Shown: positions 1 through 64,000 of the stretch, piece by piece
How positions within the stretch are numbered: the stretch's first letter is position 1
Layout: each line of letters opens with the position of its first letter
Notes under the pieces: model-generated
Database searches by the model: none
Told to the model about the DNA's origin: nothing
Seen by the model: only the letters and a program-made list of their open reading frames with translations
Origin: a virus
DNA: 64,000 nucleotides
Strand: one strand, 5' to 3'
IMG/VR virus record: IMGVR_UViG_3300017917_000894
Span: 1 to 64,000 of that record
Position numbers and translations under genes: made by a program

Positions 1-279
1 GATCCTAAAGATAATCCTTGCTGGAAGGGGTATCATCCTGTTGGCACAAAGAAAAAGGGCGGGCGTACAGTTCCCAACTGTGTACCCAATGCCAATGAAG
101 ATGCCTATATGGAAAGCCTGTGGAAGCAAATATATGAGAAAGCACCTCCAGGAGATAAGTACGAACGCATGGTCAAGCATATTAAAAAAGGATATGCTAA
201 AGATGGTAAAGTAACAGACAAGGAAAAGTCTATTGCTTATGCCACTGCATGGAAGGCTAAAAACAAAGCAAAAAAGTAA
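1..279 (+). CDS. 3' end of a probable virion/internal head protein (5'-truncated by the window)
   Basis: Frame 1 is open from base 1 to TAA 277-279. It contains CWKGYHPVGTKKKGGRTVPNCVP and IAYATAWK, short modules typical of T4-like large-phage virion proteins. Confidence 0.7.
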   Translation, partial: DPKDNPCWKGYHPVGTKKKGGRTVPNCVPNANEDAYMESLWKQIYEKAPPGDKYERMVKHIKKGYAKDGKVTDKEKSIAYATAWKAKNKAKK

Positions 280-319
280 GTGAGCAGGAACCACAAACTC
301 CAACAACGGAGCCTGCTCA
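251..319 (+). other. -1 programmed ribosomal frameshift signal
   Basis: SD-like GGAAGG 251-256; heptamer A AAA AAG 270-276; stem TGAGCAGG 281-288 / CCTGCTCA 312-319 with an inner CTCC/GGAG hairpin. Confidence 0.75.
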
Positions 320-506
320 AATTAAACCAGTTGGGCCGCAACCTAAACTTAAATCTGATATGCCGTTAGACTATTGGAAACAAAGATTTCAAACTGCCGA
401 TCCGAACCGTTATCACCAGTTTAAAAATAAAACACCTGAGAAAAAAGATCAAATGGCAGTAGCGGCCTACTATGATGCACATAAACCCAAGGCTTCTAAG
501 CAATGA
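270..506 (+). CDS. -1 frameshift extension of the upstream ORF (KKVSEQEPQ...QMAVAAYYDAHKPKASKQ)
   Basis: The -1 frame is open 261-506 with no start codon before ATG360, which lacks an SD. A_AAA_AAG lies at 270-276, and the TGA overlaps ATG503 of the next gene (ATGA). Confidence 0.75.
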   Translation, partial: KKVSEQEPQTPTTEPAQIKPVGPQPKLKSDMPLDYWKQRFQTADPNRYHQFKNKTPEKKDQMAVAAYYDAHKPKASKQ

Positions 507-922
507 GAAATTATATTAAAATTGTCGAAGCCATAGATAAAGGGTGCCCAATCGCTACTCACGACATAGATGTCAATTTAAAAAATCGTCAAAAGGCCAT
601 AGATGAGTATCATTATGGCCCAGCCAATCCAGAAGATCCCGGTAGCTACTGGAAAGACGCGGCCAAGCGTTGGAATATCACAGAAAAGACTGCCAAGACC
701 ATGAAGTGCGGTAATTGTGCGGCTTTTGATGTCAGTGATACAATGTGGAAATGTATTGAAGACGGTGTTAAAGGCGACGACAAGAATGTAGATGCTATGG
801 CCACAATACACAAGGCAGACCTAGGCTACTGCAACTTCTTACATTTCAAATGCGCTGGCACACGTAGCTGTACAGCATGGGTCACAGGTGGCGCAATAGA
901 TAACAAAGATAGAACCGAATAA
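503..922 (+). CDS. Cys-rich protein with HiPIP-like cysteine spacing
   Basis: CGNCAAF ... GYC ... FKC ... SCTAW; N-terminus MRNYIKIVE. Confidence 0.6.
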   Translation: MRNYIKIVEAIDKGCPIATHDIDVNLKNRQKAIDEYHYGPANPEDPGSYWKDAAKRWNITEKTAKTMKCGNCAAFDVSDTMWKCIEDGVKGDDKNVDAMATIHKADLGYCNFLHFKCAGTRSCTAWVTGGAIDNKDRTE

Positions 923-923
923 T

Positions 924-1550
924 ATGTTTAAGAGATTTGATGTTAACATAATCTCCAATCCAACTTGCTCAAAACCTATATATACCATCAATCCAGACGA
1001 CTTTCGTTATTACGATAAAGACGGATTTGAATTAAACCGGGCTGAACAAGAATATTATAGGATAATGAATCATCCTATACATCATGAAATTTTAAATCAT
1101 ACCTGTTGGCAAGAACCCTGGTTTGAACTAGAAAAACAAGATGCTGGCTTAATCTTAGATCACTGTATGATTTTACATCGTTGTAATTATACAGATCATG
1201 CTGCATACCAATTATCAAAAATTATAAAAGATGTTCCAACTGCCGAATTACTTTTAAATACTAAACAAAAATGGGGTTACGATTTTGCGTTAGATGCAGT
1301 ATCCCCCGAGGGCGAAGTATATGAAGTATTGCATATCGAGTTTGATCATACGGATTACGAAACTTTTAGCAAACATATGATCAGCTTTGAATTTACAGTA
1401 CGCCATACCGATTGGAAAGATGCCGCTAAAAAAATATTAGCACACAAAGATGAATGGAAAAACCTAAAAGGGTTCGAACAAAATAATTGGAAGGCCCATT
1501 TTTTAATTGGCTGGAAAAAAGCAGAATACACTGAAAAAAGTTTGACCTAA
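924..1550 (+). CDS. hypothetical phage protein
   Basis: 208-aa ORF tightly packed in the operon. Confidence 0.75.
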   Translation: MFKRFDVNIISNPTCSKPIYTINPDDFRYYDKDGFELNRAEQEYYRIMNHPIHHEILNHTCWQEPWFELEKQDAGLILDHCMILHRCNYTDHAAYQLSKIIKDVPTAELLLNTKQKWGYDFALDAVSPEGEVYEVLHIEFDHTDYETFSKHMISFEFTVRHTDWKDAAKKILAHKDEWKNLKGFEQNNWKAHFLIGWKKAEYTEKSLT

Positions 1551-1570
1551 GCTCGTCTGTACTATATACT
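1542..1570 (+). promoter_or_regulatory. sigma70-like promoter
   Basis: TTGACC-17 nt-TATACT upstream of SD AGGAGA and ATG1592. Confidence 0.65.
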
Positions 1571-1591
1571 ATATGATCACAGGAGAAAGTC

Positions 1592-1858
1592 ATGAGTAAA
1601 TCATTCGGTGCCCCGGAACAGGCTAAAATTAAGCAGATTGTTTCAGAAGGCGTCACAGTTATGCAGGAAATTCAGGATCTTACTGAAGGACTCAACGAAA
1701 CTATCAAAGCAGTAGCAGAAGAGCTAGAGGTAAAACCGTCAGTAATTAAAAAGGCAATTCGTATTGCACTTAAAGATCAGTGGGATCAAGTATTCCGTGA
1801 ATTTGACGATCTTGAAACTATTGTTGATATCAGCGGTCACGCTAATAGGAAAGAATAA
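1592..1858 (+). CDS. T4 DsbA/GapR-like double-stranded DNA-binding protein
   Basis: 88-aa helical protein, EIQDLTEGLNETIKAVAEELEVKPSVIKKAIRIA. Confidence 0.65.
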   Translation: MSKSFGAPEQAKIKQIVSEGVTVMQEIQDLTEGLNETIKAVAEELEVKPSVIKKAIRIALKDQWDQVFREFDDLETIVDISGHANRKE

Positions 1859-1962
1859 TGTTTACCTGGATAACCAATCTTTTTAAAAGATGGAAACAAA
1901 ACAAAGAACGCAAACAGAGGCTAGAAGAATTGCGTAAACGAGATCCGTTTATCTATAAATGA
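1858..1962 (+). CDS. 34-aa small protein (MFTWITNLFKRW...LEELRKRDPFIYK)
   Basis: Fills the gap exactly, with TAATG and ATGA overlaps at the two ends; below the ORF-track cutoff. Confidence 0.7.
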   Translation: MFTWITNLFKRWKQNKERKQRLEELRKRDPFIYK

Positions 1963-3431
1963 TTATATGGGGAATCAGTGCCAACAGTCACGATGCTGCG
2001 TTAAGTGTATGGCACGATAAAGAAATTAAATTTGCCGCGCACAGCGAAAGATACAGCAAAATTAAAAATGATCCCCATCTTCATTCGGACTTAATTAAAG
2101 AAGCCGAATATTATGGTAAGCCTGATCTAGTCGTATGGTACGAAGATCCGAGATTAAAAACTCTTAGACAATTAAGAGCAGGACAAGGCTGGCAGTGGCA
2201 GGAAAATAACATCCGCGCCTATCTGCAAAAATATAATATCAATGCAAGAGTAAAATACTCAGGTCATCACCATAGTCATGCCGCTGCCGGGTATTATACT
2301 AGCCAATGTCAGGATGCCAGCGTTATCTGTTTAGATAGCATCGGTGAGTTTGAAACATTGACTATCTGGAAAGGCGTTGGTAACAATCTACATAAGTGGT
2401 ATAGCCAAGGCTACCCGCATAGTGTAGGTCTGTGGTTTAGTGCTATGACACAACGTTGCGGTCTTAAACCCAACGAAGAAGAATACATTCTCATGGGTAT
2501 GGCAGCATACGGCGACCCAACAAGATTACACAACACAATATTAGAAGACTTTTTTAAGTCAATAGCTGCTCCAGAAATTAAGTTCAAACAAAATTTGCAC
2601 AGAGGTTGCCGAGATTGGAGACCGGATCTTAATTCAGAACAAGATATTTTTGATATTGCCGCAGCTACTCAATCTGTTTACACAGAAATACTAAAAAATC
2701 TAGTTACATGGACTCGAGAAAATCTATATAGTAAAAATCTTATTTTAATGGGCGGATGTGCTTTAAATTGTCTAGCTAATAGTTCTGTTACCGAAGGGTG
2801 GGACTCTGTATGGATTATGCCTAACCCAGGTGATGCAGGCAGTGCCATCGGCGGTGTGGCGGCCTATCTCGGAGAGCATGTTCAGTGGACTGGTCCATAT
2901 TTGGGCACTAACCTCGGAAATGAATATCCTGTTGATCAATTAGTCAATTGTTTACAGCATAGTAAAATTGCCGGCGTTGCATCTGGTCCTGCCGAATTCG
3001 GTCCGAGAGCATTAGGTCATCGTAGTCTACTAGCAGATCCCCGAGGTGGAGATATAAAAGACCGTGTCAATGATATTAAACGACGACAAAAATTTAGACC
3101 GTTTGCTCCAGCAATATTAGAGGAACACCTTCATGAATATTTTGAAATGCCTGTAGGAATTGACAAAAGTCCTTACATGCAGTTTGTGGCAAAGTGTAGA
3201 CATCCTGACCTCTTTCCTGCTATAATTCATGCTGACGGTACTAGTCGTGTTCAATCTGTCGGTAAAGAAGACAGTCCGGGATTTAGAAAATTATTAGAAA
3301 CATGGTATGTCGAAACGGGATGTCCTATGTTATTGAATACAAGTCTAAATATCAAAGGACAACCAATGGTTAACGATCTAGTTGACGTTCAAGAATTTGA
3401 AAGAAAATACAATGTTAGAGTTTTTTCGTAA
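1959..3431 (+). CDS. carbamoyltransferase, NodU/CmcH family
   Basis: HDAA at the N-terminus, HHxSHAA, GGCALNC, GDAGSAIG, EFGPRALGHRS, RPFAP, LLNTSLN. Confidence 0.92.
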   Translation: MIIWGISANSHDAALSVWHDKEIKFAAHSERYSKIKNDPHLHSDLIKEAEYYGKPDLVVWYEDPRLKTLRQLRAGQGWQWQENNIRAYLQKYNINARVKYSGHHHSHAAAGYYTSQCQDASVICLDSIGEFETLTIWKGVGNNLHKWYSQGYPHSVGLWFSAMTQRCGLKPNEEEYILMGMAAYGDPTRLHNTILEDFFKSIAAPEIKFKQNLHRGCRDWRPDLNSEQDIFDIAAATQSVYTEILKNLVTWTRENLYSKNLILMGGCALNCLANSSVTEGWDSVWIMPNPGDAGSAIGGVAAYLGEHVQWTGPYLGTNLGNEYPVDQLVNCLQHSKIAGVASGPAEFGPRALGHRSLLADPRGGDIKDRVNDIKRRQKFRPFAPAILEEHLHEYFEMPVGIDKSPYMQFVAKCRHPDLFPAIIHADGTSRVQSVGKEDSPGFRKLLETWYVETGCPMLLNTSLNIKGQPMVNDLVDVQEFERKYNVRVFS

Positions 3432-3654
3432 TCGGTCGTGGGAATTTTGGTTTGAATGGTCAATGACCATTATCCTTATTATCGGTGTAGTGTTAACTAG
3501 TTTTAATATATATCCCCTCAATCTTTGGATTCTACTAGTTGGAAATCTGGGTTGGGTTTTTCTAGGCATAATCTGGAAAAAGTGGAGTTTGATTATAGTT
3601 CAAAGTTTGATTACAATTATCTATATCGCAGGTGTTGTAAAAATTCTACTATAA
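3412..3654 (+). CDS. small integral membrane protein (about 3 TM helices)
   Basis: Strongly hydrophobic 80 aa; ATG3412 preferred over the track start at 3382. Confidence 0.65.
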   Translation: MLEFFRNRSWEFWFEWSMTIILIIGVVLTSFNIYPLNLWILLVGNLGWVFLGIIWKKWSLIIVQSLITIIYIAGVVKILL

Positions 3655-3657
3655 ATA
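3650..3657 (+). promoter_or_regulatory. T4-type late promoter TATAAATA
   Basis: Exact consensus upstream of the DNA polymerase gene. Confidence 0.55.
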
Positions 3658-3666
3658 ATTTTGAGA

Positions 3667-3720
3667 AAGGTTTAGCGAGCCATAAATCGCACTAGTAAGG
3701 TTTGCCGGCCATAAGCGGTA
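3667..3720 (+). promoter_or_regulatory. tandem hairpin RNA element in the DNA polymerase leader (probable translational operator)
   Basis: Two copies of AAGGTTT-stem-GCCATAA(A/G)-stem: GCGA/TCGC and TGCCG/CGGTA. The second abuts SD GGAG 3721-3724. Confidence 0.7.
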
Positions 3721-3730
3721 GGAGAAAAAT

Positions 3731-6403
3731 ATGAGTTATGTCGATGCCATCTGGGATCGTGACAAAGATGCTATCTTTGTTGTCGAGCGAGATCCTAAAA
3801 AAGGCAGAATTTATCAAGAATATCCAGCTCGATACGTCTTTTATTATCCCGATTCTAAGGGCAAATATAAATCAATTTACGGAGACAACCTGTCCCGTGT
3901 AGTTACAAAATCATATAAAGACTTTCAAAAAGAACAAAGAATTCACAGCGGACATAGATTGTTCGAAAGTGATATTAACCCCATATTCCGTGTCTTAGAA
4001 GAAAATTACCTAGGCAAAGAAGAACCGAAGTTACATACTGCCTTTTTCGACATTGAAGTCGACTTTGATCCAGAACGCGGCTATGCATCACCCGATGATG
4101 CATTCATGCCAATTACGGCTATTACAATTTGCCTACAATGGCTAAACACGCTAGTAACACTGGCAGTTCCGCCCAAGACTGTAACACTGGCACAGGCTCA
4201 AGAAGCGGTTAAAGACTTCCCTAATACACATCTGTTTGAGACAGAGGCAGAAATGCTAGAAATGTTTCTACAGCTAATTGAAGATGCCGATGTACTAAGT
4301 GGTTGGAACTCGGAAGGCTTCGATATTCCGTACACTATCAACAGAGTTACAAAAGTACTAAGCAAAGAAGATACTCGCAGATTCTGCTTATGGAATCAGA
4401 TGCCTAAAAAGAGAGAATACGAAAAATATGGTAAGACTGCTATTACTTATGATCTTGTTGGTCGGGTCCATCTTGACAGTCTTGAATTATATCGCAAATA
4501 CACCTACGAAGAACGGCACAGCTACCGACTGGATGCAATCGGAGAAATGGAAGTAGGCGAATCAAAGACTGTTTATGAAGGAACATTAGATCAGCTTTAT
4601 AATAACGATTTCCGTAAATTCATTGAATATAATAGACAGGATACTGCGCTGCTAGATAAACTAGATAGAAAACTAAAATTCTTAGACCTAGCTAATAAAA
4701 TTGCTCACGAAAACACTGTGCTATTGCAGACCACACTAGGTGCTGTAGCAGTTACTGAACAAGCAATTATTAATGAAGCGCATCATAGAGGTATGATTGT
4801 CCCCAGTCGTACTAAAAGAGACGAACTAGGAGACACACAGGCCGCAGGTGCCTATGTTGCATATCCTAAAAAAGGACTACATGAATGGATTGGATCAATT
4901 GATATTAACAGTCTGTATCCGTCTGTGATTAGAGCGTTAAACATGGGACCAGAAACTATTATAGGTCAATTACGTCCAGAAAAGACAGATCATTTTATTC
5001 AGGATCAAATGCTGGCTCACAAAAAATCATTTGCGGCCGCATGGGAAGGAATGTTCGGAACCATCGAATACGATGCAGTCATGAAACAAGATAAGGCCAT
5101 CGAAATCACAATTGATTGGGAAAACGGCGAATCGTCTGTGCTTTCCGGAGCAGAAGCATACAGATTAATTTTTGAAAGTGGCCAGCCTTGGATGTTAAGT
5201 GCAAATGGTACTATTTTTACCTATGACAACGAGGGAGTGATCCCTGGTTTGTTAAAAAGGTGGTACGCTGAACGTAAAGAATTACAGGCAAAACTTAAAG
5301 CATCAAAAGATGCAGGCAATGCAATCGAAGAAGAATACTGGGACAAGCGGCAGTTGGTTAAGAAGATTAACCTGAACAGCTTGTATGGTGCTATTCTTAA
5401 TCCAGGCTGTAGATTCTTTGATAAACGTATTGGGCAGAGTACTACATTAACTGGTCGAAGCATTGCACGATATATGGCAGGCAAGGTCAATGAATTAATT
5501 ACTGGAGATTTTGATCACGTAGGTAAGAGCATAATTTACGGTGATACTGACAGTTGTTATTTCAGTGCCTACAGTACATTAAAAACTGACATTCAGAAAA
5601 AACAAATTCCCTGGGACAGGGATATTGTTATCCAACTCTATAATCAAATTGCCGATAGAGTTAATGCTACTTTTCCAGAATTTATGCAAGAAGCATTCCA
5701 TTGCCCTAAGAGCCGAGGAGAGGTGATTAAAGGCGGTAGAGAAATTGTTGCATCAAAAGGATTGTTTATTACAAAAAAACGATATGCTGTTCTCTATTAC
5801 GATAAAGACGGGAAACGCTACGACCTAGAAGGTAAACCTGGAAAAATCAAGGCCATGGGTTTGGACCTCAAACGCAGTGATACTCCAGAATTTATGCAGA
5901 AGTTTCTAGAAGAAGTTCTTACTAAGGTACTTAACGGTGCCGAAGAAAAAGAAGTTCTAGAAATGATCAGTGAATTTAGAACAGAATTTAAAGCACGACC
6001 CGGTTGGGAAAAAGGCAGTCCTAAACGGGCCAACAATATTACAGAATACGATGCCGAAGAAAAGAAGAAGGGCAAAGCAAACATGCCTGGACATGTTCGA
6101 GCTAGTATTAACTGGAATACCTTGAAACGCATGAATGGCGACAAATATTCTATGAACATTGTCGATGGCATGAAAGTAATTGTCTGTAAGCTAAAGGATA
6201 ATCCTTTAGGTTATACCAGCGTTGCGTATCCAACAGACGAGCTTCGTTTACCTAAATGGTTCCAAGAATTACCATTTGATCATTCAGAAATGGAAGCTAC
6301 CATTATCAATAACAAACTAGATAACCTTATTGGTGTACTAGAATGGGATCTAGATTCTACTAAAGAAGATAATACATTTGGCAAATTGTTTTCTTTTGAT
6401 TAA
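3731..6403 (+). CDS. family B DNA polymerase (gp43-like)
   Basis: Exo I FDIEV, GWNSEGFDIPY, DINSLYPS, KINLNSLYG, YGDTDS, KKRY. Confidence 0.97.
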   Translation: MSYVDAIWDRDKDAIFVVERDPKKGRIYQEYPARYVFYYPDSKGKYKSIYGDNLSRVVTKSYKDFQKEQRIHSGHRLFESDINPIFRVLEENYLGKEEPKLHTAFFDIEVDFDPERGYASPDDAFMPITAITICLQWLNTLVTLAVPPKTVTLAQAQEAVKDFPNTHLFETEAEMLEMFLQLIEDADVLSGWNSEGFDIPYTINRVTKVLSKEDTRRFCLWNQMPKKREYEKYGKTAITYDLVGRVHLDSLELYRKYTYEERHSYRLDAIGEMEVGESKTVYEGTLDQLYNNDFRKFIEYNRQDTALLDKLDRKLKFLDLANKIAHENTVLLQTTLGAVAVTEQAIINEAHHRGMIVPSRTKRDELGDTQAAGAYVAYPKKGLHEWIGSIDINSLYPSVIRALNMGPETIIGQLRPEKTDHFIQDQMLAHKKSFAAAWEGMFGTIEYDAVMKQDKAIEITIDWENGESSVLSGAEAYRLIFESGQPWMLSANGTIFTYDNEGVIPGLLKRWYAERKELQAKLKASKDAGNAIEEEYWDKRQLVKKINLNSLYGAILNPGCRFFDKRIGQSTTLTGRSIARYMAGKVNELITGDFDHVGKSIIYGDTDSCYFSAYSTLKTDIQKKQIPWDRDIVIQLYNQIADRVNATFPEFMQEAFHCPKSRGEVIKGGREIVASKGLFITKKRYAVLYYDKDGKRYDLEGKPGKIKAMGLDLKRSDTPEFMQKFLEEVLTKVLNGAEEKEVLEMISEFRTEFKARPGWEKGSPKRANNITEYDAEEKKKGKANMPGHVRASINWNTLKRMNGDKYSMNIVDGMKVIVCKLKDNPLGYTSVAYPTDELRLPKWFQELPFDHSEMEATIINNKLDNLIGVLEWDLDSTKEDNTFGKLFSFD

Positions 6404-6413
6404 CAAATTGTTG

Positions 6414-6442
6414 TTGACTTTTTCCACTTGCCTAAATAAAAT
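6414..6442 (+). promoter_or_regulatory. sigma70-like promoter overlapping a late-like CTAAATA
   Basis: TTGACT-17 nt-TAAAAT. Confidence 0.55.
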
Positions 6443-6459
6443 TAACAAAAGGACTTATT

Positions 6460-7194
6460 ATGAAAGATATTTTACAAGACATCGTGTCACATACACACAA
6501 CCTAGGTTTTCTTAACACAGTTAAGATTACAGGTGACGATAAAAAAACACAGATCGATTCTATGGCCGATGATCGTACTGTTATCATGTTCGGTGAAACC
6601 GCAAATCCTTATCCGGATATGATCGGCATTTTCGGTATGCCTCAAATGAGCAAACTAAAATATTTGCTCGATTGTCCAGAATACAAAGAGGGTGCATCTA
6701 TTGAAGTTGTTAAAGTAGATAGAAACGGCGAAGAAGTTCCAACGGGACTGCATTTCGAAAATGCTACTAAAGACTTCAAAAATGATTATCGGTTTATGAA
6801 CACTGAAATTATCAACGAAAAACTCAAGACTGTTAAGTTTCGCGGTGTTAAGTGGGACGTTGAAGTAACTCCAAGTCTTGCCAGTATTCAACGTTTTAGC
6901 TTCCAAGCGGCTGCTAACAACGAACACACCACATTCCTTGCTAAAACAGATAGCGGTAATTTAAAGTTTACCTTCGGTGATGCTGCCAGCCACGGCGGAG
7001 AGTTTGTATTTGCTACTGGCGTAGTAGGAAATTTAACTAAAGGCTGGACTTGGCCTGTACTGCCAGTATTAAGTATTCTTAAGGCGGCAGATGTAAACAA
7101 TTGCACAATGAGCCTAAGTAACGAAGGAGCATTGCAAATCACTCTAGACAGCGGTCTAGCTGTTTACAAATATATTATTCCTGCACAGACCTAA
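6460..7194 (+). CDS. probable sliding clamp (gp45-like)
   Basis: 244 aa, clamp-like alpha/beta pattern, C-terminal YKYIIPA, directly after the polymerase. Confidence 0.6.
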   Translation: MKDILQDIVSHTHNLGFLNTVKITGDDKKTQIDSMADDRTVIMFGETANPYPDMIGIFGMPQMSKLKYLLDCPEYKEGASIEVVKVDRNGEEVPTGLHFENATKDFKNDYRFMNTEIINEKLKTVKFRGVKWDVEVTPSLASIQRFSFQAAANNEHTTFLAKTDSGNLKFTFGDAASHGGEFVFATGVVGNLTKGWTWPVLPVLSILKAADVNNCTMSLSNEGALQITLDSGLAVYKYIIPAQT

Positions 7195-7195
7195 T

Positions 7196-7282
7196 ATGTT
7201 AGAAGCAATAATTTTACTTCCAGGAGTTGCACTAATATTGTTCTTACTTTGGAAGGCATTTCAAGTATCAAGCGATGATTAA
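7196..7282 (+). CDS. 28-aa single-TM peptide
   Basis: MLEAIILLPGVALILFLLWKAFQVSSDD fills the intergenic gap. Confidence 0.5.
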   Translation: MLEAIILLPGVALILFLLWKAFQVSSDD

Positions 7283-7640
7283 AACTTTAGCAGGCACTAA
7301 TCATATTCAAGTCACAGGCGGCAATGGGTTTGCTCCATATGTTAATATGAGTAATCCTAGCGCCGGTATGATGCGATACAACGGTTCAAATCAACAAATG
7401 GAAGTCTATGACGGCATGAGTTGGTTACAAATGTCATCTGATCATGCCTACGTTAGCCTAGATCCAAGTGCGACTGCGGTCATTGCATGGGCTATGCAAA
7501 AAATGGCCGAAGAATCAAAATTGCAAAAAATGGCGCACGAACATCCTGCTGTTCGCGCAGCCTACGAAGCCTTTAAGCGGGCAGGCGAACAGTTACAAAC
7601 AACAATCATATTGAGCGAAGATGAAAAATCCACCAGTTAA
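7275..7640 (+). CDS. hypothetical phage protein
   Basis: 121-aa ORF overlapping its neighbours. Confidence 0.7.
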   Translation: MIKTLAGTNHIQVTGGNGFAPYVNMSNPSAGMMRYNGSNQQMEVYDGMSWLQMSSDHAYVSLDPSATAVIAWAMQKMAEESKLQKMAHEHPAVRAAYEAFKRAGEQLQTTIILSEDEKSTS

Positions 7641-9177
7641 TCTAACACCATTACAAAAAGACTATGCAGTTTACCTTCCGGCCATTAGTTCTTTCTATTC
7701 TACCTATGTTGCAAAACAACGGTTAGAAGAGTTTGTTCCTACAAGTCGAATTCCTAAAGGATTTGATCGAGGCATCGAAGGAATGAATTTCCTTAACAAA
7801 GAACAAGGCTATTTTACCTACAAGTATGCTCTTTATTCTGCAGGTCATGCACAGCTTGATATCGTCAAAGCACAAACCCAAGAATCAATGATTCAGCAAA
7901 GAGATAGAGGCAAGACTCTTATCCTAGGAGACTCCGGCGGATATCAGATTGGTAAGGGTGTTCTTAAATTTGATTGGTTGAACTTCGAAGGAGCCGAAGC
8001 AAACAAAACTCGTCAAAAAATTCTAGAGTGGCTGGAAGCAACCGCTGACTGGTCTATGATGCTAGATGTTCCTACCTGGGCCTGCGATCATATTCATAGT
8101 CCTAAGACAGGACTAAAGACATTTGAAGACTGTCTAGATAAAACTAGATTCAACAATGATTACTTCCTAAAGAATCGATTAGGTGCTACCAAGTGGCTCA
8201 ACGTTCTACAAGGCAGTGATTGGGATACCGCAGAAAAATGGTATAACGGTGTTAAAGAGTTTAGCGACCCGAACGGCCCTTATGCAGGCAAGGAAGCAGA
8301 AGGTTGGGCATTCGGTGGTGCTAACATGTGTAAAATGGATATCACGCTCAAGCGTCTAATGACGCTTCGCGAAGACGGTTTGCTGAAAGGCAAAAATTGG
8401 ATCCACTTCCTGGGCACCGCTCAGTTAGATTGGAGTTGCTACTTAACTTTAATTCAAAGGGAAATTAGGAAACATATCAATGAAGAAATTACCATATCTT
8501 TTGACTGCGCCTCACCGTTTATCGCAACAGCACACGGACTTGTCTACACAAACGCAGTCCACACGCCAAAGAGGTGGAGTGTTATTATGGACAAAGCCCC
8601 AGATAACAAAGCACTTGCAGGCAGCGACATCCCATTCCCATTCGAAAGTGAAGTCGGTCGCAGAATGACGTTAGGTGACATCTGTCACTATGCTCCGGGT
8701 ATGTTGAACAAGATTGGAAAAGAAGGTAAGACCTCGTGGGATAGTTTTGCTTACGCTCTCATGATGGGTCATAATGTTTATTGCCACATAGTGGCCGTTC
8801 AACGTGCTCAGCAATTAATGGATATCGAAATTGCTAAAACTAAAGGAAAAATTAATTGGCGTGCTTGGAAAAAGGTCAAAGCTCAAGATATGAGCGACGA
8901 ATACAGTGACTGGGTTCCTCGAAATATTCTTTACTTTGCAAATTTTATCGAAGATCTGTTTAATACAAAAACTAAAGCCGATGCGTTTGATATGATTGAA
9001 CAAGCTGGTCCATTTTTACGTTCGTTAGAAGGTGCTCGACTACAGGGAGGTCCTGCACAAAACAAATTCAATAGCCTATTTGAAATTGAAGAAGTTACTA
9101 AGCAAGAAGAAATTGATCTTGCCAATCCAGATGATGACGAACTCCGCGCTTTAGAAGAAAGTGTCACAGGAGAATGA
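7621..9177 (+). CDS. TGT/DpdA-fold base-exchange transglycosylase
   Basis: TGT motifs in order: DSGGYQ, MMLDVP, NVLQG, GWAFGG, IHFLG, SFDCASP (nucleophile Asp), HNVY. No CxCxxC zinc site. Confidence 0.85.
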   Translation: MKNPPVNLTPLQKDYAVYLPAISSFYSTYVAKQRLEEFVPTSRIPKGFDRGIEGMNFLNKEQGYFTYKYALYSAGHAQLDIVKAQTQESMIQQRDRGKTLILGDSGGYQIGKGVLKFDWLNFEGAEANKTRQKILEWLEATADWSMMLDVPTWACDHIHSPKTGLKTFEDCLDKTRFNNDYFLKNRLGATKWLNVLQGSDWDTAEKWYNGVKEFSDPNGPYAGKEAEGWAFGGANMCKMDITLKRLMTLREDGLLKGKNWIHFLGTAQLDWSCYLTLIQREIRKHINEEITISFDCASPFIATAHGLVYTNAVHTPKRWSVIMDKAPDNKALAGSDIPFPFESEVGRRMTLGDICHYAPGMLNKIGKEGKTSWDSFAYALMMGHNVYCHIVAVQRAQQLMDIEIAKTKGKINWRAWKKVKAQDMSDEYSDWVPRNILYFANFIEDLFNTKTKADAFDMIEQAGPFLRSLEGARLQGGPAQNKFNSLFEIEEVTKQEEIDLANPDDDELRALEESVTGE

Positions 9178-9487
9178 CATGATTACTAAAGATGAAGCAT
9201 ACGATATTATTCAACAAATCAATGAAAATGCCCATCAACAAGCATGGGATACATGGGAAGAAGCTGATAATCTAATGGAATCAGATGACGAAGATGATTG
9301 GGAAGCTGCTGAGGAGCTTCGAGATCAAGCATCTACAGAACAATCCAATTATTTTAAAGAAGAGTTCGAGTCGTTAGACGAAGAAACTCAAGAAGCAATA
9401 ATGCATTATGTCGACACAGATGAATCTTTTAGAGAAGAATTTGTAATGTGGTACGGTGAAGATAACTTCGATTCTGATTTCAATTAA
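9161..9487 (+). CDS. very acidic small protein
   Basis: About 37 D/E versus 4 K/R in 108 aa. Confidence 0.7.
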   Translation: MSQENDMITKDEAYDIIQQINENAHQQAWDTWEEADNLMESDDEDDWEAAEELRDQASTEQSNYFKEEFESLDEETQEAIMHYVDTDESFREEFVMWYGEDNFDSDFN

Positions 9488-9496
9488 AGGACAAAT

Positions 9497-9913
9497 ATGG
9501 CTACCTGGAAAATTCAAAACTATCATAAAAAGAATGCCGTCGAAAGACAATTCTGGTCCAAGGACGGAGTTACTGTAACTAAAGACGAAGGGTTTCGTTG
9601 GGGAACGTGGACCTGCGAAAGCGAAGAAAAACCCGATATTGATCTAAATAACCCCGAGGGGTATGAAGTATTATTCGGTGACTATGATTGGGAAATGGAA
9701 GATATGAACGACGGCTGTTGGGTTGAATGGACGTTCCCAGACGATATGCCCGAAGAAGAGCAAGAGCGTATTCAAGCACTCTGGGACGAAGATTGGTTTG
9801 AAGGTCTCGAAGGCGATGGTTGGTCTAACGACGATACTGAGCACTGGATCTACGGTCCTATTCAACTAACCAATGTAGACACCGGCGAAGAATTCATCGG
9901 AGGAGAAGAATAA
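9497..9913 (+). CDS. acidic, Trp-rich hypothetical protein
   Basis: 138 aa with SD AAGGA. Confidence 0.75.
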   Translation: MATWKIQNYHKKNAVERQFWSKDGVTVTKDEGFRWGTWTCESEEKPDIDLNNPEGYEVLFGDYDWEMEDMNDGCWVEWTFPDDMPEEEQERIQALWDEDWFEGLEGDGWSNDDTEHWIYGPIQLTNVDTGEEFIGGEE

Positions 9914-10149
9914 TGGCAACAAAGAAAAAAGCTGAATCTAAACCTACAAAATCTTTACGACAAGTAGAATGGCCCCAAGTAGAAAAGGGCTCACACCTTA
10001 CCGTTTATACTTACGAAAATGGAACGACGACGCTCGAATGGGACGACGAAGCACTGTTAAGAGATGTCCAAAATGCGTTGACAGAGTATGAAAACTCTGC
10101 TAAAGTTAGTACTGTTAAAACTAAACGCAAGAAGAAAAATGAAGCGTGA
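9913..10149 (+). CDS. hypothetical protein
   Basis: TAATG coupling to the upstream gene. Confidence 0.65.
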   Translation: MATKKKAESKPTKSLRQVEWPQVEKGSHLTVYTYENGTTTLEWDDEALLRDVQNALTEYENSAKVSTVKTKRKKKNEA

Positions 10150-10651
10150 TTACGAGAGTGGGTCCGAAAAAGATGTAGTATTCTTTTTCGGACAAGAAGT
10201 CGAACACACACCCGCATTCGGTATGGACACTTTGTTTGTAACCGGTATCCAATCTATTACAACAATCGAATCAAAACTGCGTCCTCATATTAAACATATT
10301 TTCTTCGGAGCTAATCACAGCTTCAATCCACAGACACCAGAAGAACATAGTCGATGGGAAGAAATGATTTATCACTTTCTTGACAAAGATTATCTATGTT
10401 CATTAGATATTCCGATTAATCAAGTCGAAGAATTTCACGAAAGCGGCTATTGCGAATACGATAATTTTATTCCCCAGATCCGTGTACCAATTCCGTATAT
10501 TCGTCTGTGGAACTACAATACTATGTTAAAAATCGACGATAAAGATTTTAAAGCAACCAATCCAGGTGTATGGTCACACAGTCTACATACACTAATGGAT
10601 AGAAAAAATTTTACTGACTGGACAAAATACAAAGGGGATAAAATTCTATGA
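10139..10651 (+). CDS. hypothetical protein within the deazaguanine cluster
   Basis: GQEVEHTPAFG...HIFFGANHSF; ATG10139 preferred over 10088. Confidence 0.75.
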   Translation: MKRDYESGSEKDVVFFFGQEVEHTPAFGMDTLFVTGIQSITTIESKLRPHIKHIFFGANHSFNPQTPEEHSRWEEMIYHFLDKDYLCSLDIPINQVEEFHESGYCEYDNFIPQIRVPIPYIRLWNYNTMLKIDDKDFKATNPGVWSHSLHTLMDRKNFTDWTKYKGDKIL

Positions 10652-10827
10652 TTACATCTAAAGTTACAAAACAAGCCGACAAATTGAGCACCGAGGAGAA
10701 GTTCCTAAAGTTGCTCGAAGGTATTGACTGGAAGTTGTGGGAAATTTATAATATGATGAAAGACAACCTTCCAGAAAAGCCCAAGGCTCTGTCCAAGCCA
10801 AGAAATACTGCTAAAAAAGGTGAATAA
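10648..10827 (+). CDS. 59-aa hypothetical protein
   Basis: MITSKV...IDWKLWEIYNMM...KKGE; ATGA and TAATG overlaps; absent from the track. Confidence 0.65.
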   Translation: MITSKVTKQADKLSTEEKFLKLLEGIDWKLWEIYNMMKDNLPEKPKALSKPRNTAKKGE

Positions 10828-11030
10828 TGACCGAAGCTATTATCAAAGATAGTGCCGGATTTAGACTTTCTATTAAAAAGTGGAAATGTCTAAGACCTGC
10901 CGATATGAATGCTGTTGAATTTATTCAACAATCTAAAAATAAAGACGGCGAGGTTGATATGTCATCCACGTATCAATTTTTTATGACCGATAACGAAATT
11001 CAACTTCTTTGCAAAGAATTGATCAAATGA
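10827..11030 (+). CDS. hypothetical protein
   Basis: 67 aa, translationally coupled. Confidence 0.6.
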   Translation: MTEAIIKDSAGFRLSIKKWKCLRPADMNAVEFIQQSKNKDGEVDMSSTYQFFMTDNEIQLLCKELIK

Positions 11031-11413
11031 GCAATGAACTTAATATGATATGGGTTACCTTTCGTAAAGAAGGTATTCACATGTATCCGGCAGCAAATTA
11101 TGACCCTAGACTTAAAACAGGCGACGAATACGACGTTAGTTTCCTCGGTACTCCGCATCGTCACATCTTCCATTTTAAAGTCTACATTCAAGTATTTCAC
11201 GATGATCGTGATATTGAGTTTATTCAGTTTAAACGTTGGCTAGAAAAGTGCTACAACGATGGCACACTTGAGCTCAACCACAAATCCTGCGAGATGATTA
11301 GCCATGATCTTCATGCAATCATTAAAGCAAGATATCCGGCTCGCGAGATCTGGATTGACGTAAGTGAAGACGGCGAAAATGGCTGCTTCATTAAATTTCC
11401 ATCAACTCTTTAA
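11027..11413 (+). CDS. QueD-like / 6-pyruvoyl-tetrahydropterin synthase-like T-fold protein
   Basis: EGIH..., HRHIFHF, SCEMI, VSEDGENG: His/His/His and Glu pattern of the PTPS fold. Confidence 0.7.
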   Translation: MSNELNMIWVTFRKEGIHMYPAANYDPRLKTGDEYDVSFLGTPHRHIFHFKVYIQVFHDDRDIEFIQFKRWLEKCYNDGTLELNHKSCEMISHDLHAIIKARYPAREIWIDVSEDGENGCFIKFPSTL

Positions 11414-11430
11414 TTCAAACATAAAATAAA

Positions 11431-11652
11431 ATGGCACAACCTGCTTATATTCAAAAAACTCTTCGTATGAAACCGGAAGTTGAAAAGATCTTTGATGACC
11501 TCGATGCGTGGCTCGATCATTGTCGATTTAATCTTCTTAATTATGATCCTAGGGATCTTTACAGAAGTAAAGAATATAAAGAATTTGCTCGTGGGCAAAA
11601 TTACTCCTATTCCGATAGAAGGCCTCGTAAATTTAATAAGAGCAAAGAATGA
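11431..11652 (+). CDS. hypothetical protein
   Basis: 73 aa, coupled to the glycosyltransferase. Confidence 0.65.
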   Translation: MAQPAYIQKTLRMKPEVEKIFDDLDAWLDHCRFNLLNYDPRDLYRSKEYKEFARGQNYSYSDRRPRKFNKSKE

Positions 11653-12722
11653 CAATCTTTCTTATTGATATCGAAGCAGTAGAAACTCGATACACAGGAC
11701 AATGGAAAAAGCATGTACCAGAACTTCTTAAAAGGACAGGACATCAAATTCAAGTTATCAGTGGTCCTGAAGATATTCCTAGTGCCACTACTCCTGGCGC
11801 CTTTCTCAATTTTGGTGGGACTAATATCTATAAGTCTAGCCAAGTTGAGCAAATGGGTCGTTTATTTTGCTCCGGAGCAATTAAGCCTGGCGATCATTTT
11901 TTGTTTACTGATGCTTGGCATCCTGGCATCATTAATCTAAAATACATGAGCGAACTTCTTGGCATTCCTGTCAAGATTCATGCTCTGTGGCACGCTGGGT
12001 CATATGATCCTCAAGACTTTTTAGGTAGACTCATCGGTAATACTCCGTGGGTTAGACATGCTGAGAAAAGCTTCTTTCAAGCTATTGACTATAACTACTT
12101 TGCTACTAAGTTTCATATCGAAATGTTCATGGAAAACCTGCTAAATGTTGATTTTAGAACAGGTGCTATGAGATATATGAACGACGGTACAATTGTACAA
12201 ACTGGTTGGCCAATGGAATATATGGACGATGCTCTTACGGTATATAAGAATATGCCTAAAAGAGATCTTATTCTATTTCCACATCGTATAGCACCTGAGA
12301 AGCAAGTTGAGATATTTAGAGATCTCAAAGAACAGCTACCACAATATGAATTCATTGTATGTCAAGATCAACAATTGACTAAAAATGAATATCATAACTT
12401 GTTAGGAGAAAGTAAGATTGTCTTTAGTGCTAATCTTCAAGAAACACTAGGTATCAGTTGTTATGAAGGTGCTATTGTTGATGCTATTCCAATGGTTCCA
12501 GATCGACTAAGCTATAGTGAAATGTATCACGAAGGATTTAAATATCCCTCGGAATGGACTAAAGATTGGAATAGCTATCTTGCACACAGACAACAATTAT
12601 GTCATCATATCATTGTGACTATGACTCATTATGAAAAACGTATTCCGCAGGTAAGAAAACTTGCCAGCGATCTTAAAGAATACTTTTTTAGTGCAGACAA
12701 ATTATTGGAAAATCTAAAATGA
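11649..12722 (+). CDS. GT-B glycosyltransferase (GT4-like)
   Basis: FPHRIAPEKQ and ETLGISCYEG (EX7E) ... VPDRLSYSE. Confidence 0.85.
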   Translation: MTIFLIDIEAVETRYTGQWKKHVPELLKRTGHQIQVISGPEDIPSATTPGAFLNFGGTNIYKSSQVEQMGRLFCSGAIKPGDHFLFTDAWHPGIINLKYMSELLGIPVKIHALWHAGSYDPQDFLGRLIGNTPWVRHAEKSFFQAIDYNYFATKFHIEMFMENLLNVDFRTGAMRYMNDGTIVQTGWPMEYMDDALTVYKNMPKRDLILFPHRIAPEKQVEIFRDLKEQLPQYEFIVCQDQQLTKNEYHNLLGESKIVFSANLQETLGISCYEGAIVDAIPMVPDRLSYSEMYHEGFKYPSEWTKDWNSYLAHRQQLCHHIIVTMTHYEKRIPQVRKLASDLKEYFFSADKLLENLK

Positions 12723-13195
12723 AATGGTTGTTAAATACATTAGAACGATTAGGTCGTAAACGAATTGTATTAGATAGACAAAGCAATGAGCCGTATCTCG
12801 AACGTTATTATGTATTTCTCCGCGACAGAAAGCGGTTTCCATTCAATGTGTTCCTGCACAAGTTTCTTAAATCAGATCCCGATGATGTGCATGATCATCC
12901 ATGGCCTTACGCTACTTTAATTCTTAAAGGCGGATATTACGAATGGATTCCGCAGTTCGCCGCTAACGGTAAAAAAATCGGTGAAGTACGAAAGTGGCGC
13001 GGCCCCGGTCATTTCCGTGTATGCAGTGCTACTTCTTACCATCGTATTGAGCTGTGCGAAAGTGTAGAGTGTTGGACACTGTTCATGCCGGGACCTCAAA
13101 AAAGAGAATGGGGATTCTTAGTTCCTGGTCAAGAACACGATCGTTGGATTCACAACGATATCTATCTAACTCACAGAGCTATCAAAAATGATTGA
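12719..13195 (+). CDS. cupin-fold protein
   Basis: HDHPW...ILKGGYYE...HRIEL. Confidence 0.7.
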   Translation: MKWLLNTLERLGRKRIVLDRQSNEPYLERYYVFLRDRKRFPFNVFLHKFLKSDPDDVHDHPWPYATLILKGGYYEWIPQFAANGKKIGEVRKWRGPGHFRVCSATSYHRIELCESVECWTLFMPGPQKREWGFLVPGQEHDRWIHNDIYLTHRAIKND

Positions 13196-13571
13196 TACAA
13201 TTTTTAATCATCTCCCTAACGATAAAGATGACAGTAATGCTCCATGGAATAATATTGTAAAAGAAGATTTTCATGTTGCAGTTTATCTCGATAAGTATCC
13301 CGTAAATCCAGGTCATCTTTTATTTGTCCCGAAGTATAACACCATCGGAGTTCTTCGTGAAGCATTTGAAGATGCCGTGCGTCACGGAAAAAACAAAGTC
13401 GACGACGGTGAATGGGACGGATTTAATATTGGCCTTAATTACGGTAGAGCAGCAGGACAAACGGTTGATTGGCCGCATATCCATCTAATTCCGCGATTTA
13501 AAGGAGATATGGAAGACCCCACTGGGGGCGTTCGCCATGTTATTCCGGAAAAGGGAAACTATAAAAAATGA
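13188..13571 (+). CDS. HIT family nucleotide hydrolase
   Basis: [25 protein letters not shown]. Confidence 0.92.
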
Positions 13572-14671
13572 GAATCGAAGACGAAGTCAAACTCGATTTT
13601 AAAGACGTGCTTATCCGCCCTAAGCGTAGCACACTATCAAGTCGTAAAGAAGTTGAACTAAAACGTACATATAAATTTAAACACAGTGGCTGGGAGTGGA
13701 CCGGTGTTCCTGTCATGGCTGCTAATATGGACGGAGTCGGCACATTTGACATGGCCGCAGAATTGTACGAACACAGGATGTTTACATGTCTTGTTAAAAG
13801 TTATTCTTTAGAAGACTTTGTCAATAAACAAGAAATTACATTCGGCAATTACTGTGCTGTAAGTACAGGCACTAGTGATCGCGACTGGACTAAGCTTCAA
13901 CAGATATTAAATACTTTTCCAGAATTACATTTTGTCTGTATTGATGTGGCTAACGGTTACAGTGAGCACTTCGGCGACTTTGTTGCTAAAGTTCGAGAAA
14001 GATACCCAACACATACAATTATCGCAGGAAATGTAGTTACTGCTGATATGACACAGGAGTTAATTCTACGTGGAGCCGATATTGTTAAAGTGGGCATTGG
14101 CCCTGGTAGCGTTTGTACTACTCGTATTCAAACTGGCGTTGGCTATCCTCAGCTTTCTGCAATCATCGAATGTGCGGACGCTGCTCATGGTCTTGGTGGA
14201 CACATTATTGCTGATGGCGGTTGTGCTTGTCCTGGGGATGTCGCTAAAGCCTTCGGAGCTGGCGCAGATTTTGTAATGCTAGGTGGCATGTTAGCCGGTC
14301 ATGATGAAGGCGGTGGCAATGTGATCACTAAGTATATCAAAACTAATGAACTAGATCCGATTCCGAGAATGAGCGGTATCGATTACAACTACGAATTTCC
14401 TAAAATTGAAGAAAAGAAATTTATACAATTTTACGGAATGAGCTCAGACACTGCAATGAATAAGCACAGCGGTGGAGTAGCTGAATACCGGAGTAGTGAA
14501 GGAAGGACTGTATCTATCCCTTATAAGGGTGCTGTAAAAAACACTGTGTTAGATCTTCTTGGAGGATTGCGTAGCACCTGCACTTATGTAGGAGCACCTA
14601 GCCTAAAACAGTTGAGTAAATGCACTACATTTATTAGAGTCAATAGACAAATTAACGATGTTTTTCTATAA
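13568..14671 (+). CDS. guaC: GMP reductase
   Basis: [49 protein letters not shown]. Confidence 0.95.
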
Positions 14672-15556
14672 GAGAAATTTTGTTATTTGTTGATCTGCTC
14701 CATTGATACAAGAAATCATTTTACAAACCTGCGGTTCAACAGGCAATTCGAAACTTTTAAAAATATTTCCGTATTGCCCGTTGTTACAATTGCTTCCGTT
14801 AAGCCAACCGTCATGTGAAATACGTATTGTTTCAATCCCTAAATTACACAATTGACCTGTAAAACTAGGATTGTTTGCTACTGCTAGATCTTGTTTTTCC
14901 ACAAATGTCAAGGGAACTTCTCTAAAATTATTTTCAACCCACTCTTTTCCAAAGAGTATTTCTTGTTGCTCTTTAGTATAAGGGTAAAGACCCCCGAAGG
15001 TATCGGCCTGTATATACAGCGGAGTTTTGTTAACATAAATTCCATGTTCTTGTTCTAAATCACTAGCCCGTCGGCAGTCTTGCTCAAAAAAGTCATGCCT
15101 TATAGGCACCGAAATATTTAGAGTTTTATTTTTACTTTGAAATATCTGTATAATAAATCTAACTAAATTAGGATTTTGCCAATAGTGATAGGTTAGATCT
15201 AGATGATCAATATAAGGTTCTACTGCCCACCAGTTTAACCACATCTTTCCGCCGGCAGTTTTCAAATACATTGTAGAGTTTTCTGTTTTACAGATTTTTA
15301 ACAATTCGGGAAAATCAAAAAATTCTAATAACTCTCCTCCGTCAAAATTCCAATGTATGGCCCTATCTAATCGTGCATAATGATCAACAATTCTTCTAGC
15401 TACAATTAAATAGGTTTCAATGCTTTCTGGCTTATCGCCGCCCCAAAATTTTGACGGGCAATAAGAACAACCACCTGTACAATAATTGGTTATGTTCCAA
15501 AAAACTTTTACGTGTTTATTCATAAGTTCTAAATAATGTTGACTTTTATTCAACAT
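14666..15556 (-). CDS. radical SAM protein with C-terminal twitch/SPASM-like cysteines
   Basis: CTGGCSYC (CxxxCxxC), GGE, then CNLG...CNN...CKMISC. Confidence 0.8.
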
Positions 15557-15567
15557 TCAGTTAATAT
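15539..15567 (+). promoter_or_regulatory. sigma70-like promoter for queE with an overlapping inverted repeat
   Basis: TTGACT-17-TAATAT; inverted repeat AATGTTGA 15535-15542 / TCAACATT 15550-15557. Confidence 0.5.
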
Positions 15568-15591
15568 TGTAATTATCATTAAAGGTAAAGA

Positions 15592-16446
15592 ATGGCTAAA
15601 ATTAAAATAAGCGAACTATTTTATAGTATCCAAGGCGAAGGACGGTACATGGGTGTACCTAGTGTCTTTTTAAGAACATTCGGATGTAATTTTACATGCG
15701 ACGGATTCGGTATGCCGAGAGGCGAGAAAACTAACGAACGACATGCTATTGCAGAGCGTGTCTTAGAATTTAAACAATATCGAGACCTGCCTCTTGTAAG
15801 CACCGGGTGCGATTCTTATGCCAGTTGGGATCCTAGATTCAAAGACCTTTCTCCATTGCTCACAACAGACAGTATTGCAGAAAGTATCTGCGAAATATTG
15901 CCACACAAGGAATGGCGAGATGAACATTTAGTTATTACCGGCGGCGAACCTTTGCTTGGCTGGCAGAAACAATATCCTGCATTGTTAGATCACCCTAAGA
16001 TGCAGAATCTTAAAGAGATTACGTTTGAGACTAATGGCACAATGAGGCTAACTAGTGCATTTAAAGAATACCTAGTTAAATGGCTAATGCCTCGTCCAGA
16101 ATTTGAAAGAGAAATTACCTTTAGTGTCAGTGCTAAACTGCCAGTTAGTGGAGAACCGTGGGACGATGCTATCAAACCCGAAGTAGTCTGTGATTATGAA
16201 AATTACGGAACGGTATATCTAAAATTTGTTATTGCTACAGAACAAGACTTTGCTGATGCAGAGTGTGCAATTGCCGCATATCGCAGTGCAGGATTTACTG
16301 GACATGTTTATCTAATGCCAGTTGGCGGAGTGGAAAGCGTATACAGTCTTAATAATCGTCGTGTAGCGGAATTAGCAATGAAACACGGATTGAGATATTC
16401 AGACCGATTACAGGTTCCGTTGTTTAAAAATGAGTGGGGTACCTAA
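15592..16446 (+). CDS. queE: 7-carboxy-7-deazaguanine synthase
   Basis: ELFYSIQGEG, FLRTFGCNFTC...GCDS, ITGGEP, ETNG, RLQ. Confidence 0.85.
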   Translation: MAKIKISELFYSIQGEGRYMGVPSVFLRTFGCNFTCDGFGMPRGEKTNERHAIAERVLEFKQYRDLPLVSTGCDSYASWDPRFKDLSPLLTTDSIAESICEILPHKEWRDEHLVITGGEPLLGWQKQYPALLDHPKMQNLKEITFETNGTMRLTSAFKEYLVKWLMPRPEFEREITFSVSAKLPVSGEPWDDAIKPEVVCDYENYGTVYLKFVIATEQDFADAECAIAAYRSAGFTGHVYLMPVGGVESVYSLNNRRVAELAMKHGLRYSDRLQVPLFKNEWGT

Positions 16447-16892
16447 TGCAAAAACTTGTAAGAAAATTTTTCGGTATTGATAAAATTGAATCCGAAATAG
16501 CAGAAGCTACTAGACAAAAATTAGAAGCAGAAGTTGCCGCAAAGGAAGCTCTCAAAGCCGCCGATTTGGCAAAAGAACAAGAACGACTAGCAAAATTAAC
16601 ACCTAAAGAATTAGCCACCGAAAATAAAGAACCTTGGGTAGCCGTTTTAGATACTCATGTAAACAAAGACAATATTAGAAATGGTTTTTTCGAACTTGAC
16701 TGGAATGAGTATTTTGTGTTAGAATTAAGACAAGCTGGATACACTGGCGAAACTGAAGAAGCTGTAGTAGATCAATGGTTCCAAGAACTTTGTAGGAATG
16801 TTGGCGCCGAAGCTAACATTAATATGGATCGTAGAGGCAGCGGATTTATCAATGTAAACAATTTAGGCGACGGACGTTCGGAAATTAGTTAA
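16446..16892 (+). CDS. hypothetical protein
   Basis: TAATG coupling; KEPWV...GFFELDWNE. Confidence 0.7.
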   Translation: MQKLVRKFFGIDKIESEIAEATRQKLEAEVAAKEALKAADLAKEQERLAKLTPKELATENKEPWVAVLDTHVNKDNIRNGFFELDWNEYFVLELRQAGYTGETEEAVVDQWFQELCRNVGAEANINMDRRGSGFINVNNLGDGRSEIS

Positions 16893-17881
16893 TGAAAACT
16901 TACATTCTGGTTGACACTGCAAATACATTTTTTAGAGCTCGGCATGTTGTTCGGGGGAGTCTTGAAGACAAAGTTGGTATGAGCTTACATACTGTTCTCG
17001 GCAGTGTTCGCAAGGCTTGGCGAGATTTTAATGGCGATCACGTGGTGTTCTGTCTCGAAGGCAGATCGTGGCGTAAGGATTACTACGAACCCTATAAGCG
17101 TCAACGTTCCGAAGCTCGTGCCGCACAGAGTCCTAGAGAAGCAGAAGAAGATCGAGTGTTCTGGGAAACTTTTGATCAGTTCAAAGATTTTGTTATCAAT
17201 AAAACTAATACCACGGTATTGCATAATACTCAGCTCGAAGCCGATGATCTTATTGCAGGCTGGATTAGATTGCACCCGCACGATAATCACGTTGTCATTA
17301 GTACGGATGGAGACTTTGCACAACTGATTGCGCCCAATGTACGACAGTACAACGGTGTCACTGGAATTACTACCACACACGAAGGGTACTTTGACGAAAA
17401 AGGTAAACCTGTTGTAGATAAGAAAACTAAACAAGTAAAGCCGGCACCTGATCCAGAATGGCTGCTATTTGAAAAATGCATGAGAGGAGATCCCAGTGAC
17501 AATATCTTTAGTGCGTATCCGGGTGTAAGAGAAAAAGGAACCAAATCTAAGGTCGGTCTTAGAGAAGCGTTTGCTGATCGAAATACAAAAGGATACAACT
17601 GGAATAATCTCATGCTCCAACGATGGGTAGACCATGAAGGAGTAGAGCACCGAGTACTCGACGATTATTCAAGAAACAGTATGCTCTGCGATCTGACTGC
17701 ACAGCCAGAAAATATTAAACAAATTATCGATCAAACTATTTTAGCCGAAGAACACAAGGTTAAAAATATAGCCCAGGTAGGTATTAGACTACTTAAATTT
17801 TGTTCTGAATATGATCTTCAAAAGATCAGTGAACAAGTGCAGAGCTATGCAGAACCGTTGAATGCGAGGTACGCCGAATGA
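16892..17881 (+). CDS. rnh: T4 RNase H-like 5'-3' exonuclease
   Basis: LVDTAN, SWRK, EADD, STDGDFAQL, GDPSDNI. Confidence 0.9.
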   Translation: MKTYILVDTANTFFRARHVVRGSLEDKVGMSLHTVLGSVRKAWRDFNGDHVVFCLEGRSWRKDYYEPYKRQRSEARAAQSPREAEEDRVFWETFDQFKDFVINKTNTTVLHNTQLEADDLIAGWIRLHPHDNHVVISTDGDFAQLIAPNVRQYNGVTGITTTHEGYFDEKGKPVVDKKTKQVKPAPDPEWLLFEKCMRGDPSDNIFSAYPGVREKGTKSKVGLREAFADRNTKGYNWNNLMLQRWVDHEGVEHRVLDDYSRNSMLCDLTAQPENIKQIIDQTILAEEHKVKNIAQVGIRLLKFCSEYDLQKISEQVQSYAEPLNARYAE

Positions 17882-18348
17882 ATGCAGTAAGTAAAGTTAT
17901 AATTCCTAATAAAGAATGGATCATTAAAAATGATTCTCAAAAAATAGGCACTATTGCTAAGGGAAAAAAAGGATATTCTTTTTACCGCAAAGGTCAAAAA
18001 TTTGAATTTAAATCCCTAGACGATATTAAGAAAGAAATCGATCTTCCCATTCTTGAGGATGCTCAAAAATCTGCGGTTGACGAAATAGTAAATTCTATCT
18101 ATGGATATCCTTGCAGTTCTCGACCGTTTGAACCTGTTTATAATGTAAAAAAGAAATTGCCCCTGTTTGCAAAAAGTTCTAAAAGCAAGAGTCAATATTG
18201 TGCAGGCTACTATGTAATTAAATTTCGTAAGGGATGGGTTAAGAGCTTTTGTCCTAAACTAATTACATTAGAAAGATATCCATTTCACGGTCCTTACAAA
18301 ACTGAAATGGAAATGAGGTCTATTTTAAATGTAGTTAATAAAATATGA
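17878..18348 (+). CDS. hypothetical protein
   Basis: 156 aa, ATGA overlap. Confidence 0.7.
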   Translation: MNAVSKVIIPNKEWIIKNDSQKIGTIAKGKKGYSFYRKGQKFEFKSLDDIKKEIDLPILEDAQKSAVDEIVNSIYGYPCSSRPFEPVYNVKKKLPLFAKSSKSKSQYCAGYYVIKFRKGWVKSFCPKLITLERYPFHGPYKTEMEMRSILNVVNKI

Positions 18349-18566
18349 AACAACTAAACACCCTTCCAATAGAAGACTTCTTAGATAAGACACGATTAGC
18401 CATAAAAAGCAATCAAAAAAGCCTAACTTTAACCATAAAAGAGGCCACAGATCTTCAAAATAGCCTTGCATTAGTGATGACCAGACTAGCAGGACATTTA
18501 GATCATTTAAATCAAAATCCTCCAGAGGAAATGATCCAGGTAAACCTTAATGGGGGAAAATTCTAA
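18345..18566 (+). CDS. hypothetical protein
   Basis: 73 aa; overlaps the upstream stop. Confidence 0.6.
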   Translation: MKQLNTLPIEDFLDKTRLAIKSNQKSLTLTIKEATDLQNSLALVMTRLAGHLDHLNQNPPEEMIQVNLNGGKF

Positions 18567-18605
18567 ATTGGAATAAATATATACGCACTTTTTAAGGAAG
18601 CGTAT

Positions 18606-18905
18606 ATGAGTCGGCCGAAACCGAAAGTTTTATTAGAGATAACCAATAAGAAAAACTATAAAACTGAACAAGTTTTAGAAGCCGATGCTATTTGGGCAGT
18701 TTTTTATCAAGACAAACCGATAAATCTCAAAACTAGCAGTTTCATTGCCCAACAAATTGGTCCCAAGTATAAAAAAGTTAGTTTTTCCAATAGCGGTCAC
18801 GCCTTTAATCTTGCGGAAAAATTAAACAAAATGTTCAATTCCACAGAGTTTTCCGTATACAAACTTACAACAGGAACCAAGGTCGAGGATGAATCAGAAG
18901 TTTGA
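18606..18905 (+). CDS. hypothetical phage protein
   Basis: 99 aa with SD AAGGA; preceded by a late-like AATAAATA at 18572-18579. Confidence 0.7.
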   Translation: MSRPKPKVLLEITNKKNYKTEQVLEADAIWAVFYQDKPINLKTSSFIAQQIGPKYKKVSFSNSGHAFNLAEKLNKMFNSTEFSVYKLTTGTKVEDESEV

Positions 18906-19293
18906 ACTAACAAGAATTGTGTTAGAGCACCAAGGTAAAGATACTTCTGAAAAAAACATAAAAAAATATATCCCTGCACTCTGGATAAATCCTAGACAAA
19001 AAGAAAAAGGCGGATTAAGGTTAACTCCGGCCGGTCTAGAAGCACTACAATCTGTCGGTTTCAAATATTACGAAATCAAAATTGAAGATCAAATTCAATG
19101 GACCAACGATTTCATAATTTGGCTAGATCAAAACATCGAATGTCCATTTTTTGTAACTAATAGAAAAATTTGGGTATTCGGCGAACGACTGGCAGTTCAA
19201 TTAGTGTTGTTTTCTGGCAACATTCAAAAATTCTATAAAGCTAAGAAAAAATCCAAGCTAAATCAAGAAACTATTGACAAGTCAGTGCATTGA
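18889..19293 (+). CDS. hypothetical protein
   Basis: 134 aa, GGLRLT motif. Confidence 0.65.
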   Translation: MNQKFELTRIVLEHQGKDTSEKNIKKYIPALWINPRQKEKGGLRLTPAGLEALQSVGFKYYEIKIEDQIQWTNDFIIWLDQNIECPFFVTNRKIWVFGERLAVQLVLFSGNIQKFYKAKKKSKLNQETIDKSVH

Positions 19294-19302
19294 CGCTATA
19301 CT
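19274..19302 (+). promoter_or_regulatory. strong sigma70-like promoter
   Basis: TTGACA-17-TATACT. Confidence 0.75.
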
Positions 19303-19345
19303 AATAGAACAGTAAGCAACTTGTTCAACTTTTTTGAAAGACATC

Positions 19346-20431
19346 ATGGCAAAAGAATCTATTTCAACTAACCGTACTGTTAGCCCCAACGAAGCCAAGG
19401 CGGCTATCCGTAAAGCTATTAAAAAGCAACGTCCTATTTTTATGTGGGGTCCTCCGGGCATTGGTAAGAGCGATATTATCAAGCAAATTGGCGAGGAGCA
19501 AGACCGCGATGTAATTGACGTTCGATTGAGTCTCTGGGAACCTACTGATATTAAAGGTATTCCTTATTACAATAGCCAAGCTAATACTATGAGCTGGGCG
19601 CCACCTGCTGAATTGCCTACTGATCCCGAATCTACTGCTATCCTATTCCTTGACGAATTGAACTCTGCGGCACCTGCTACTCAAGCGGCTGCTTATCAGC
19701 TAATCCTTAATCGTCGTGTCGGTACTTATGTACTTCCCAAGGGTGTTAGTATTGTTGCCGCAGGTAACCGCGAAACTGACAAGGGCGTTACTTACCGTAT
19801 GCCTGCTCCGCTGGCAAACCGTTTTGTTCACATTGAACTCCGTGTAGATTTTGACGACTGGCATCAATGGGCAGTCATGAATCGAATCCACGAACAGGTC
19901 GTAGGTTATGTTGGTTTTGCTAAACAGGATCTGTATGACTTCGATCCGAAAGGTTCTAGCAAGGCATTTGCTACCCCTCGTTCTTGGTCGTTTGTCAGCG
20001 AATTGCTCGAAGACGACGATGTCAGCGAAAACACTCTTACCGATCTTATCTCAGGTGCAGTCGGAGAAGGCCTTGCTGTGAAGTTTATGGCTCACCGTAA
20101 GGTTGCCAAGCAAATGCCTAAGCCCGAAGACATTCTAGCAGGCAAGGTTAAGAAGTTTGATATCAAAGAAATCTCTGCGATGTATTCTTTAACCATTAGT
20201 CTGTGCTACGAGCTTCAAGAAGCTGACAAAAAGAAGGCTAAAGATTGGGATGCAATGGCCGACAACTTCTTTGGTTTCATGATGGATAATTTCCCAACTG
20301 AGCTAGTTGTTATGGGTGCTAAGGTTGCACTTACTAACTATCAACTGCCATTTGATGCTAGCAAGCTCAAGAACTTTGACAAGTTCCATGACAAATACGG
20401 AAAGTACATTATCCAAGCAATGGAAGGCTAA
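19346..20431 (+). CDS. MoxR-like AAA+ ATPase
   Basis: Walker A GPPGIGKS, Walker B LFLDE, AAGN, PLANRF, TPRSW. Confidence 0.9.
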   Translation: MAKESISTNRTVSPNEAKAAIRKAIKKQRPIFMWGPPGIGKSDIIKQIGEEQDRDVIDVRLSLWEPTDIKGIPYYNSQANTMSWAPPAELPTDPESTAILFLDELNSAAPATQAAAYQLILNRRVGTYVLPKGVSIVAAGNRETDKGVTYRMPAPLANRFVHIELRVDFDDWHQWAVMNRIHEQVVGYVGFAKQDLYDFDPKGSSKAFATPRSWSFVSELLEDDDVSENTLTDLISGAVGEGLAVKFMAHRKVAKQMPKPEDILAGKVKKFDIKEISAMYSLTISLCYELQEADKKKAKDWDAMADNFFGFMMDNFPTELVVMGAKVALTNYQLPFDASKLKNFDKFHDKYGKYIIQAMEG

Positions 20432-20435
20432 AATT

Positions 20436-20456
20436 GGGCCCGTAAGGGCCCTTTTT
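20436..20456 (+). terminator. intrinsic terminator
   Basis: GGGCCC-GTAA-GGGCCC-TTTTT. Confidence 0.85.
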
Positions 20457-20458
20457 AC

Positions 20459-20487
20459 TTGCTATTTGGCAAAAAAGAGTATATAAT
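20459..20487 (+). promoter_or_regulatory. sigma70-like promoter
   Basis: TTGCTA-17-TATAAT ahead of SD AAGGAG. Confidence 0.7.
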
Positions 20488-20511
20488 AGTAGAATACTAA
20501 GGAGTTATACA

Positions 20512-21777
20512 ATGAGCGCAGTAATGAAACAGGAAAAGCAAAAAAAGCAAGACTGGCTTGGCAAGGAATTTAGTTCTTCCGAAAAAGCTAAAATTCTCGA
20601 CAAGTTGATCACTGCTCGAGTCGGCCTGTTGCTTCGTCACCCGTTCTTCGGCAATCTTGCTACCAGAATGAAACTAGTCGACGCCAGCGATTGGTGTGCC
20701 ACACTGGCCACTGACGGACGAACTTTTTATTTTAATTATGGATTTGTAAACAAACTCACTCCTAAAGAATGCGAATTCGGCTTTGCACACGAAGTTCTGC
20801 ACAACGTATTTGATCATCTAGGCCGTCGAGATGGACGCGATCCTCAGTTGAGCAATATTGCCGCAGACTATGCTGTCAATCAAATCCTTAAAGATGAACG
20901 CATCGGTACTGTTCCTCACTTCCTACAAATTTTTCAAGACGATCGATATCGCGGTAAGGCCTATGAAGAAATTTATGCCGACCTCTACGAAAGAGCAGAA
21001 AAAATCGATCTCAGTCAACTCGGAGAACTTCTTGACGAACACCTCGGTGACGAAGAAGGTGAAGGAGACGGCGACGGTGAAGGTGATGGCGATCAAGAAG
21101 GTAAGGGTAAGCGTCCTAAATTAACTGCTGAAGAAAAGAAAAAGATTAGAGACGAAATTAAAGAAGCAATGGTAGCAGCCGCACAGGCTGCAGGTGCCGG
21201 CAGGGTGCCTGCCGGAGTAGCTCGATTGATTAAAGATTTTACCGAGCCTAAAATGGATTGGCGTCAACTGTTGCGTATGAATATTCAAAGTATTCTTAAA
21301 AGCAATTTCAGCTTCGGGCGTCCGAACCGCAAAAGTCAACATTCCGGAGCTATTCTTCCAGGAATGATGAACGAAGAAACTATTGACGTTTCGATCGCCA
21401 TCGACATGAGCGGTAGTATCAGCGATGCAATGGCTAAAGATTTTATCAGCGAAGTCAAAGGTATTATGGATGAATACGTAGATTTCAAACTAGATATCTG
21501 GTGCTTCGATACTGAAATCTACAACTATGCTCAATTTACTGGTGACAATGCCGACGAAATTATGGAATATGAATGTGCCGGCGGTGGTGGTACAGATTTC
21601 GAAGCTAATTGGAAGTTCATGCAAGATCAAGAAATTACTCCGAAAAAGTTTATCATGTTCACCGATGGATATCCATGCGGTAGCTGGGGCGATGAAGATT
21701 ACTGCGATACATTGTTTGTAATCCATGGAAACGATTCTATCGTTGCACCATTCGGACAAACTGCCTATTACAAATAA
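20512..21777 (+). CDS. metallopeptidase-like (HExxH) plus vWA protein (DUF2201-type)
   Basis: ATDG, AHEVLH, MIDAS motif DMSGS, GGGTDF, FTDG. Confidence 0.88.
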   Translation: MSAVMKQEKQKKQDWLGKEFSSSEKAKILDKLITARVGLLLRHPFFGNLATRMKLVDASDWCATLATDGRTFYFNYGFVNKLTPKECEFGFAHEVLHNVFDHLGRRDGRDPQLSNIAADYAVNQILKDERIGTVPHFLQIFQDDRYRGKAYEEIYADLYERAEKIDLSQLGELLDEHLGDEEGEGDGDGEGDGDQEGKGKRPKLTAEEKKKIRDEIKEAMVAAAQAAGAGRVPAGVARLIKDFTEPKMDWRQLLRMNIQSILKSNFSFGRPNRKSQHSGAILPGMMNEETIDVSIAIDMSGSISDAMAKDFISEVKGIMDEYVDFKLDIWCFDTEIYNYAQFTGDNADEIMEYECAGGGGTDFEANWKFMQDQEITPKKFIMFTDGYPCGSWGDEDYCDTLFVIHGNDSIVAPFGQTAYYK

Positions 21778-21808
21778 GGCAAAATTTAATTTGTCATAGA
21801 AAAATAGG

Positions 21809-21816
21809 TATAAATA
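21809..21816 (+). promoter_or_regulatory. T4-type late promoter
   Basis: TATAAATA just upstream of ATG21830. Confidence 0.6.
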
Positions 21817-21829
21817 AAGTAGGTAGTTT

Positions 21830-22123
21830 ATGTCTCTAAATAGAGGAACAGTAAATCCGTTAAATGTATTAGGAGTAAGAAAATTAGAGTTTATTCCTAA
21901 CCATTTTTCTAAAATTACTGTCAAGCATAAAGTTGATACCAAAAATATAGAACATTGGATCGAATACAATTTAAATAGTAGATATGCTATCCAGATTAAA
22001 CATGGATTAGATGACAATAGGAAAATAACATCTGTAACTATTATAGGTGTTGAAGATCCTAAAGAATTAACCATGCTTTCATTAGGATGTCAATTTTTAC
22101 ATAACAAAAAGGATATATTTTAA
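21830..22123 (+). CDS. hypothetical protein
   Basis: 97-aa ORF. Confidence 0.65.
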   Translation: MSLNRGTVNPLNVLGVRKLEFIPNHFSKITVKHKVDTKNIEHWIEYNLNSRYAIQIKHGLDDNRKITSVTIIGVEDPKELTMLSLGCQFLHNKKDIF

Positions 22124-22124
22124 A

Positions 22125-22382
22125 ATGGAAACCCAAGACACAGTACAACCAACTCCCCCAGCACCGGAAATGCCAACTGGTACTCCTCCTCAGCAACCAG
22201 ATCTTACAATCACTGATCTAGCAAATCTACGTGCCATCGTTGATGTAGCAGTGCGTAGAGGTGCATTCAGTGCATCTGAAGTATCTGGGGTCGGAGCAGC
22301 TTTTGACAAGCTCAACACTTTCCTAAACACCGTGGCACCGCCTAAAGGAGATCAACCTGTCCCGCCTGCCACACAGAAATAA
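22125..22382 (+). CDS. hypothetical protein
   Basis: 85 aa, IVDVAVRRGAF. Confidence 0.7.
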   Translation: METQDTVQPTPPAPEMPTGTPPQQPDLTITDLANLRAIVDVAVRRGAFSASEVSGVGAAFDKLNTFLNTVAPPKGDQPVPPATQK

Positions 22383-22395
22383 TTAGGGGATACAT

Positions 22396-22986
22396 ATGAA
22401 ACATGTGGGAAAAATGAAGAACAACTCTGCTCGTGTAGCAGTTGTTTATAGAACACTACCTGGAGAACCTAACAGTGCTCTAGTAGTAGGCACAAACGGG
22501 TTACCCGATGCCTATCACGATTCACTTATGGCTCTCATTGAGAGCGACTCGGGGCAACAGGCAAATGAACTGGCCGACATTCTAGCCGCTCGTCGATTTC
22601 CAGACGGCGAAGTTATGTTGGGATGGCTTCATGCACGTGGTCAACTAAAGAAAGTTCCCACTAGTCTTGTACTCATGACTCCTAACCCTCAAACACAGAT
22701 TCAACTAGACGAACTCAACAAGATGATTGCCGAACAAAAAGGTATTACAGTCGACGAACTAGCAATAGCGGAAGAATCTGCTAAAGAGGCAGCAAAAGCT
22801 GAAGAAATTATTGTTCCAACTGAATTAACTACATCGAGTCCAGCAGTCGAATCCGACGTAGTTAATGCGGCGGCTCTTCGTTCGATGGCTGATAAGTTAT
22901 TCAAAGAAGCGCAGGCTCTTCGTAAGAAAGCTGACGAAATGGAACCTCCTGTTAAAAAGGCAAAGACAGCAAAAGCCGAGGCTTAA
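22396..22986 (+). CDS. hypothetical protein
   Basis: 196 aa with SD GGGGA. Confidence 0.75.
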   Translation: MKHVGKMKNNSARVAVVYRTLPGEPNSALVVGTNGLPDAYHDSLMALIESDSGQQANELADILAARRFPDGEVMLGWLHARGQLKKVPTSLVLMTPNPQTQIQLDELNKMIAEQKGITVDELAIAEESAKEAAKAEEIIVPTELTTSSPAVESDVVNAAALRSMADKLFKEAQALRKKADEMEPPVKKAKTAKAEA

Positions 22987-23468
22987 TGATCAATTGTATA
23001 GTAGCAGTTGAACGTAACCAGGGCATAGGATTTAATGGTTCTATGCCCTGGCCTCGCCTTTCGGGTGATATGAAATGGTTTCGAGAACAGACAACAGATC
23101 AAATCGTAATCATGGGTCGTAAGACTTGGGATAGTATAGGATCTAAATCTTTGCCAAATAGAATTAATCTTGTTTTAAGCAGATCAAAAATCGAAGGAGC
23201 AGATTGTTGTTCACCAGACACTGACTGGCTATTAGATTACTGCAAAACTTTTTATCCTTATAAAGAAATTTATATTATCGGCGGAAGTGCCGTTTATCAG
23301 CATTATCTAGACATTGTAGATCGATTTTATATTACAGAAATTGATGCTGATTATAAATGCGACACCTTCTTTGACTTAAATTATGTTCAAGAGAACTTTA
23401 CAAAAGTTACAGAACATGCTACATTTACTGATCCAATAAAATATACAATTAAAGAATATAACCTATGA
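22986..23468 (+). CDS. frd: dihydrofolate reductase
   Basis: GIGFNGSMPW, DMKWF, IMGRKTWDSI, LPNRINLVLS, IIGG. Confidence 0.95.
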   Translation: MINCIVAVERNQGIGFNGSMPWPRLSGDMKWFREQTTDQIVIMGRKTWDSIGSKSLPNRINLVLSRSKIEGADCCSPDTDWLLDYCKTFYPYKEIYIIGGSAVYQHYLDIVDRFYITEIDADYKCDTFFDLNYVQENFTKVTEHATFTDPIKYTIKEYNL

Positions 23469-24349
23469 CACATCCAGAATTTGAATACCTAAATCTTCTT
23501 CAATCAATATTAGATACCGGTGAACATAGACCGGACAGAACAGGCGTAGGTACTATCAGCAAGTTCGGAGTTCAAATGAGGTTTGATCTTTCAAAAGGAT
23601 TCCCTGCTATTACAACAAAAAAATTAGCATGGAGAGCTGTAGTAAGCGAGCTACTGTGGTTCATTGAAGGAAGCGGAGACGAGTTTAGATTAAGAGAAAT
23701 ACTACACGGTAGCCGAAATAGCGATAAAAAAACTATATGGACTGACAATGCTACTGCTGACTATTGGGTTAAACGTCGGCTGCAAAGACACGCCGGTGAC
23801 CTCGGGCGTGTTTACGGTGTTCAGTGGCGTAAATGGCGTCAACCTTTAATTCGAATTAATAAAGTTATCTTACAAAATTTAGATCAACTTCAAAACTTAA
23901 TTGAGGGAATTAAAGCAGATCCATATGGACGCAGACATATTATTACGGCATGGAATCCCGGAGAATTAGAATTAATGGCATTGCCTCCTTGCCATTTAAT
24001 GTCTCAGTTTTACGTGAGTAATGGCAAATTAAGTTGCCAAATGTATCAAAGATCTGCTGATATGTTTTTAGGAGTTCCTTTTAACATTGCGTCGTATGCT
24101 TTATTCACACATATGATTGCACAGGTCTGCAATTTAAAAGTCGGCGAGCTTATTATCACATTAGGCGATGCTCATATCTACGAAAATCATATTGATCAGG
24201 TAAAAGAACAACTAGCAAGAGAACCGCTAAACTTACCGTTTCTGCAATTAAATCCAGAAGTTCAAGATATTACAAAGTTTACAATGGATGACGTTCACTT
24301 AATTGGATATGAAAGTCATAGCTCAATTAAAGCACCCATGGCTGTTTAA
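23465..24349 (+). CDS. thyA: thymidylate synthase
   Basis: DRTGVGT, ELLWF, LPPCH, YQRSADMFLGVPFN, DAHIYENH. Confidence 0.97.
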   Translation: MTHPEFEYLNLLQSILDTGEHRPDRTGVGTISKFGVQMRFDLSKGFPAITTKKLAWRAVVSELLWFIEGSGDEFRLREILHGSRNSDKKTIWTDNATADYWVKRRLQRHAGDLGRVYGVQWRKWRQPLIRINKVILQNLDQLQNLIEGIKADPYGRRHIITAWNPGELELMALPPCHLMSQFYVSNGKLSCQMYQRSADMFLGVPFNIASYALFTHMIAQVCNLKVGELIITLGDAHIYENHIDQVKEQLAREPLNLPFLQLNPEVQDITKFTMDDVHLIGYESHSSIKAPMAV

Positions 24350-25614
24350 ACTTTAATCTCAATAGTTCCTTCAGTTCCGTCGAATGATTCAAGTGCTTTT
24401 CCGATAACAGCAGACGGGTGGTCTCCAACTATCGCTGCTATTGCGAAACCTGGTTTAGGACCGGAAACTAGTAGTTGACCTTTTTTCACAGGACCTAGTA
24501 CTTTACATTTTACACGACCAGCTAGTGCCACATAAGGATGAGTTAGATCAGTGCCAGCATCACTGTTCATCATATATGCAGGCTTTTCAGAAATTACTCC
24601 TGCCACAGCAGTATCTGCTCTAACAATGGTTGTAGTAATTTCTTTGTCGCCGCCAATTATAACCACAGTACCGGGCTCATACACTGCATCAGATGCGTAT
24701 CTTTCTGCTAGATCGGCGTAATAGGCGCTGGTAGCAATACCTTTAAACAAGGAAGCTGTTACACTATTGTCTCCAGGATTATAATAAAAAGAACTAGTTG
24801 TATAAACAGCAGATGCCTGACCGGCAACAGTAGATGTTGTATAAGGAATTGGTAAAATATTGTTAGTAACTGGAGTAGGAGTTAAAGAAAATCCTATTGC
24901 AAAGGTTGCGGTATTTGCTTCTACCGCATGTCGAGCACTACCCCAGAAATAAACGCCTTTAGATGCCGATTCCCCTGTAATATAGTCAGACCCAATGAGT
25001 GTAATTCCCTTTGCGATTGTAGCAGTTGTTTCAGAAGTATAAATTGGAAATCTTGGAAACGGCTCTTGAGTAGGCTGTGCAAGAGTGTATGTTTCGGCCG
25101 ATACAACAGCTATGACATCATTGTTTGCTCCAATTATACCTTTAATATTAAACTTAGGTGTGCCAGGATCTTCTTCGCCGTATTCAACGTCACCGCTCCA
25201 ATAAGCCTTAGTATCAGAACCGCTTGGAGGACCAACTAATATAAAATCCTCACCGTTAAAAACATATAATTGTTTCTCACGATTATCAAACCATAAATCG
25301 CCTGATACAAATTCTTTAGTACCTGCAGGATTGGTGTTGCTAACTTCAACATTTGCTACAGATTTCCAATTAGTATCGTCGTAGACATTAATTCTTCTAT
25401 TTGTTACATCATACCACAATTGGCCTTTAATTGGTTTTTGTGGCGGAATAACATTAGAAAAATTTTCTAAAAGTTTTAAGAAGTTTTCGTTTTGCCATTC
25501 ACCGTAACCTGCATAATTTCTACCTACAAAAAATAAATCTGTAGTTATATCTAATGATGCGTCTTGAACTGTTGTTAAAACGGTTCCGTCAGTTTTATTT
25601 AAAATGTAAGGCAT
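24346..25614 (-). CDS. tail fiber/baseplate-associated protein with C-terminal autocleaving chaperone-like domain
   Basis: Shared N-terminal module (VGRNYAGYGE..NENFLKLLENF...GQLWYD); C-terminus ADLAERY...PGTVV...VALAGRV...IGKALE. Confidence 0.7.
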   Translation of the reverse strand: MPYILNKTDGTVLTTVQDASLDITTDLFFVGRNYAGYGEWQNENFLKLLENFSNVIPPQKPIKGQLWYDVTNRRINVYDDTNWKSVANVEVSNTNPAGTKEFVSGDLWFDNREKQLYVFNGEDFILVGPPSGSDTKAYWSGDVEYGEEDPGTPKFNIKGIIGANNDVIAVVSAETYTLAQPTQEPFPRFPIYTSETTATIAKGITLIGSDYITGESASKGVYFWGSARHAVEANTATFAIGFSLTPTPVTNNILPIPYTTSTVAGQASAVYTTSSFYYNPGDNSVTASLFKGIATSAYYADLAERYASDAVYEPGTVVIIGGDKEITTTIVRADTAVAGVISEKPAYMMNSDAGTDLTHPYVALAGRVKCKVLGPVKKGQLLVSGPKPGFAIAAIVGDHPSAVIGKALESFDGTEGTIEIKV

Positions 25615-25615
25615 A

Positions 25616-26638
25616 TTAATAAGTCCAAGATGAAGTTGAAATAATGTTTGTCAATGTACTAGCTATATAGGTTGCAGTATAGAGATTATAAGGTCTCCAA
25701 TCCAATGTTCCTGGGATCACTTCTTCTAACCTAAAATGCCGTATTGTTGTACTTCTATAAGATCCAGTACTATAAACAGAAACTACTCTTGCTTCGGAAT
25801 TTACATCATAATGCGTTGAAGTATTAGGAAATAACCCTGCTAAAATTACATTAGTTAATGTAGCATTTGATCTATTAAGACTATTATATCTTTCTGCCTG
25901 AGAAACACCAGATCCAATAGGATCTGCCCATGCATTAACTTCAAAATATGCAGTTAATGACTTATCAACCTTGTGACGTCCTCTTACAAACAGATTGCCT
26001 TTAACATCTAAATCATCAATAACAGTTACACCTTTAACTACAGGAGTAACCACACCACTATTAAAATAAACTGTAGAACTACTTGCACTCATCTTAAATG
26101 AAGCTGTAGTTATAAGGGCCGTCGGAGATCCATAAGAATAAACCACACTGGCTTTTTGTTCAGCATTAAAATCATTGTCGTAAATCTTTACTCTCGACGG
26201 TTCCACTCCAAACTTTCCTAATTGAGCGGACACTGCTGGACCAATCAAATTCCAAGGTCCTGTAGGAGTAGATGTAGTGAATACATATAATTGTTGGCTT
26301 GTTGGATTAAACCAAAGTTCTCCAGAACTTGTAGAAATAGGCTGAGTTGAACTAATAGTAGCACCGTAAACTGGTTTCCACTCTGTTCCATTATAAATTT
26401 TTAAAACTTTGTTAGTCGGCTTACTAGTATCGTACCATAATTGACCTGTTTTTTCATAGGCCGGGGGTGTAGCATTTGAAAAGCTAGTTAACAGCTTGGT
26501 AAAATTTGTATTAAAATATTGTCCGTAATTGTTAACGTTTTTTCCTACTAGATCTAAAGACGTTGATAAAGAATCTACTGTACCATCTGCAATAGTAGTT
26601 AATATCGAACCGTCATTATTATAAATTATGTATGCCAT
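25616..26638 (-). CDS. tail/baseplate-associated protein (paralogous N-terminal module)
   Basis: LVGKNVNNYGQYFNTNFTKLL...GQLWYD. Confidence 0.7.
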   Translation of the reverse strand: MAYIIYNNDGSILTTIADGTVDSLSTSLDLVGKNVNNYGQYFNTNFTKLLTSFSNATPPAYEKTGQLWYDTSKPTNKVLKIYNGTEWKPVYGATISSTQPISTSSGELWFNPTSQQLYVFTTSTPTGPWNLIGPAVSAQLGKFGVEPSRVKIYDNDFNAEQKASVVYSYGSPTALITTASFKMSASSSTVYFNSGVVTPVVKGVTVIDDLDVKGNLFVRGRHKVDKSLTAYFEVNAWADPIGSGVSQAERYNSLNRSNATLTNVILAGLFPNTSTHYDVNSEARVVSVYSTGSYRSTTIRHFRLEEVIPGTLDWRPYNLYTATYIASTLTNIISTSSWTY

Positions 26639-26641
26639 TTT

Positions 26642-28423
26642 TTATGTCTTTATAATGTAATAGACAGGTCTTCCACCTGTTGCAGTTGTTATATTCATCA
26701 TGTTAGGCACACTAAAATTACCCGCGGCGCCGCCATAACCGTATCCAATAACACCAAATAAGTCAGGGTGAGTTGTTATAGGATAACTAGATCCGTCACA
26801 TAACAAAAATTCGTTGCCAATTAACATTGTTAATGTAGATGTTCCGTAGGGAATAATCATACCTGGCTGGAACACCTGTGCATAAACATCTGCTAAAAAG
26901 TCTTTTTTACTAATTTTTTGCAGACCAGTACCGGCACCAGTTGCAGTATTAACTACCATTAATGTTTGTGTAGCGGTCGTTGATGTAGTCAACGACTGTC
27001 CAGTTACCATCAACGAAGTTGCAGTAACAACTAGATTAATATTTCCGCTGCCGTTAAAGTTATAGCCACCAGCAGTTGCCATGTGTCCAGTTACTTTAAA
27101 CTCGCGTGCTACTGCTAAAGTTGTTGCAGTGTTTACTGATCCGTTAATATAAACATAGGTGCCAGTTGATGCAATTTCAGAAACATAAATTCTTCTAAAG
27201 GCTTTACTTGAACTACCTAGATCGTAGCTATCATTTTCGTTAGGTTCAATTATTGACCCGCTACCACCTATAACTCCTAGCTTCATTTTTCCTGCAAAAG
27301 ACGAAGTAGTTGCCACTGTTAAAGTATTTGCAGTTAATAATTTTCCAAAAGATCCGCTACCAGCAACAACTAAAGCCGAATTAGTCGTAGTTGTAATATT
27401 TACAGATCCTGAAAATTTACCAGATCCTGCTACATCTAAACTGACAGTAGGAACGCCGTTGTTAACGCCTATAAACCCACCTGATGTAAATTTTATAAAA
27501 GACTTATCATTAATTTCATCTTTAATACCAACTTTCATTGTAGAACTTTGTGTATTAGAATAATAAATTAATGCTTCTGAAGAGGTATTATAAATTCTTA
27601 TTGGCTTGTTAAGAACATCTTTTCTAACATACAGACCAGCTGAAGATTCAACGACAAACGTACCAGTGTGTATTTGAGGAATCGCTGTAGATTTATTTTT
27701 TAATACATCAGATGCTTTTACTGTAACACCGGGTGCAAGATATAATGAGGCTGCACTTTCTGCTACACCGTTATATCGTGCAACAATTTTAGAAGTTAAG
27801 TTTGTACCTTTTTTAATTGTAGTAAAACCATCAATTACAATTTTAGGTGTAAACTCATCATTTGAAATTATTTCAACTACTTTTCCGTTAACCCAATTAA
27901 GTATTATAGGATAACTTTCATTGGTATTGCTTTCGACCACAACAACTTCTGGTCCTGTTTTACTAATACCAGTTTCTACTTGAGGTCCAACAATAGTCCA
28001 TCCTGTCGAACTTTTAATTTTTAATTGATTGGCCGAAGTATCAACCCATATATCACCTAAGGTTACACCTGCACTATAACTTAGTGTAGGATCCGAATGC
28101 TGTTGATATATTCCGTTTGCAGCCGGCCATCTGTTACTGGTAATTTCGCCATTGTTAATTCTTAATACTTTTCTTGCCGGATTACTGGTATCATACCATA
28201 ATTGTCCCTTGACAGCATTTGCTGGAGGATTAGGGCCAGCAAAATTTTCCAATAATTTTAAAAAATTTTGTGCAGTATCAAGACCATAATTGTTATATCC
28301 GGGTCCCACTAAATCGAGACTAGTATCATAGTTATTCTTTCCTGGACCGACTGACGTTCCTAGAACTTCAATAGTTCCGGTATTAGTTGGATCTGAAAAT
28401 CTAAGAGTATAGGAATTTGCCAT
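26642..28423 (-). CDS. tail fiber protein with tail-collar domain
   Basis: Same N-terminal module; C-terminus PGMIIPYG...LLCDG...DLFGVIG. Confidence 0.75.
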   Translation of the reverse strand: MANSYTLRFSDPTNTGTIEVLGTSVGPGKNNYDTSLDLVGPGYNNYGLDTAQNFLKLLENFAGPNPPANAVKGQLWYDTSNPARKVLRINNGEITSNRWPAANGIYQQHSDPTLSYSAGVTLGDIWVDTSANQLKIKSSTGWTIVGPQVETGISKTGPEVVVVESNTNESYPIILNWVNGKVVEIISNDEFTPKIVIDGFTTIKKGTNLTSKIVARYNGVAESAASLYLAPGVTVKASDVLKNKSTAIPQIHTGTFVVESSAGLYVRKDVLNKPIRIYNTSSEALIYYSNTQSSTMKVGIKDEINDKSFIKFTSGGFIGVNNGVPTVSLDVAGSGKFSGSVNITTTTNSALVVAGSGSFGKLLTANTLTVATTSSFAGKMKLGVIGGSGSIIEPNENDSYDLGSSSKAFRRIYVSEIASTGTYVYINGSVNTATTLAVAREFKVTGHMATAGGYNFNGSGNINLVVTATSLMVTGQSLTTSTTATQTLMVVNTATGAGTGLQKISKKDFLADVYAQVFQPGMIIPYGTSTLTMLIGNEFLLCDGSSYPITTHPDLFGVIGYGYGGAAGNFSVPNMMNITTATGGRPVYYIIKT

Positions 28424-28424
28424 C

Positions 28425-29039
28425 TTATGCTCCAGTGCTCAAACTTTGAATTCTTACAGTATAATCTACCTGTATCATTCTGTTTAATGATTTTTGAACA
28501 GGGTGGAAAATAACATGAGTTAACAACATTCCTGTATTAGGGCCTTCAGGGTTATATGATCTTAACCCGAGCTCATCAAAAACAAATTCGCCGTCCGAAT
28601 TTGTTTCATTATCAAAAGCAGCCTGTGTACCAGGTTCACCAAAATCTAATAAGCAACTAACTAGAACATCAGTGTAAATTGTACCTGCTATATGTCTAGT
28701 TTCCATAAAGTTTCTAGCAGGATCTAGACTATAAGAACTTTTAGCATCAACTGTTTTATAATAAGTTTGATTGTAAAGGCTTGCACCAGAACCGACATTA
28801 TTAGGAGTCAAATAGGTAATTATACCAGTATTATCGATTCGTGTTCCACCATTACCGAATGCCATTTCGGCAATCGGGCCTTCTCCTTGATTAGAAATAC
28901 TCTGTGCAAGTGCTATAGAAAAGTTTTCATAGTGAATAGCATTTCGTTTATTCACAAAAATTTCTTTAGAAATCGGATCATAAATTTTTATATGACCCTG
29001 AATACTTACTGAGCTGTGATCTTTTGACAAATTGTTCAT
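28425..29039 (-). CDS. probable baseplate/tail structural protein
   Basis: NAIHYEN...FGNGG...FDELGL...HPVQKS; ATG29039 or ATG29048 likely start. Confidence 0.65.
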   Translation of the reverse strand: MNNLSKDHSSVSIQGHIKIYDPISKEIFVNKRNAIHYENFSIALAQSISNQGEGPIAEMAFGNGGTRIDNTGIITYLTPNNVGSGASLYNQTYYKTVDAKSSYSLDPARNFMETRHIAGTIYTDVLVSCLLDFGEPGTQAAFDNETNSDGEFVFDELGLRSYNPEGPNTGMLLTHVIFHPVQKSLNRMIQVDYTVRIQSLSTGA

Positions 29040-29083
29040 GTTTTTCATCCGTACCAATATTTATGCATCTAAAAATTTAGATC

Positions 29084-30751
29084 TCACCTTCCGTAACGTA
29101 AAATGTTAGTTCTAGGCCAAACTTGACCTGCTGTTTTTCTAGGCCCAAGATTTACTTTAGGTGCTGCTTGCCCTTCTAATGGGCGAGGATTATAAAAGGC
29201 CAAATACCTATTTTCACCATTAATTAAATCATTAGGGTCTCCAATACCTCCAGACGTAGTTGTTAACTGACCAAGTCTTGCCGAATTGATAATGAATTCT
29301 TTAGCTGTTGAATTTTTAATTGTAGGCCAATGCTCGGCTGCACAAGCTAATACACCTGCAACTTGAGGAGATGCCATACTAGTTCCACTAAACTTTGATA
29401 ATCGATATGTACCATTTCGAGAATCCGGAACTGTAGTGTAAACTGTGGAATTAACTGAGCTTATAATTCTTTCGCCTGGGGCATATAAGTCAACTCTACG
29501 TCCAGTTGAACTAAATGTAGATTTTCTTTCTGTTGATAACAAATTAACCGATCCGACAACAATAACATTAGGATTATTCCATGTACCCCTAGAATAATAA
29601 GTAAGAACTGAACCAAATCGTTCTATATAGTTGTTATAATCTCTCGAGATTGTGGTAGAGAACGAGTCTAACGGTAGTCCGTCGTTTCCCGCGGCAGCTA
29701 CAAATACAATACCTTCATTGATAGCATCTTGAATATCAGCATCAAGTGAAGCACTATAAATCGGTATTTGAACTGTGGTGCCGCTTACTAACAATCCACG
29801 AGAGGTTAATTCTGAATCTGAAAAAGGAGGATCATATTCAACTCCCCGAAATCTTAACTTTGTAATATCAGAGATATTAGCAGTAACCGATAGTCCGTAA
29901 CTATGATTAGTAATTGTAGGATTTTTTAATCCTGTTCGAGGATTAACAGGTTTATTTCTATGCCATACTCTAATATAATCAACCAATCTAGAAATAGGAA
30001 TTACGCTAGGAGAGGAACCATACGGACTAATATTGTAGATGTTAGCTTTTCTAGCCCATCCATGAGTGTTTCCGACAATAGTTCCTGCTACGTGACATCC
30101 GTGGTCGTTATCGGCTGTTCTATCAGATATACCGTCACCGTTATTATCAGGGTAGCTAGAATCAACATATGGTGTATATGTATAAGTTCCGTTTGCGCCG
30201 CCTGTGACCTGAGAATTTAAACTAAACCAATTAAATTGATTTACTCGACTGCCACCAGTTCCGTCTGCATTAGCCGCAAATTCAGGATGATTGGGATTTA
30301 TTAGTCCGTCGACTACCACAACATCAACATCTCGGCCGTCTGCGGTAGTGGTAATTGTTCCACTGACGTTTGTAGTGGAATCTGATCCCCAACCAGTCCT
30401 CTGTACTTGTTCAAAACAACGTAATAATCCCCAGTTTCTATGTGTTGAGGACACAGTATTTGATTTATTCCATAATGAACTAGTCTGTGTCCACACTGGA
30501 TTAACTGTTATACCTTGTTCTTCTAAATTTAATTCAACACTTAAAACCCTTGGATCTTTTTTAAGATTTTCAACTTCACCGTCGTATAGGTAATAATGTG
30601 TATTTCTACTTACTGGTCGACGATCAGCAACACCAACTGGCCTACGAGGAACAAACCGAACCGTAGAAGAATTTTCCATATCATGGTAAAAATTTTCTAA
30701 ATCCTTGTAGTCTTTTAAAGTAACAATGTATTCTCTTAGACCAGTAGTCAT
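29084..30751 (-). CDS. subtilisin-like S8 serine protease
   Basis: Triad VVVVDG / HGCHVAG / GTSMASP, oxyanion AAGND, N-terminal prodomain-like segment. Confidence 0.92.
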   Translation of the reverse strand: MTTGLREYIVTLKDYKDLENFYHDMENSSTVRFVPRRPVGVADRRPVSRNTHYYLYDGEVENLKKDPRVLSVELNLEEQGITVNPVWTQTSSLWNKSNTVSSTHRNWGLLRCFEQVQRTGWGSDSTTNVSGTITTTADGRDVDVVVVDGLINPNHPEFAANADGTGGSRVNQFNWFSLNSQVTGGANGTYTYTPYVDSSYPDNNGDGISDRTADNDHGCHVAGTIVGNTHGWARKANIYNISPYGSSPSVIPISRLVDYIRVWHRNKPVNPRTGLKNPTITNHSYGLSVTANISDITKLRFRGVEYDPPFSDSELTSRGLLVSGTTVQIPIYSASLDADIQDAINEGIVFVAAAGNDGLPLDSFSTTISRDYNNYIERFGSVLTYYSRGTWNNPNVIVVGSVNLLSTERKSTFSSTGRRVDLYAPGERIISSVNSTVYTTVPDSRNGTYRLSKFSGTSMASPQVAGVLACAAEHWPTIKNSTAKEFIINSARLGQLTTTSGGIGDPNDLINGENRYLAFYNPRPLEGQAAPKVNLGPRKTAGQVWPRTNILRYGR

Positions 30752-30752
30752 A

Positions 30753-31475
30753 TTATGATTCCAATTGTAAAAGTGTTAATGTTACGGTAACTGTAGATGC
30801 CGACCCTGACTTATTAGTTGCTGCTAGATAAATCGTAGTTGCAGGAATAGCGTCATTATTAAATCCTAATACTCCGGGAGTGATTAGTTGTGTAAGATTA
30901 CCGGCAGTTGTTATAACTTCAACAATAACTCCGGCGCCAGGTAATGGATCGTAGCCTTCATGCCTATTAGCAACATCGTTTGTTGCATTTGTACTATCTG
31001 AATAAATTCTTACCCATGATGGTACATTTGTTTGCACTTTCTGCAACAAGTAACTCTTAAATCCAGTAGCAGTAAAAGTTCCAGTTGTGTTTGATGATAG
31101 TATTATGCTACTACCAGTTGTAACGATTCTTGATCCTAACCCAACACCTCCGCCTCCACCAGAAACTGTACTCCATCCCGTATCATAATTTAAATTACTT
31201 AATTTTGTTAGTACTTGACCTGTACTTCCTCCGTCTGGAATTCCGACTCCGTTTGCGCCGCTAGGGCCAGTTGGGCCGCCGCCGCTAGGGCCCGTCGGTC
31301 CTACTGGGCCTGCAGGGCCGGTCGGTCCATAAAATACTTGTCCTCCTAGATCGTCAACAACACGATCTAAAAGATCATCATATCTCATTCTTCTAGTTGC
31401 CTTTTCATCAACCATTAAGAAACTAGTAGCAGTAGTTCCTGTTGTGATAAAAGGTAATTGCGTAATCTTCGGCAT
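30753..31475 (-). CDS. collagen-like (Gly-X-Y) fiber protein
   Basis: GPTGPAGPVGPTGPSG, GGSTGQVLTK. Confidence 0.75.
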   Translation of the reverse strand: MPKITQLPFITTGTTATSFLMVDEKATRRMRYDDLLDRVVDDLGGQVFYGPTGPAGPVGPTGPSGGGPTGPSGANGVGIPDGGSTGQVLTKLSNLNYDTGWSTVSGGGGGVGLGSRIVTTGSSIILSSNTTGTFTATGFKSYLLQKVQTNVPSWVRIYSDSTNATNDVANRHEGYDPLPGAGVIVEVITTAGNLTQLITPGVLGFNNDAIPATTIYLAATNKSGSASTVTVTLTLLQLES

Positions 31476-31476
31476 C

Positions 31477-34400
31477 TTAATATCCTTCTAATGGGTTGTC
31501 ATCATCATCAGTTAATTCAAAATTTGCATTATCTGTTAGAGCAGGAGTTCCACCATAATAATACTCGTCTGGTAATTCTGCTGTTTTGAATCTTATAAAT
31601 TCGGCTTGTATGCTATCAGCAACAAGCAAACTAGTCATTGTTCCTTGCCATACTGTTCCTGTAGTGTGGCCAATATCAACTCTAACTCCTGGTACAAAAT
31701 CAGCAATATTTAACTTGAGTTCATAGTTTCCAGTTGTAGAATTGTATTCAACTTCAAATTCTGGAGGTAAAGTAACAAGACTTGTAACAGTTGTATAATA
31801 AGAAACTGTCCTATCGTGTACCTCAATACTGTTCTTACGTAAGGGTCTTCCTCCATAGCGAACTGTGATCTGATCTTTATAGGCTGCGGAATTTTTAAGT
31901 TGTACTCCGTCACCCCAAGATGCATATATAGATCCTGTATTAAATTCAAAACTTGATGTACTAATTACAAAGGTGTAAGTATTGTAGGTATTTGTAACCG
32001 TAGTTAATACGTAGGTACCAGTAGTTGAACTAGTAACATGATATTGCTTAAACATTTTGTCAGCATAAGGAATCTGCTGCTGTAAACTTTGATCAACAAC
32101 CTTAGTGCCAATTTCTGAGAAAGTTGCAGGACCTGTACCGTACATACTTCTTCTTAGATTAGAAAGTTTATTATCTCTCTTTTCAAAGAATTCAACACGC
32201 TCGCTATCAATGTAAATCACTCCGGGCACATTTTGAGCAGGGTTAGGAGGTATTAATCGAGAAGAATCTTCAACTTCAATCTCAATATCGTCGACATTAA
32301 GTTCTTTTGTTAGTCTTGTTGAGTAGAATTCTGAAATTCTAGTGTAGTTATTTCTGTCAAATATATCTTTGAACATTCTATAACCTAAAACAATATTAGT
32401 GTTCTTAGGAGAATTAATAACAGTGATTAAAATTTCATCGCCCGGATCAGCCACTATTAGTTCACTCAATTGAACAGTCTTAAGATCTGGCAACAATTCA
32501 TATTGTGACCCAGCTGTAATCTGAGATCCATTAATATAAACCCATATGTAACTGGCGCTCAATGCAGGCAAACTTAAAACATACCTGCCACTAGCATTGC
32601 CATTAAATCGTTCCGATCTTAGCATTATACCAGAGTTATCTTTAAAGGTTGTTAGTTTAACAGACCCAGATGCTAGTTGACTAGGATTTGAGAATATTAC
32701 CTGATTACCCATTACAACATAATCGTAATCCAATAAACTTTCAATAGCAATAGTGTCGCCGTTAGCTAATAAACCGTATGCTAATACAATCTGACCGTTA
32801 TTACCGTCTACTGTATAATCAAAGCCAGATCGTAATTGCACGCCATTAGCGTAAACTTTAACATTATTAATATCATAAGTACCGGGAGGTTGCATCTCAG
32901 GACCGATATCATATGTTAATTGATTTCCGCCAATTTGATAATATGTTACATCAGGTGGATACAGTCGATACCTACCTTGTCCAAATGATGGTTCGTGTTC
33001 GACCAATATCTGAGAACTTATTGGTTCTAGAGTCGACACCATATTTGTAATTGTTAATAATGATGTTGCAGTGTCGATGGCAAATATCTCAGTCCACATT
33101 CCATTAAATTCAGGATAGTTAATACCAAAGAACCAAGCCTGAGCATTTACGCTACCTGTAGACATGTTATAAATCTTTACACTGGCTCTATTGTTATTAT
33201 CGCCATATGGTTCAAGCATATAACCGTAATCTGTTGTAGTGTTAATCGAATCGATCTGAACACCATTAACAGTTACGTATGCACTCTTAACATCTTCAAT
33301 ACTAGACAAACTAGGAATTGCAACACTAGACTCACCAACAACAGAAGCAATATTACTATCTAGATAGTAAGAACCTCCCATCGTAATCATTGTATATCCA
33401 GCTCTTCCGTCCGATAACTGAGGTGCTATATACAATTTGTCTTCATATACAAAGAATTGATTAGTTGCTGTAAAGTTAAATGGATCTTTGTTAGGATCAA
33501 ATCTTCCTTGACCGGCATATCTCCAATCTCCGCCGTCTGACGTACTATAAAATACATGACTGGTATTATTCTGAATAGAAGTCCACGAAACTTCAACATT
33601 TTCTGCACCGTTCGGAGAAGCAATGCCTGTAATAAATCCTGGCTCATTAGTTAGTGTAGCAACTTCTCTCCATGTATTTTCAAAAATCATTTCAACATAC
33701 TGGTTAGTACCATCAGAGTATAAACCAACTTCATATTGATATGTTGGCAACTCGGGACTATTATTTCTGTATTGATAATGACTACCTTGGAATCTTAATC
33801 TCCAATAATTAAAATTACCAACTGTACCAGAATCAAACCATAACCCAGGGGCCTGACCATTCTCAAGGGGTTGATCAAAAATTCCGATAGCCTGCCATAA
33901 ATCGCAATACATAACCATGATTGACGGATTTTCAAGGGCATTTATGTTTAAAGGAGTATACTCATTATCTCCGCCGCCGAATGTTAGATAGCCGTTTGTA
34001 CCAACATAAACCTCATTATAGACAGTACCAAACATATTCCAACCAAATCCTAACGAATAAGGTCCAGTAAACGTATCATCACCGGCCGCGGATGCAATAG
34101 GAGAACCTGTTACTCCAATAGGTACCGCAGCTTCGGGACTATAATAAGGGCCAACAGTTTCGGGGTCGGGTGTTTCAGTTAATCGATCAAATATTGCACC
34201 TTTGTATTCCACAGTTATACCGACTGCTTCATTGATCTTTTGAGATAATTTAGATACCGATGTAACACCTTGATATACCGGAACAGTTCCAGAAACGACT
34301 AACGGAGAGCTAAAGTTATCTTGTGTGTAAACACTTATGCCTACAGAATCTAATACATTACCTTTTACATGTTCTTCAGGAGCATGTCCGTGTTCAACAC

Positions 34401-37400
34401 TTATAAATCCTGCACCGTCCCTAACAAGATCAACTGGACTTACTCCAAGTGCTCCGACAAAATTACCGGCACTATCCCATGAACCGGCCGACAATTCAGT
34501 ATCAACTCCGTTTACATTAAAATTGTCTTTCCAGAATTCAATCTTAGGATATCCGTGAACTACAACATCAAGAATATTAGTAGTTCCTTGAAGGAAAATA
34601 GTAACTCCTAAGTTTCCAGTTGCAGTGGCGCTTGTTAGATAGTATTCTGCTAATACTGGATAATTCGGTAAAGAATTTGTGTCGCCGTTTAAATAGACCG
34701 AAGCAGTAGAAGCCGCATTATATGGAATTCCGGTGTCGTAAAATACCGTAGAAGTATTAGATACTGTATCTATGTTTCTATAAATTTCATAGACTGTCCA
34801 GGTGTTAATTTCTTGTAAGACACTTGGAATATAAACAGAAGCAGTTGTAGATAATGTACGAGCCGATGTAGTAGACAGCACAGAAGTAGCGTGTGACCCT
34901 GTTCCTACAGCGGTGAATCTATCATTACCGACTCCTGTGACAACATATCTGCCGTTAAATCCAGTTAATGTTGCATTATTAACTCCGCTAATATCAGCAA
35001 TGTCACCAACTTTAATATCTCCACCAAAGTATTCTGTTGTATAGAAAACAACAGTTCCTGTGGTAGTTAATGTATCCGCCCAGATACGTTTAATTCTAAA
35101 ACGATAATCTGTTAAATTGATAGATTTAGTTGCTGTGTTAACACTTGCAACACTCATATTTTTCTTAATATAATTTGTTGCTGTATTTGTAAGTGTAATT
35201 TTTTGTCCAACAGAAATTCCAGTTAAGGTACTTAAGAACAATGTCGATGTACCATATGGAGCAGTCTTAATAAGATAAGAACTGGCATAATAATCTGTTA
35301 AATCAGACCACGCTGAGTTAACATCATATATTCCTTGTCCCCACGGAGGACTATAATCAAAGGTCAATCCTTGAATTACAGAACTACTATACTCTGCACC
35401 CGACATTAACAATGGCAATTCTTTGCCAGGCATTTCTTCTGTTGGATTATAAAAGTTGTCAATTCTATCTACAGCATTATATAACTCAATATTTTTCTTG
35501 TATGTTACTTGTAGTGTTTGACCAAGTCCGGGAAGATAATTTAAAAACTTAAATCTACAGTATTTTTTAGTAGAACCATTATCTCTTACACGATAATATT
35601 CTATTGTGTAGTCGGCTCCTAACACCAGTTTTTTGTCAAGCAAAGGAACAATAGTTGATTTGTCCGGATCGGCTAACCATTTAAGTTCAAAAGATGATAC
35701 TTCACCAGGACAGGTAAATGTCTCGGTAATTACAGATTCACCAATTTCGTTGTTTAATCCTATTCTATCAAATTTTAATTTAATATTATTTTTTCTTACA
35801 GGATTATTACCTATTACGACTGACATGGTTGCTGATACAACATTTGAGCCGCCGTTAATCAAAGAAATAATCGGAGGAGTAACATATCCAGACCCCGGAT
35901 TAGTAACTACTATATTATAAATTTCTCCATTTCGTAGATATGCTTCGGCAGCAGCGCCGGAACCTGTATCACCAGTTGCAGTTGTAAAGACTACTATCGG
36001 TCTTTGAGTATACCCCGAACCGCCGTTGGCAATTAATACATCAGTAACTTCATACTTGTAATTGTCGTACCAATCTTTTCTAGGATATTCGTTTAGTAAA
36101 GAATTGCCTAAAGAAACTGTTTCAAAATTACCAGTTAAAGGATTGTAGTAGGAAGGAAGATCAAAGTCGGTTGTATGTATACCGGTATTTTCTAAATAGG
36201 TATATTCAGAAACATAATTTCTAACCTTTGTTCTATAAGGCTTTACTTCGTTAATATATTCTTCGAAATATTTTTCGTTGTCCAGCTTATAAACTGATCT
36301 CTGGTCCAATTCTCCAATAGTATTGGTTACAGAAATAAAAGAAGTTTTAAATGCCCAATCTAATAACTTCTGTTCAGTTAACGCATATTTTAATGCCTTG
36401 AAGAAGAATAGATTCCAATATACCTTTAGATTTTTTATAAAGATATCATCTTTAAGTGCGGTTAAAATAAAATTAAGTTCTAGATCAGGTAGCTGATCAT
36501 ACAATGTTTCTTCTAGGGTACCGACATCATAAGAATAATCACTCTGGGTATAATCCCATATTGTATCTAAAATTTGAATTGTTCCGCGTTCACTATAGAT
36601 TATGTCATACGAGGTAGAATAATCTCCAACTTGGTCATCGGCAACTCTTTCTAAAATTATATATCGGCCGTCGCCATAATTTTTGATCTTTACATAATCG
36701 CCGGGATCAATTTCTGTTATTCTGCTAAGTTCGTAGGTGTTATCTACTACATACCTATAGTCTTTATAACCATCATAGGTATCTTTAATCCAATCTACAT
36801 ATTTCCAGAATAACGGTGTGTTGTAAGACTGGGTGCGTGTTCTGATCCAATATCTATTTCTATATTCAAAATCGTGTTTAGTCCAGCGCCCGCCGTAATT
36901 CGAATCAGCACTTACAACGACACTATGAGATCTTACTTCTAAAGTAATGTCTACATAATTTTGACCGTTATCTTCAATTGTTGCACCTACTACTCTGCCG
37001 ACAGCATCTATCTCAGTCTTGATAACTGCCCCGTTCCCGGTATTTGATGCAATTTTTACAGTAGGAGCAACAGAATACCCGAAACCAGGATTTGTAATTT
37101 CAACTGAAACTATTTTTCCGTTATACAAATCACAGACTAATTGGGCTCTTTCAAATTTAGTTGTGTCTATTAATTCTAATTCAGAAATATCGTCAATTAA
37201 TAAATCGTACTCTTGATCAGTAATATCCGGAATTTGTTCAAAAGATAATAAATTCTCAAAGCTAAAATTACCGGTAATTTTTTCATCGATTAACACAGAA
37301 TTTGTGTAATCAATAAGATTGCGAAGAGCCTGCAATCTATCTTTAAACAAAGTCTGTTGAGGACGAATACCAATTCCGTATTTGCTTCTAAACGACAAAT

Positions 37401-40400
37401 CGGGGTCAGGAACTAACTTTCCTTGTTCGTCGTGACCTAATAAACTGTCGAACAATTTTTTGTTCAATAGAGGCGTAGGAATACTATTCGGATCGCCTTC
37501 TCGAATTAAAATCCACTCTGTATGTCTCGGAACTGAATTGTTGGTACTGTCTACAGCAATGTTTGCATGTATATAAGAACCTACTAGGCTAGTATTAATA
37601 TTAGCAAATGCTACACTGTCTTTAGCCAAGACCATAACATGCTTGATGCCGTTGGCAACAGGATCAGCAATTAAACTTGCAACTTGATAAGAACTTATTC
37701 TTCTATTTTTTACATCAGGAACAGTAACTTTATTCTTTACCCAGAAATAATAAACATTGTTAAAAGAATTTGTAAGAGAATTCCAAACTTGTTTAACTGA
37801 CAGAATAGAATTATCAGGGTATTTAGGTTGTCCAGAGATTCCCCTTACAAGGCCTTCGTTTGTGTCTGCCTGAGCAGCCCATTCGCTAGGTAATAGATCT
37901 GACTTTACCCATTCATATACATCAATCGATGCACCAGGGAATAATCGTCCCCAATTGTTCTTTTTATAAATTTCAGAACCTTGTTCATACCACATGTATT
38001 TTGCGGTACTTACATCCCACCACAGTTCGCCTACATGTTCGTCGATCCAATTAGTTTGATCATCGTTTACTGTACCTACTGTACCAATTGTATAAACTGC
38101 AGGATCGGCCGCAGTTTTATATTTTATTTCTTGCTCTGCAATACCTGCAACTTTTCCTTTTATAGGATCAATTGCATCTAAATACTCAATAATTGTTTCA
38201 TTCTTAGAATCAATTAAAGCCACACGATTTATAGTATTAACATCAACAAGATCTTCTTGATAAGCTAATAAATTCCAACTGGTCTTATTCTGATCAATCT
38301 TAGTATATTGGAAGAAAGTTGACTTATCTTCTCCGGTGCCTTCTGCATACCAAGGAGCCCCAACAAAAATACTTCTATTAGTTGTAGCTAAAGAATACCC
38401 ATATCTGCTACCGTCGACTATATTATTATTCTTAAGCTCGTCGGCTATGACAAAATAATCGCCAAAGTTATTGTAAAGGTAAACAGACCCTGCATCTGAA
38501 ATAGGACTAAAGAATCGTGTAGTGTCGCTGTCAAATGTTGTTTCACCATCTCTGGTATTAATATCGAATTGACTTTGCTTAGATCTATTAACACCAATGG
38601 AAGAAACAACCAACGATAGTTCATCTTTACTAATAGAGATAGATTGACCAAATTTTAAATCGTTGGTAGTTTCTGGATTTTCAATAATCTGCCTTAATAC
38701 ATAGGTACCAGTGCTGGTAAGATTTGTTGCTGTATAAATTGCAATCTTACCATATACCTGTCCTGCTTCTCTAGTTTCTTTAGAGGAAATTATTAAGAAT
38801 TTCCCAGAAGGACTAACTTCAATATCATGTCCGAACACATCAGTAGTGCCGAACGGAGAATATAATGTCTGCTTCCAAGAAAGGTTTGCATTATAAATTT
38901 GAACAACACCAGTTGCAGTTGTTCCTTCTACATGGCCCGGCGCAGAAACAGCGATAAAATTACCATTAGTACTTCCCGAAATCTTTTCACCGAACTGAGA
39001 TTTTGAATCTAATATAACATTAGAATTTAAAACAATCCCCTGAGAATGTTGTGTAACTAAAACACTGCCGGTAGTGGTTGTATTAATGTAATAGCAGAAT
39101 ACATGACCAGTAGATGTATTAACAACACCGTCACCGGGCGCTCCAACTAAGAAAGTTGTACTATTCTGTGCAGAAACTTGATTAGTATACAACGAGTGGC
39201 CGTATCTTAAATTAGCCGCTTTTTCAGTTGTGTCAGAATATGTTCCAGGCGCAAGTAAAACTAATTTTGTTTCTTCGAAATCAATTAATTGTTTTCTAGA
39301 ACTAATTTTTATAAGACCTTGATTATCAAATGACTTGAATGTGCCTGTTCCTGTACTAACAACAATTGTCGCTGTAGTAGAGGTAGAAGAACGAACCTTA
39401 CTAGCTGCCGGTGCTCCTGCTAAAAATAATTCTTTATTAATATCGTAGCCCAACGAATAACCAAAGTCTGTAGCGGTATTATTTTCACAATAAATTTTAC
39501 CGTCAGAATTTAAAATGTATTCAAACTGTTTACTAACCTCATCTTCAAATCTTTCAAATACAGCAATTCGACCTTCACTATCATAGATAGGCAAACTCCA
39601 AGATGGGGATGAAATTAAAACAATTGGACTGTCTTCATTAGCGTAGATTGTATGCCCCAATTGTTGAGCTGAAGGTATAGCCGGAGAATTTACTGTCAAT
39701 GCTACTTTATAATTGTCTACCTTTTCGTATACAGCCCATTTTTCCGGAGCTTGGTCGATCCAGATTTTATCTCCTTGCCCCAACCTAAATAGATTTTTTA
39801 CGTTCGAAATTTGTTCAAAGTCACTAAATCTAGCTGTTTCGAATTTAAAGAGAGCACCAAATGCCAACAGTTCTTCGTTTACAATAGTCGATAATTCAGA
39901 TGCAACAGTAAACTGATTGAGCTCAGGTACCCCGGTAACTCGATATACTCCATTAACTTGATTGTTGAAGGCTACAACAGAAACAATATCTCCAACTAAT
40001 AATCCATGGTGGAAGTCGGTAACAAAAGTAATTTCTTCAGCAGGGGCACTAACAAACACTCCCGAAATTTTAGCCTTTTGTCTTGTATATCTGTAGACAT
40101 CCCAATCACCGTTTTCTAAGAAACCTAACCAAATAGTGTCTCTATCTTTTACAGCAGAGTTATTAGCAATGTCTAATAGACTATCTTTATTATATGCCGT
40201 AGCAACAACATGATCAGGATTTACATAACCGGCGGAAAGTAATTTTATATTGTTATCAATAAATGTCGAATCTGAATAGACTGAGAAAATCTGAGATGCA
40301 TCAAAATCGTTAGGTTTAATTAACAATCCTGTAGAAGATGTGTAATTAATTAACGGATTTTTATCAGTTGGGTCAGTATTAACAAACTTAACAATATAAG

Positions 40401-43400
40401 GATTTTCTCTCTCGGTACTTTCTTCTAAAGCAAATTCATATTCTTTATAAGTTTCAAAACCGCCAAAATTACCTGCACGTATTGCCCATTCTTCTTTGTA
40501 GTCAATGATGCCTTGTCTTGTAAATGTTCCTGCCTTACTAATTTTATCTATTGCATTACGTGTTCCTTTTTCTCTAATAAACCCTTGATAAAATTTATAT
40601 TGAGTGATAGGATTTGTAAAGATATTAGATAGATAAGGACGTTGAGTATATCCCACTAGGCGTTGACTCAACTGTTGTTGTACGCTGTCAAAATTATCGA
40701 TATCTAAACTATAAAAATCTTCAAACTGATTAATCTTATAATCAAAGTTAGGTAACAGATCGGGAACGGGTTTTTCGTATAGTTTTGCCCATTTATTAAA
40801 ATCAAACGATTCGACTGGATCAACATTAATTACGGCCTCATAATATGATCCATTATATCTAACTACAGAGCCAACTTGATAATATGTGTATTCCTGCCAT
40901 TCGGCAATTTGAACATTATCGAAAATAAAACCAGGACTTGAATAATCTCCGTTCCAGTTAGCAGTCTTAAATCCAGAAAGTTTTACCCGACGCTGACGAT
41001 ATCCTGATTCAATATCGTATATTGTATCATTAAAAATAGTAGTATTATTGAACACCATCCCGTGTTCTTTTTGTACTAAGTGTAATACTGCAAAGAAAAT
41101 TCCATCCTGTGTATCAACTGTTGAAATTGTACAAACACCATCTTCTCTGCTTAATGTAAATTTTTCTCTCGGAAATGCTCTACCATCAGCACCTAGTAGA
41201 CTGTATTCATAATTTTTTCCCGTGATGTTATCTACAACAGAATTTGAAAACTTAAACTGTAGGCTATTAGCAAAAGGACTAAGAGTAATTAAATTACCTT
41301 CGGACCAGTTTTGTGTAGTCCAATATAAAAATTCTTTTCCTGTGTACGTCCAGTCTAATACTTCTAAAAGATCAGTGTTGTATTCTTCAAATATAAATCC
41401 GTCTTGTTCTAAGAAACGACCGTACCCTAGTACAAAATCAAATACAGCCTGATGGTTATCAAACTCTGTTCCATAAGGAATAATTGTGATTTTATTTTCG
41501 TAGCCTGTTGGCAGTTCTGCCGAGACTCCACCAACGATAGGAAGACCGCTAAGACGCTGGAATAGGTTAGGGTCAAAGTCAGCACTAGCTGTATGACCAG
41601 TTTTTACTCTGTAAAATTGATCGTTGTATCTTACAATCTGTCCCTGTTTATAATACTTGGTAGTATTTGTTTGAGCGCTGGTTAGATCGGCTGCGGTCAA
41701 ACCGTTATTGCCGTAGGGAACAACTTCGATGTAATCGACAAATGGTGCCGAAACTCCACCAACGGTAATCGATTGGCTATTATTAGTTTTAATTGGTTTA
41801 TAAATTTGAAAATAAGGATTTGTTTTATCATATCCTCGTACAACAAATTTTCCGTTAACCAGTTGAACAATTATTCCAGATATGCGAGCAGCCTTAATAG
41901 GATTGCTGACATTTAGGATTAGAGAATAATCTTCTGGAGGTAACAATGCCCCTTTGCCAGTTGATACAGGATCAATACTATCAATAATTACCTGAAGTTT
42001 TTCTTTACTAGAGAATCCCCCTAGCTTATAGAAAAGATTGAAGTCGCAATAAGTTAAATCTCGAGTCAATATTTGAATATAATTCAAATCGACTTGATTT
42101 CCCTTTTCAATAATTAAATTTCCAAATCCTGCTGCTTGATTGTTATCATTATCTAAAATTAATTTACTCGGAGCAATGTATAATTCGTTACTATACAACA
42201 ATTGATCAGAATTGTTAAATGATAGTCTACTTACGTCAAACATTACCGATGTATAAGTAGAAGGATTAAAAAGTGCAGCAAGGATGCTGAGAGCAAAAGG
42301 ATAACTGCTACTTCTTCTCCATGCAAATTCTGCCGGACCGTAGTCGCCGAACTTCCAAGGACCTTTCTTAGATTGATAAGAAGAATCAGAAACTAGGAAA
42401 GTATCTGGTGATTTTAAATTACCTGCAGAATCAACAGGAATAATTGATATTAATCCAGAACGTTTAAAATCATTTCTATATTCACCCGTTCCTCGAACAA
42501 ATCCGTTTTCTAAATCGTTCCACAACACTGTATTATTAGAAGTGTAGGGAGCAGAACCGTAAGTTGATTGCCACCATGACGGTTCGCTTGTAAAACCTAA
42601 CATCTCCCACGGATGTGTATTAGGTCTAACAGTGTCGTAGAAATATTCAAAAATTCCTTTCCAATTTCCAGGAATACTTTCACCAAAGATAGTGTCTAGT
42701 GCCTGATTATAATTGTATGTTAGCGGACTACCATCAATAAATGTTGAATTAGTTTCAAAGTCAACATTATAACTTCCTGCCCAGCGGATAAAATCTTTTG
42801 TAAGGATATCAATAGCATCTTGCCTGCTGAACTTATCATTTCTAAAAGCGCCAGGTATTACTGCTAATACATCAAAAATTTTAGAATTGTATTCGACCTT
42901 AATATTATTAAAAATTCTTTTTTCAAATTCAAGTATTAAAACATCTCTATAATCATCAAATGCTTTAATAACGCTGCCGTCATGACACCTAATTAATTTT
43001 ATCGGAGAGTCTTGATACGATTCATCAAAATAAATTTCAGGTTCAAACTTAGGATACAAGCCTAGCTTGCTAGGTGTATAAGGAACGTATGAGCCTTGAG
43101 TATTTGAATAGGTATAAATTTTAACAATGTCAGTAGATGTTAGCGCAGAGCTAATTGTAATTGATTCATCAATCGAATCAATTGTATAATCTCTTCCAAT
43201 TATTAATTGATCGTCGTTAACATAAACTGTAACTGCCTGAAAACTTAATGCAGAAGGATTATATTCTATTCCTAATGAATAAGTTCTGTTAATTAATGGT
43301 CCTACAGTATATTCTTTAACAGTTCTATCAGAACCATAGGGAATCATATCAGACCTAAAATAAGGAGACCTATTATCTTTATTTTTGTTTATTAATTTTA

Positions 43401-45591
43401 ACACTTCATCAACTGCATCTATCGGCAACAGTTGATCGTCGACCTTTTCTAAAAGTCGAATAAAATTCATTTTATATTGAATATACTGATCAGCGCCGTG
43501 TCGGAGTGCAGTTACTAAATTATGCTCAGATTTACCTAAAAATATTTCAGTAAATGCAATAGGATTTTTGTTAATAACTAAACGCTTACCATATTTTGAA
43601 ATATCAGCTATGTCTCGTAGGTTTCCTGTGCCGGGAAATTGTCCTTCAAACGAAGAAATTTTTCCAACCATAGTTCCAACATGATCAGATAGTTCGCTAA
43701 GAGTAAAATCAGCAATATCAGAATTTAAAGGATTGTTAGTTAAACTTAAAGGGGTTTCATAATACCCATTGCCATTAGGTATTTGATCAGTAAAAATTTC
43801 AAATTTTACCACATCATTAACTGCTAAAGGTTCTGCAAAGTTTACTTCAATAGAATTTCCAAATGCCGTAGTGCTAGTAACTCTAGAATTGTTTACATAA
43901 GAAATTATTTCTGTAGATGTAATATAAGGTTTATCTAAACTTGTAATAAACAAAGTACTGGTAGACTCTTCTACTGTTTGTAATTCAACGATAGGAATTT
44001 GCGTATCTTCTGCAATTTTCCAAACATTGATCAAAGACTCTGTATCATCAATATTATTAATTTTTAGATAACCGATGCCAGTTTTTATGACTCGACTCTT
44101 ACCGCCTTCGGTAATATTAACAGTGTCAGTCATAAAATAATTGTGGAACAAATAACTTCCTATTCCTATGCTATTTTGATATTTTAAAGGAAACCCTAAA
44201 ACTTCATCATTGACTCCTGTCCCGATAGCATACCCGAAAATCTTAGTTCCCTGAAAATCATTGATCGACCCTGCTTCGGTATAACTAATTCCATTTGTAT
44301 CGTAAAGATCAAAAAGAGGTGCTTGATTTAGTCTATCGTGTTGTTGACTTAATTTCCAAGTTAACTCGGCTTCAGAATAATAAAAACTTTTACCTCCATA
44401 AGCAGTTCCGTAATTAACAGATACAGAATCCATATTATCTGGAGTACTGACCAATACTAAATTAATAGTTGGTGTTTCACCTAGTGTAAAGTCAATTTGA
44501 TAAATTTTATTTTTAATATCTTCATTACTGTCGGCAGTAAAAATAACACGCTGTCCTTGCTCTAATAAGATACCGTCAACATAATATCCAGCAGCACCCT
44601 GAACTGTAGCAAGTGCATTTTCTGTAGTATCATCAATTACATCTACATTTTGTTTTCCGATACGACCAAAGTTATACAATTGAAGATTTGCTTTAAATTC
44701 AATAATTGGTCTTCTAGCCTTAGCCTGTACTGATAATTCTAAGATCTGATTATTAATTTCAGCTGATATTTTAAGAACATCTTTATGGAACCAACGATTA
44801 TATCTAGTCCAAGGATTTAAATCTCGACTGGCCTTGTTAATTGTAATATATTCGGGATCGACAGGTAACTTAACGTCACTGTCGTATGGATAATCATCAA
44901 ATCCGTCAGAGTCAAATGTTTCGTTATAAACAGTTGCATAATTTTCGTTGACTTGCAGGTTATCAAAATTAACCAGTTGAATCGCTGATCCAACTCCTTC
45001 TACAATGTACTCTCTTCCTTCGACAATTGTTGCAGTAGTCGAAGCAGTTGATTGTGTAAAGACAACTTTCAATCCGTTTGAAACTTCGTGTCCGCTAGGT
45101 AATGTAAAAGATGGTTGATTAATTAAATTGACTAGAACGTCAAATGAAGTATTGTCGATAAGAACAGCATCAGGACCATTAGGCATCCAATAATAATCAC
45201 TATAGTTGATTAATTTGTCCCAATCAATTAAAGGATCATACGAATAGTACGAAGACCTTAAAATTTTATCTAAGTTTTCAGTTTTTGCACCTTGAATAGT
45301 TAGTTCGTTGATAATGTCGTCAAAACCAATAACGTCATTGATGTTATTAATAGAGTCTTTAAAAACAAGTGCAGGTTCTAGTTGATAATTTTTTCGTAGT
45401 GGTAGATCTTCTTTTAGATAGATATCGGTTGTTGGATTATAATTAGGAGTTAATTTTGAACCTACATAACCATCGATTCTTTCAAGCTGAGGGGTAGCAA
45501 TTAATTGATCAATGGTGCTAGATAAAAATTTTCTATTTTTATCTGATCGTAAATGCTCTGGTAAAAAATTAACCGATTTTTTATCTGACAT
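31477..45591 (-). CDS. giant 4704-aa baseplate/tail structural protein
   Basis: Uninterrupted 14.1-kb ORF after gp6, with beta-propeller-like GAP repeats, carbohydrate-binding-like repeats, NPGxGY repeats and EVKPYRTK. Confidence 0.85.
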   Translation of the reverse strand: MSDKKSVNFLPEHLRSDKNRKFLSSTIDQLIATPQLERIDGYVGSKLTPNYNPTTDIYLKEDLPLRKNYQLEPALVFKDSINNINDVIGFDDIINELTIQGAKTENLDKILRSSYYSYDPLIDWDKLINYSDYYWMPNGPDAVLIDNTSFDVLVNLINQPSFTLPSGHEVSNGLKVVFTQSTASTTATIVEGREYIVEGVGSAIQLVNFDNLQVNENYATVYNETFDSDGFDDYPYDSDVKLPVDPEYITINKASRDLNPWTRYNRWFHKDVLKISAEINNQILELSVQAKARRPIIEFKANLQLYNFGRIGKQNVDVIDDTTENALATVQGAAGYYVDGILLEQGQRVIFTADSNEDIKNKIYQIDFTLGETPTINLVLVSTPDNMDSVSVNYGTAYGGKSFYYSEAELTWKLSQQHDRLNQAPLFDLYDTNGISYTEAGSINDFQGTKIFGYAIGTGVNDEVLGFPLKYQNSIGIGSYLFHNYFMTDTVNITEGGKSRVIKTGIGYLKINNIDDTESLINVWKIAEDTQIPIVELQTVEESTSTLFITSLDKPYITSTEIISYVNNSRVTSTTAFGNSIEVNFAEPLAVNDVVKFEIFTDQIPNGNGYYETPLSLTNNPLNSDIADFTLSELSDHVGTMVGKISSFEGQFPGTGNLRDIADISKYGKRLVINKNPIAFTEIFLGKSEHNLVTALRHGADQYIQYKMNFIRLLEKVDDQLLPIDAVDEVLKLINKNKDNRSPYFRSDMIPYGSDRTVKEYTVGPLINRTYSLGIEYNPSALSFQAVTVYVNDDQLIIGRDYTIDSIDESITISSALTSTDIVKIYTYSNTQGSYVPYTPSKLGLYPKFEPEIYFDESYQDSPIKLIRCHDGSVIKAFDDYRDVLILEFEKRIFNNIKVEYNSKIFDVLAVIPGAFRNDKFSRQDAIDILTKDFIRWAGSYNVDFETNSTFIDGSPLTYNYNQALDTIFGESIPGNWKGIFEYFYDTVRPNTHPWEMLGFTSEPSWWQSTYGSAPYTSNNTVLWNDLENGFVRGTGEYRNDFKRSGLISIIPVDSAGNLKSPDTFLVSDSSYQSKKGPWKFGDYGPAEFAWRRSSSYPFALSILAALFNPSTYTSVMFDVSRLSFNNSDQLLYSNELYIAPSKLILDNDNNQAAGFGNLIIEKGNQVDLNYIQILTRDLTYCDFNLFYKLGGFSSKEKLQVIIDSIDPVSTGKGALLPPEDYSLILNVSNPIKAARISGIIVQLVNGKFVVRGYDKTNPYFQIYKPIKTNNSQSITVGGVSAPFVDYIEVVPYGNNGLTAADLTSAQTNTTKYYKQGQIVRYNDQFYRVKTGHTASADFDPNLFQRLSGLPIVGGVSAELPTGYENKITIIPYGTEFDNHQAVFDFVLGYGRFLEQDGFIFEEYNTDLLEVLDWTYTGKEFLYWTTQNWSEGNLITLSPFANSLQFKFSNSVVDNITGKNYEYSLLGADGRAFPREKFTLSREDGVCTISTVDTQDGIFFAVLHLVQKEHGMVFNNTTIFNDTIYDIESGYRQRRVKLSGFKTANWNGDYSSPGFIFDNVQIAEWQEYTYYQVGSVVRYNGSYYEAVINVDPVESFDFNKWAKLYEKPVPDLLPNFDYKINQFEDFYSLDIDNFDSVQQQLSQRLVGYTQRPYLSNIFTNPITQYKFYQGFIREKGTRNAIDKISKAGTFTRQGIIDYKEEWAIRAGNFGGFETYKEYEFALEESTERENPYIVKFVNTDPTDKNPLINYTSSTGLLIKPNDFDASQIFSVYSDSTFIDNNIKLLSAGYVNPDHVVATAYNKDSLLDIANNSAVKDRDTIWLGFLENGDWDVYRYTRQKAKISGVFVSAPAEEITFVTDFHHGLLVGDIVSVVAFNNQVNGVYRVTGVPELNQFTVASELSTIVNEELLAFGALFKFETARFSDFEQISNVKNLFRLGQGDKIWIDQAPEKWAVYEKVDNYKVALTVNSPAIPSAQQLGHTIYANEDSPIVLISSPSWSLPIYDSEGRIAVFERFEDEVSKQFEYILNSDGKIYCENNTATDFGYSLGYDINKELFLAGAPAASKVRSSTSTTATIVVSTGTGTFKSFDNQGLIKISSRKQLIDFEETKLVLLAPGTYSDTTEKAANLRYGHSLYTNQVSAQNSTTFLVGAPGDGVVNTSTGHVFCYYINTTTTGSVLVTQHSQGIVLNSNVILDSKSQFGEKISGSTNGNFIAVSAPGHVEGTTATGVVQIYNANLSWKQTLYSPFGTTDVFGHDIEVSPSGKFLIISSKETREAGQVYGKIAIYTATNLTSTGTYVLRQIIENPETTNDLKFGQSISISKDELSLVVSSIGVNRSKQSQFDINTRDGETTFDSDTTRFFSPISDAGSVYLYNNFGDYFVIADELKNNNIVDGSRYGYSLATTNRSIFVGAPWYAEGTGEDKSTFFQYTKIDQNKTSWNLLAYQEDLVDVNTINRVALIDSKNETIIEYLDAIDPIKGKVAGIAEQEIKYKTAADPAVYTIGTVGTVNDDQTNWIDEHVGELWWDVSTAKYMWYEQGSEIYKKNNWGRLFPGASIDVYEWVKSDLLPSEWAAQADTNEGLVRGISGQPKYPDNSILSVKQVWNSLTNSFNNVYYFWVKNKVTVPDVKNRRISSYQVASLIADPVANGIKHVMVLAKDSVAFANINTSLVGSYIHANIAVDSTNNSVPRHTEWILIREGDPNSIPTPLLNKKLFDSLLGHDEQGKLVPDPDLSFRSKYGIGIRPQQTLFKDRLQALRNLIDYTNSVLIDEKITGNFSFENLLSFEQIPDITDQEYDLLIDDISELELIDTTKFERAQLVCDLYNGKIVSVEITNPGFGYSVAPTVKIASNTGNGAVIKTEIDAVGRVVGATIEDNGQNYVDITLEVRSHSVVVSADSNYGGRWTKHDFEYRNRYWIRTRTQSYNTPLFWKYVDWIKDTYDGYKDYRYVVDNTYELSRITEIDPGDYVKIKNYGDGRYIILERVADDQVGDYSTSYDIIYSERGTIQILDTIWDYTQSDYSYDVGTLEETLYDQLPDLELNFILTALKDDIFIKNLKVYWNLFFFKALKYALTEQKLLDWAFKTSFISVTNTIGELDQRSVYKLDNEKYFEEYINEVKPYRTKVRNYVSEYTYLENTGIHTTDFDLPSYYNPLTGNFETVSLGNSLLNEYPRKDWYDNYKYEVTDVLIANGGSGYTQRPIVVFTTATGDTGSGAAAEAYLRNGEIYNIVVTNPGSGYVTPPIISLINGGSNVVSATMSVVIGNNPVRKNNIKLKFDRIGLNNEIGESVITETFTCPGEVSSFELKWLADPDKSTIVPLLDKKLVLGADYTIEYYRVRDNGSTKKYCRFKFLNYLPGLGQTLQVTYKKNIELYNAVDRIDNFYNPTEEMPGKELPLLMSGAEYSSSVIQGLTFDYSPPWGQGIYDVNSAWSDLTDYYASSYLIKTAPYGTSTLFLSTLTGISVGQKITLTNTATNYIKKNMSVASVNTATKSINLTDYRFRIKRIWADTLTTTGTVVFYTTEYFGGDIKVGDIADISGVNNATLTGFNGRYVVTGVGNDRFTAVGTGSHATSVLSTTSARTLSTTASVYIPSVLQEINTWTVYEIYRNIDTVSNTSTVFYDTGIPYNAASTASVYLNGDTNSLPNYPVLAEYYLTSATATGNLGVTIFLQGTTNILDVVVHGYPKIEFWKDNFNVNGVDTELSAGSWDSAGNFVGALGVSPVDLVRDGAGFISVEHGHAPEEHVKGNVLDSVGISVYTQDNFSSPLVVSGTVPVYQGVTSVSKLSQKINEAVGITVEYKGAIFDRLTETPDPETVGPYYSPEAAVPIGVTGSPIASAAGDDTFTGPYSLGFGWNMFGTVYNEVYVGTNGYLTFGGGDNEYTPLNINALENPSIMVMYCDLWQAIGIFDQPLENGQAPGLWFDSGTVGNFNYWRLRFQGSHYQYRNNSPELPTYQYEVGLYSDGTNQYVEMIFENTWREVATLTNEPGFITGIASPNGAENVEVSWTSIQNNTSHVFYSTSDGGDWRYAGQGRFDPNKDPFNFTATNQFFVYEDKLYIAPQLSDGRAGYTMITMGGSYYLDSNIASVVGESSVAIPSLSSIEDVKSAYVTVNGVQIDSINTTTDYGYMLEPYGDNNNRASVKIYNMSTGSVNAQAWFFGINYPEFNGMWTEIFAIDTATSLLTITNMVSTLEPISSQILVEHEPSFGQGRYRLYPPDVTYYQIGGNQLTYDIGPEMQPPGTYDINNVKVYANGVQLRSGFDYTVDGNNGQIVLAYGLLANGDTIAIESLLDYDYVVMGNQVIFSNPSQLASGSVKLTTFKDNSGIMLRSERFNGNASGRYVLSLPALSASYIWVYINGSQITAGSQYELLPDLKTVQLSELIVADPGDEILITVINSPKNTNIVLGYRMFKDIFDRNNYTRISEFYSTRLTKELNVDDIEIEVEDSSRLIPPNPAQNVPGVIYIDSERVEFFEKRDNKLSNLRRSMYGTGPATFSEIGTKVVDQSLQQQIPYADKMFKQYHVTSSTTGTYVLTTVTNTYNTYTFVISTSSFEFNTGSIYASWGDGVQLKNSAAYKDQITVRYGGRPLRKNSIEVHDRTVSYYTTVTSLVTLPPEFEVEYNSTTGNYELKLNIADFVPGVRVDIGHTTGTVWQGTMTSLLVADSIQAEFIRFKTAELPDEYYYGGTPALTDNANFELTDDDDNPLEGY

Positions 45592-45592
45592 A

Positions 45593-48500
45593 TTAACTTC
45601 CGGTACCTGTTTCTATATTTGACAATTTAAGCTGTGCTGCGGTAATTCCATCAATAACTTCAATATCATTGATTGAAACTCCGCTAATAAAAATTTCATC
45701 CGACTGGCATGCTACTTCATAAAGGCTACCAAAACTATTATTATTTTTAGGAACAATAACAAAGTTTGTAATATCTGGTGTGAGACTATTCATCACATAC
45801 GCAGACAACTCGCTAAAATAAAATGTTTGTCCAAAGTTCCAATTTTCTAAAGCAAAAAATTGATTTATCGCATTTAATATTCTAGTTTTAATATCATTAT
45901 CAGTTGTTGCTCTATCTTGATTTCTAACTGCCTTAAACACTGCCTGAAGATTTGCTTCTGCTGTATTGCCAAACAATACTTTGTATTTTACAGGATGAAA
46001 AACAATTTCATCGCTAATTGCTTTAATTGGCTCTAGCTTTGATCTATAATTAGTTTCTAAACTTTGACTTGTTGGAGGTAAAGGTTTTGCATCTAGGTTA
46101 CCTGATAACCAACTTCTGTATTCGTTATCATAAGAAACTGTTAAAACGTATACATCAATTAAATTTGTCTTAGATGGGTCGACTCGTCTGTCATCTCCGC
46201 TGTTATGTACATAATGAAATTTTAGATCAGAACGACCTTGTTTACCAACATATTCATCGGTATAAACTAATGATGATGTTAAAGTTGACCAGTACTTGAC
46301 TACATTTTCATTTACGCCATAAAAATAAAATAAGTCGCCGTCATTAATAGGTTGGCCCAAAGATTCTTGATTGAGTTTATAAGAACTCCAAGAAGTTTCA
46401 GTTTCGATAGCATCTCTCACAGTTTCGTCAAGATTATATCTTAGACCGTCTGCTTGCTTTTTAAAATATATAAAACTGCTGCCGACAATTCTTTCAAAAG
46501 AATCAGGATCTGATATTTGACCAGTATTGTTGTTATCATAAAAACTAATAACAACTTTTTTCGGATCTATATAACCGTCGCTTTCAACAACAGCCTTATC
46601 AATCTGCCAAACTAAATCAGTGCCTATCTGTCCGGATAGATTAGAAGACTGCACCCATACACCAGATTCATTTTTAAAAATTTTGTTTGTCACAGTATTA
46701 ACGTAGAAGTCTCCAGACAACCCTAAAGAGCTTGAAGGATTAGACCCGCCGCCATACCATGTAGAATTAGTCGCAGGTTGAGGGTTTACAGACAATACTT
46801 CAATTTTATCTTTAATAACAGTGTTAGAAATAAAGTCGTAATTAATAGAAGATTGATCGACAAAGAAAGATACTTGATCTTTACTCTCAAATGTATATTC
46901 TAATGTGCGATACCTAACTCGATATTTTTTGCCTGTCCAAGTAAACGAAATAAGCCAACTAGAATCTAAACCAAGATCTTCAACATTGTTTTGTGTACTT
47001 AGACTAAACTCGTCAGTAAGATTAACATTAGAATTTAAAATTAACGACCAACTTCTTGACACATTGTCGATTGTTAATCCAAAATTTCTTTGTGATTGAC
47101 AGAAATTAACAATTTCGTTTTCTAATGCAAATCCTAGAACGCTTACATACTTAGGTAACACTTCTACGGGAATAGCACCGCTAGGAACTTTTGTTCCTAA
47201 AATTATAGGACCAGTTCCGTCATCCAATCGACCAATACCGCCGTTTGATCCATCGCCTATTATCTGTTTAACAGATGCCCAAATATATGTTTTTCCGTTT
47301 GCTGGTAAAACATTGTTTGACGGAATATTTTTTAAATTATTATTTTGATCAAAGTACTTTCCGTTAGGACTAATAAATTTTATTAGGGCGCCTGCTTCTG
47401 AATATCTTAAATTAGATTCAGAAAAAGTACCGACAGAAGTGGGGCCAGCTAAACTATTAAAATAACCCCTACTTTGTCCAGGAGTGACATTTACTTCTAC
47501 CCACGTTAAACTCAGACTAGACAGATTATAGTAATCATATTTGTCATAATAAAAAGATCGCATTGCAGCCGAAGCTACAATTTCAGATAGATTATTTTTT
47601 ATGATTGCAGTAATTTGATTTCTATTTGTAAATTCAAATTCAAAAAATTCTTCTTTAAAATTTTTGTAAAGTATACCGTCAGACGCAAATACATCCACAG
47701 GACTGTATCTTCCTGTGATATCTTTAATATCAAAATATTTGCTTAATCCGCTAGATACTCTGTTTACACTTTTTACCTTTAGAATGTCAGTACCGGCAGT
47801 TAGAGGACCAATATTATAATCCTCGCCAGTAATCATTCTGTTCTGCAGATAATAGGCCTGCGGTGCCTTGAGCTGTATGTTAGCATTTGTTTCAGTGCCA
47901 GCGGCATTAGAAACTGTATACTGCAAGCTCATTGTTAGTTTAAGTGTGTGAGATTGCCCTAGACCGTTTAAGTAAGGAACAGAAATTTCTATTCCAGTTA
48001 ACTGCTCAGGTTTAATGACATAGTCTAAGCCGTTACTTTGACGATAGAACAATCTAAAATCACCTTTAGGTAAATCTCCGAATACTCCATCAGCAAAATT
48101 TAAATCGATTTGATCTTCATCTCGTGTGCTTACTGCATATATTGTTCTAAGACTATTTTGTAAACTGTTGTAAATGATATTATTTCCCACTAAAGCAGGA
48201 ACCTGAGTCCATAAAGTAGAAAAATTACCATTTTTATCCAATTGCCATAACCAAATATCGGTGTTATTAATATCCGGAGTGTTAACACCTACAATTTCAT
48301 TAGGTACAGGATTATCTAAACTAAAGGTAGCTAAACTTATTGAGCCTTGTCTAAAATGTGTAAAGAATCCGGTATTTTCGCTAGCAGAACCTTTATTGTC
48401 ATTTCTATAAATCATGCTAAATGCGTCTGCAGGCTTAGGAGGTTGTTCGTAAATAAAATCTTTTCCTGCAAAGGTGCAAGGAACGATTTCAAAACTCATA

Positions 48501-49117
48501 GGAATACCGTTAATGTTTTTGTTAAAACTAAAAACAGGAACATCTTCATTTGAGCTGTTTATTTTATACTGCTCTGTATAAATGCCGGTAATAGTATCTC
48601 TATCAGCAGGGTTACCAAAATTTGAAGTCATTGCTGAATTCATAATATTGACAAACTGTTGATACCAGTCTGGATTAGTTGGATCATTCCAGCTGATCAC
48701 TGTATTTGCTAAGTTAGTTCCGTTGCTATCGTAGACATTGTCTGATGTCGAAACCGCAGTAATTTTTAATAGGCCGTTAGCAGGAATATTTCTGGTTGGG
48801 CTATAACTAATTAATTGAGCTAATCTTAAGATGCTATCACGACGCTGTGCTGTTTCTAAGAAGTTTTCTCTAGCATTAAGATCAATTCTAAAACTTAGAT
48901 TTTGTCCGAGATAGGCAATAACGTCAATAAGAGCAATATATTCACTGCTGTCAATAAAATCATTAAATTCTTCAGGATAGTTTTCCTGAAGGTACTGAAT
49001 CATAGTACGGCGTAGCGTTTCAAAATCGTAGCTTTTGAAATCTGCATTTCTAAAAGATTGGTAAATTTTCTTCCAATCTTCTGCTACAAGTACCTTGGTA
49101 TTAGTTGCTGGAATCAT
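45593..49117 (-). CDS. baseplate wedge subunit (gp6-like)
   Basis: DFETLR...FNDFIDSSE...ENFLETAQRRDS; QNRMITGEDY. Confidence 0.85.
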   Translation of the reverse strand: MIPATNTKVLVAEDWKKIYQSFRNADFKSYDFETLRRTMIQYLQENYPEEFNDFIDSSEYIALIDVIAYLGQNLSFRIDLNARENFLETAQRRDSILRLAQLISYSPTRNIPANGLLKITAVSTSDNVYDSNGTNLANTVISWNDPTNPDWYQQFVNIMNSAMTSNFGNPADRDTITGIYTEQYKINSSNEDVPVFSFNKNINGIPMSFEIVPCTFAGKDFIYEQPPKPADAFSMIYRNDNKGSASENTGFFTHFRQGSISLATFSLDNPVPNEIVGVNTPDINNTDIWLWQLDKNGNFSTLWTQVPALVGNNIIYNSLQNSLRTIYAVSTRDEDQIDLNFADGVFGDLPKGDFRLFYRQSNGLDYVIKPEQLTGIEISVPYLNGLGQSHTLKLTMSLQYTVSNAAGTETNANIQLKAPQAYYLQNRMITGEDYNIGPLTAGTDILKVKSVNRVSSGLSKYFDIKDITGRYSPVDVFASDGILYKNFKEEFFEFEFTNRNQITAIIKNNLSEIVASAAMRSFYYDKYDYYNLSSLSLTWVEVNVTPGQSRGYFNSLAGPTSVGTFSESNLRYSEAGALIKFISPNGKYFDQNNNLKNIPSNNVLPANGKTYIWASVKQIIGDGSNGGIGRLDDGTGPIILGTKVPSGAIPVEVLPKYVSVLGFALENEIVNFCQSQRNFGLTIDNVSRSWSLILNSNVNLTDEFSLSTQNNVEDLGLDSSWLISFTWTGKKYRVRYRTLEYTFESKDQVSFFVDQSSINYDFISNTVIKDKIEVLSVNPQPATNSTWYGGGSNPSSSLGLSGDFYVNTVTNKIFKNESGVWVQSSNLSGQIGTDLVWQIDKAVVESDGYIDPKKVVISFYDNNNTGQISDPDSFERIVGSSFIYFKKQADGLRYNLDETVRDAIETETSWSSYKLNQESLGQPINDGDLFYFYGVNENVVKYWSTLTSSLVYTDEYVGKQGRSDLKFHYVHNSGDDRRVDPSKTNLIDVYVLTVSYDNEYRSWLSGNLDAKPLPPTSQSLETNYRSKLEPIKAISDEIVFHPVKYKVLFGNTAEANLQAVFKAVRNQDRATTDNDIKTRILNAINQFFALENWNFGQTFYFSELSAYVMNSLTPDITNFVIVPKNNNSFGSLYEVACQSDEIFISGVSINDIEVIDGITAAQLKLSNIETGTGS

Positions 49118-49165
49118 GTTTTTTAGTATCCGATACCATATTTATGGAAAAATTATCTGGGTATT

Positions 49166-49603
49166 TTATTGTGCCAGAAGTCCTAAGTTCTGATCAAATG
49201 CCAATCGCATTTTAATAGACTGGTCTGTGTTTTTCATTTGCAAAGTAATTTCTATTAAGAATCCTTGCTCGTATTCTCTAATATCAATCTGTAAAGGATA
49301 AACTCTGGGGTCAAAAGTACAAATTGTCTGAATATCTTGCTTGAGTAATTCTCGAACCTTCTCAGTCATTGGTTCCATTATGAGGTCCCATATGATTGTT
49401 CCGAAGGCTGGATTCATCACTCTACTACCCTTCCTGGTATTAAAATGATTTAATATGTCTTGTTTGATTAGATCGAAGTCGTAGAGCTTTGAACCGTAGT
49501 TTGTAGGATCTACGGTACTAAAACCTTTATAAAATTGTTCCTGTCTCTGCGTATGCTGTTGACTATAATTAGGAACATTGATTTCTAAATTCTTGTAGGG
49601 CAT
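49166..49603 (-). CDS. baseplate wedge / sheath initiator (gp25-like)
   Basis: LIKQDILNHFNTRKGSRVMNPAFG...DPRV. Confidence 0.88.
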   Translation of the reverse strand: MPYKNLEINVPNYSQQHTQRQEQFYKGFSTVDPTNYGSKLYDFDLIKQDILNHFNTRKGSRVMNPAFGTIIWDLIMEPMTEKVRELLKQDIQTICTFDPRVYPLQIDIREYEQGFLIEITLQMKNTDQSIKMRLAFDQNLGLLAQ

Positions 49604-49610
49604 ACGTTAT

Positions 49611-51902
49611 TTATTGCCCCCCAGAACCAGTCTTAATAGGATTACCTTGACTGTCTGTAACTATTCCAGCAGTACCTGAACTTAAGGTATTACCCTGAAG
49701 CTGACCTAAGAAACATTCGTAATATCCTTTTTTCTTGGCTTTAATATCAGGGGTATTAAACCCCACAGATTGGCAAGCGGCTTCAAAATACCCAGGATCA
49801 TTTTGATTTGTCTTACATCTGTCTAACAAATATTTTACACTAACTTCTGCTGCAATAGCCGGATTAGACAACAGTTGCGGATTTGAAATTAAATCCTGAT
49901 TAACCTGTGTACCATAACGAGCATAATTGCTTCTGCCTGTTAACTGAATATATCCTCTGCCAATAAACTTTGCACCATCGCCTGGTAAAACATTACCTAG
50001 GCCTTTGCCCTTTGCCGTCTGATATCCATATAAGAATTCAGGTAAACTGTTGTTAGGATTACCTGCATATTGTTGGGCAAGTGCTTTATCGCCTTTAAAC
50101 ACACTAGGAAATACCTGCAATAACCTATCAGCACTATAGTTAAATCCTTCTTCAACTAATTTCCAAGCACATTCTCCACCGGCAATACCTAGCAGACTTG
50201 CAACAGCATAAGGACTTGTTAATCCATATTTTGCGCAGGCTGCTTTTAATGCCGCAATTCCTGCCTGAGCCGATGCTGAATTTATTGCTTTAGCATATTC
50301 TGGATTACATGTTCCTGGTACAACTTCTGGCTGGTTTGCAGGTTGTTGCGTCCCGGCAGCCGGATTAGGAGGCACCCCACTTGCTGATCTGTCGGCAAGA
50401 GTAACATCGGTAGATTGAGCGCTAAACTTAGGAGGATTGATGCTTTCGTGCTGATCCCACGGCTCGTGTGTAGGAACCCGCTGCATAATACTCTTAATAT
50501 CATCAGCTTTGTAAAAATTACCATCACTCCATCCTGTGCCTGGATTTCTATTAGGCAAAGAAAACAAAGGTAATGCCGGAGGCGGAGTCGGTGATTCTGC
50601 AGAAGCTGGAGCATCTGCTGCTGGGCCGTTCCAGTGTATTTGAGCCCCTGACCCTAAAATATTTCCATTAGCACCAAAGTTTAAATTTCCTGCGGTTCCA
50701 ATTTTAATATCAGCTTCTCCGCCGATGTCAATTCCTGCACCGGCTGTCTGTCTAATGTTATTACCAGCTGACAAATTAAAATCGCTGCCGGAAGAAAACT
50801 TGACTGTGTCTCCTACCGCTTCGTCTTTAGTACCTTTGATACTAATTTTTTGATCACCATCGACTATAAGATAATAATAACCACCGATATTTGTTTCTGC
50901 ATTATTATTTGCTTTTATATTGATGTTACGACCAGCTTCAATGTTTATATCTCTATCTGCTCTAAAATTAAAATCATTTTCTGTGTGAATGCTAACACTG
51001 TCTTTAGCATAGATATCAATCTTACCATTGCTGGTCATTTCAATCCAAGCTGTTCCTTTGCTATTTGCAATATAGATTAAATCTTGGCTATTATGTAGTA
51101 GTATTTGATGCCCTGTTCTTGTACGTATTCTTACTAATTCATTTTGTCCGTTAATATCTCCGTCATCCATGACAAACGTTGAGCCGCCAAGGCGGCTAAC
51201 AGGTACTTGTATTTTTTGCGAATATCCTATAGTTCCTTTTTTAGCGCCTTGTCGTTCATCTAATGGGCCAGGTGTACTAATGCCGAACACAGAACTAGGC
51301 ACTTCTCGTCTAGCACTACTTGATGTTACACCTCTAACTTTATCTAACAACAACCCCTGCTGTAAAAGTCTGTCAGCAAATGGATGAATAGGTTTAGGAT
51401 ATTTTTCTACATTAGGGTCTTCAACTTTTTTAGTTGTCTTTAAAAACTCACCTACTGGTAGATAATCTGTTCCATACTTCCTTCTTTGCTCGTCTGTGAT
51501 AGCGGTGTATTTGCTGGCAGCAATTCCAGGAACCATATGGTTTTGATAGAGATCGGTTACACAACCCATCCAGAATCCCTGATTAGGATCTCCATCAATA
51601 AAAATAACCATAACTGTGGTACCGACATCAGGCGGCACCATCCAGAAACCATAACTTTTTTGTACAGAATTAAAATCGCTGCTGTTAGTTCCTTCAAATC
51701 TTTTCGAAGTATTTCCAGCAAAAGGACTTAGATATCGAACTACATAAGTTTCAGACTCGTTACTTGTAATGCTAGGGATTCCTTTAATGAGAGCAACTTC
51801 CAAGCAGCCCATATAAGAAGGGTCGAGATGATTAGTCACTTCTGCTAAAAAGGGACCGGGACTGGCTAACTTACCTTTTGTTCTTGTTTCAATGCTTGAC
51901 AA
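49611..51902 (-). CDS. gp5/VgrG-like central spike with C-terminal GH19 muramidase
   Basis: OB-fold PDVGTTVMVIF, RTRTGHQILL, beta-helix repeats; GH19 GEC...EE...GRGYIQLTGRSNY; TTG start. Confidence 0.85.
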   Translation of the reverse strand: MSSIETRTKGKLASPGPFLAEVTNHLDPSYMGCLEVALIKGIPSITSNESETYVVRYLSPFAGNTSKRFEGTNSSDFNSVQKSYGFWMVPPDVGTTVMVIFIDGDPNQGFWMGCVTDLYQNHMVPGIAASKYTAITDEQRRKYGTDYLPVGEFLKTTKKVEDPNVEKYPKPIHPFADRLLQQGLLLDKVRGVTSSSARREVPSSVFGISTPGPLDERQGAKKGTIGYSQKIQVPVSRLGGSTFVMDDGDINGQNELVRIRTRTGHQILLHNSQDLIYIANSKGTAWIEMTSNGKIDIYAKDSVSIHTENDFNFRADRDINIEAGRNINIKANNNAETNIGGYYYLIVDGDQKISIKGTKDEAVGDTVKFSSGSDFNLSAGNNIRQTAGAGIDIGGEADIKIGTAGNLNFGANGNILGSGAQIHWNGPAADAPASAESPTPPPALPLFSLPNRNPGTGWSDGNFYKADDIKSIMQRVPTHEPWDQHESINPPKFSAQSTDVTLADRSASGVPPNPAAGTQQPANQPEVVPGTCNPEYAKAINSASAQAGIAALKAACAKYGLTSPYAVASLLGIAGGECAWKLVEEGFNYSADRLLQVFPSVFKGDKALAQQYAGNPNNSLPEFLYGYQTAKGKGLGNVLPGDGAKFIGRGYIQLTGRSNYARYGTQVNQDLISNPQLLSNPAIAAEVSVKYLLDRCKTNQNDPGYFEAACQSVGFNTPDIKAKKKGYYECFLGQLQGNTLSSGTAGIVTDSQGNPIKTGSGGQ

Positions 51903-51931
51903 ATTAAACTCCGACTTATAATTCTCAAATC

Positions 51932-54900
51932 TTATGCTTCAGATTCGTTATTTCTAAAATTTTGAACCAGCTTAGATAATGGACTTTGAGCAGATTTACT
52001 TCCGAAAGTTTGTCCAACTGAACTAGAATTTTGAACATCTTTAACTACTGAAACTCCATTTATTGTTGATAACTGCGACTGGGCTGTTAAAATTTTATCA
52101 GAAGCTGCTGTTCGATCAACACTATTTACTTGGGCTGTACTTTGCAATCTATTAACCAGAGCAGTTGCCAATGCGACCGGGGCGGCGGCAGTAATTGGTT
52201 CTGGTGCCGTAGCATATGGCACCGTAGCAGGCAAATTTTTCACTTTAGATGCAGGAATGTAATCTAATACTAGTCCGGAGTTATGTGCCTGCACTAAATC
52301 TGTATCAGCAGGAACATTTTTAACATAGTTAGAAACTTGGCTAGAAAGTTTGCTTTGTAGATTAGGACTTAGGCCGGACATTTTAGCTGCATCAAGACCG
52401 GCCTGAGCAGAAATGCCGTTAGGATCCGCCGGAGACGATATTTCTAATTTTGTTTTATTTTTAACATTAGAAATAAAATTAGATGCACCTGCTCCTATGC
52501 CTATTACAGTTTCTAATTCTTTACTGCTTAAATCTTTAATTGCTGAATTAGGTGACAGACTAGATGCTGGTAACACAGCATTGTTTATTGTTAATCCTTG
52601 TTTTACATCCTGTGCAGTTGCATCAGCGATTGGGACACTAGTTCCAGGTAATTTTAATGTAGCACCATCACCAATACCAGAACCAACATTTGATTTATTC
52701 AATAAAGATCCTAGTTTAGCACCTATCAAACTACCAGCAAGAACGCCAACTGCTCGCTTCACAGGAACATTTCCAGTCAGAACATTTGCTGCCACAGCTA
52801 CTACCGCCGCAGTACCTAGATTAGTTTGACTTAATGACGACAGTCCATTGTTGTTTAAACGAATATTACTTAATGGATCTGTTGAAATATTTTGACTAAT
52901 GGCACTGGCATTAGATAACAACTGACCGTTTCTACCAATCAGACCGAATGTCTGTGGCTGTAGAGATGTGCTAATTCCGCCAAGACTACCAGGATTGTCT
53001 GTAAAATTACTAGTTTCAAATGGTCTTCCAGAATTAGGTATAGAACGTCCTAATTGTGTAGCAACACTCTGAGAATCGGCTCTAGCAGCAGGAGCTAATC
53101 CCGGATTAGCATCTGCAACAGTTTGATTTTTTGGATCAGGCTCTGTGCTAACTGACTGTGCAATATTAGTGGCCTGAACATTGTAATCTAAAATTTGCCC
53201 TGGCATTCGAACAATAGATAATTTTTGTGTAAATCTGCCATCTCTAAAACTGCTTCCGCATTGAGTAACCATATAGACACCACTAAACGGAATTCGATTG
53301 GCATCAAAATACATGGTACCGCCCTGTTCTAAAGGTAGTATATCGATAGGATTTCTAAAATTTACAGTGATCATTAATGCCTGTTGATTAAAAGATGCTT
53401 CACCTCCTTTAAGTTTTCCAGGGCCGGCGGGCTTAGGATTATAATTGCCCATACCGCCTGTAACTAGATAAAAAGGATCGCCAGCAATTTCGATGTCAGC
53501 TGTAATCATATTTGATTTACTGTTAACCACAGCATTGTGCAAATTTCTTGCTAGTTCGCTATAAGGATCAGACAGTGGCTGACTAGCTGTTCCGCTGTAA
53601 CTTTGTATTTGCGTTTCAACTACCTGTTTAGGATTTAATGGAACTTGTAACTGCGAAGCTGTTTGATTGTCTACACTTGACTGTTTTGCTTGTGGCGTAT
53701 TTTGATTTCCTGCGGCTGTTTTTCCGTCTGGCTGATCTTTTTGACCTAGTGCAGCAGGTATCGCTTCAAAATATAAAGTGTTAAAGTTCAATTTGAAACT
53801 TAATACGTCAACATTTAAACCGGTATAAAAATAATTGTATTCACGTCTACTTAATTTTTTAAGTTCTTTTTCATTTATAATATTATCTGCTAGATTAGGT
53901 ATCTTAGAATAATGAATTTTGTAAGGACTTACTACATAGGTAAAAATATGTGCAGGTCGTTTTAAATGTGGATTTTGAACGTCTGTTACTATTGTTTCAG
54001 TTCTTACTTGAAAGTAATCGACCATACCATACGCATCAGTATGTTTTTTAATATCTTTTAAAATATCTCTAATATATTCGCTGTCTCTAACAACAGCACT
54101 GATAACATCATTTACATTCATTCCTTCCTGAAAGTGAACTGCGGTTTTTCCAGGAATATATTTGATCGATGCCGGGGCTTTTTCTTTTTCTTCCGGAGTA
54201 GGTTGACGTTTACCCTGTTCCTTATAGGCGCTTCGTATTCCGCTCTCTGCGGGATTAACCATTCCATACAGCGCATTGTCTCTAGACAGGTCGACTAATT
54301 TTTTAGTAGGCAGCACACCCGATGTACTTTCTACCCATCCTTCAGTTTCATTCCAATCAACAAATTTTATTTTATATTCGTCAACTTCATTAGCTTTCCC
54401 ATTTTTGTAAGCAGCAAGATACATTGTCGTGTTCTGCTCATTAAGACCTTTAACGAAGTTAGTCAAAATTTCCGAAACCGACGAGCCCGACATTTTAATA
54501 GGTTTTTTAAGTTTATTAGGCTCTCCCATGTATCTTTGTTCGTAGGGGACACCATTACACTTATATCTCGTTCCTCTTTCAGTAACTTCAACTTCAACAC
54601 CAGTTAATCCGAAAGGAAAATATCTTTCGCTATCTGGAATCTTAACAGGATCTTTAAAATCTAAAAGATCGTTATCGGGATATCCCCAAAATTCAACTTT
54701 CAACACAAAAGGAGCATTTATGTAACTAGTAAACCCTGCGGCTACTGCGGCAACATGCAATGCTTCAATAAAACCGTTAATACTATAAGGTTCTAAAATA
54801 TCAAACTGAAGTTTAGTGGGCAGCGTAACATTTGCTTCTTTAGTGAAAGTCATAGTAGTATCTATTTCAACTTGATCAATAAACAGATCAAATCTACCAG

Positions 54901-55372
54901 GACTGGTTGTGTTAAAATTTCTTACTAATTCAATATTTTCAATTTTTTTATCATTTACCGCAGTTTGTTTTATTTGAAGTCGTCTATCGCGTGCATCGTC
55001 ATTAGCGGTAGGAACTGATGCATTAATTTCGTTGTCTGTAGGAGCGCCAGGAATTGTAAATCCTGAAATACCTTTTCCGCCGCTCTTAGCAATTACAAAA
55101 TCTAATGTACTTTCTCTTAACTTATCAGGGTTTTTTAGATAATCTTTGCTGAGGCCTGCAAGAGTAAAATGATATGAAATAGATCTATATCCGAATAAAA
55201 CATTTTTTTCTCCGGATTGTTCTACAATCTGTTGAGCTTCTCTTTGTTCTTTTGTTTCTTTTGAATCTTTAGGTGGCGTTTTTCTTTCAACTTCGCTCGA
55301 CTTTTGATTTTTAGAATCAGAAAGCGAGGGCGGAGTTGGCACAAATGCAGATTCGTATCCAGTGTATTCCAT
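51932..55372 (-). CDS. baseplate hub-like tail protein with low-complexity C-terminus
   Basis: IAGDPFYL...FSGVYMVT...FTQKL hub-type motif; position in the baseplate module. Confidence 0.6.
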   Translation of the reverse strand: MEYTGYESAFVPTPPSLSDSKNQKSSEVERKTPPKDSKETKEQREAQQIVEQSGEKNVLFGYRSISYHFTLAGLSKDYLKNPDKLRESTLDFVIAKSGGKGISGFTIPGAPTDNEINASVPTANDDARDRRLQIKQTAVNDKKIENIELVRNFNTTSPGRFDLFIDQVEIDTTMTFTKEANVTLPTKLQFDILEPYSINGFIEALHVAAVAAGFTSYINAPFVLKVEFWGYPDNDLLDFKDPVKIPDSERYFPFGLTGVEVEVTERGTRYKCNGVPYEQRYMGEPNKLKKPIKMSGSSVSEILTNFVKGLNEQNTTMYLAAYKNGKANEVDEYKIKFVDWNETEGWVESTSGVLPTKKLVDLSRDNALYGMVNPAESGIRSAYKEQGKRQPTPEEKEKAPASIKYIPGKTAVHFQEGMNVNDVISAVVRDSEYIRDILKDIKKHTDAYGMVDYFQVRTETIVTDVQNPHLKRPAHIFTYVVSPYKIHYSKIPNLADNIINEKELKKLSRREYNYFYTGLNVDVLSFKLNFNTLYFEAIPAALGQKDQPDGKTAAGNQNTPQAKQSSVDNQTASQLQVPLNPKQVVETQIQSYSGTASQPLSDPYSELARNLHNAVVNSKSNMITADIEIAGDPFYLVTGGMGNYNPKPAGPGKLKGGEASFNQQALMITVNFRNPIDILPLEQGGTMYFDANRIPFSGVYMVTQCGSSFRDGRFTQKLSIVRMPGQILDYNVQATNIAQSVSTEPDPKNQTVADANPGLAPAARADSQSVATQLGRSIPNSGRPFETSNFTDNPGSLGGISTSLQPQTFGLIGRNGQLLSNASAISQNISTDPLSNIRLNNNGLSSLSQTNLGTAAVVAVAANVLTGNVPVKRAVGVLAGSLIGAKLGSLLNKSNVGSGIGDGATLKLPGTSVPIADATAQDVKQGLTINNAVLPASSLSPNSAIKDLSSKELETVIGIGAGASNFISNVKNKTKLEISSPADPNGISAQAGLDAAKMSGLSPNLQSKLSSQVSNYVKNVPADTDLVQAHNSGLVLDYIPASKVKNLPATVPYATAPEPITAAAPVALATALVNRLQSTAQVNSVDRTAASDKILTAQSQLSTINGVSVVKDVQNSSSVGQTFGSKSAQSPLSKLVQNFRNNESEA

Positions 55373-55671
55373 TATAAGCTCAACACTCTTTTAATTGTAG
55401 TTAACTTAGGCAAATATATTTTTTTACCTGCAGTCATGTCAAAGATAGGATCTTTAATCTTACTTTTATTTCTAACAGCAAACACCCACCACAAGTTTAC
55501 ATCTTGATATAAATCGTAGGCAAGGAGGTCTGGTCTGTTTTCATAAGTGTTTGTAATTTCAAACAGAACATCATCTTTTTCTAATGGCAAATCTCTAAAA
55601 TTTAAAACATCAAGATAGCCATTAGTTAAATTTGTTATATAATAAGGACTTGATTTAGAATATAAGCTCAT
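55372..55671 (-). CDS. gp53-like / LysM-like baseplate protein
   Basis: RPDLLAYDLY...LWWVF...N...DP. Confidence 0.8.
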   Translation of the reverse strand: MSLYSKSSPYYITNLTNGYLDVLNFRDLPLEKDDVLFEITNTYENRPDLLAYDLYQDVNLWWVFAVRNKSKIKDPIFDMTAGKKIYLPKLTTIKRVLSL

Positions 55672-56477
55672 TAGATAAATCCTTGTTTCTTAAAGTCTGT
55701 AGAATTGTCTAGGTACTGGCTAACATTAAATTTCAGCATTTCATTTCTGCTGTACATTGGTAGACAATTAATTTGAATTGTAGAAATTGTAGGAACTGAT
55801 GTTTCACTGAATTTGTCGCTAGCTGGCATAGTATAATAATCAACATTATCAGGAAGATCTATTCGATAGTTGGTTATTGCTACAGGAACGTTTTCAAACA
55901 TCCATTCGCCGTGTCCGAATAACCTACAAACTGGAGGAGGGCTACCGCTGTCAGGATCTCCTGTTTTTCCGCCCGAACGCATTCTAGTTAGAGCTTTTAA
56001 GAGGTGCATGGTGCTTAGGTAAATTGCAGCATCACGATCGTTTGATACAGTAAACTTTCCTGCGATAGATATAGGTCCTACGCTAGATCTTTGATAAAAG
56101 TTAATGGCAAAATTTGAATGCAAAGGAGTTTGACTAGCATAGTCTGCTTTAAATTCTACGTTGATACTAGGAGTATAGGGAAATACAATACCTCCCAAAT
56201 TATATAATTCGTCAAATGGGCCAGCAGTATAGTTGCTCCAATAATTGTTAGGGACCATTATTTTAACACGATAATCTTTTCCAATTTGTTTGCCTTTAAT
56301 ATCAAAAACGTTTACTACAGTAGGTTGTTGTTCGGGAGGAAGGGCACCCTTCGAAACTCCGGGAACTTCACGTGTACCGAATGCCGCTGTCTTAAATAGA
56401 GTCCGATCTTTGATATTACTCGGAACTACTGTCGATGTTTCCTGGCTGGTATTGCCCACTATATTTTGATTGATCAT
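55671..56477 (-). CDS. tail tube initiator / baseplate-tube junction protein
   Basis: FPYTPSI...GSPPPVCRL...VPVAI. Confidence 0.6.
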   Translation of the reverse strand: MINQNIVGNTSQETSTVVPSNIKDRTLFKTAAFGTREVPGVSKGALPPEQQPTVVNVFDIKGKQIGKDYRVKIMVPNNYWSNYTAGPFDELYNLGGIVFPYTPSINVEFKADYASQTPLHSNFAINFYQRSSVGPISIAGKFTVSNDRDAAIYLSTMHLLKALTRMRSGGKTGDPDSGSPPPVCRLFGHGEWMFENVPVAITNYRIDLPDNVDYYTMPASDKFSETSVPTISTIQINCLPMYSRNEMLKFNVSQYLDNSTDFKKQGFI

Positions 56478-56532
56478 AAAAATTTCCCTTATACCTTATT
56501 TACTCCATAAATAAAACACTATTTTTACACTA

Positions 56533-56560
56533 TTGACAAATCAATTTCCTATGCTACAAT
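56533..56560 (+). promoter_or_regulatory. sigma70-like promoter with extended -10
   Basis: TTGACA-16-TACAAT with TG upstream of the -10. Confidence 0.6.
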
Positions 56561-56585
56561 ATGATGTGCAAGGATAATAAAAACA

Positions 56586-57497
56586 ATGACAATAACAACA
56601 AGTCCGACAGGAAAGAAAGTAAAGTATCTAAACAACAGAGATTTGCTAGCAGAAATTCATAAAAGTAAGTGTAGTTTTTCTAGTTTTACCAAGAAAGAAT
56701 ACAGTCAGCATGACATAATCTTACCAAGTTTAGATAAAATAAACATTCGAACCATAGCTGACGCAAAACGAAATAGAGCAAAACGGCTTGGACTAGAGAT
56801 CTTCAATCAATCAAGATTAAACGGAGATCGAAAGATCAAACTAGCCGAGTGTACTCCAGACTACAAAACTATTCAAAAAACTGATCTAGTCTTTAGAATA
56901 ATGACGTTTGATCATATTCCTCTTGCTCCGGGACGTAAAAAAACAACTAAAACAACCGCAGACACACACGATAAAGTTAACTTCCCCCCATTTCAACATT
57001 GGAAATTTAACGACCAAGGCGAACTAGAGTGCGTTGGTAAAAGTCACTGGAGAGGTGCACCTGACAACGGCAAGTTTAGTAAAGATCACGGTAGAATCAC
57101 TGAAGAATTAGGAAAAATGTTCTTAAAACTCAGCGAGCGATATGCCCAGCGTAGTAATTGGCGAGGTTATACTTACGTCGACGAGATGAAGGGTCAAGCT
57201 ATTCTTCAGTTAAGTCAAATTGGCCTACAATTCGACGAAAGCAAATCAGAAAATCCGTTTGCTTATTATACAGCCGCAGTCACCAACAGTTTTACCCGTG
57301 TACTCAATATTGAAAAGAAAAATCAAAACATACGAGACGATATGCTAGAAGAAAATGGGTTAACTCCTAGTTTGACTAGACAATATCAACACGAGTATGC
57401 AGAAGAAACAGCTCGACAAGCCGAGCTGTATAAAAACTTTAGAATGCCTAAGAGTGAAGAATCTGATCCTGAAGAAGACGAAGAAACTGAGGCTTGA
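56586..57497 (+). CDS. late-transcription sigma factor (gp55-like)
   Basis: YLNNRDLL...NWRGYTYVDEM...FDESKSENPFAYYT; acidic C-tail; adjacent to gp47/46 as in T4. Confidence 0.85.
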   Translation: MTITTSPTGKKVKYLNNRDLLAEIHKSKCSFSSFTKKEYSQHDIILPSLDKINIRTIADAKRNRAKRLGLEIFNQSRLNGDRKIKLAECTPDYKTIQKTDLVFRIMTFDHIPLAPGRKKTTKTTADTHDKVNFPPFQHWKFNDQGELECVGKSHWRGAPDNGKFSKDHGRITEELGKMFLKLSERYAQRSNWRGYTYVDEMKGQAILQLSQIGLQFDESKSENPFAYYTAAVTNSFTRVLNIEKKNQNIRDDMLEENGLTPSLTRQYQHEYAEETARQAELYKNFRMPKSEESDPEEDEETEA

Positions 57498-57522
57498 CGT
57501 TTTTCAAACAGTTATATAAACT
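57494..57522 (+). promoter_or_regulatory. sigma70-like promoter
   Basis: TTGACG-17-TAAACT ahead of SD AGGAG. Confidence 0.5.
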
Positions 57523-57542
57523 GTTAAGTAGGAGATGATTAT

Positions 57543-58556
57543 ATGAACCTTTTTAAGAAGGTAGCGTGTTTTACCGATATACATTTTGGTCTTAAATCAA
57601 ATAGCGCAATTCATTTGCGCGATTGTGAAGAATTTGTAGATTGGTTTATTGAAACTGCTAAAAAGGAAGGCTGCGAAACTGCAATCTTCCTAGGTGACTG
57701 GAGTCACAATCGAAACAGCTTAAATCTGTTTACATTAGATTCCAGTCTAAGATGTTTAGAAAAACTAGGAGCTGCTTTTGAGCAATTCTTTTGGTTTCCA
57801 GGTAACCACGACTTGTTTTATAAAGACAAGCGTGATATTCATAGTTCAGCATTTGGCCGACATATTCCAGGCGTCACTGTGGTTGAAAAAGTGAGCACCA
57901 TAGGTGATGTGACCTTAGTACCGTGGTTGGTAGGCGACGAATGGAAAACTATTAGTCAAGTCAAAAGCAAATACATGTTCGGACACTTTGAATTGCCCCT
58001 GTTCTACATGAACGCTATGGTACAGATGCCCGATCATGGCGAATTACAGGCCGAACATTTTGTACACCAAGACTATGTTTTCAGCGGACACTTCCATAAA
58101 AGACAAAGTCGCGGAAAAATTCACTATATTGGAAATGCCTTTCCCCATAACTTTTCAGATACCTGGGATGACGCTCGAGGTATGATGACGTTAGAATGGG
58201 GAGGGGAACCGAAATATATTAATTGGGACAATGCTCCTAAGTACAGAACTGTTAAATTATCCGACTTAATTGACAAAAAAGATACCATAATGAAGTCAAA
58301 AATGTATCTTAAAGTAAATTTAGACATCGATATCAGTTTTGAAGAAGCAAATCTTATCAAGGAGACCTTTACCAATGATCACGATGTACGAGAAATTAGC
58401 CTTATACAGGACAAAACAAACCTTGACGGGACGTATGAAGACAATCCTGACGCAAAGTTTGAAAGCGTCGATCAAATTGTTTCAGAACAACTAGTGAACA
58501 TCGATTCTACACAGATTGATAAAAAGATGCTACTAGAAATTTACAATAGCCTATGA
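57543..58556 (+). CDS. recombination nuclease subunit (gp47/Mre11/SbcD-like)
   Basis: DIHFG, LGD, GNHD, GHFE, SGHFH. Confidence 0.93.
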   Translation: MNLFKKVACFTDIHFGLKSNSAIHLRDCEEFVDWFIETAKKEGCETAIFLGDWSHNRNSLNLFTLDSSLRCLEKLGAAFEQFFWFPGNHDLFYKDKRDIHSSAFGRHIPGVTVVEKVSTIGDVTLVPWLVGDEWKTISQVKSKYMFGHFELPLFYMNAMVQMPDHGELQAEHFVHQDYVFSGHFHKRQSRGKIHYIGNAFPHNFSDTWDDARGMMTLEWGGEPKYINWDNAPKYRTVKLSDLIDKKDTIMKSKMYLKVNLDIDISFEEANLIKETFTNDHDVREISLIQDKTNLDGTYEDNPDAKFESVDQIVSEQLVNIDSTQIDKKMLLEIYNSL

Positions 58557-60334
58557 CATTCAAAATTAAAAATTTAACAGTGAAAAACTTTATGTCTGTG
58601 GGCAATCAAACACAGGCAGTGGACTTCGGTAAGGAACACCTAACATTAGTTTTAGGATCTAATTTAGACCTCGGTGGCGATGACACTGGTTCACGCAACG
58701 GTACAGGTAAGACTACTATTATTAACGCATTGAGTTATGCGCTCTACGGGCAGGCTTTGACAAACATCCGTAAAGAAAATCTTATTAACAAAACTAACGG
58801 TAAGGCCATGTTGGTCACTGTTGAATTTGAAAAGGGCGGTGCAAAATATCGAATTGAGCGTGGTCGTAAACCCAATGTACTAAAATTATTTGTCAACGAC
58901 AACGAAATTAAAAGCAAAGAAGAAGAAGACGAAAGCCAAGGAGATAGTAGAGAAACTCAAAAGGCAATCGAAGAAATGCTTGAAATGTCGCATACAATGT
59001 TCAAGCATTTAGTTGCACTAAACACCTATACAGAACCTTTTTTAAGTATGCGAGCCGCTGATCAACGCGAAGTCATTGAGCAACTGCTTGGTATTACGTT
59101 ACTTTCCGAAAAGGCAGAAGTACTTAAAAATCAAATCAAAGAAACAAAAGATAGTATTCAACAAGAAACTAACAAGATTGAAGCGATTAAAACTGCCAAC
59201 GAAAACGTGCAAAAAAGTATTGATAGCCTACAACTTAAAAGTAATGCCTGGGATAACAAGTATCAGCAAGACCTAGAAAATCTAGGAAAGGCAATTGTTC
59301 AATTAGAATCAGTAGATATCGATGCTGAGTTGCAGGCGCACGTTGCCTTAAAGGCGTGGGACGACGCTAACACCAAGATTCGTAATCTTAACAAACAAAA
59401 AGCTACACTAGAATCTGCGGTAATTCAAGCTGAGAAAACTCTTAAGAAATATAGAACAGAATTAGAAAGCCTAGGAAATAAGAAATGTCATGCCTGTGAT
59501 CAAGAACTTCACGACCACAAGCACGAAGAGATGACTGCTACTGCTACACAACATTATGAAGAAGCTTTCGAATACTTTCAGAAGATAAGTGCTCAACTTA
59601 AACAAATAGTAGAAGAAATAGGCGACGGAACACTTCCAAGTAAACCTAATACATTCTACGATACAGAAGCAGAAGCTCTAGGTCATAAAAATAATCTTGC
59701 TAACCTAGAACGAACGCTTCTAGGAAAAGCAGAAGAAAAAAATCCCTATGCTGAGCAAATTGAAGAACTAAAACAAAAAGCTATTCAAGAAATTAGCTGG
59801 GATGCTATTAATACATTGAGCAGATTAAAAGATCATCAAGAATTTTTACATAAACTACTGACTAACAAAGATAGTTTTATCCGTAAAAAGATTATTGATC
59901 AAAATTTAACCTACTTAAACAAGCGACTGACCTATTACATTGATAAACTAGGACTTCCGCATAAGGTAGTTTTTCAAAACGACCTTACCGTAGAAATTAC
60001 ACAACTTGGGCAAGACTTAGACTTCGATAATTTGAGTCGTGGAGAACGCAATAGACTAATCTTAAGTATGAGCTTTGCCTTCCGTGATGTATGGGAAGGA
60101 CTATATCAAAGCATTAATTTATTGTTTATCGACGAACTTGTAGATGCCGGCATGGATAGTGCTGGTGTAGAATCTGCTCTTGCTGTCCTAAAAAAGATGG
60201 CCAGAGAGAGAAATAAGAATATATACTTAATATCTCACAAGGATGAATTAGTAGGCAGAGTTAACAATGTACTTAGAGTAATAAAAGAGAATGGTTTTAC
60301 CAGTTATTCAAACGATGTCGAATATGTCGAATGA
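58553..60334 (+). CDS. recombination ATPase (gp46/Rad50/SbcC-like)
   Basis: NGTGKTT, zinc hook CHAC, LSRGE, LFIDE, ISH. Confidence 0.95.
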   Translation: MTFKIKNLTVKNFMSVGNQTQAVDFGKEHLTLVLGSNLDLGGDDTGSRNGTGKTTIINALSYALYGQALTNIRKENLINKTNGKAMLVTVEFEKGGAKYRIERGRKPNVLKLFVNDNEIKSKEEEDESQGDSRETQKAIEEMLEMSHTMFKHLVALNTYTEPFLSMRAADQREVIEQLLGITLLSEKAEVLKNQIKETKDSIQQETNKIEAIKTANENVQKSIDSLQLKSNAWDNKYQQDLENLGKAIVQLESVDIDAELQAHVALKAWDDANTKIRNLNKQKATLESAVIQAEKTLKKYRTELESLGNKKCHACDQELHDHKHEEMTATATQHYEEAFEYFQKISAQLKQIVEEIGDGTLPSKPNTFYDTEAEALGHKNNLANLERTLLGKAEEKNPYAEQIEELKQKAIQEISWDAINTLSRLKDHQEFLHKLLTNKDSFIRKKIIDQNLTYLNKRLTYYIDKLGLPHKVVFQNDLTVEITQLGQDLDFDNLSRGERNRLILSMSFAFRDVWEGLYQSINLLFIDELVDAGMDSAGVESALAVLKKMARERNKNIYLISHKDELVGRVNNVLRVIKENGFTSYSNDVEYVE

Positions 60335-60608
60335 ACAATTAGAAAAATACAAAGAACTATATTCTCAATTAATTGTTGAGCTTGTAGGGTTGCATAATAC
60401 GCATTTGTCTTTTATTAAACATGTCGGTCGAGATACCGGAACAGATACTCGACGGCATATTAGAGAAGTTGTACGTATTGCAACCGAGCTAAAAAGACAA
60501 GGTCAGAAAGTCTGTAAAGAAGAAATGGCCAATAAACGATTAGCTAAACAGCAGAAAAAAGAAAATAAAAATAAGAAAAAACGCAATGACTTGGTTATAT
60601 CAAAATGA
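60324..60608 (+). CDS. small basic helical protein
   Basis: Lys-rich C-terminus; ATG60324 or ATG60315 likely start. Confidence 0.6.
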   Translation: MSNEQLEKYKELYSQLIVELVGLHNTHLSFIKHVGRDTGTDTRRHIREVVRIATELKRQGQKVCKEEMANKRLAKQQKKENKNKKKRNDLVISK

Positions 60609-61011
60609 AGAAATATCTGTATTACCAGAAGATTGTGTAGGATTCGTTTATATTATTACAAACAAAACAAATAACAGAAAATACATTGGCAAAAAACTAG
60701 CAAAATTCTCAAAAACAACATATAAAACTGTAAAATTAAAAAACGGCACTAAAAAGAAAAAGAAAATTCGCAGCAAAATAGATTCAGACTGGCAAGAATA
60801 TTATGGCTCTAATGATCAATTAAACAAAGATGTAGCACAACTAGGCAAAGAAAACTTTATTAGAGAAATACTTTATTTTTGTAAATCAAAGGCAGAATGC
60901 AGTTATATCGAAGCAAGAGAACAATTTAGCAGACGAGTATTAGAATCTAACGAATATTATAACGGACACATACAAGTCCGTGTCCATGGCTCTCATATAT
61001 TAAAATCTTAA
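60586..61011 (+). CDS. minimal GIY-YIG family protein
   Basis: GFVYIITN...RKYIGKK, YYGS, IE, YYN; no C-terminal DNA-binding domain; Lys-rich insert. Confidence 0.85.
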   Translation: MTWLYQNEEISVLPEDCVGFVYIITNKTNNRKYIGKKLAKFSKTTYKTVKLKNGTKKKKKIRSKIDSDWQEYYGSNDQLNKDVAQLGKENFIREILYFCKSKAECSYIEAREQFSRRVLESNEYYNGHIQVRVHGSHILKS

Positions 61012-61463
61012 GGCACTTTTAGCGGTAATAAGCTCAGCGTAGGCCAATATCTTACGCCCTAAACCTGGACCTCGGGTCACAGGGATGGAAATCTCTCGCC
61101 GCCAAGAGTACTCAACCACTGCCCGAAAGGATGAAGATCGCTAACTAAGACCTGCGATTTGGTTGTTTGAAAAGGAAAAAATAGGCAAAAAGATGTAGGG
61201 TCTAACAAACGCCTACAGCATTTTATAACAAGATAGCGTTTATTATAAAATGTGCCGTTGAATAAAGACAGGATGAGCAGGTACCGGTCAACCGCCTGCG
61301 CTACAATAGTCCTAACGCTATGTGACTGTGCAACTCAGATGATGCCCAGCGTTCTTTGCCCTGTGCGGGCAAAGTGTGACCACTTAATCTAGATGATATT
61401 AAATCGCTTCGCTTTAAAAATGCTTCGAGCGTTAGCGAAGAAGCAAACGAACGCAGTTCGTTT
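61012..61463 (+). ncRNA. large structured non-coding element (candidate ncRNA, family not recognised)
   Basis: ORF-free and GC-richer than its flanks, with about 10 stems, a GAAA tetraloop and an 8-bp loop pseudoknot (ATAGCGTT 61233-40 / AACGCTAT 61314-21). Confidence 0.65.
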
Positions 61464-61470
61464 ATAAATA
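61463..61470 (+). promoter_or_regulatory. T4-type late promoter
   Basis: TATAAATA upstream of ORF 61528. Confidence 0.6.
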
Positions 61471-61527
61471 ATTAAATCAAATTTTGACTAATTAATTCAA
61501 ATAGTCTTATTGAGATAGGAATAAAAA

Positions 61528-62097
61528 ATGAAAATCAGCGAACTTATTGTCGAAGATCAAGTAGATGAACGAGTAGGGCAAGCTATCGGTAAGGCTTGGG
61601 GTGGAGCTATGCGAGGTGTCGGTGCAACTGCCGGTGGACTTGCAGGGTCGTGGGATGCAATGAAACAGGGTTATCGTGCAGGTAAAGCCGCAGTTTCTGG
61701 AAGAGCAAATTCCGATGATCAAGATCCGACATTGACTAGAAATCAATCAGGAACAACTTCTCCAGCTCAACAAGGATCAGCTACACAACAACCTGCAGGT
61801 TCGCAGTCTCAGACTTCTGCTCCTACCGGGCAGGCTGCAAGTACACCTAATCAATCTAATACTGGCACACCAGCTGGGGCTACTACAACTCCAGCAGCAA
61901 TGAAAGCCGCTGAAATTGTAAAAGATTTAGATGACGTTTGGGATAAAGCTACTGCTGATCAAGGAAGTCAAACAACTTCAGTTCAAGTTCAACAAAAAAT
62001 TAGAGCAATGGCAAAAGCCGCTGGCATGGCAGGTCAAGTTGTTGAACGTAAAAAGATTGCAGAATTTCACAGCCGTTTTTTAGGAATGACTATTTAA
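61528..62097 (+). CDS. low-complexity probable virion-internal protein
   Basis: MKISELIVE N-terminus, Gly/Ala-rich helix, Q/T/P/S-rich linker; late promoter. Confidence 0.65.
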   Translation: MKISELIVEDQVDERVGQAIGKAWGGAMRGVGATAGGLAGSWDAMKQGYRAGKAAVSGRANSDDQDPTLTRNQSGTTSPAQQGSATQQPAGSQSQTSAPTGQAASTPNQSNTGTPAGATTTPAAMKAAEIVKDLDDVWDKATADQGSQTTSVQVQQKIRAMAKAAGMAGQVVERKKIAEFHSRFLGMTI

Positions 62098-62330
62098 AAG
62101 AACGGCAGTCCAGAATTTTTAGTAGTTTCTAAATTTTCTTCAATTAATTTTGAAATTATAAGTCGTTCGTCTGTGGTTAAAAGATGTGCTTCAGAATAAC
62201 TTAGACTTCCTCTCATATACCAACAGAGTTTAACTAATTCTTCTTTAATGGCTTTTACATCTTTTTCGTAATCTTGAACTAATTTTTCAATTTCCGAAAT
62301 GTTTAGTTGTAAAAGCCTTAAGCGAAAAAA
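62094..62330 (-). CDS. -1 frameshift extension of the gp26-like gene (gp51-like / tail chaperone GT-like; RLRLLQL...LCWYMRG...LETTKNSGLPFF)
   Basis: 76 open codons in the -1 frame after T_TTT_TTC; the only ATG (62216) is mid-domain and lacks an SD. Confidence 0.75.
   Translation of the reverse strand, partial: FFRLRLLQLNISEIEKLVQDYEKDVKAIKEELVKLCWYMRGSLSYSEAHLLTTDERLIISKLIEENLETTKNSGLPFF
62250..62330 (-). other. -1 programmed ribosomal frameshift signal
   Basis: Heptamer U UUU UUC 62330-62324; 6 nt downstream, a perfect 10-bp stem GGCTTTTACA (62317-62308) / TGTAAAAGCC (62259-62250). Confidence 0.75.
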
Positions 62331-63187
62331 CTTGCGGCGTCAAAAGTTAACGGTACTTCAATAGTGTCACCGCTAAATCCTTTTTCTCGTAATTCGTCTG
62401 TAATTGGAACAACAATTGGTTTAACAGAGTTTACTTCTTTAAGTTGTTCAAGATGTGTTTGAACAACATTAAAAATACTTTTATCTGCATTATCAATAAA
62501 CTCTTTTATAAATTCTGGATTGTCTGTCGATCCTTGGCTAGAGTCGACTCTGTATATGCTAGCTCCAACCATTCCTATGGTAACTCGTGTTAATTTTGCA
62601 AAACTTTCTTTAAACACTTTTATTTTTTCTTCGTCACTGAGTGTATCTTCATTAGCTACCTGCATAATTTTTTGAGTTTCAAAACTCTGTATAGACATTT
62701 CAGTTACCTGTCGATAGTTAACTGGTCGAACAAATACTGTAAGATCATCGTTAATTGGCACATGAGGTACCCAAGTAATTCTATTCATTAGATCATCTAA
62801 TACGTAACGTAGGTCAACTACATACTCTAATTCAGTGTCGCCTATTTTTAACGGAGTAGTTAAACGTTCACCGTAGGTTGCAATACGTATAGCAATTAAA
62901 ATTACGTCCATGTCAATACTAGGTACAGACCATGCATCTCGAATATTTGGAATACAATTTTGAATAACATCGACTACAGCTTGACCATTCATTAATGCAT
63001 CGGGAATTTTTAACATTAACTCATCTTGTGCAGTCATTGAATAGACAGGATATTCACCATTTTCAGAAACATTTAGAGATCCTTCTGGCCAATACTTGCC
63101 TTCACTGGGCAATCGAATATAAATTTTTGGTTGCCTCATGAATGCAGTTAATGGGTTTTGTGGTCTAACTTGCCCAGGTGATGTCAT
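62318..63187 (-). CDS. baseplate hub assembly protein / tail assembly chaperone (gp26-like)
   Basis: RQPKIYIRLPSEG...MTAQDE...PDALMNG...DMDVILIAIRIATYG; ends in the FF motif. Confidence 0.8.
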   Translation of the reverse strand: MTSPGQVRPQNPLTAFMRQPKIYIRLPSEGKYWPEGSLNVSENGEYPVYSMTAQDELMLKIPDALMNGQAVVDVIQNCIPNIRDAWSVPSIDMDVILIAIRIATYGERLTTPLKIGDTELEYVVDLRYVLDDLMNRITWVPHVPINDDLTVFVRPVNYRQVTEMSIQSFETQKIMQVANEDTLSDEEKIKVFKESFAKLTRVTIGMVGASIYRVDSSQGSTDNPEFIKEFIDNADKSIFNVVQTHLEQLKEVNSVKPIVVPITDELREKGFSGDTIEVPLTFDAASFFA

Positions 63188-63199
63188 AATTTTGTCTCC

Positions 63200-63235
63200 G
63201 ATAAATAAACTGTAATATAGGTAGTCTTATTTATA
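63200..63235. promoter_or_regulatory. face-to-face late promoters
   Basis: GATAAATA (+, 63200-63207) toward the tape-measure-like gene; TATAAATA (-, 63235-63228) toward the gp26-like gene. Confidence 0.55.
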
Positions 63236-63258
63236 TACGCAGATAATACGAAAATACA

Positions 63259-64000
63259 ATGGCTGAAGTCACCGGAAGAATAGGCAACGAAGAAGTTGAG
63301 TTAAACAATGCTGCCACAGAAGCTACCCTTAAAATGCTTCTTCAGGCTACACTCGCTGCGGCTAAAGGCTCTAAAGAAGATCTAAAGAAAATTGCAGAAC
63401 TAGCAACTAAAGCTGGTCTTGATGGAGAAAGTATAGAACAGGCTAACAGAGCTGTTCAGGCTACTACTCCGCAAATGAATGCACTAGGTCGTGCATCATT
63501 TATTGTAGGTGCTACATTTGGACAAGTTGAACAAACCCTACAAACTGTATGGAAAACTGGAGAACTCCTAGCGTCTGGTAATGCACAGGCCAGTCAAATA
63601 TTAAACAACATGGCAACAATGTTGCCTGGTCCACTAGCAGCAGTTACTAGAGGTTTATCGGCCCTAGCAGCATTCCAGGAAGGAATGCTGACTCAATATC
63701 AAACACTGACAAAAGCTGGTGTTAATTTTGGGGGTAGCCTAACTGATTTAAGATTGGCAGCTAGTCAAACTTATATGACTATGCAAGAGTTTACTGCTCT
63801 TGCATCTGCAAATGCAGGAACATTTGCAAAAATGGGAGGCAGCGTTGATCAAGGTGCTAGATCATTTGTAACTTTGAGTAACACTCTTAATAAAAGCGAA
63901 ATGGGCACAGGGCTGCGAGCATTAGGCATGACAACTCAAGAAGTTAATCAAGGTCTTGTTGATTACATTGCTTTAACAGGTGGTAGAACTAGAAAAGAAT
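63259..64000 (+). CDS. tape-measure-like protein, N-terminal part (runs off the window)
   Basis: Open from ATG63259: MAEVTGRIGNEEVELNNAATEATLK..., Ala/Gly-rich helical, GVNFGGSL; adjacent to the gp26-like gene. Confidence 0.7.
   Translation, partial: MAEVTGRIGNEEVELNNAATEATLKMLLQATLAAAKGSKEDLKKIAELATKAGLDGESIEQANRAVQATTPQMNALGRASFIVGATFGQVEQTLQTVWKTGELLASGNAQASQILNNMATMLPGPLAAVTRGLSALAAFQEGMLTQYQTLTKAGVNFGGSLTDLRLAASQTYMTMQEFTALASANAGTFAKMGGSVDQGARSFVTLSNTLNKSEMGTGLRALGMTTQEVNQGLVDYIALTGGRTRKE

Follow-up and report, generated by a model that had tools for sequence, protein, structure and literature searches.

A probable programmed -1 ribosomal frameshift site at the 3' end of a multi-module protein gene in an uncultured freshwater jumbo phage

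According to the review PMC5009743, the G/GT pair of lambda-like tail assembly chaperones arises by a -1 shift near the end of the short open reading frame (ORF), so that the longer fusion is a minor product of fixed amount, and in IS3-family elements the orfA and orfB frames are joined at an A_AAA_AAG-type heptamer that is followed by a structure downstream. The same text, citing Fraser et al. 2006, describes frameshifted C-terminal extensions of phage structural proteins, i.e., 10A/10B of T7 and those of T3 and Lactobacillus phage A2, as well as Ig-like domains, which some phages encode in frame and others out of frame. It further describes a "reversed" dnaX layout, predicted in some bacteria, in which shifting yields the longer product and the site is immediately followed by the 0-frame stop. 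For T4-like phages, work cited in the PRFect paper has the chaperone forms made without frameshifting. Literature searches on frameshifting in T4-like phages, cyanophages, and jumbo phages listed no paper on the site presented here, which would place canonical -1 frameshifting in T4-superfamily jumbo phages, a group for which the literature covered here reports none, even for the tail chaperone.

The window, i.e., the whole stretch of DNA that was analyzed, comprises the first 64,000 nucleotides of IMG/VR record IMGVR_UViG_3300017917_000894; its source is an uncultured freshwater jumbo myovirus of the T4 superfamily, and the features of the site and the next gene described below lie on the plus strand. 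Base 1 of the window is also base 1 of the 72,293-bp contig, so the contig start truncates the first gene, ORF0, which encodes a modular protein and of which the 3' end, 92 codons and a stop, is read in frame 1 from base 1 to the TAA at 277-279 (positions 1-279). At this end of ORF0 lies what is very probably a programmed -1 ribosomal frameshift site of the canonical X_XXY_YYZ type. Judged from its sequence, the site adds a new and well-supported case to a kind of recoding already known, in a new gene family.

The slippery heptamer A_AAA_AAG at 270-276 sits in the X_XXY_YYZ phase of ORF0, with AAA (271-273) and AAG (274-276) as the last two sense codons of the gene. The 0-frame stop TAA (277-279) follows directly, marking the end of the predicted short isoform, and may double as a "shifty stop." Counting any phase and both strands, we found 57 A_AAA_AAR heptamers on the contig, four of which lie in phase within an ORF having at least 80 open codons upstream. 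This site is the sole one with an adjacent stop and a long -1 continuation, 78 codons compared to 8 to 11 in the other three; because it is unique among the contig heptamers in these two respects, it exceeds what chance would produce. An SD-like GGAAGG (251-256), located 13 nt 5' of the heptamer within W-K-A codons, falls on the SD portion of the aligned Rfam DnaX model and is a possible 5' stimulator. In the junction list of relatives, the motif was absent from junctions with other upstream modules, and its role is for that reason unproven.

Downstream of the heptamer, a putative stimulatory stem-loop spans 281-319, with an outer stem formed by 281-288 and 312-319 (UGAGCAGG/CCUGCUCA) and an inner hairpin formed by 298-301 and 308-311. 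RNAfold gave a minimum free energy of -19.6 kcal/mol (z = -3.0), and 1 of 200 shuffled sequences was as stable. The spacer between the heptamer and the first pair is 4 nt; a spacer of merely this length is in itself a point against a frameshift reading. The core GAGCAGG/CCUGCUC was present in all 34 long-linker junctions, 28 of them recovered by the protein-based scan described below, and did not vary among 14 distinct aligned rows, where pairs formed in 85.7% of cells, versus 25 to 42% when the arms were slid; a MAFFT alignment mixing all loop-length classes misaligns the 3' arms and was excluded from these pair counts. Both arms are also coding (E-Q-E and P-A-Q), and synonymous sites in the 5' arm are frozen, with GAG in 34/34 and CAG in 34/34 junctions versus 33/86 and 32/104, respectively, elsewhere in the linker. 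No covariation was detected in the stem, as the seven core pairs never vary and the covariation score was reached by 64 of 500 shuffles, so the support for the structure comes from conservation and these frozen synonymous sites.

The -1 frame is closed by a TAA at 258-260, is open from 261 to 503, with the part from 276 onward encoding 76 residues (VSEQEPQTPTTEPAQIK...KASKQ), and ends at the TGA at 504-506. From 261 to 359 it contains no ATG, GTG, or TTG, leaving the long -1 ORF without a start of its own 5' of the shift region. One qualification, already acknowledged in the original prediction, is ATG360, from which the last 48 residues might be initiated. The first part of the extension, a Pro-rich linker at 276-359 (VSEQEPQTPTTEPAQIKPVGPQPKLKSD), is read in the -1 frame only, has no start codon of its own, and is predicted to be disordered (pLDDT of 43 to 50). 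The remainder (360-506, including the TGA) encodes a small module, here termed B, with the core MPLDYWKQRFQTADPNRYHQFKNKTPEKKDQMAVAAYYDAHKPKASKQ and two predicted helices, which an AF2 model of the 76-aa product places at residues 31-39 and 54-69, with no strands and a pLDDT of approximately 83 to 90 over residues 31-70. Module B had no Pfam or PHROG family, no Foldseek match in the PDB at an E value of ≤0.001, only unnamed clusters with scores below 0.9 in the ESM Atlas, and no tblastn match in 50,697 GenBank phage records; the names of its longer homologs are uninformative. The extension overlaps the next gene (503-922) by ATGA, with the start codon of the latter at 503-505. That gene encodes a Cys-rich, 139-aa protein of unknown function that matches no Pfam or PHROG family and has 294 relatives in viral contigs, the best 80 of these 294 being 83 to 89% identical. 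The layout as first proposed, comprising the heptamer, stop, GGAAGG, stem, -1 ORF, and ATGA overlap, holds at every coordinate.

Conservation of this layout was assessed at the nucleotide and protein levels. A 19-nt core was found in 33 viral contigs, all of which have the long 0-frame ORF, heptamer, stop, and -1 linker with module. In 33/33, the 0-frame ORF runs open from the locus start and terminates as KK*, and the -1 frame, closed 0 to 16 codons upstream, is open for 75 to 239 codons and encodes a VSEQ[ED]P..linker followed by B. As a negative control, the 19-mer was matched to cellular genome contigs, yielding 15 matches with B in none (0/15) and 0-frame ORFs of at most 52 codons; as these are chance matches without B, they were discarded as a clue to the host. 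A protein-based scan, in which the nucleotides were unconstrained, identified 80 contigs, 53 of the frameshift type and 27 in which the B frame is open to the locus start, i.e., in frame. There were 117 locus records in all, which are not independent counts, as many are close relatives or the same contigs taken twice; each of the 90 frameshift-type records has a heptamer, A_AAA_AAG or A_AAA_AAA and no other form, positioned 0 to 2 codons before the stop (0/90 without it).

These loci comprise 38 distinct junctions, in which heptamer, stop, stem, linker, and B are found on at least seven unrelated upstream modules and thus behave as a portable unit. The linkers have 12 different lengths (16 to 43 codons), with B kept in the -1 phase in all, and differences between similar linkers fall on the three -1-frame codon positions as 111/67/330, i.e., 330 of 508 (65%) at the third position. 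The original prediction of a programmed -1 shift yielding two isoforms, one short and one long, in a setting other than that of tail chaperones is supported by this retention of the cassette. The check proposed with it, whether homologs carry the two parts fused in frame, has a positive outcome. B is fused C-terminally in the 27 in-frame contigs mentioned above and forms the extreme C-terminus in most of 115 homologs (55 to 997 aa), with P0013, P0019, P0024, and P0120 as in-frame examples, the last being complete. Upstream of B, the in-frame forms carry CW..C and GWE.TVKAMKKH, as the frameshift-type ones do. When the frameshift/in-frame label was mapped onto a tree of 55 distinct B rows, two changes sufficed, compared to a mean of 17.4 when labels were shuffled, and none of 500 shuffles was as low.

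Could B instead be a separate small gene of 48 aa starting at ATG360, with the heptamer, stop, and hairpin being incidental, that is, a Lys-rich C-terminus next to a conserved intergenic hairpin? Gene callers do predict the 48-aa ORF, databases contain this 48-aa form along with M-started forms like it (P0011, P0041, and P0063), and an ATG is found at a constant place, five codons 5' of the Trp of the module, in 30 of 38 junctions, including the window. However, no ATG precedes B in 8 of the 38 junctions, and 5 of the 38 have no ATG, GTG, or TTG before B, so that B can be reached there only by shifting; in-frame fusions also have a Met at this place (..LEPTMDLD..), where it is not needed as a start. 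Moreover, what would have to be a spacer shows a -1-frame coding signature and never a stop across 12 lengths, and the B frame is always -1 relative to ORF0. On balance, we regard a separate gene as unlikely. ATG360 has no SD, which is uninformative because merely 22 of 60 contig ORFs have one.

Two further explanations concern the A-run itself. If RNA polymerase slipped on this run and added one A, standard translation of that subset of mRNA would yield the fusion. The short-linker relatives L153, L154, L162, and L182, which have runs of 8 to 9 A and no GAGCAGG stem, fit this idea; according to PMC5009743, runs of 9 A or T are where transcriptional slippage takes place in bacteria. The window (6 A) and 34 of the 38 junctions, however, have only 6 to 7 A, short of a run of approximately 9, and retain the stem-loop at the spacing expected of a ribosomal stimulator; the phase of the heptamer is also kept, which a polymerase mechanism would not require. 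Slippage by the polymerase is accordingly very unlikely as the source of the fusion. Homopolymer runs are also error-prone, and the window was checked on assembled contigs; given this and the existence of in-frame B fusions, an indel introduced into the A-run by sequencing or assembly was weighed as well, together with the decay (pseudogenization) of an in-frame fusion. Either origin is extremely improbable, considering that 33 viral contigs from many samples, and 38 distinct junctions, show the identical out-of-frame arrangement, that no contig has a Pro-rich VSEQEP-type linker in frame, and that coding constraint persists on both linker and B. A contig from the probable source run, the only one at full identity and not independent of the window, corresponds to window positions 1-1127 with no indel at a depth of approximately 41.

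With programmed -1 ribosomal frameshifting as the preferred explanation, the majority of ribosomes would read AAA-AAG-TAA and release a short protein ending in ...AWKAKNKAKK. A fraction would pause at the stem-loop, which starts 4 to 7 nt downstream, and slow decoding of the adjacent stop might contribute to the shift. The Lys-tRNAs would then re-pair one base back on A_AAA_AAG, and reading would resume in the -1 frame (...KK-VSEQEP...). The product would be the short protein extended by a disordered Pro-rich linker of approximately 28 residues and the two-helix module B of approximately 48 residues. We infer from the signal, its phase and conservation, the coding signature of the linker, and the in-frame fusions of B that ribosomes do shift at the heptamer; the fixed ratio of short to long isoforms proposed originally is likewise an inference.

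The ORF0 fragment contains a CW..G..VPNC module (residues 7-28), an EDAYMESL linker, and a KYERMVKHIKKGY..AYATAWKAKNKAKK module; an ORF homologous to ORF0 in L057 is at least 914 aa long. Module homologs are found within hypothetical proteins of cyanomyoviruses, encoded one to two genes away from genes annotated "structural/head protein." The fragment matched PHROGs of unknown function only and no Pfam family. The original description of a probable virion or head-type protein thus finds no Pfam or PHROG family of known function behind it, and the only hints in its favor are the gene neighborhood and the enrichment of a G[VMI]AE motif. The site itself is flanked by the 139-aa gene, a carbamoyltransferase gene, and a DNA polymerase gene, with the baseplate genes 45 to 55 kb distant; no tRNA gene was found within the window. 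Assignment of the last ORF0 module to Pfam DUF6321 was rejected, as the fragment had no DUF6321 match at an E value of ≤0.1. The Sf-CH11 homolog of the module owes that label solely to the annotation of its GenBank record, PV340848.1; DUF6321 is matched by P0013 and P0027, but via a module other than the last of ORF0, and our literature search found no mention of this family. Also rejected was a junction of ORF0 with the ORF at the other contig end (MGRPIK..., 72232-72293), since a search for a terminal repeat at the contig ends found none and this ORF had no homolog in related loci.

Taken jointly, these observations allow a wider scenario, which we offer tentatively and consider somewhat doubtful as a whole. 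In giant freshwater T4-related phages, the heptamer-stop-hairpin-linker-B cassette would be moved by recombination from one multi-module gene to another, the joint coinciding with the slippery site; carriers would serve as cargo polyproteins that are packaged into the head and cut by the T4-type prohead protease at the recurring G[VMI]AE sites, and the shift would set the number of B-tagged copies. In some relatives, a gag-pol-like shift would similarly set the copies bearing a further 100 to 450 residues of modules. Should the carriers prove to be packaged cargo, the site would determine the stoichiometry of that cargo in the virion. Gene callers miss the layout, annotating a truncated carrier and a 48-aa orphan, and a whole class of long isoforms is therefore missing from phage protein catalogues. 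The relatives also provide a clean natural series in which one module is joined to its carriers either in frame or via a -1 shift, and since the signal travels with the module, they make a useful test case for the origin and recombinational spread of recoding sites.

Among described systems, the E. coli dnaX gamma/tau signal (RF00382) shares with this site the A_AAA_AAG heptamer, a 3' stem-loop a few nucleotides downstream, and, in this window, an SD-like element upstream. The Rfam DnaX model RF00382 aligns over its full length (model positions 1-65 of 65) to 251-320, where both share CAAAAAAG..AGUGA, with a score of 16.9 bits, below the gathering score of 35, and an E value of 0.06 to 0.25. 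The gene is a different one from dnaX, and the stem differs in sequence and is also coding. The original label of a complete dnaX/IS-style cassette is not supported by this score or by the relatives, among which the SD-like part is not retained. The reversed dnaX layout is alike in its adjacent 0-frame stop and in that the shift gives the longer product. With IS3 orfA-orfB, the site has in common an A_AAA_AAG-type heptamer and a downstream structure; unlike in that family, there is no transposase, the heptamer runs straight into the 0-frame stop, and what is encoded is a modular phage protein. The lambda-like G/GT shift, as described there, also occurs near the end of the short-form ORF, but no tape measure gene or tail tube gene neighbors the present site. 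The frameshifted extensions of phage structural proteins likewise add a small C-terminal domain to a fraction of molecules by a shift near the 3' end; the carrier here, in contrast, is a multi-module protein matching no family of known function. As with the Ig-like domains, whether B is in frame or out of frame depends on the phage (27 versus 53 contigs). It differs from them in being a two-helix domain of approximately 48 residues, with no strands and no known family, and in that the whole signal moves together with the B module between different carrier modules.

The last two sense codons of ORF0, a modular protein gene read in frame 1 at the start of the window, are AAA (271-273) and AAG (274-276), followed by the stop codon TAA (277-279). 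Because A270 precedes this in-frame AAA-AAG, the slippery heptamer A_AAA_AAG (270-276, + strand) lies in X_XXY_YYZ phase. An SD-like GGAAGG (251-256, +) is positioned 13 nt 5' of the heptamer, and RNAfold predicted a downstream stem (281-288/312-319) with an inner hairpin (298-301/308-311), whose minimum free energy (MFE) of -19.6 kcal/mol (z = -3.0) was as good in 1 of 200 shuffles. The -1 frame on this strand is closed by TAA at 258-260 and contains no ATG, GTG, or TTG until ATG360; read from 276, it encodes a 76-residue product, VSEQEPQTPTTEPAQIKPVGPQPKLKSDMPLDYWKQRFQTADPNRYHQFKNKTPEKKDQMAVAAYYDAHKPKASKQ, terminating at TGA 504-506 (+), which overlaps ATG 503 of the next gene. All of the elements on which the original prediction of a dnaX/IS-style cassette was built, i.e., heptamer, stop, SD-like motif, stem, -1 ORF, and ATGA overlap, were thus located in the window. 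Among 57 A_AAA_AAR heptamers on the contig, counted in any phase and on both strands, 4 are in phase within an ORF having at least 80 open upstream codons, and only that at 270-276 adjoins a stop and continues far in the -1 frame (78 codons vs 8-11 for the others).

ORF0 is cut by the contig end, since its reading frame is open from window base 1. The 92 residues present comprise a CW..G..VPNC module, an EDAYMESL linker, and a KYERMVKHIKKGY..AYATAWKAKNKAKK module. Many freshwater contigs, whether from the same runs or from others, match single ORF0 modules only (window 1-100 and 150-260, 85-95% identity) and then diverge, and a source-like contig likewise terminates at window base 1; assemblies were probably broken here by shared modules, which would probably account for the truncation. 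In L057, the closest related locus with the same arrangement, the ORF0 homolog is made up of such modules over at least 914 aa. When ORF0 was compared with GenBank phages by blastn, only short matches to cyanomyovirus hypothetical proteins were obtained (9 records). The Sf-CH11 homolog, annotated DUF6321, terminates where ORF0 does, in ...AWKHKNKNK; a Pfam scan of the window's ORF0 fragment did not confirm the DUF6321 label. The S-H9-1 and S-WAM2 homologs run on, still in frame, into a C-terminal part that is unrelated, and S-CREM1 holds both ORF0 modules within one 783-aa protein. No Pfam or PHROG family of known function was matched by ORF0 or its homologous carriers.

The next gene (503-922, +) encodes a Cys-rich protein of 139 aa that has no Pfam or PHROG family. 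The gene is very widespread and well conserved: viral contigs contain 294 relatives of it, with identities of 83-89% for the best 80. Its upstream neighbor differs between relatives, being mostly a gene ending ..TWIEQR, and a homolog of the -1 product was found in only 3 of these best 80 loci (L057, L054, and L005). All three carry A_AAA_AAG-TAA-GTGAG at the junction, two of them behind a different last upstream module. The 19-nt core AAAAAAGTAAGTGAGCAGG was found in 33 viral contigs, and in every one the 0-frame ORF, which ends ..KK, has no stop back to the locus start, while the -1 frame, closed 0-16 codons upstream, stays open for 75-239 codons and encodes a VSEQ[ED]P... linker plus B, the appended C-terminal module (360-506 in the window). 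At least seven unrelated kinds of upstream module are joined to the cassette in these contigs. As a control, 15 matches of this 19-mer in cellular genome contigs had B in none, with 0-frame ORFs of at most 52 codons; in metagenome contigs, B accompanied 23 of 42 matches, plus 1 cut by the contig end, and the remainder resemble chance matches.

A protein-based scan, which left the nucleotides free, recovered 80 contigs: 53 were frameshift-type, with a short B frame behind a 0-frame ORF, and 27 were in-frame fusions, with the B frame open to the locus start through a ..[DE]xY[MF]ESL..AEKLxPxAPxDVW.. linker. Across all 117 locus records, which include some contigs fetched twice, 90 were frameshift-type, and in each of the 90 an A_AAA_AAR heptamer precedes the stop by 0-2 codons. 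Only A_AAA_AAG or A_AAA_AAA, both slippery, serves as the heptamer in the 38 distinct junctions, and changes in the -1-frame codon after the stop are synonymous or conservative (AGT/AGC Ser, ATT Ile, AAA Lys). Linkers come in 12 different lengths, spanning 16-43 codons from the heptamer to the Trp of B, which is always in -1 phase, with no stop in any. In 53 non-independent pairs of similar linkers, differences at -1-frame codon positions 1, 2, and 3 numbered 111, 67, and 330, a third-position excess of the kind seen in translated sequence.

With phmmer, 115 of 1.84 billion representatives matched the -1 product at E <= 0.001, most aligning by their extreme C-terminus in proteins of 55-997 aa. 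Homologs joined to B in frame, which the original prediction had proposed to look for, do exist: P0013, P0019, P0024, and P0120 are complete in-frame C-terminal fusions with upstream modules of the same kinds as the frameshift carriers. No representative showed in-frame fusion of the window's own last ORF0 module to B, and P0005 and P0115 are -1-frame ORF calls spanning the same cassette.

On a maximum likelihood tree of 55 distinct B rows, built from 50 columns only and with many forks unresolved, the frameshift/in-frame label changed 2 times (bootstrap range 2-3), compared with a mean of 17.4 upon shuffling, and 0 of 500 shuffles were as low. So few changes indicate that the out-of-frame state has been inherited through substantial divergence and did not originate in scattered errors. 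A separately initiated 48-aa protein could be made from ATG360 in the window's phage, and may coexist with shifting; several other representatives begin at the equivalent Met, reflecting how gene callers treat this layout. Against separate initiation as the general route, an ATG before B is missing in 8 of the 38 junctions, and ATG, GTG, and TTG are all missing in 5, so in those phages B could be made only through the shift.

Among the candidate stimulatory elements, a GAGCAGG/CCUGCUC helix, 4-7 nt past the heptamer, is present in the MFE fold of 34/34 long-linker junctions, 28 of which derive from the protein-based scan, with MFEs of -14.8 to -28.8 for the 73 nt downstream. Among 15 aligned sequences that share one loop-length class, no variation occurs in the 7 core stem pairs, and an 11-pair version has 85.7% paired cells vs 25-42% with slid partners; covariation was unsupported in this alignment (score 0.034 vs 0.018, a value that 64 of 500 shuffles reached). 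Both arms double as coding sequence (E-Q-E, and P-A-Q or A-P-A), and synonymous sites of the 5' arm are frozen, with GAG in 34/34 and CAG in 34/34 vs 33/86 and 32/104 in the rest of the linkers; the same count is circular for the 3' arm because that arm is defined by its own sequence. The proposed SD-like stimulator, present in the window, occurs with two upstream module kinds, as TGG-AAG-GC (AWKAKNK type) and GAGGA (VEELAKK type), and is absent from the others; it is therefore not a conserved part of the signal. The 0-frame stop adjoining the heptamer is conserved; it would end the short form and may also promote P-site tRNA slippage, as judged from the work on "shifty" A_AAG described in PMC5009743. 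Four distinct short-linker junctions in viral contigs (L153, L154, L162/L164, and L182; ..KKK and a stop in frame 0, KKKVSERQLEP.MDLD across the shift) contain 8-9 consecutive A and lack the GAGCAGG stem, and their in-frame sisters read ..MVERQLEPTMDLD... Here the role of the hairpin may be taken by transcriptional slippage of RNA polymerase, a longer A run, or tandem slippery sites.

AlphaFold2 modeled the -1 product from a 40-row alignment with a mean pLDDT of 73, predicting disorder in the linker (the first ~25 residues) and two helices in B, at 31-39 and 54-69 (block pLDDT ~83-90 over residues 31-70). Foldseek found no PDB match to this fold at E <= 0.001; neither Pfam nor PHROG has a family for B, and 50,697 GenBank phage records contained no match to it. 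In some relatives (L086, L091, L115, L089, and L093) the -1 ORF does not stop after B but runs for 133 to >239 residues with further modules, and the shift there would join two multi-module proteins; P0126 (505 aa) likewise has extra modules past B (ENFADGKNPQDKGD.., weak DUF6886). The motif G[VMI]AE, often [KR]xQGVAE[GV], lies at module boundaries (P0005-P0132, L057:27-2768). Its frequency in B-bearing proteins is 4.13 per 1000 aa vs 0.065 expected from composition (63-fold enriched), and 67/90 of those with 150 aa or more have it; it is absent from the window's 92-aa fragment. It presumably resembles the hydrophobic-x-Glu sites of T4 prohead protease, and looks like a processing site. The only hints that the carrier might be a virion or head protein come from gene neighborhood and this enrichment.

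The window covers the first 64 kb of one contig, 72,293 bp long (37.9% G+C), on which no terminal repeat was found. PHROG-identified genes include a family-B DNA polymerase, SbcCD-like nucleases, a T4 gp55-like late sigma factor, baseplate wedge and hub proteins, portal protein, major head protein, and a T4-type head maturation protease, encoded on the same contig as the cassette. The polymerase is nearest those of the jumbo myoviruses Sinorhizobium phage Phosso (51.5%) and Agrobacterium phage Atu_ph07 (46.1%), related IMG/VR contigs reach sizes of 138-357 kb, and the stretch occurs in sequencing runs of pond and freshwater metagenomes. Together these results identify the contig as part of the genome of an uncultured giant T4-superfamily phage from fresh water. 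No tRNA genes were found within the window, which also encodes a Nol-like carbamoyltransferase (1959-3431, +), a dehydrogenase (13568-14671, +), a QueE-like radical SAM protein (15592-16446, +), and thymidylate synthase (23465-24349, +). A single 4,704-codon ORF (31477-45591, -) lies within the tail/baseplate block, adjoining a 1,174-aa baseplate wedge homolog. At the opposite contig end, directly past the head gene block, another ORF begins (G000:C1:72232-72293, MGRPIKSKYFGTRKGLGVGG...), with no homolog among the fetched related loci and no link found to ORF0.

Altogether, the comparative sequence data make it very probable that the site is genuine, a conserved case of canonical programmed -1 frameshifting in a new gene family and phage group. 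Gene context rules out a tail-chaperone shift, bearing out the original placement of the site outside that setting; T4-like phages do not use frameshifting for tail chaperones, according to work cited in the PRFect paper. No description of the site was found among the papers listed by literature searches. PMC5009743 ranks A_AAA_AAG as the heptamer most prone to shifting in E. coli and identifies it as the dnaX site; it also reports a reversed form of the dnaX layout, in which the site is followed directly by the stop, and notes that C-terminal domains of phage structural proteins are in frame in some phages and reached via frameshifting in others. The mechanism is, by analogy with these systems, of the canonical -1 frameshifting type. 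The Rfam DnaX model aligned over its full length to 251-320, scoring 16.9 bits vs a gathering score of 35; the site would therefore work like dnaX, yet it stands outside the Rfam DnaX family.

What the first reader, a model, noticed from the sequence alone, without database searches (positions are those of the whole stretch)
60586..61463. Minimal GIY-YIG protein followed by a ~450-nt pseudoknotted non-coding element: candidate novel RNP or RNA-associated nuclease system
SEEN: this is the only long ORF-free stretch in a gene-dense window; it starts right at the GIY-YIG stop codon and is almost entirely base-paired. Stems: GCGTAGG/CTTACGC (61037-57); CCTG-GACC/GGTC-CAGG (61064-83); CTCT/AGAG; CAACCA/TGGTTG (61113-65), enclosing a CC-GAAA-GG tetraloop and GATCGC/GCGATT; GGCA/TGCC (61184-256), enclosing TGTAGG/CCTACA and GCATTTTATAA/TTATAAAATGT; AGGAT/GTCCT, enclosing GCAGGT/GCCTGC; CTTTGCCC/GGGCAAAG. 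Long-range pairs: loop ATAGCGTT (61233-40) with AACGCTAT (61314-21), and GGTCACA (61075-81) or loop GGTCA (61286-90) with TGTGACC (61375-81) or TGTGACT (61321-27). G-U pairs and a GNRA loop favour a + strand RNA. The protein is only the catalytic-type domain, has no obvious Arg right after YIG, and carries a very basic insert (KTVKLKNGTKKKKKIRSK). KNOWN: GIY-YIG homing endonucleases normally use appended DNA-binding domains, and nuclease-plus-structured-RNA pairs (IscB/omegaRNA, TnpB/reRNA) are RNA-guided. INFERENCE: the RNA may be a scaffold or guide for this protein, or an unrecognised large ribozyme-like RNA. I could not match it to group I/II introns, RNase P or tmRNA.
Basis: partly seen in the sequence, partly recalled or inferred. 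Interest (0 to 1): 0.85.

Follow-up and report, generated by a model that had tools for sequence, protein, structure and literature searches.

The report
Large knotted phage RNA behind nuclease
The gene-free stretch behind a small DNA-cutting-enzyme gene of this uncultured T4-like lake phage encodes a real, knotted non-coding RNA of about 445 bases; only its first third is catalogued, it shows one short word twice, and its job is unknown.

Summary
Window 61,019-61,463 (+) encodes a real structured RNA. Its first 137 nt score 115.6 bits against the orphan Rfam motif Polynucleobacter-1 (RF01718). The other ~300 nt match no Rfam family but are conserved in over 200 IMG/VR phage loci. Three pseudoknots and most stems covary.

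The RNA sits at a fixed place: gp47, gp46, small ORF, GIY-YIG, RNA, then a minus-strand baseplate-hub gene. In the RNA-seeded sample, 125 of 125 loci with enough upstream DNA have the GIY-YIG gene directly in front.

The nuclease does not need the RNA. Its family stands alone in 509 cultured-phage records. One complete 162-kb relative has the nuclease but no detectable RNA. No nuclease residue tracks the RNA's variable word.

Two identical 7-nt boxes (AGATGAT here) flank a hairpin. They change together at least 46 times on a tree. I found no complement in the RNA or in ten phage genomes.

The RNA is real, the guide/RNP reading is not supported, and the function is unknown. Earlier notes show the scan met this family on other genomes.

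The parts
60586..61011 (+). GIY-YIG nuclease gene, 141 aa, catalytic domain only. It is a conserved neighbour of the RNA, not a shown part of it.
   Evidence: Pfam PF19835 SegE_GIY-YIG: E 2.6e-32, residues 3-129 on profile positions 1-123 of 123. 104 full-length orthologues of 141-159 aa are 59-85% identical. Best fold match is I-TevI 1mk0, which is weak (E 0.39, prob 0.77).
61019..61463 (+). Full-length structured RNA of about 445 nt (extended Polynucleobacter-1, or 'twin-box', RNA).
   Evidence: An nhmmer profile finds it in 137 of 144 sequences searched. 118 unique full-length copies average 65% identity to the window. Covariation. G-U 595 against A-C 63 cells.
61032..61168 (+). 5' domain, equal to Rfam RF01718 Polynucleobacter-1.
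   Evidence: 115.6 bits against a gathering score of 37, model positions 1-141 of 141.
61022..61102 (+). Pseudoknot 1: GCGGU 61,022-26 pairs with GCCGC 61,098-102. It starts upstream of the Rfam boundary.
   Evidence: 5 of 5 pairs covary and 96-97% of cells are paired.
61184..61255 (+). Middle domain: a GGC/GCC closing stem around two variable hairpins. The second hairpin's loop carries the 5' strand of pseudoknot 2.
   Evidence: 117 of 118 homologues fold into two hairpins. 113 of 118 leave the pseudoknot strand unpaired in the loop. Median z is -3.8.
61233..61321 (+). Pseudoknot 2: AUAGCGU 61,233-39 pairs with ACGCUAU 61,315-21.
   Evidence: 7 of 7 pairs covary and 96-100% of cells are paired.
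61257..61313 (+). Core: GUUGA 61,257-61 pairs with UCAAC 61,288-92 (pseudoknot 3). That helix crosses stems 61,270-74/61,309-13 and 61,277-81/61,295-99. The core contains the near-invariant GGUACCGGUCAACCGCC.
   Evidence: helices 1-3 are 80-99% paired, with changes on both sides.
61334..61343 (+). Twin box 1: CUC followed by the word AGAUGAU (61,337-43).
61354..61374 (+). Conserved hairpin between the two boxes (CUUUGCCC/GGGCAAAG).
   Evidence: 97-100% of cells are paired in 118 sequences. In many homologues the stem is extended by GUCA/UGAC.
61388..61397 (+). Twin box 2: UCU followed by the same word AGAUGAU (61,391-97).
   Evidence: The best MI partner of every variable box-1 position is the same position of box 2 (0.91, 0.28, 0.60 and 0.37 bits).
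61422..61444 (+). Stem GCUUC/GAAGC closing a loop with a tandem AGCG..AGCG motif.
   Evidence: Compensatory GCUUC/GAAGC against GCUCU/AGAGC in homologues. MAFFT statistics are weak (44-88% paired).
61445..61463 (+). Terminal 8-bp hairpin, the inferred 3' end of the RNA.
   Evidence: 82-98% of cells are paired and 7 of 8 pairs show two or more pair types. The terminator scan did not call it, because no U-tract follows.
61463..61470 (+). TATAAATA box, inferred to be a late promoter for the downstream gene. It is not part of the RNA.
   Evidence: One of only 4 copies in the window. Another lies 41 nt upstream of the minus-strand baseplate-hub gene. The consensus itself is recalled, not taken from a tool.

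Best explanation
Window 61,019-61,463 (+) is the gene of a stable, trans-acting, protein-independent structured RNA of about 445 nt.

Shown:
- It consists of the Rfam Polynucleobacter-1 domain, a two-hairpin middle domain and an uncatalogued core. Three pseudoknots lock these together.
- It lies on the + strand, directly behind the GIY-YIG stop codon, at the 3' end of the gp47-gp46-ORF-GIY-YIG gene row.

Inferred:
- It is co-transcribed with that row, because there is no room for a promoter of its own.
- It ends at the conserved terminal hairpin, just before a late-promoter-like box that serves the next gene.
- The knotted body is a rigid scaffold. It displays two identical single-stranded words (CUC-AGAUGAU and UCU-AGAUGAU) on either side of a hairpin.
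- These words are a two-site recognition element. A reader acting in trans binds both sites, or compares them.

The GIY-YIG nuclease is a syntenic neighbour that works without the RNA. It is not RNA-guided.
For: RNA reality and anatomy:
- RF01718 scores 115.6 bits.
- The whole ~445 nt is conserved in 137 of 144 sequences searched, and in 69 of 73 informative protein-seeded loci.
- Covarying helices and three pseudoknots.
- G-U 595 against A-C 63 cells.

Position:
- In the RNA-seeded sample, 125 of 125 loci with upstream DNA have the GIY-YIG ORF ending within -14 to +48 nt of the RNA start.
- gp46 is present in 103 of 109 loci that reach far enough upstream. The hub gene lies on the opposite strand downstream in 114 loci.
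- The downstream + strand gene is shared in only 21 of 144 loci. TATAAATA sits between the RNA and that gene. Both argue against a 5' UTR element.

Boxes:
- About 200 loci carry two identical words, and ten different words were seen. The one exception is L116.
- The word changes at least 46 times on a tree built without the box columns.
- Sites lying between the boxes share at most 0.22 bits of MI with box position 1, against 0.91 bits for its twin in box 2. Simple linkage therefore does not explain the identity.
- No complement exists in cis: no exact 7-mer at a fixed place within 1.5 kb in 174 RNAs, and 6-mers give 31 own-word matches against 48 control matches.
- Box spacing modulo 3 is flat (46/54/59), so there is no mini-ORF.

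Nuclease independence.
Against: - There are no expression data at all. No RNA run holds the sequence, so the transcript, its ends and its stability are all inferred.
The ten phage genomes searched (four of them 99-100% complete) contain only the boxes themselves plus non-orthologous hits inside genes.
- The single-sequence folding energy is unremarkable (z -1.55).
- The terminal hairpin lacks a U-tract.
- Every RNA copy seen here has the nuclease gene within about 1.3 kb upstream. A functional tie in this clade is therefore not excluded.
- The co-evolution test had little power: only 1-2 independent pairs lay on well-supported branches.
- Model R1 misses subfamily C. The 'nuclease without RNA' genome could therefore hold a very divergent copy.
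Confidence: 0.55

Rival explanations
1. The RNA and the GIY-YIG protein form a ribonucleoprotein. The RNA scaffolds, guides (through the box words) or inhibits the nuclease, in the manner of omega-RNA/IscB or of a type III antitoxin RNA.
For: Linkage is tight: 125 of 125 loci in the RNA-seeded sample. The nuclease has no DNA-binding domain of its own and carries an invariant basic beta-hairpin. The RNA has one short variable word, present twice.
Against: - The family stands alone in 509 cultured-phage records. No RNA-sized gap follows the gene in Melnitz, P-HM1 or phiM12, and RF01718 is absent from those genomes.
- Four close orthologue loci, including a complete 161,882-bp genome, lack the RNA.
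- Genes are inserted between the two in at least 8 loci.
- No nuclease column tracks the word: the highest MI is 0.17 bits, and none tracks word position 1, which flips at least 36 times on the protein tree.
- A 7-nt word is too short to specify a genomic target (inference).
- Earlier notes report the RNA without the nuclease in bacterial islands. I did not test this.
Confidence: 0.1
2. The GIY-YIG gene is a free-standing homing endonuclease of the Seg type. It settled beside a conserved RNA gene, as T4 segB sits among the tRNA genes (recalled). The box words are its fast-evolving DNA target or immunity sites.
For: The match is to the Pfam SegE-type domain. Homing endonucleases favour conserved RNA genes (recalled). 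The box words evolve fast.
Against: - The gene is not sporadic. It holds a fixed syntenic place, and gp46 is present in 103 of 109 loci that reach far enough upstream.
- It is under strong conservation, with 72 invariant columns among 15 diverse orthologues.
- It lacks the DNA-binding domain of Seg enzymes.
- There is no word-nuclease association.
- This reading does not explain why the two words must be identical.
Confidence: 0.1
3. The element acts in cis. It is either a 3' UTR that stabilises or regulates the gp47-gp46-GIY-YIG transcript, or a 5' leader or riboswitch of the downstream gene (the tentative 2010 label for the motif).
For: The RNA starts 11 nt after the stop codon, so a terminating ribosome would touch pseudoknot 1 (sequence). 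Weinberg et al. 2010 list the motif as possibly cis-regulatory (table passage seen).
Against: - Downstream genes differ in identity and strand: the window's gene is shared in 21 of 144 loci, and the minus-strand hub gene appears downstream in 114 loci.
- A late-promoter-like box lies between the RNA and the next gene.
- About 445 nt with three pseudoknots and twin co-varying boxes is far more than a stabiliser needs (inference).
- The upstream gene can be swapped for an inserted gene.
Confidence: 0.15
4. It is a self-assembling or catalytic 'ornate' RNA. Either it forms RNA-only multimers like ROOL, GOLLD and OLE, or it is an unrecognised ribozyme, with the twin boxes as inter-subunit contacts or processing sites.
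For: It is large, multi-pseudoknotted and phage-borne, like GOLLD and ROOL (abstract of PMC12286853 seen in the listing). It has invariant core segments.
Against: It matches none of these families in Rfam. Identical words cannot pair with each other, and no complement exists in the RNA. No homologue lacks the segment between the boxes, among all copies not cut by a contig end.
Confidence: 0.1

Closest known systems
Polynucleobacter-1 RNA motif (Rfam RF01718; Weinberg et al. 2010, PMC2864571)
   Same: Window 61,032-61,168 matches the whole model at 115.6 bits. The habitat label 'fresh water/estuary' and the unknown function also fit (table passage seen).
   Different: The catalogued motif has 141 positions. 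Here it is the 5' third of an RNA of about 445 nt. One of its hairpin loops pairs with 5 nt that lie upstream of the Rfam boundary. Sister subfamilies keep the core and the boxes but replace this domain. Its carriers here are T4-like phages. The tentative 5' UTR reading does not fit.
Large ornate bacterial and phage RNAs (GOLLD, ROOL, OLE, raiA, HEARO)
   Same: A large, multi-domain, pseudoknotted, phage-associated RNA of unknown function, recognised by covariation.
   Different: It has no Rfam match to any of them. It holds a fixed place in a replication and recombination gene row rather than near tRNA genes (recalled). It also has twin co-varying boxes.
RNA-guided nucleases with structured RNAs (IscB/TnpB omega-RNA or reRNA)
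   Same: A small nuclease gene followed directly by a structured RNA that has one short variable segment.
   Different: The nuclease is GIY-YIG, not RuvC/HNH. Protein and RNA occur apart. The variable word is 7 nt, duplicated and internal. There is no transposon context, and synteny is fixed.
T4 Seg-type and I-TevI GIY-YIG homing endonucleases
   Same: A catalytic domain of the SegE type. I-TevI is the best, though weak, fold match.
   Different: There is no DNA-binding domain. The gene is not sporadic, and it is conserved at 59-85% identity in a fixed place. The same family is annotated 'NAD synthetase' in cyanophage records, which looks like a misnomer.
Small RNAs with duplicated identical seed motifs (such as the C-rich motifs of RsaE/RoxS; recalled)
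   Same: Two identical short single-stranded words are presented by one RNA.
   Different: The RNA here is ten times larger. The word varies between close relatives while staying identical within each RNA. No target is known.

Membership tests
Rfam RF01718 Polynucleobacter-1 | Covariance-model score at or above the curated gathering score (37 bits) over the full model. | tested here: met
   115.6 bits, model positions 1-141 of 141, window 61,032-61,168 +.
Rfam RF01718 Polynucleobacter-1 | A 5' UTR or cis-regulatory placement upstream of one conserved gene (a tentative label, not a strict criterion). | tested here: not met
   The window's downstream gene is shared in 21 of 144 loci. The opposite-strand hub gene appears downstream in 114 loci. 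A TATAAATA box lies in between.
GIY-YIG nuclease superfamily, SegE-type domain (Pfam PF19835) | Profile score above the curated cut-off (25 bits). | tested here: met
   112.1 bits, E 2.6e-32, full profile.
GIY-YIG nuclease superfamily, SegE-type domain (Pfam PF19835) | The catalytic Tyr, Tyr, Arg, Glu and Asn residues are present (motif recalled from I-TevI). | tested here: inconclusive
   Y22, Y33, R93, R111, E109, E112 and N126 are invariant in 15 orthologues. No residue-level superposition was possible: the model's residues 108-141 have pLDDT below 50, and the fold match is weak.
Seg-type or I-TevI homing endonucleases | An appended DNA-binding domain. | tested here: not met
   The protein is 141 aa and the catalytic profile covers residues 3-129. 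Orthologues are 141-159 aa.
Seg-type or I-TevI homing endonucleases | Sporadic, mobile distribution among related genomes. | tested here: not met
   Synteny is fixed behind gp46, which is present in 103 of 109 loci that reach far enough upstream.
RNA-guided nuclease systems (IscB/TnpB type) | Obligate co-occurrence of the nuclease and its RNA. | tested here: not met
   There are 509 cultured-phage records with the nuclease family. The three opened have no RNA-sized gap, and RF01718 is absent from them. Complete genome G001 has the nuclease and no RNA by two models.
RNA-guided nuclease systems (IscB/TnpB type) | A variable guide segment whose complement is the target. | tested here: inconclusive
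   The only variable word is 7 nt and duplicated. No complement was found in cis or in ten phage genomes. Host DNA could not be searched.
Group I/II introns, RNase P RNA, tmRNA | A match to the family model; for an intron, an interrupted host gene. | tested here: not met
   No Rfam match up to E 10 apart from RF01718 and noise. ARAGORN finds no tmRNA or tRNA. The flanking ORFs are unrelated genes.
Type III toxin-antitoxin RNA | Tandem repeats of about 36 nt upstream of an endoribonuclease toxin gene (recalled). | tested here: not met
   The RNA lies downstream of the gene. Its repeats are 7-13 nt words 47-62 nt apart, inside a 445-nt knotted RNA.

The most novel reading that the evidence does not exclude
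The twin boxes are a programmable two-site specificity element. The knotted RNA would use two copies of one rapidly changing 7-13-nt word to bind a nucleic-acid target outside the phage genome, such as a host RNA or DNA, or a rival phage. Alternatively, the two words would let a polymerase or nuclease compare two sites. Either would be a new class of phage RNA effector whose specificity is rewritten by paired point changes. It might still act together with the neighbouring recombination nucleases (GIY-YIG, gp46/gp47) in this clade.
Probability: 0.12. Interest if true: 0.85.

Novelty: new variant of a known kind. Interest (0 to 1): 0.6.

Why it matters
Large, multiply knotted non-coding RNAs of unknown function are rare. 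Past examples have led to new biology.

This work shows that an orphan motif catalogued in 2010 is only the first third of a roughly 445-nt RNA. That RNA is carried at one fixed place by hundreds of uncultured T4-like lake phages, some with genomes above 340 kb.

The RNA's two short words stay identical to each other while changing dozens of times. This is a sharp and unusual evolutionary signal, and it gives experiments a precise handle: mutate one box, then both.

The work also removes a tempting but unsupported idea, that a minimal GIY-YIG nuclease is RNA-guided.

My four literature searches found no paper describing the full-length RNA. Searches returned only the 2010 motif paper and papers that, by title and abstract, concern other RNAs.

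Tried and rejected
- **Expression.** No RNA holder was listed for window 60,586-61,530. All 23 runs listed are DNA or other, kept as contigs. I did not use read laying, because contigs cannot show RNA ends or rare deletion forms.
- **Cultured relatives of the RNA.** blastn of the 462-nt stretch against 50,697 phage records found no match.
- **Bacterial copies.** One genome-contig scan with the 5'-domain pattern gave only one hit, in a Bifidobacterium record. I took it for a chance match and did not check it. The cap then barred a second scan, so I could not test the earlier notes that the RNA also lies in bacterial islands without the nuclease.
- **Cis partner for the boxes.**
  - A G-U-tolerant 'complement' about 160 nt upstream is only the conserved GUUGUUU strand of the Rfam closing stem. 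It does not covary, so I rejected it.
  - No exact 7-mer complement or third copy of the word lies at a fixed place within 1.5 kb.
  - Exact 6-mer complements give 31 own-word matches against 48 control matches.
  - U-rich tracts after box 1 pair with some words but not consistently (read by eye).
- **Phage-encoded trans reader.** The reverse complement of the word plus RRR-T was searched in ten virus records. It finds the boxes themselves and a few hits, no more than the reversed-pattern control. The nine extra sites I fetched mostly lie in open reading frames and are not orthologous, apart from one identical pair.
- **Genome-wide use of the word.** AGATGAT occurs 15 times in the window, against 11.3 expected.
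- **Mini-ORF between the boxes.** Rejected, because the spacing modulo 3 is flat.
- **Box motifs considered by eye and dropped.** CsrA sites, k-turns or C/D boxes, -10 promoter hexamers, anticodon-loop complements and stop-codon mimicry each fail for several of the ten words (no tool test).
- **Nuclease-word co-evolution.** No signal, and low power.
- **Other checks.**
  - The sigma-70 scan shows no promoter between the stop codon and the RNA.
  - The profile search of solved structures gave only a marginal hit to a mobile-intron protein (E 0.013).
  - The RNAalifold consensus on raw MAFFT alignments was poor, so helices were scored directly.
Full report
**Setting.** The window is the first 64 kb of a 72,293-bp IMG/VR virus record that CheckV rates 20% complete. 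Around the finding lie these genes:
- a gp47-like phosphoesterase (57,543-58,556);
- a gp46-like SMC/AAA ATPase (58,553-60,334);
- a 105-aa basic ORF with no family (60,291-60,608);
- the 141-aa GIY-YIG ORF (60,586-61,011);
- the ORF-free stretch;
- a 189-aa low-complexity ORF (61,528-62,097);
- a minus-strand T4-type baseplate-hub gene (62,318-63,187).

This is a T4-like phage of about 35-40% G+C. The ORF-free stretch rises to about 45%.

**Observation.** The stretch 61,012-61,506 is the longest one without an ORF of 70 aa or more. Folding the single sequence is not exceptional (z -1.55), so the case rests on comparison with homologues. Rfam gives one clear hit: RF01718 Polynucleobacter-1 at 61,032-61,168, 115.6 bits against a gathering score of 37, over the whole model. 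Nothing else in 60,900-61,600 rises above noise.

**Homologues.**
- A 17-nt motif from the Rfam domain found 22 IMG/VR stretches. Of these, 15 were real (10 distinct sequences) and 7 were chance hits inside genes.
- In the real ones the whole ~445 nt is alignable, not just the Rfam part.
A broader 5' pattern found 17.
- An nhmmer profile hit 137 of the 144 sequences held at that point.
- This gave 118 unique full-length copies, 54-77% identical to the window.

**Structure.**
- The first new helix pairs GCGGU (61,022-26), upstream of the Rfam boundary, with GCCGC (61,098-102) in a hairpin loop of the Rfam domain.
- The second new helix pairs GUUGA (61,257-61) with UCAAC (61,288-92), crossing two stems of the core.
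- The two variable hairpins are real. 117 of 118 homologues fold that segment into two hairpins.
- The proposed GGUCACA/UGUGACC pairings show no covariation.
- The tool count on alignment A2 (41 sequences) gives 80.2% paired against 72.0% shuffled. The covariation score is 0.316 against 0.179 shuffled and at most 0.165 with slid partners.
- G-U cells outnumber A-C cells 595 to 63, so the RNA is on the + strand.

**Subfamilies.**
- Protein-seeded loci show sister forms. They keep the core GGUACCGGUCAACCGCC and the 3' part but have another 5' domain (subfamily B).
- A more distant form is subfamily C.
- RF01718 does not detect subfamily B even in a complete genome that carries it.

**Linkage to the nuclease.**
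- In the RNA-seeded sample, 125 of 125 loci with enough upstream DNA have a GIY-YIG orthologue ending right at the RNA. The other 12 are cut by contig ends.
- The protein is 141-159 aa and 59-85% identical to the window's. It has 72 invariant columns among 15 diverse members, and the basic stretch is among them.
- In the reverse direction, I took the best 80 of 587 protein-matched loci. Seven are cut too short to judge.
  - 66 have the RNA by nhmmer.
  - 3 more have the subfamily C form.
  - 4 (L157, L158, L196, L223) have a 334-383-aa ORF right after the nuclease gene and no RNA within 2-3 kb.
- In at least 8 of these loci, a 272-356-aa gene sits between nuclease and RNA.
- L158 belongs to a complete 161,882-bp genome (direct terminal repeats, CheckV 100%).
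  - RF01718 finds nothing there.
  - My model R1 finds only 19.5-bit and 13-bit hits, which lie in coding frames and lack boxes.
  - The positive control scored 128.7 bits.
  - R1 misses subfamily C, so a very divergent copy is not excluded.
- More distant homologues of the nuclease occur in 509 cultured-phage records: Melnitz at 53% identity, cyanophages at about 37%, often labelled 'NAD synthetase'.
- In Melnitz, P-HM1 and phiM12 the gene has other neighbours and no RNA-sized gap, and RF01718 is absent from all three genomes.
- Synteny in the lake clade is fixed. gp46 is present in 103 of 109 loci that reach far enough upstream. The hub gene lies on the minus strand downstream in 114 loci. 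The window's downstream gene is shared in only 21 of 144.
- The linkage therefore reflects one conserved gene row, not a mobile cassette or an obligate pair.

**Twin boxes.**
- I first noticed two short direct repeats that change together, before reading earlier notes.
- In the window they are CUC-AGAUGAU (61,334-43) and UCU-AGAUGAU (61,388-97), on either side of the hairpin 61,354-74.
- About 200 loci carry two identical words. The ten words seen are AGAUAAU, GGAUAAU, GGAUGAU, GGAUGAA, ACAUGAA, AGAUGAU, AGAUGAA, GCAUAAU, AGAUGAG and AGACGAA. The sample is biased toward the first two, because the pattern selected for them.
- One locus, L116, is mixed (G in box 1, A in box 2).
- The identity often extends three positions further upstream of the CUC/UCU triplet.
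- The best MI partner of each variable box-1 position is its twin in box 2. Sites lying between the boxes are far less associated.
- On a tree built without the box columns, the word changes at least 46 times. Position 1 changes 33 times, position 5 changes 11 times, position 7 changes 7 times and position 2 changes 3 times.
- The near-identical pair L014 and L181 differ in both boxes at the same position.

**Explanations for the boxes that I tested and rejected.**
- A translated mini-ORF: spacing modulo 3 is 46/54/59.
- A complement within the RNA or within 1.5 kb.
- Genome-wide use of the word.
- A complement at an orthologous place in ten phage genomes.
- Association with nuclease residues.

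What reads the boxes remains unknown. The transition-rich pattern and the strict identity suggest base pairing with a partner outside the phage genome, or a mechanism that compares the two sites. This is inference.

**Ends and expression.** The RNA starts 11 nt after the stop codon, which leaves no room for a promoter. It ends in a covarying 8-bp hairpin. A TATAAATA box follows at 61,463-70. It is one of four in the window, and another precedes the hub gene. I read this, by recall of T4 biology, as a late promoter for the next gene. The RNA would then be the 3' end of the early or middle gene row and not a leader. No RNA run holds the sequence, so all of this is inferred.

**Protein.**
- The AlphaFold model has pLDDT 72.9 and is poor after residue 107. 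It shows the basic stretch as a long beta-hairpin at residues 40-66.
- The best solved fold is I-TevI's catalytic domain, and the match is weak (E 0.39, prob 0.77).

**Comparison and novelty.**
- The 5' third is a member of RF01718.
- The full RNA, its pseudoknots, its subfamilies and the twin boxes are in no paper that my four searches found. The only paper naming the motif is Weinberg et al. 2010. I saw only its table and text passages; supplements were closed.
- Earlier notes of this scan describe the same family on other genomes and reach similar verdicts.
- They also report copies without the nuclease in bacterial islands, which I could not test.
- I file this as a new variant of a known kind: a known orphan motif shown to be part of a much larger RNA.

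**Verdict.** The RNA is real and widespread, and it has an unusual evolutionary signature. Its function is unknown, and the RNA-guided-nuclease reading is unsupported.

Noticed in passing
window 10,652-11,008: This is the second ORF-poor stretch (357 nt with no ORF of 70 aa or more). It folds better than shuffles (z -3.69). It is probably two short overlapping-stop/start ORFs: one starting near 10,648, read by eye from the sequence, and one at 10,827-11,030 (67 aa).
   Followed up: partly
window 61,427-61,439: The loop closed by the GCUUC/GAAGC stem carries a tandem AGCG..AGCG motif (GAGCGUUAGCGAA). The motif is kept in most homologues while the stem covaries. Its role is unknown.
   Followed up: no
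window 60,586-61,011; phage records: This GIY-YIG family is annotated 'NAD synthetase' in many cyanophage and rhizobiophage GenBank records and in PHROG 447. Pfam places it as a SegE-type GIY-YIG domain, so the name looks like a propagated misannotation.
   Followed up: partly
L149, L178, L187, L190, L201 (between the GIY-YIG stop and the RNA): Some relatives carry an extra 272-356-aa gene inserted between the nuclease gene and the RNA. Its N-terminus reads MKLVFAGCSFTAG in L187. Other relatives (L157, L158, L196, L223) have a 334-383-aa membrane-like ORF there and no RNA.
   Followed up: partly
window 60,291-60,608: This 105-aa ORF has a very basic C-terminus and no Pfam or PHROG family. It overlaps the GIY-YIG start by 23 nt. 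A single-sequence search found it in only 29 of 150 related loci.
   Followed up: partly
window 3,650; 21,809; 61,463 (+); 63,228 (-): TATAAATA occurs only 4 times, against 8.8 expected. Two of the four copies checked lie 41-58 nt upstream of the next gene's start (the 189-aa ORF and the baseplate hub). This fits T4-type late promoters.
   Followed up: partly
L003, L019, L168: This divergent RNA variant lacks one hairpin of the Rfam domain. Its twin words (GGAUAAU) are preceded by GAA and UCA instead of CUC and UCU.
   Followed up: no
L116: This is the only RNA seen with unequal boxes (box 1 GGAUAAU, box 2 AGAUAAU). It may be an intermediate of a paired change.
   Followed up: no
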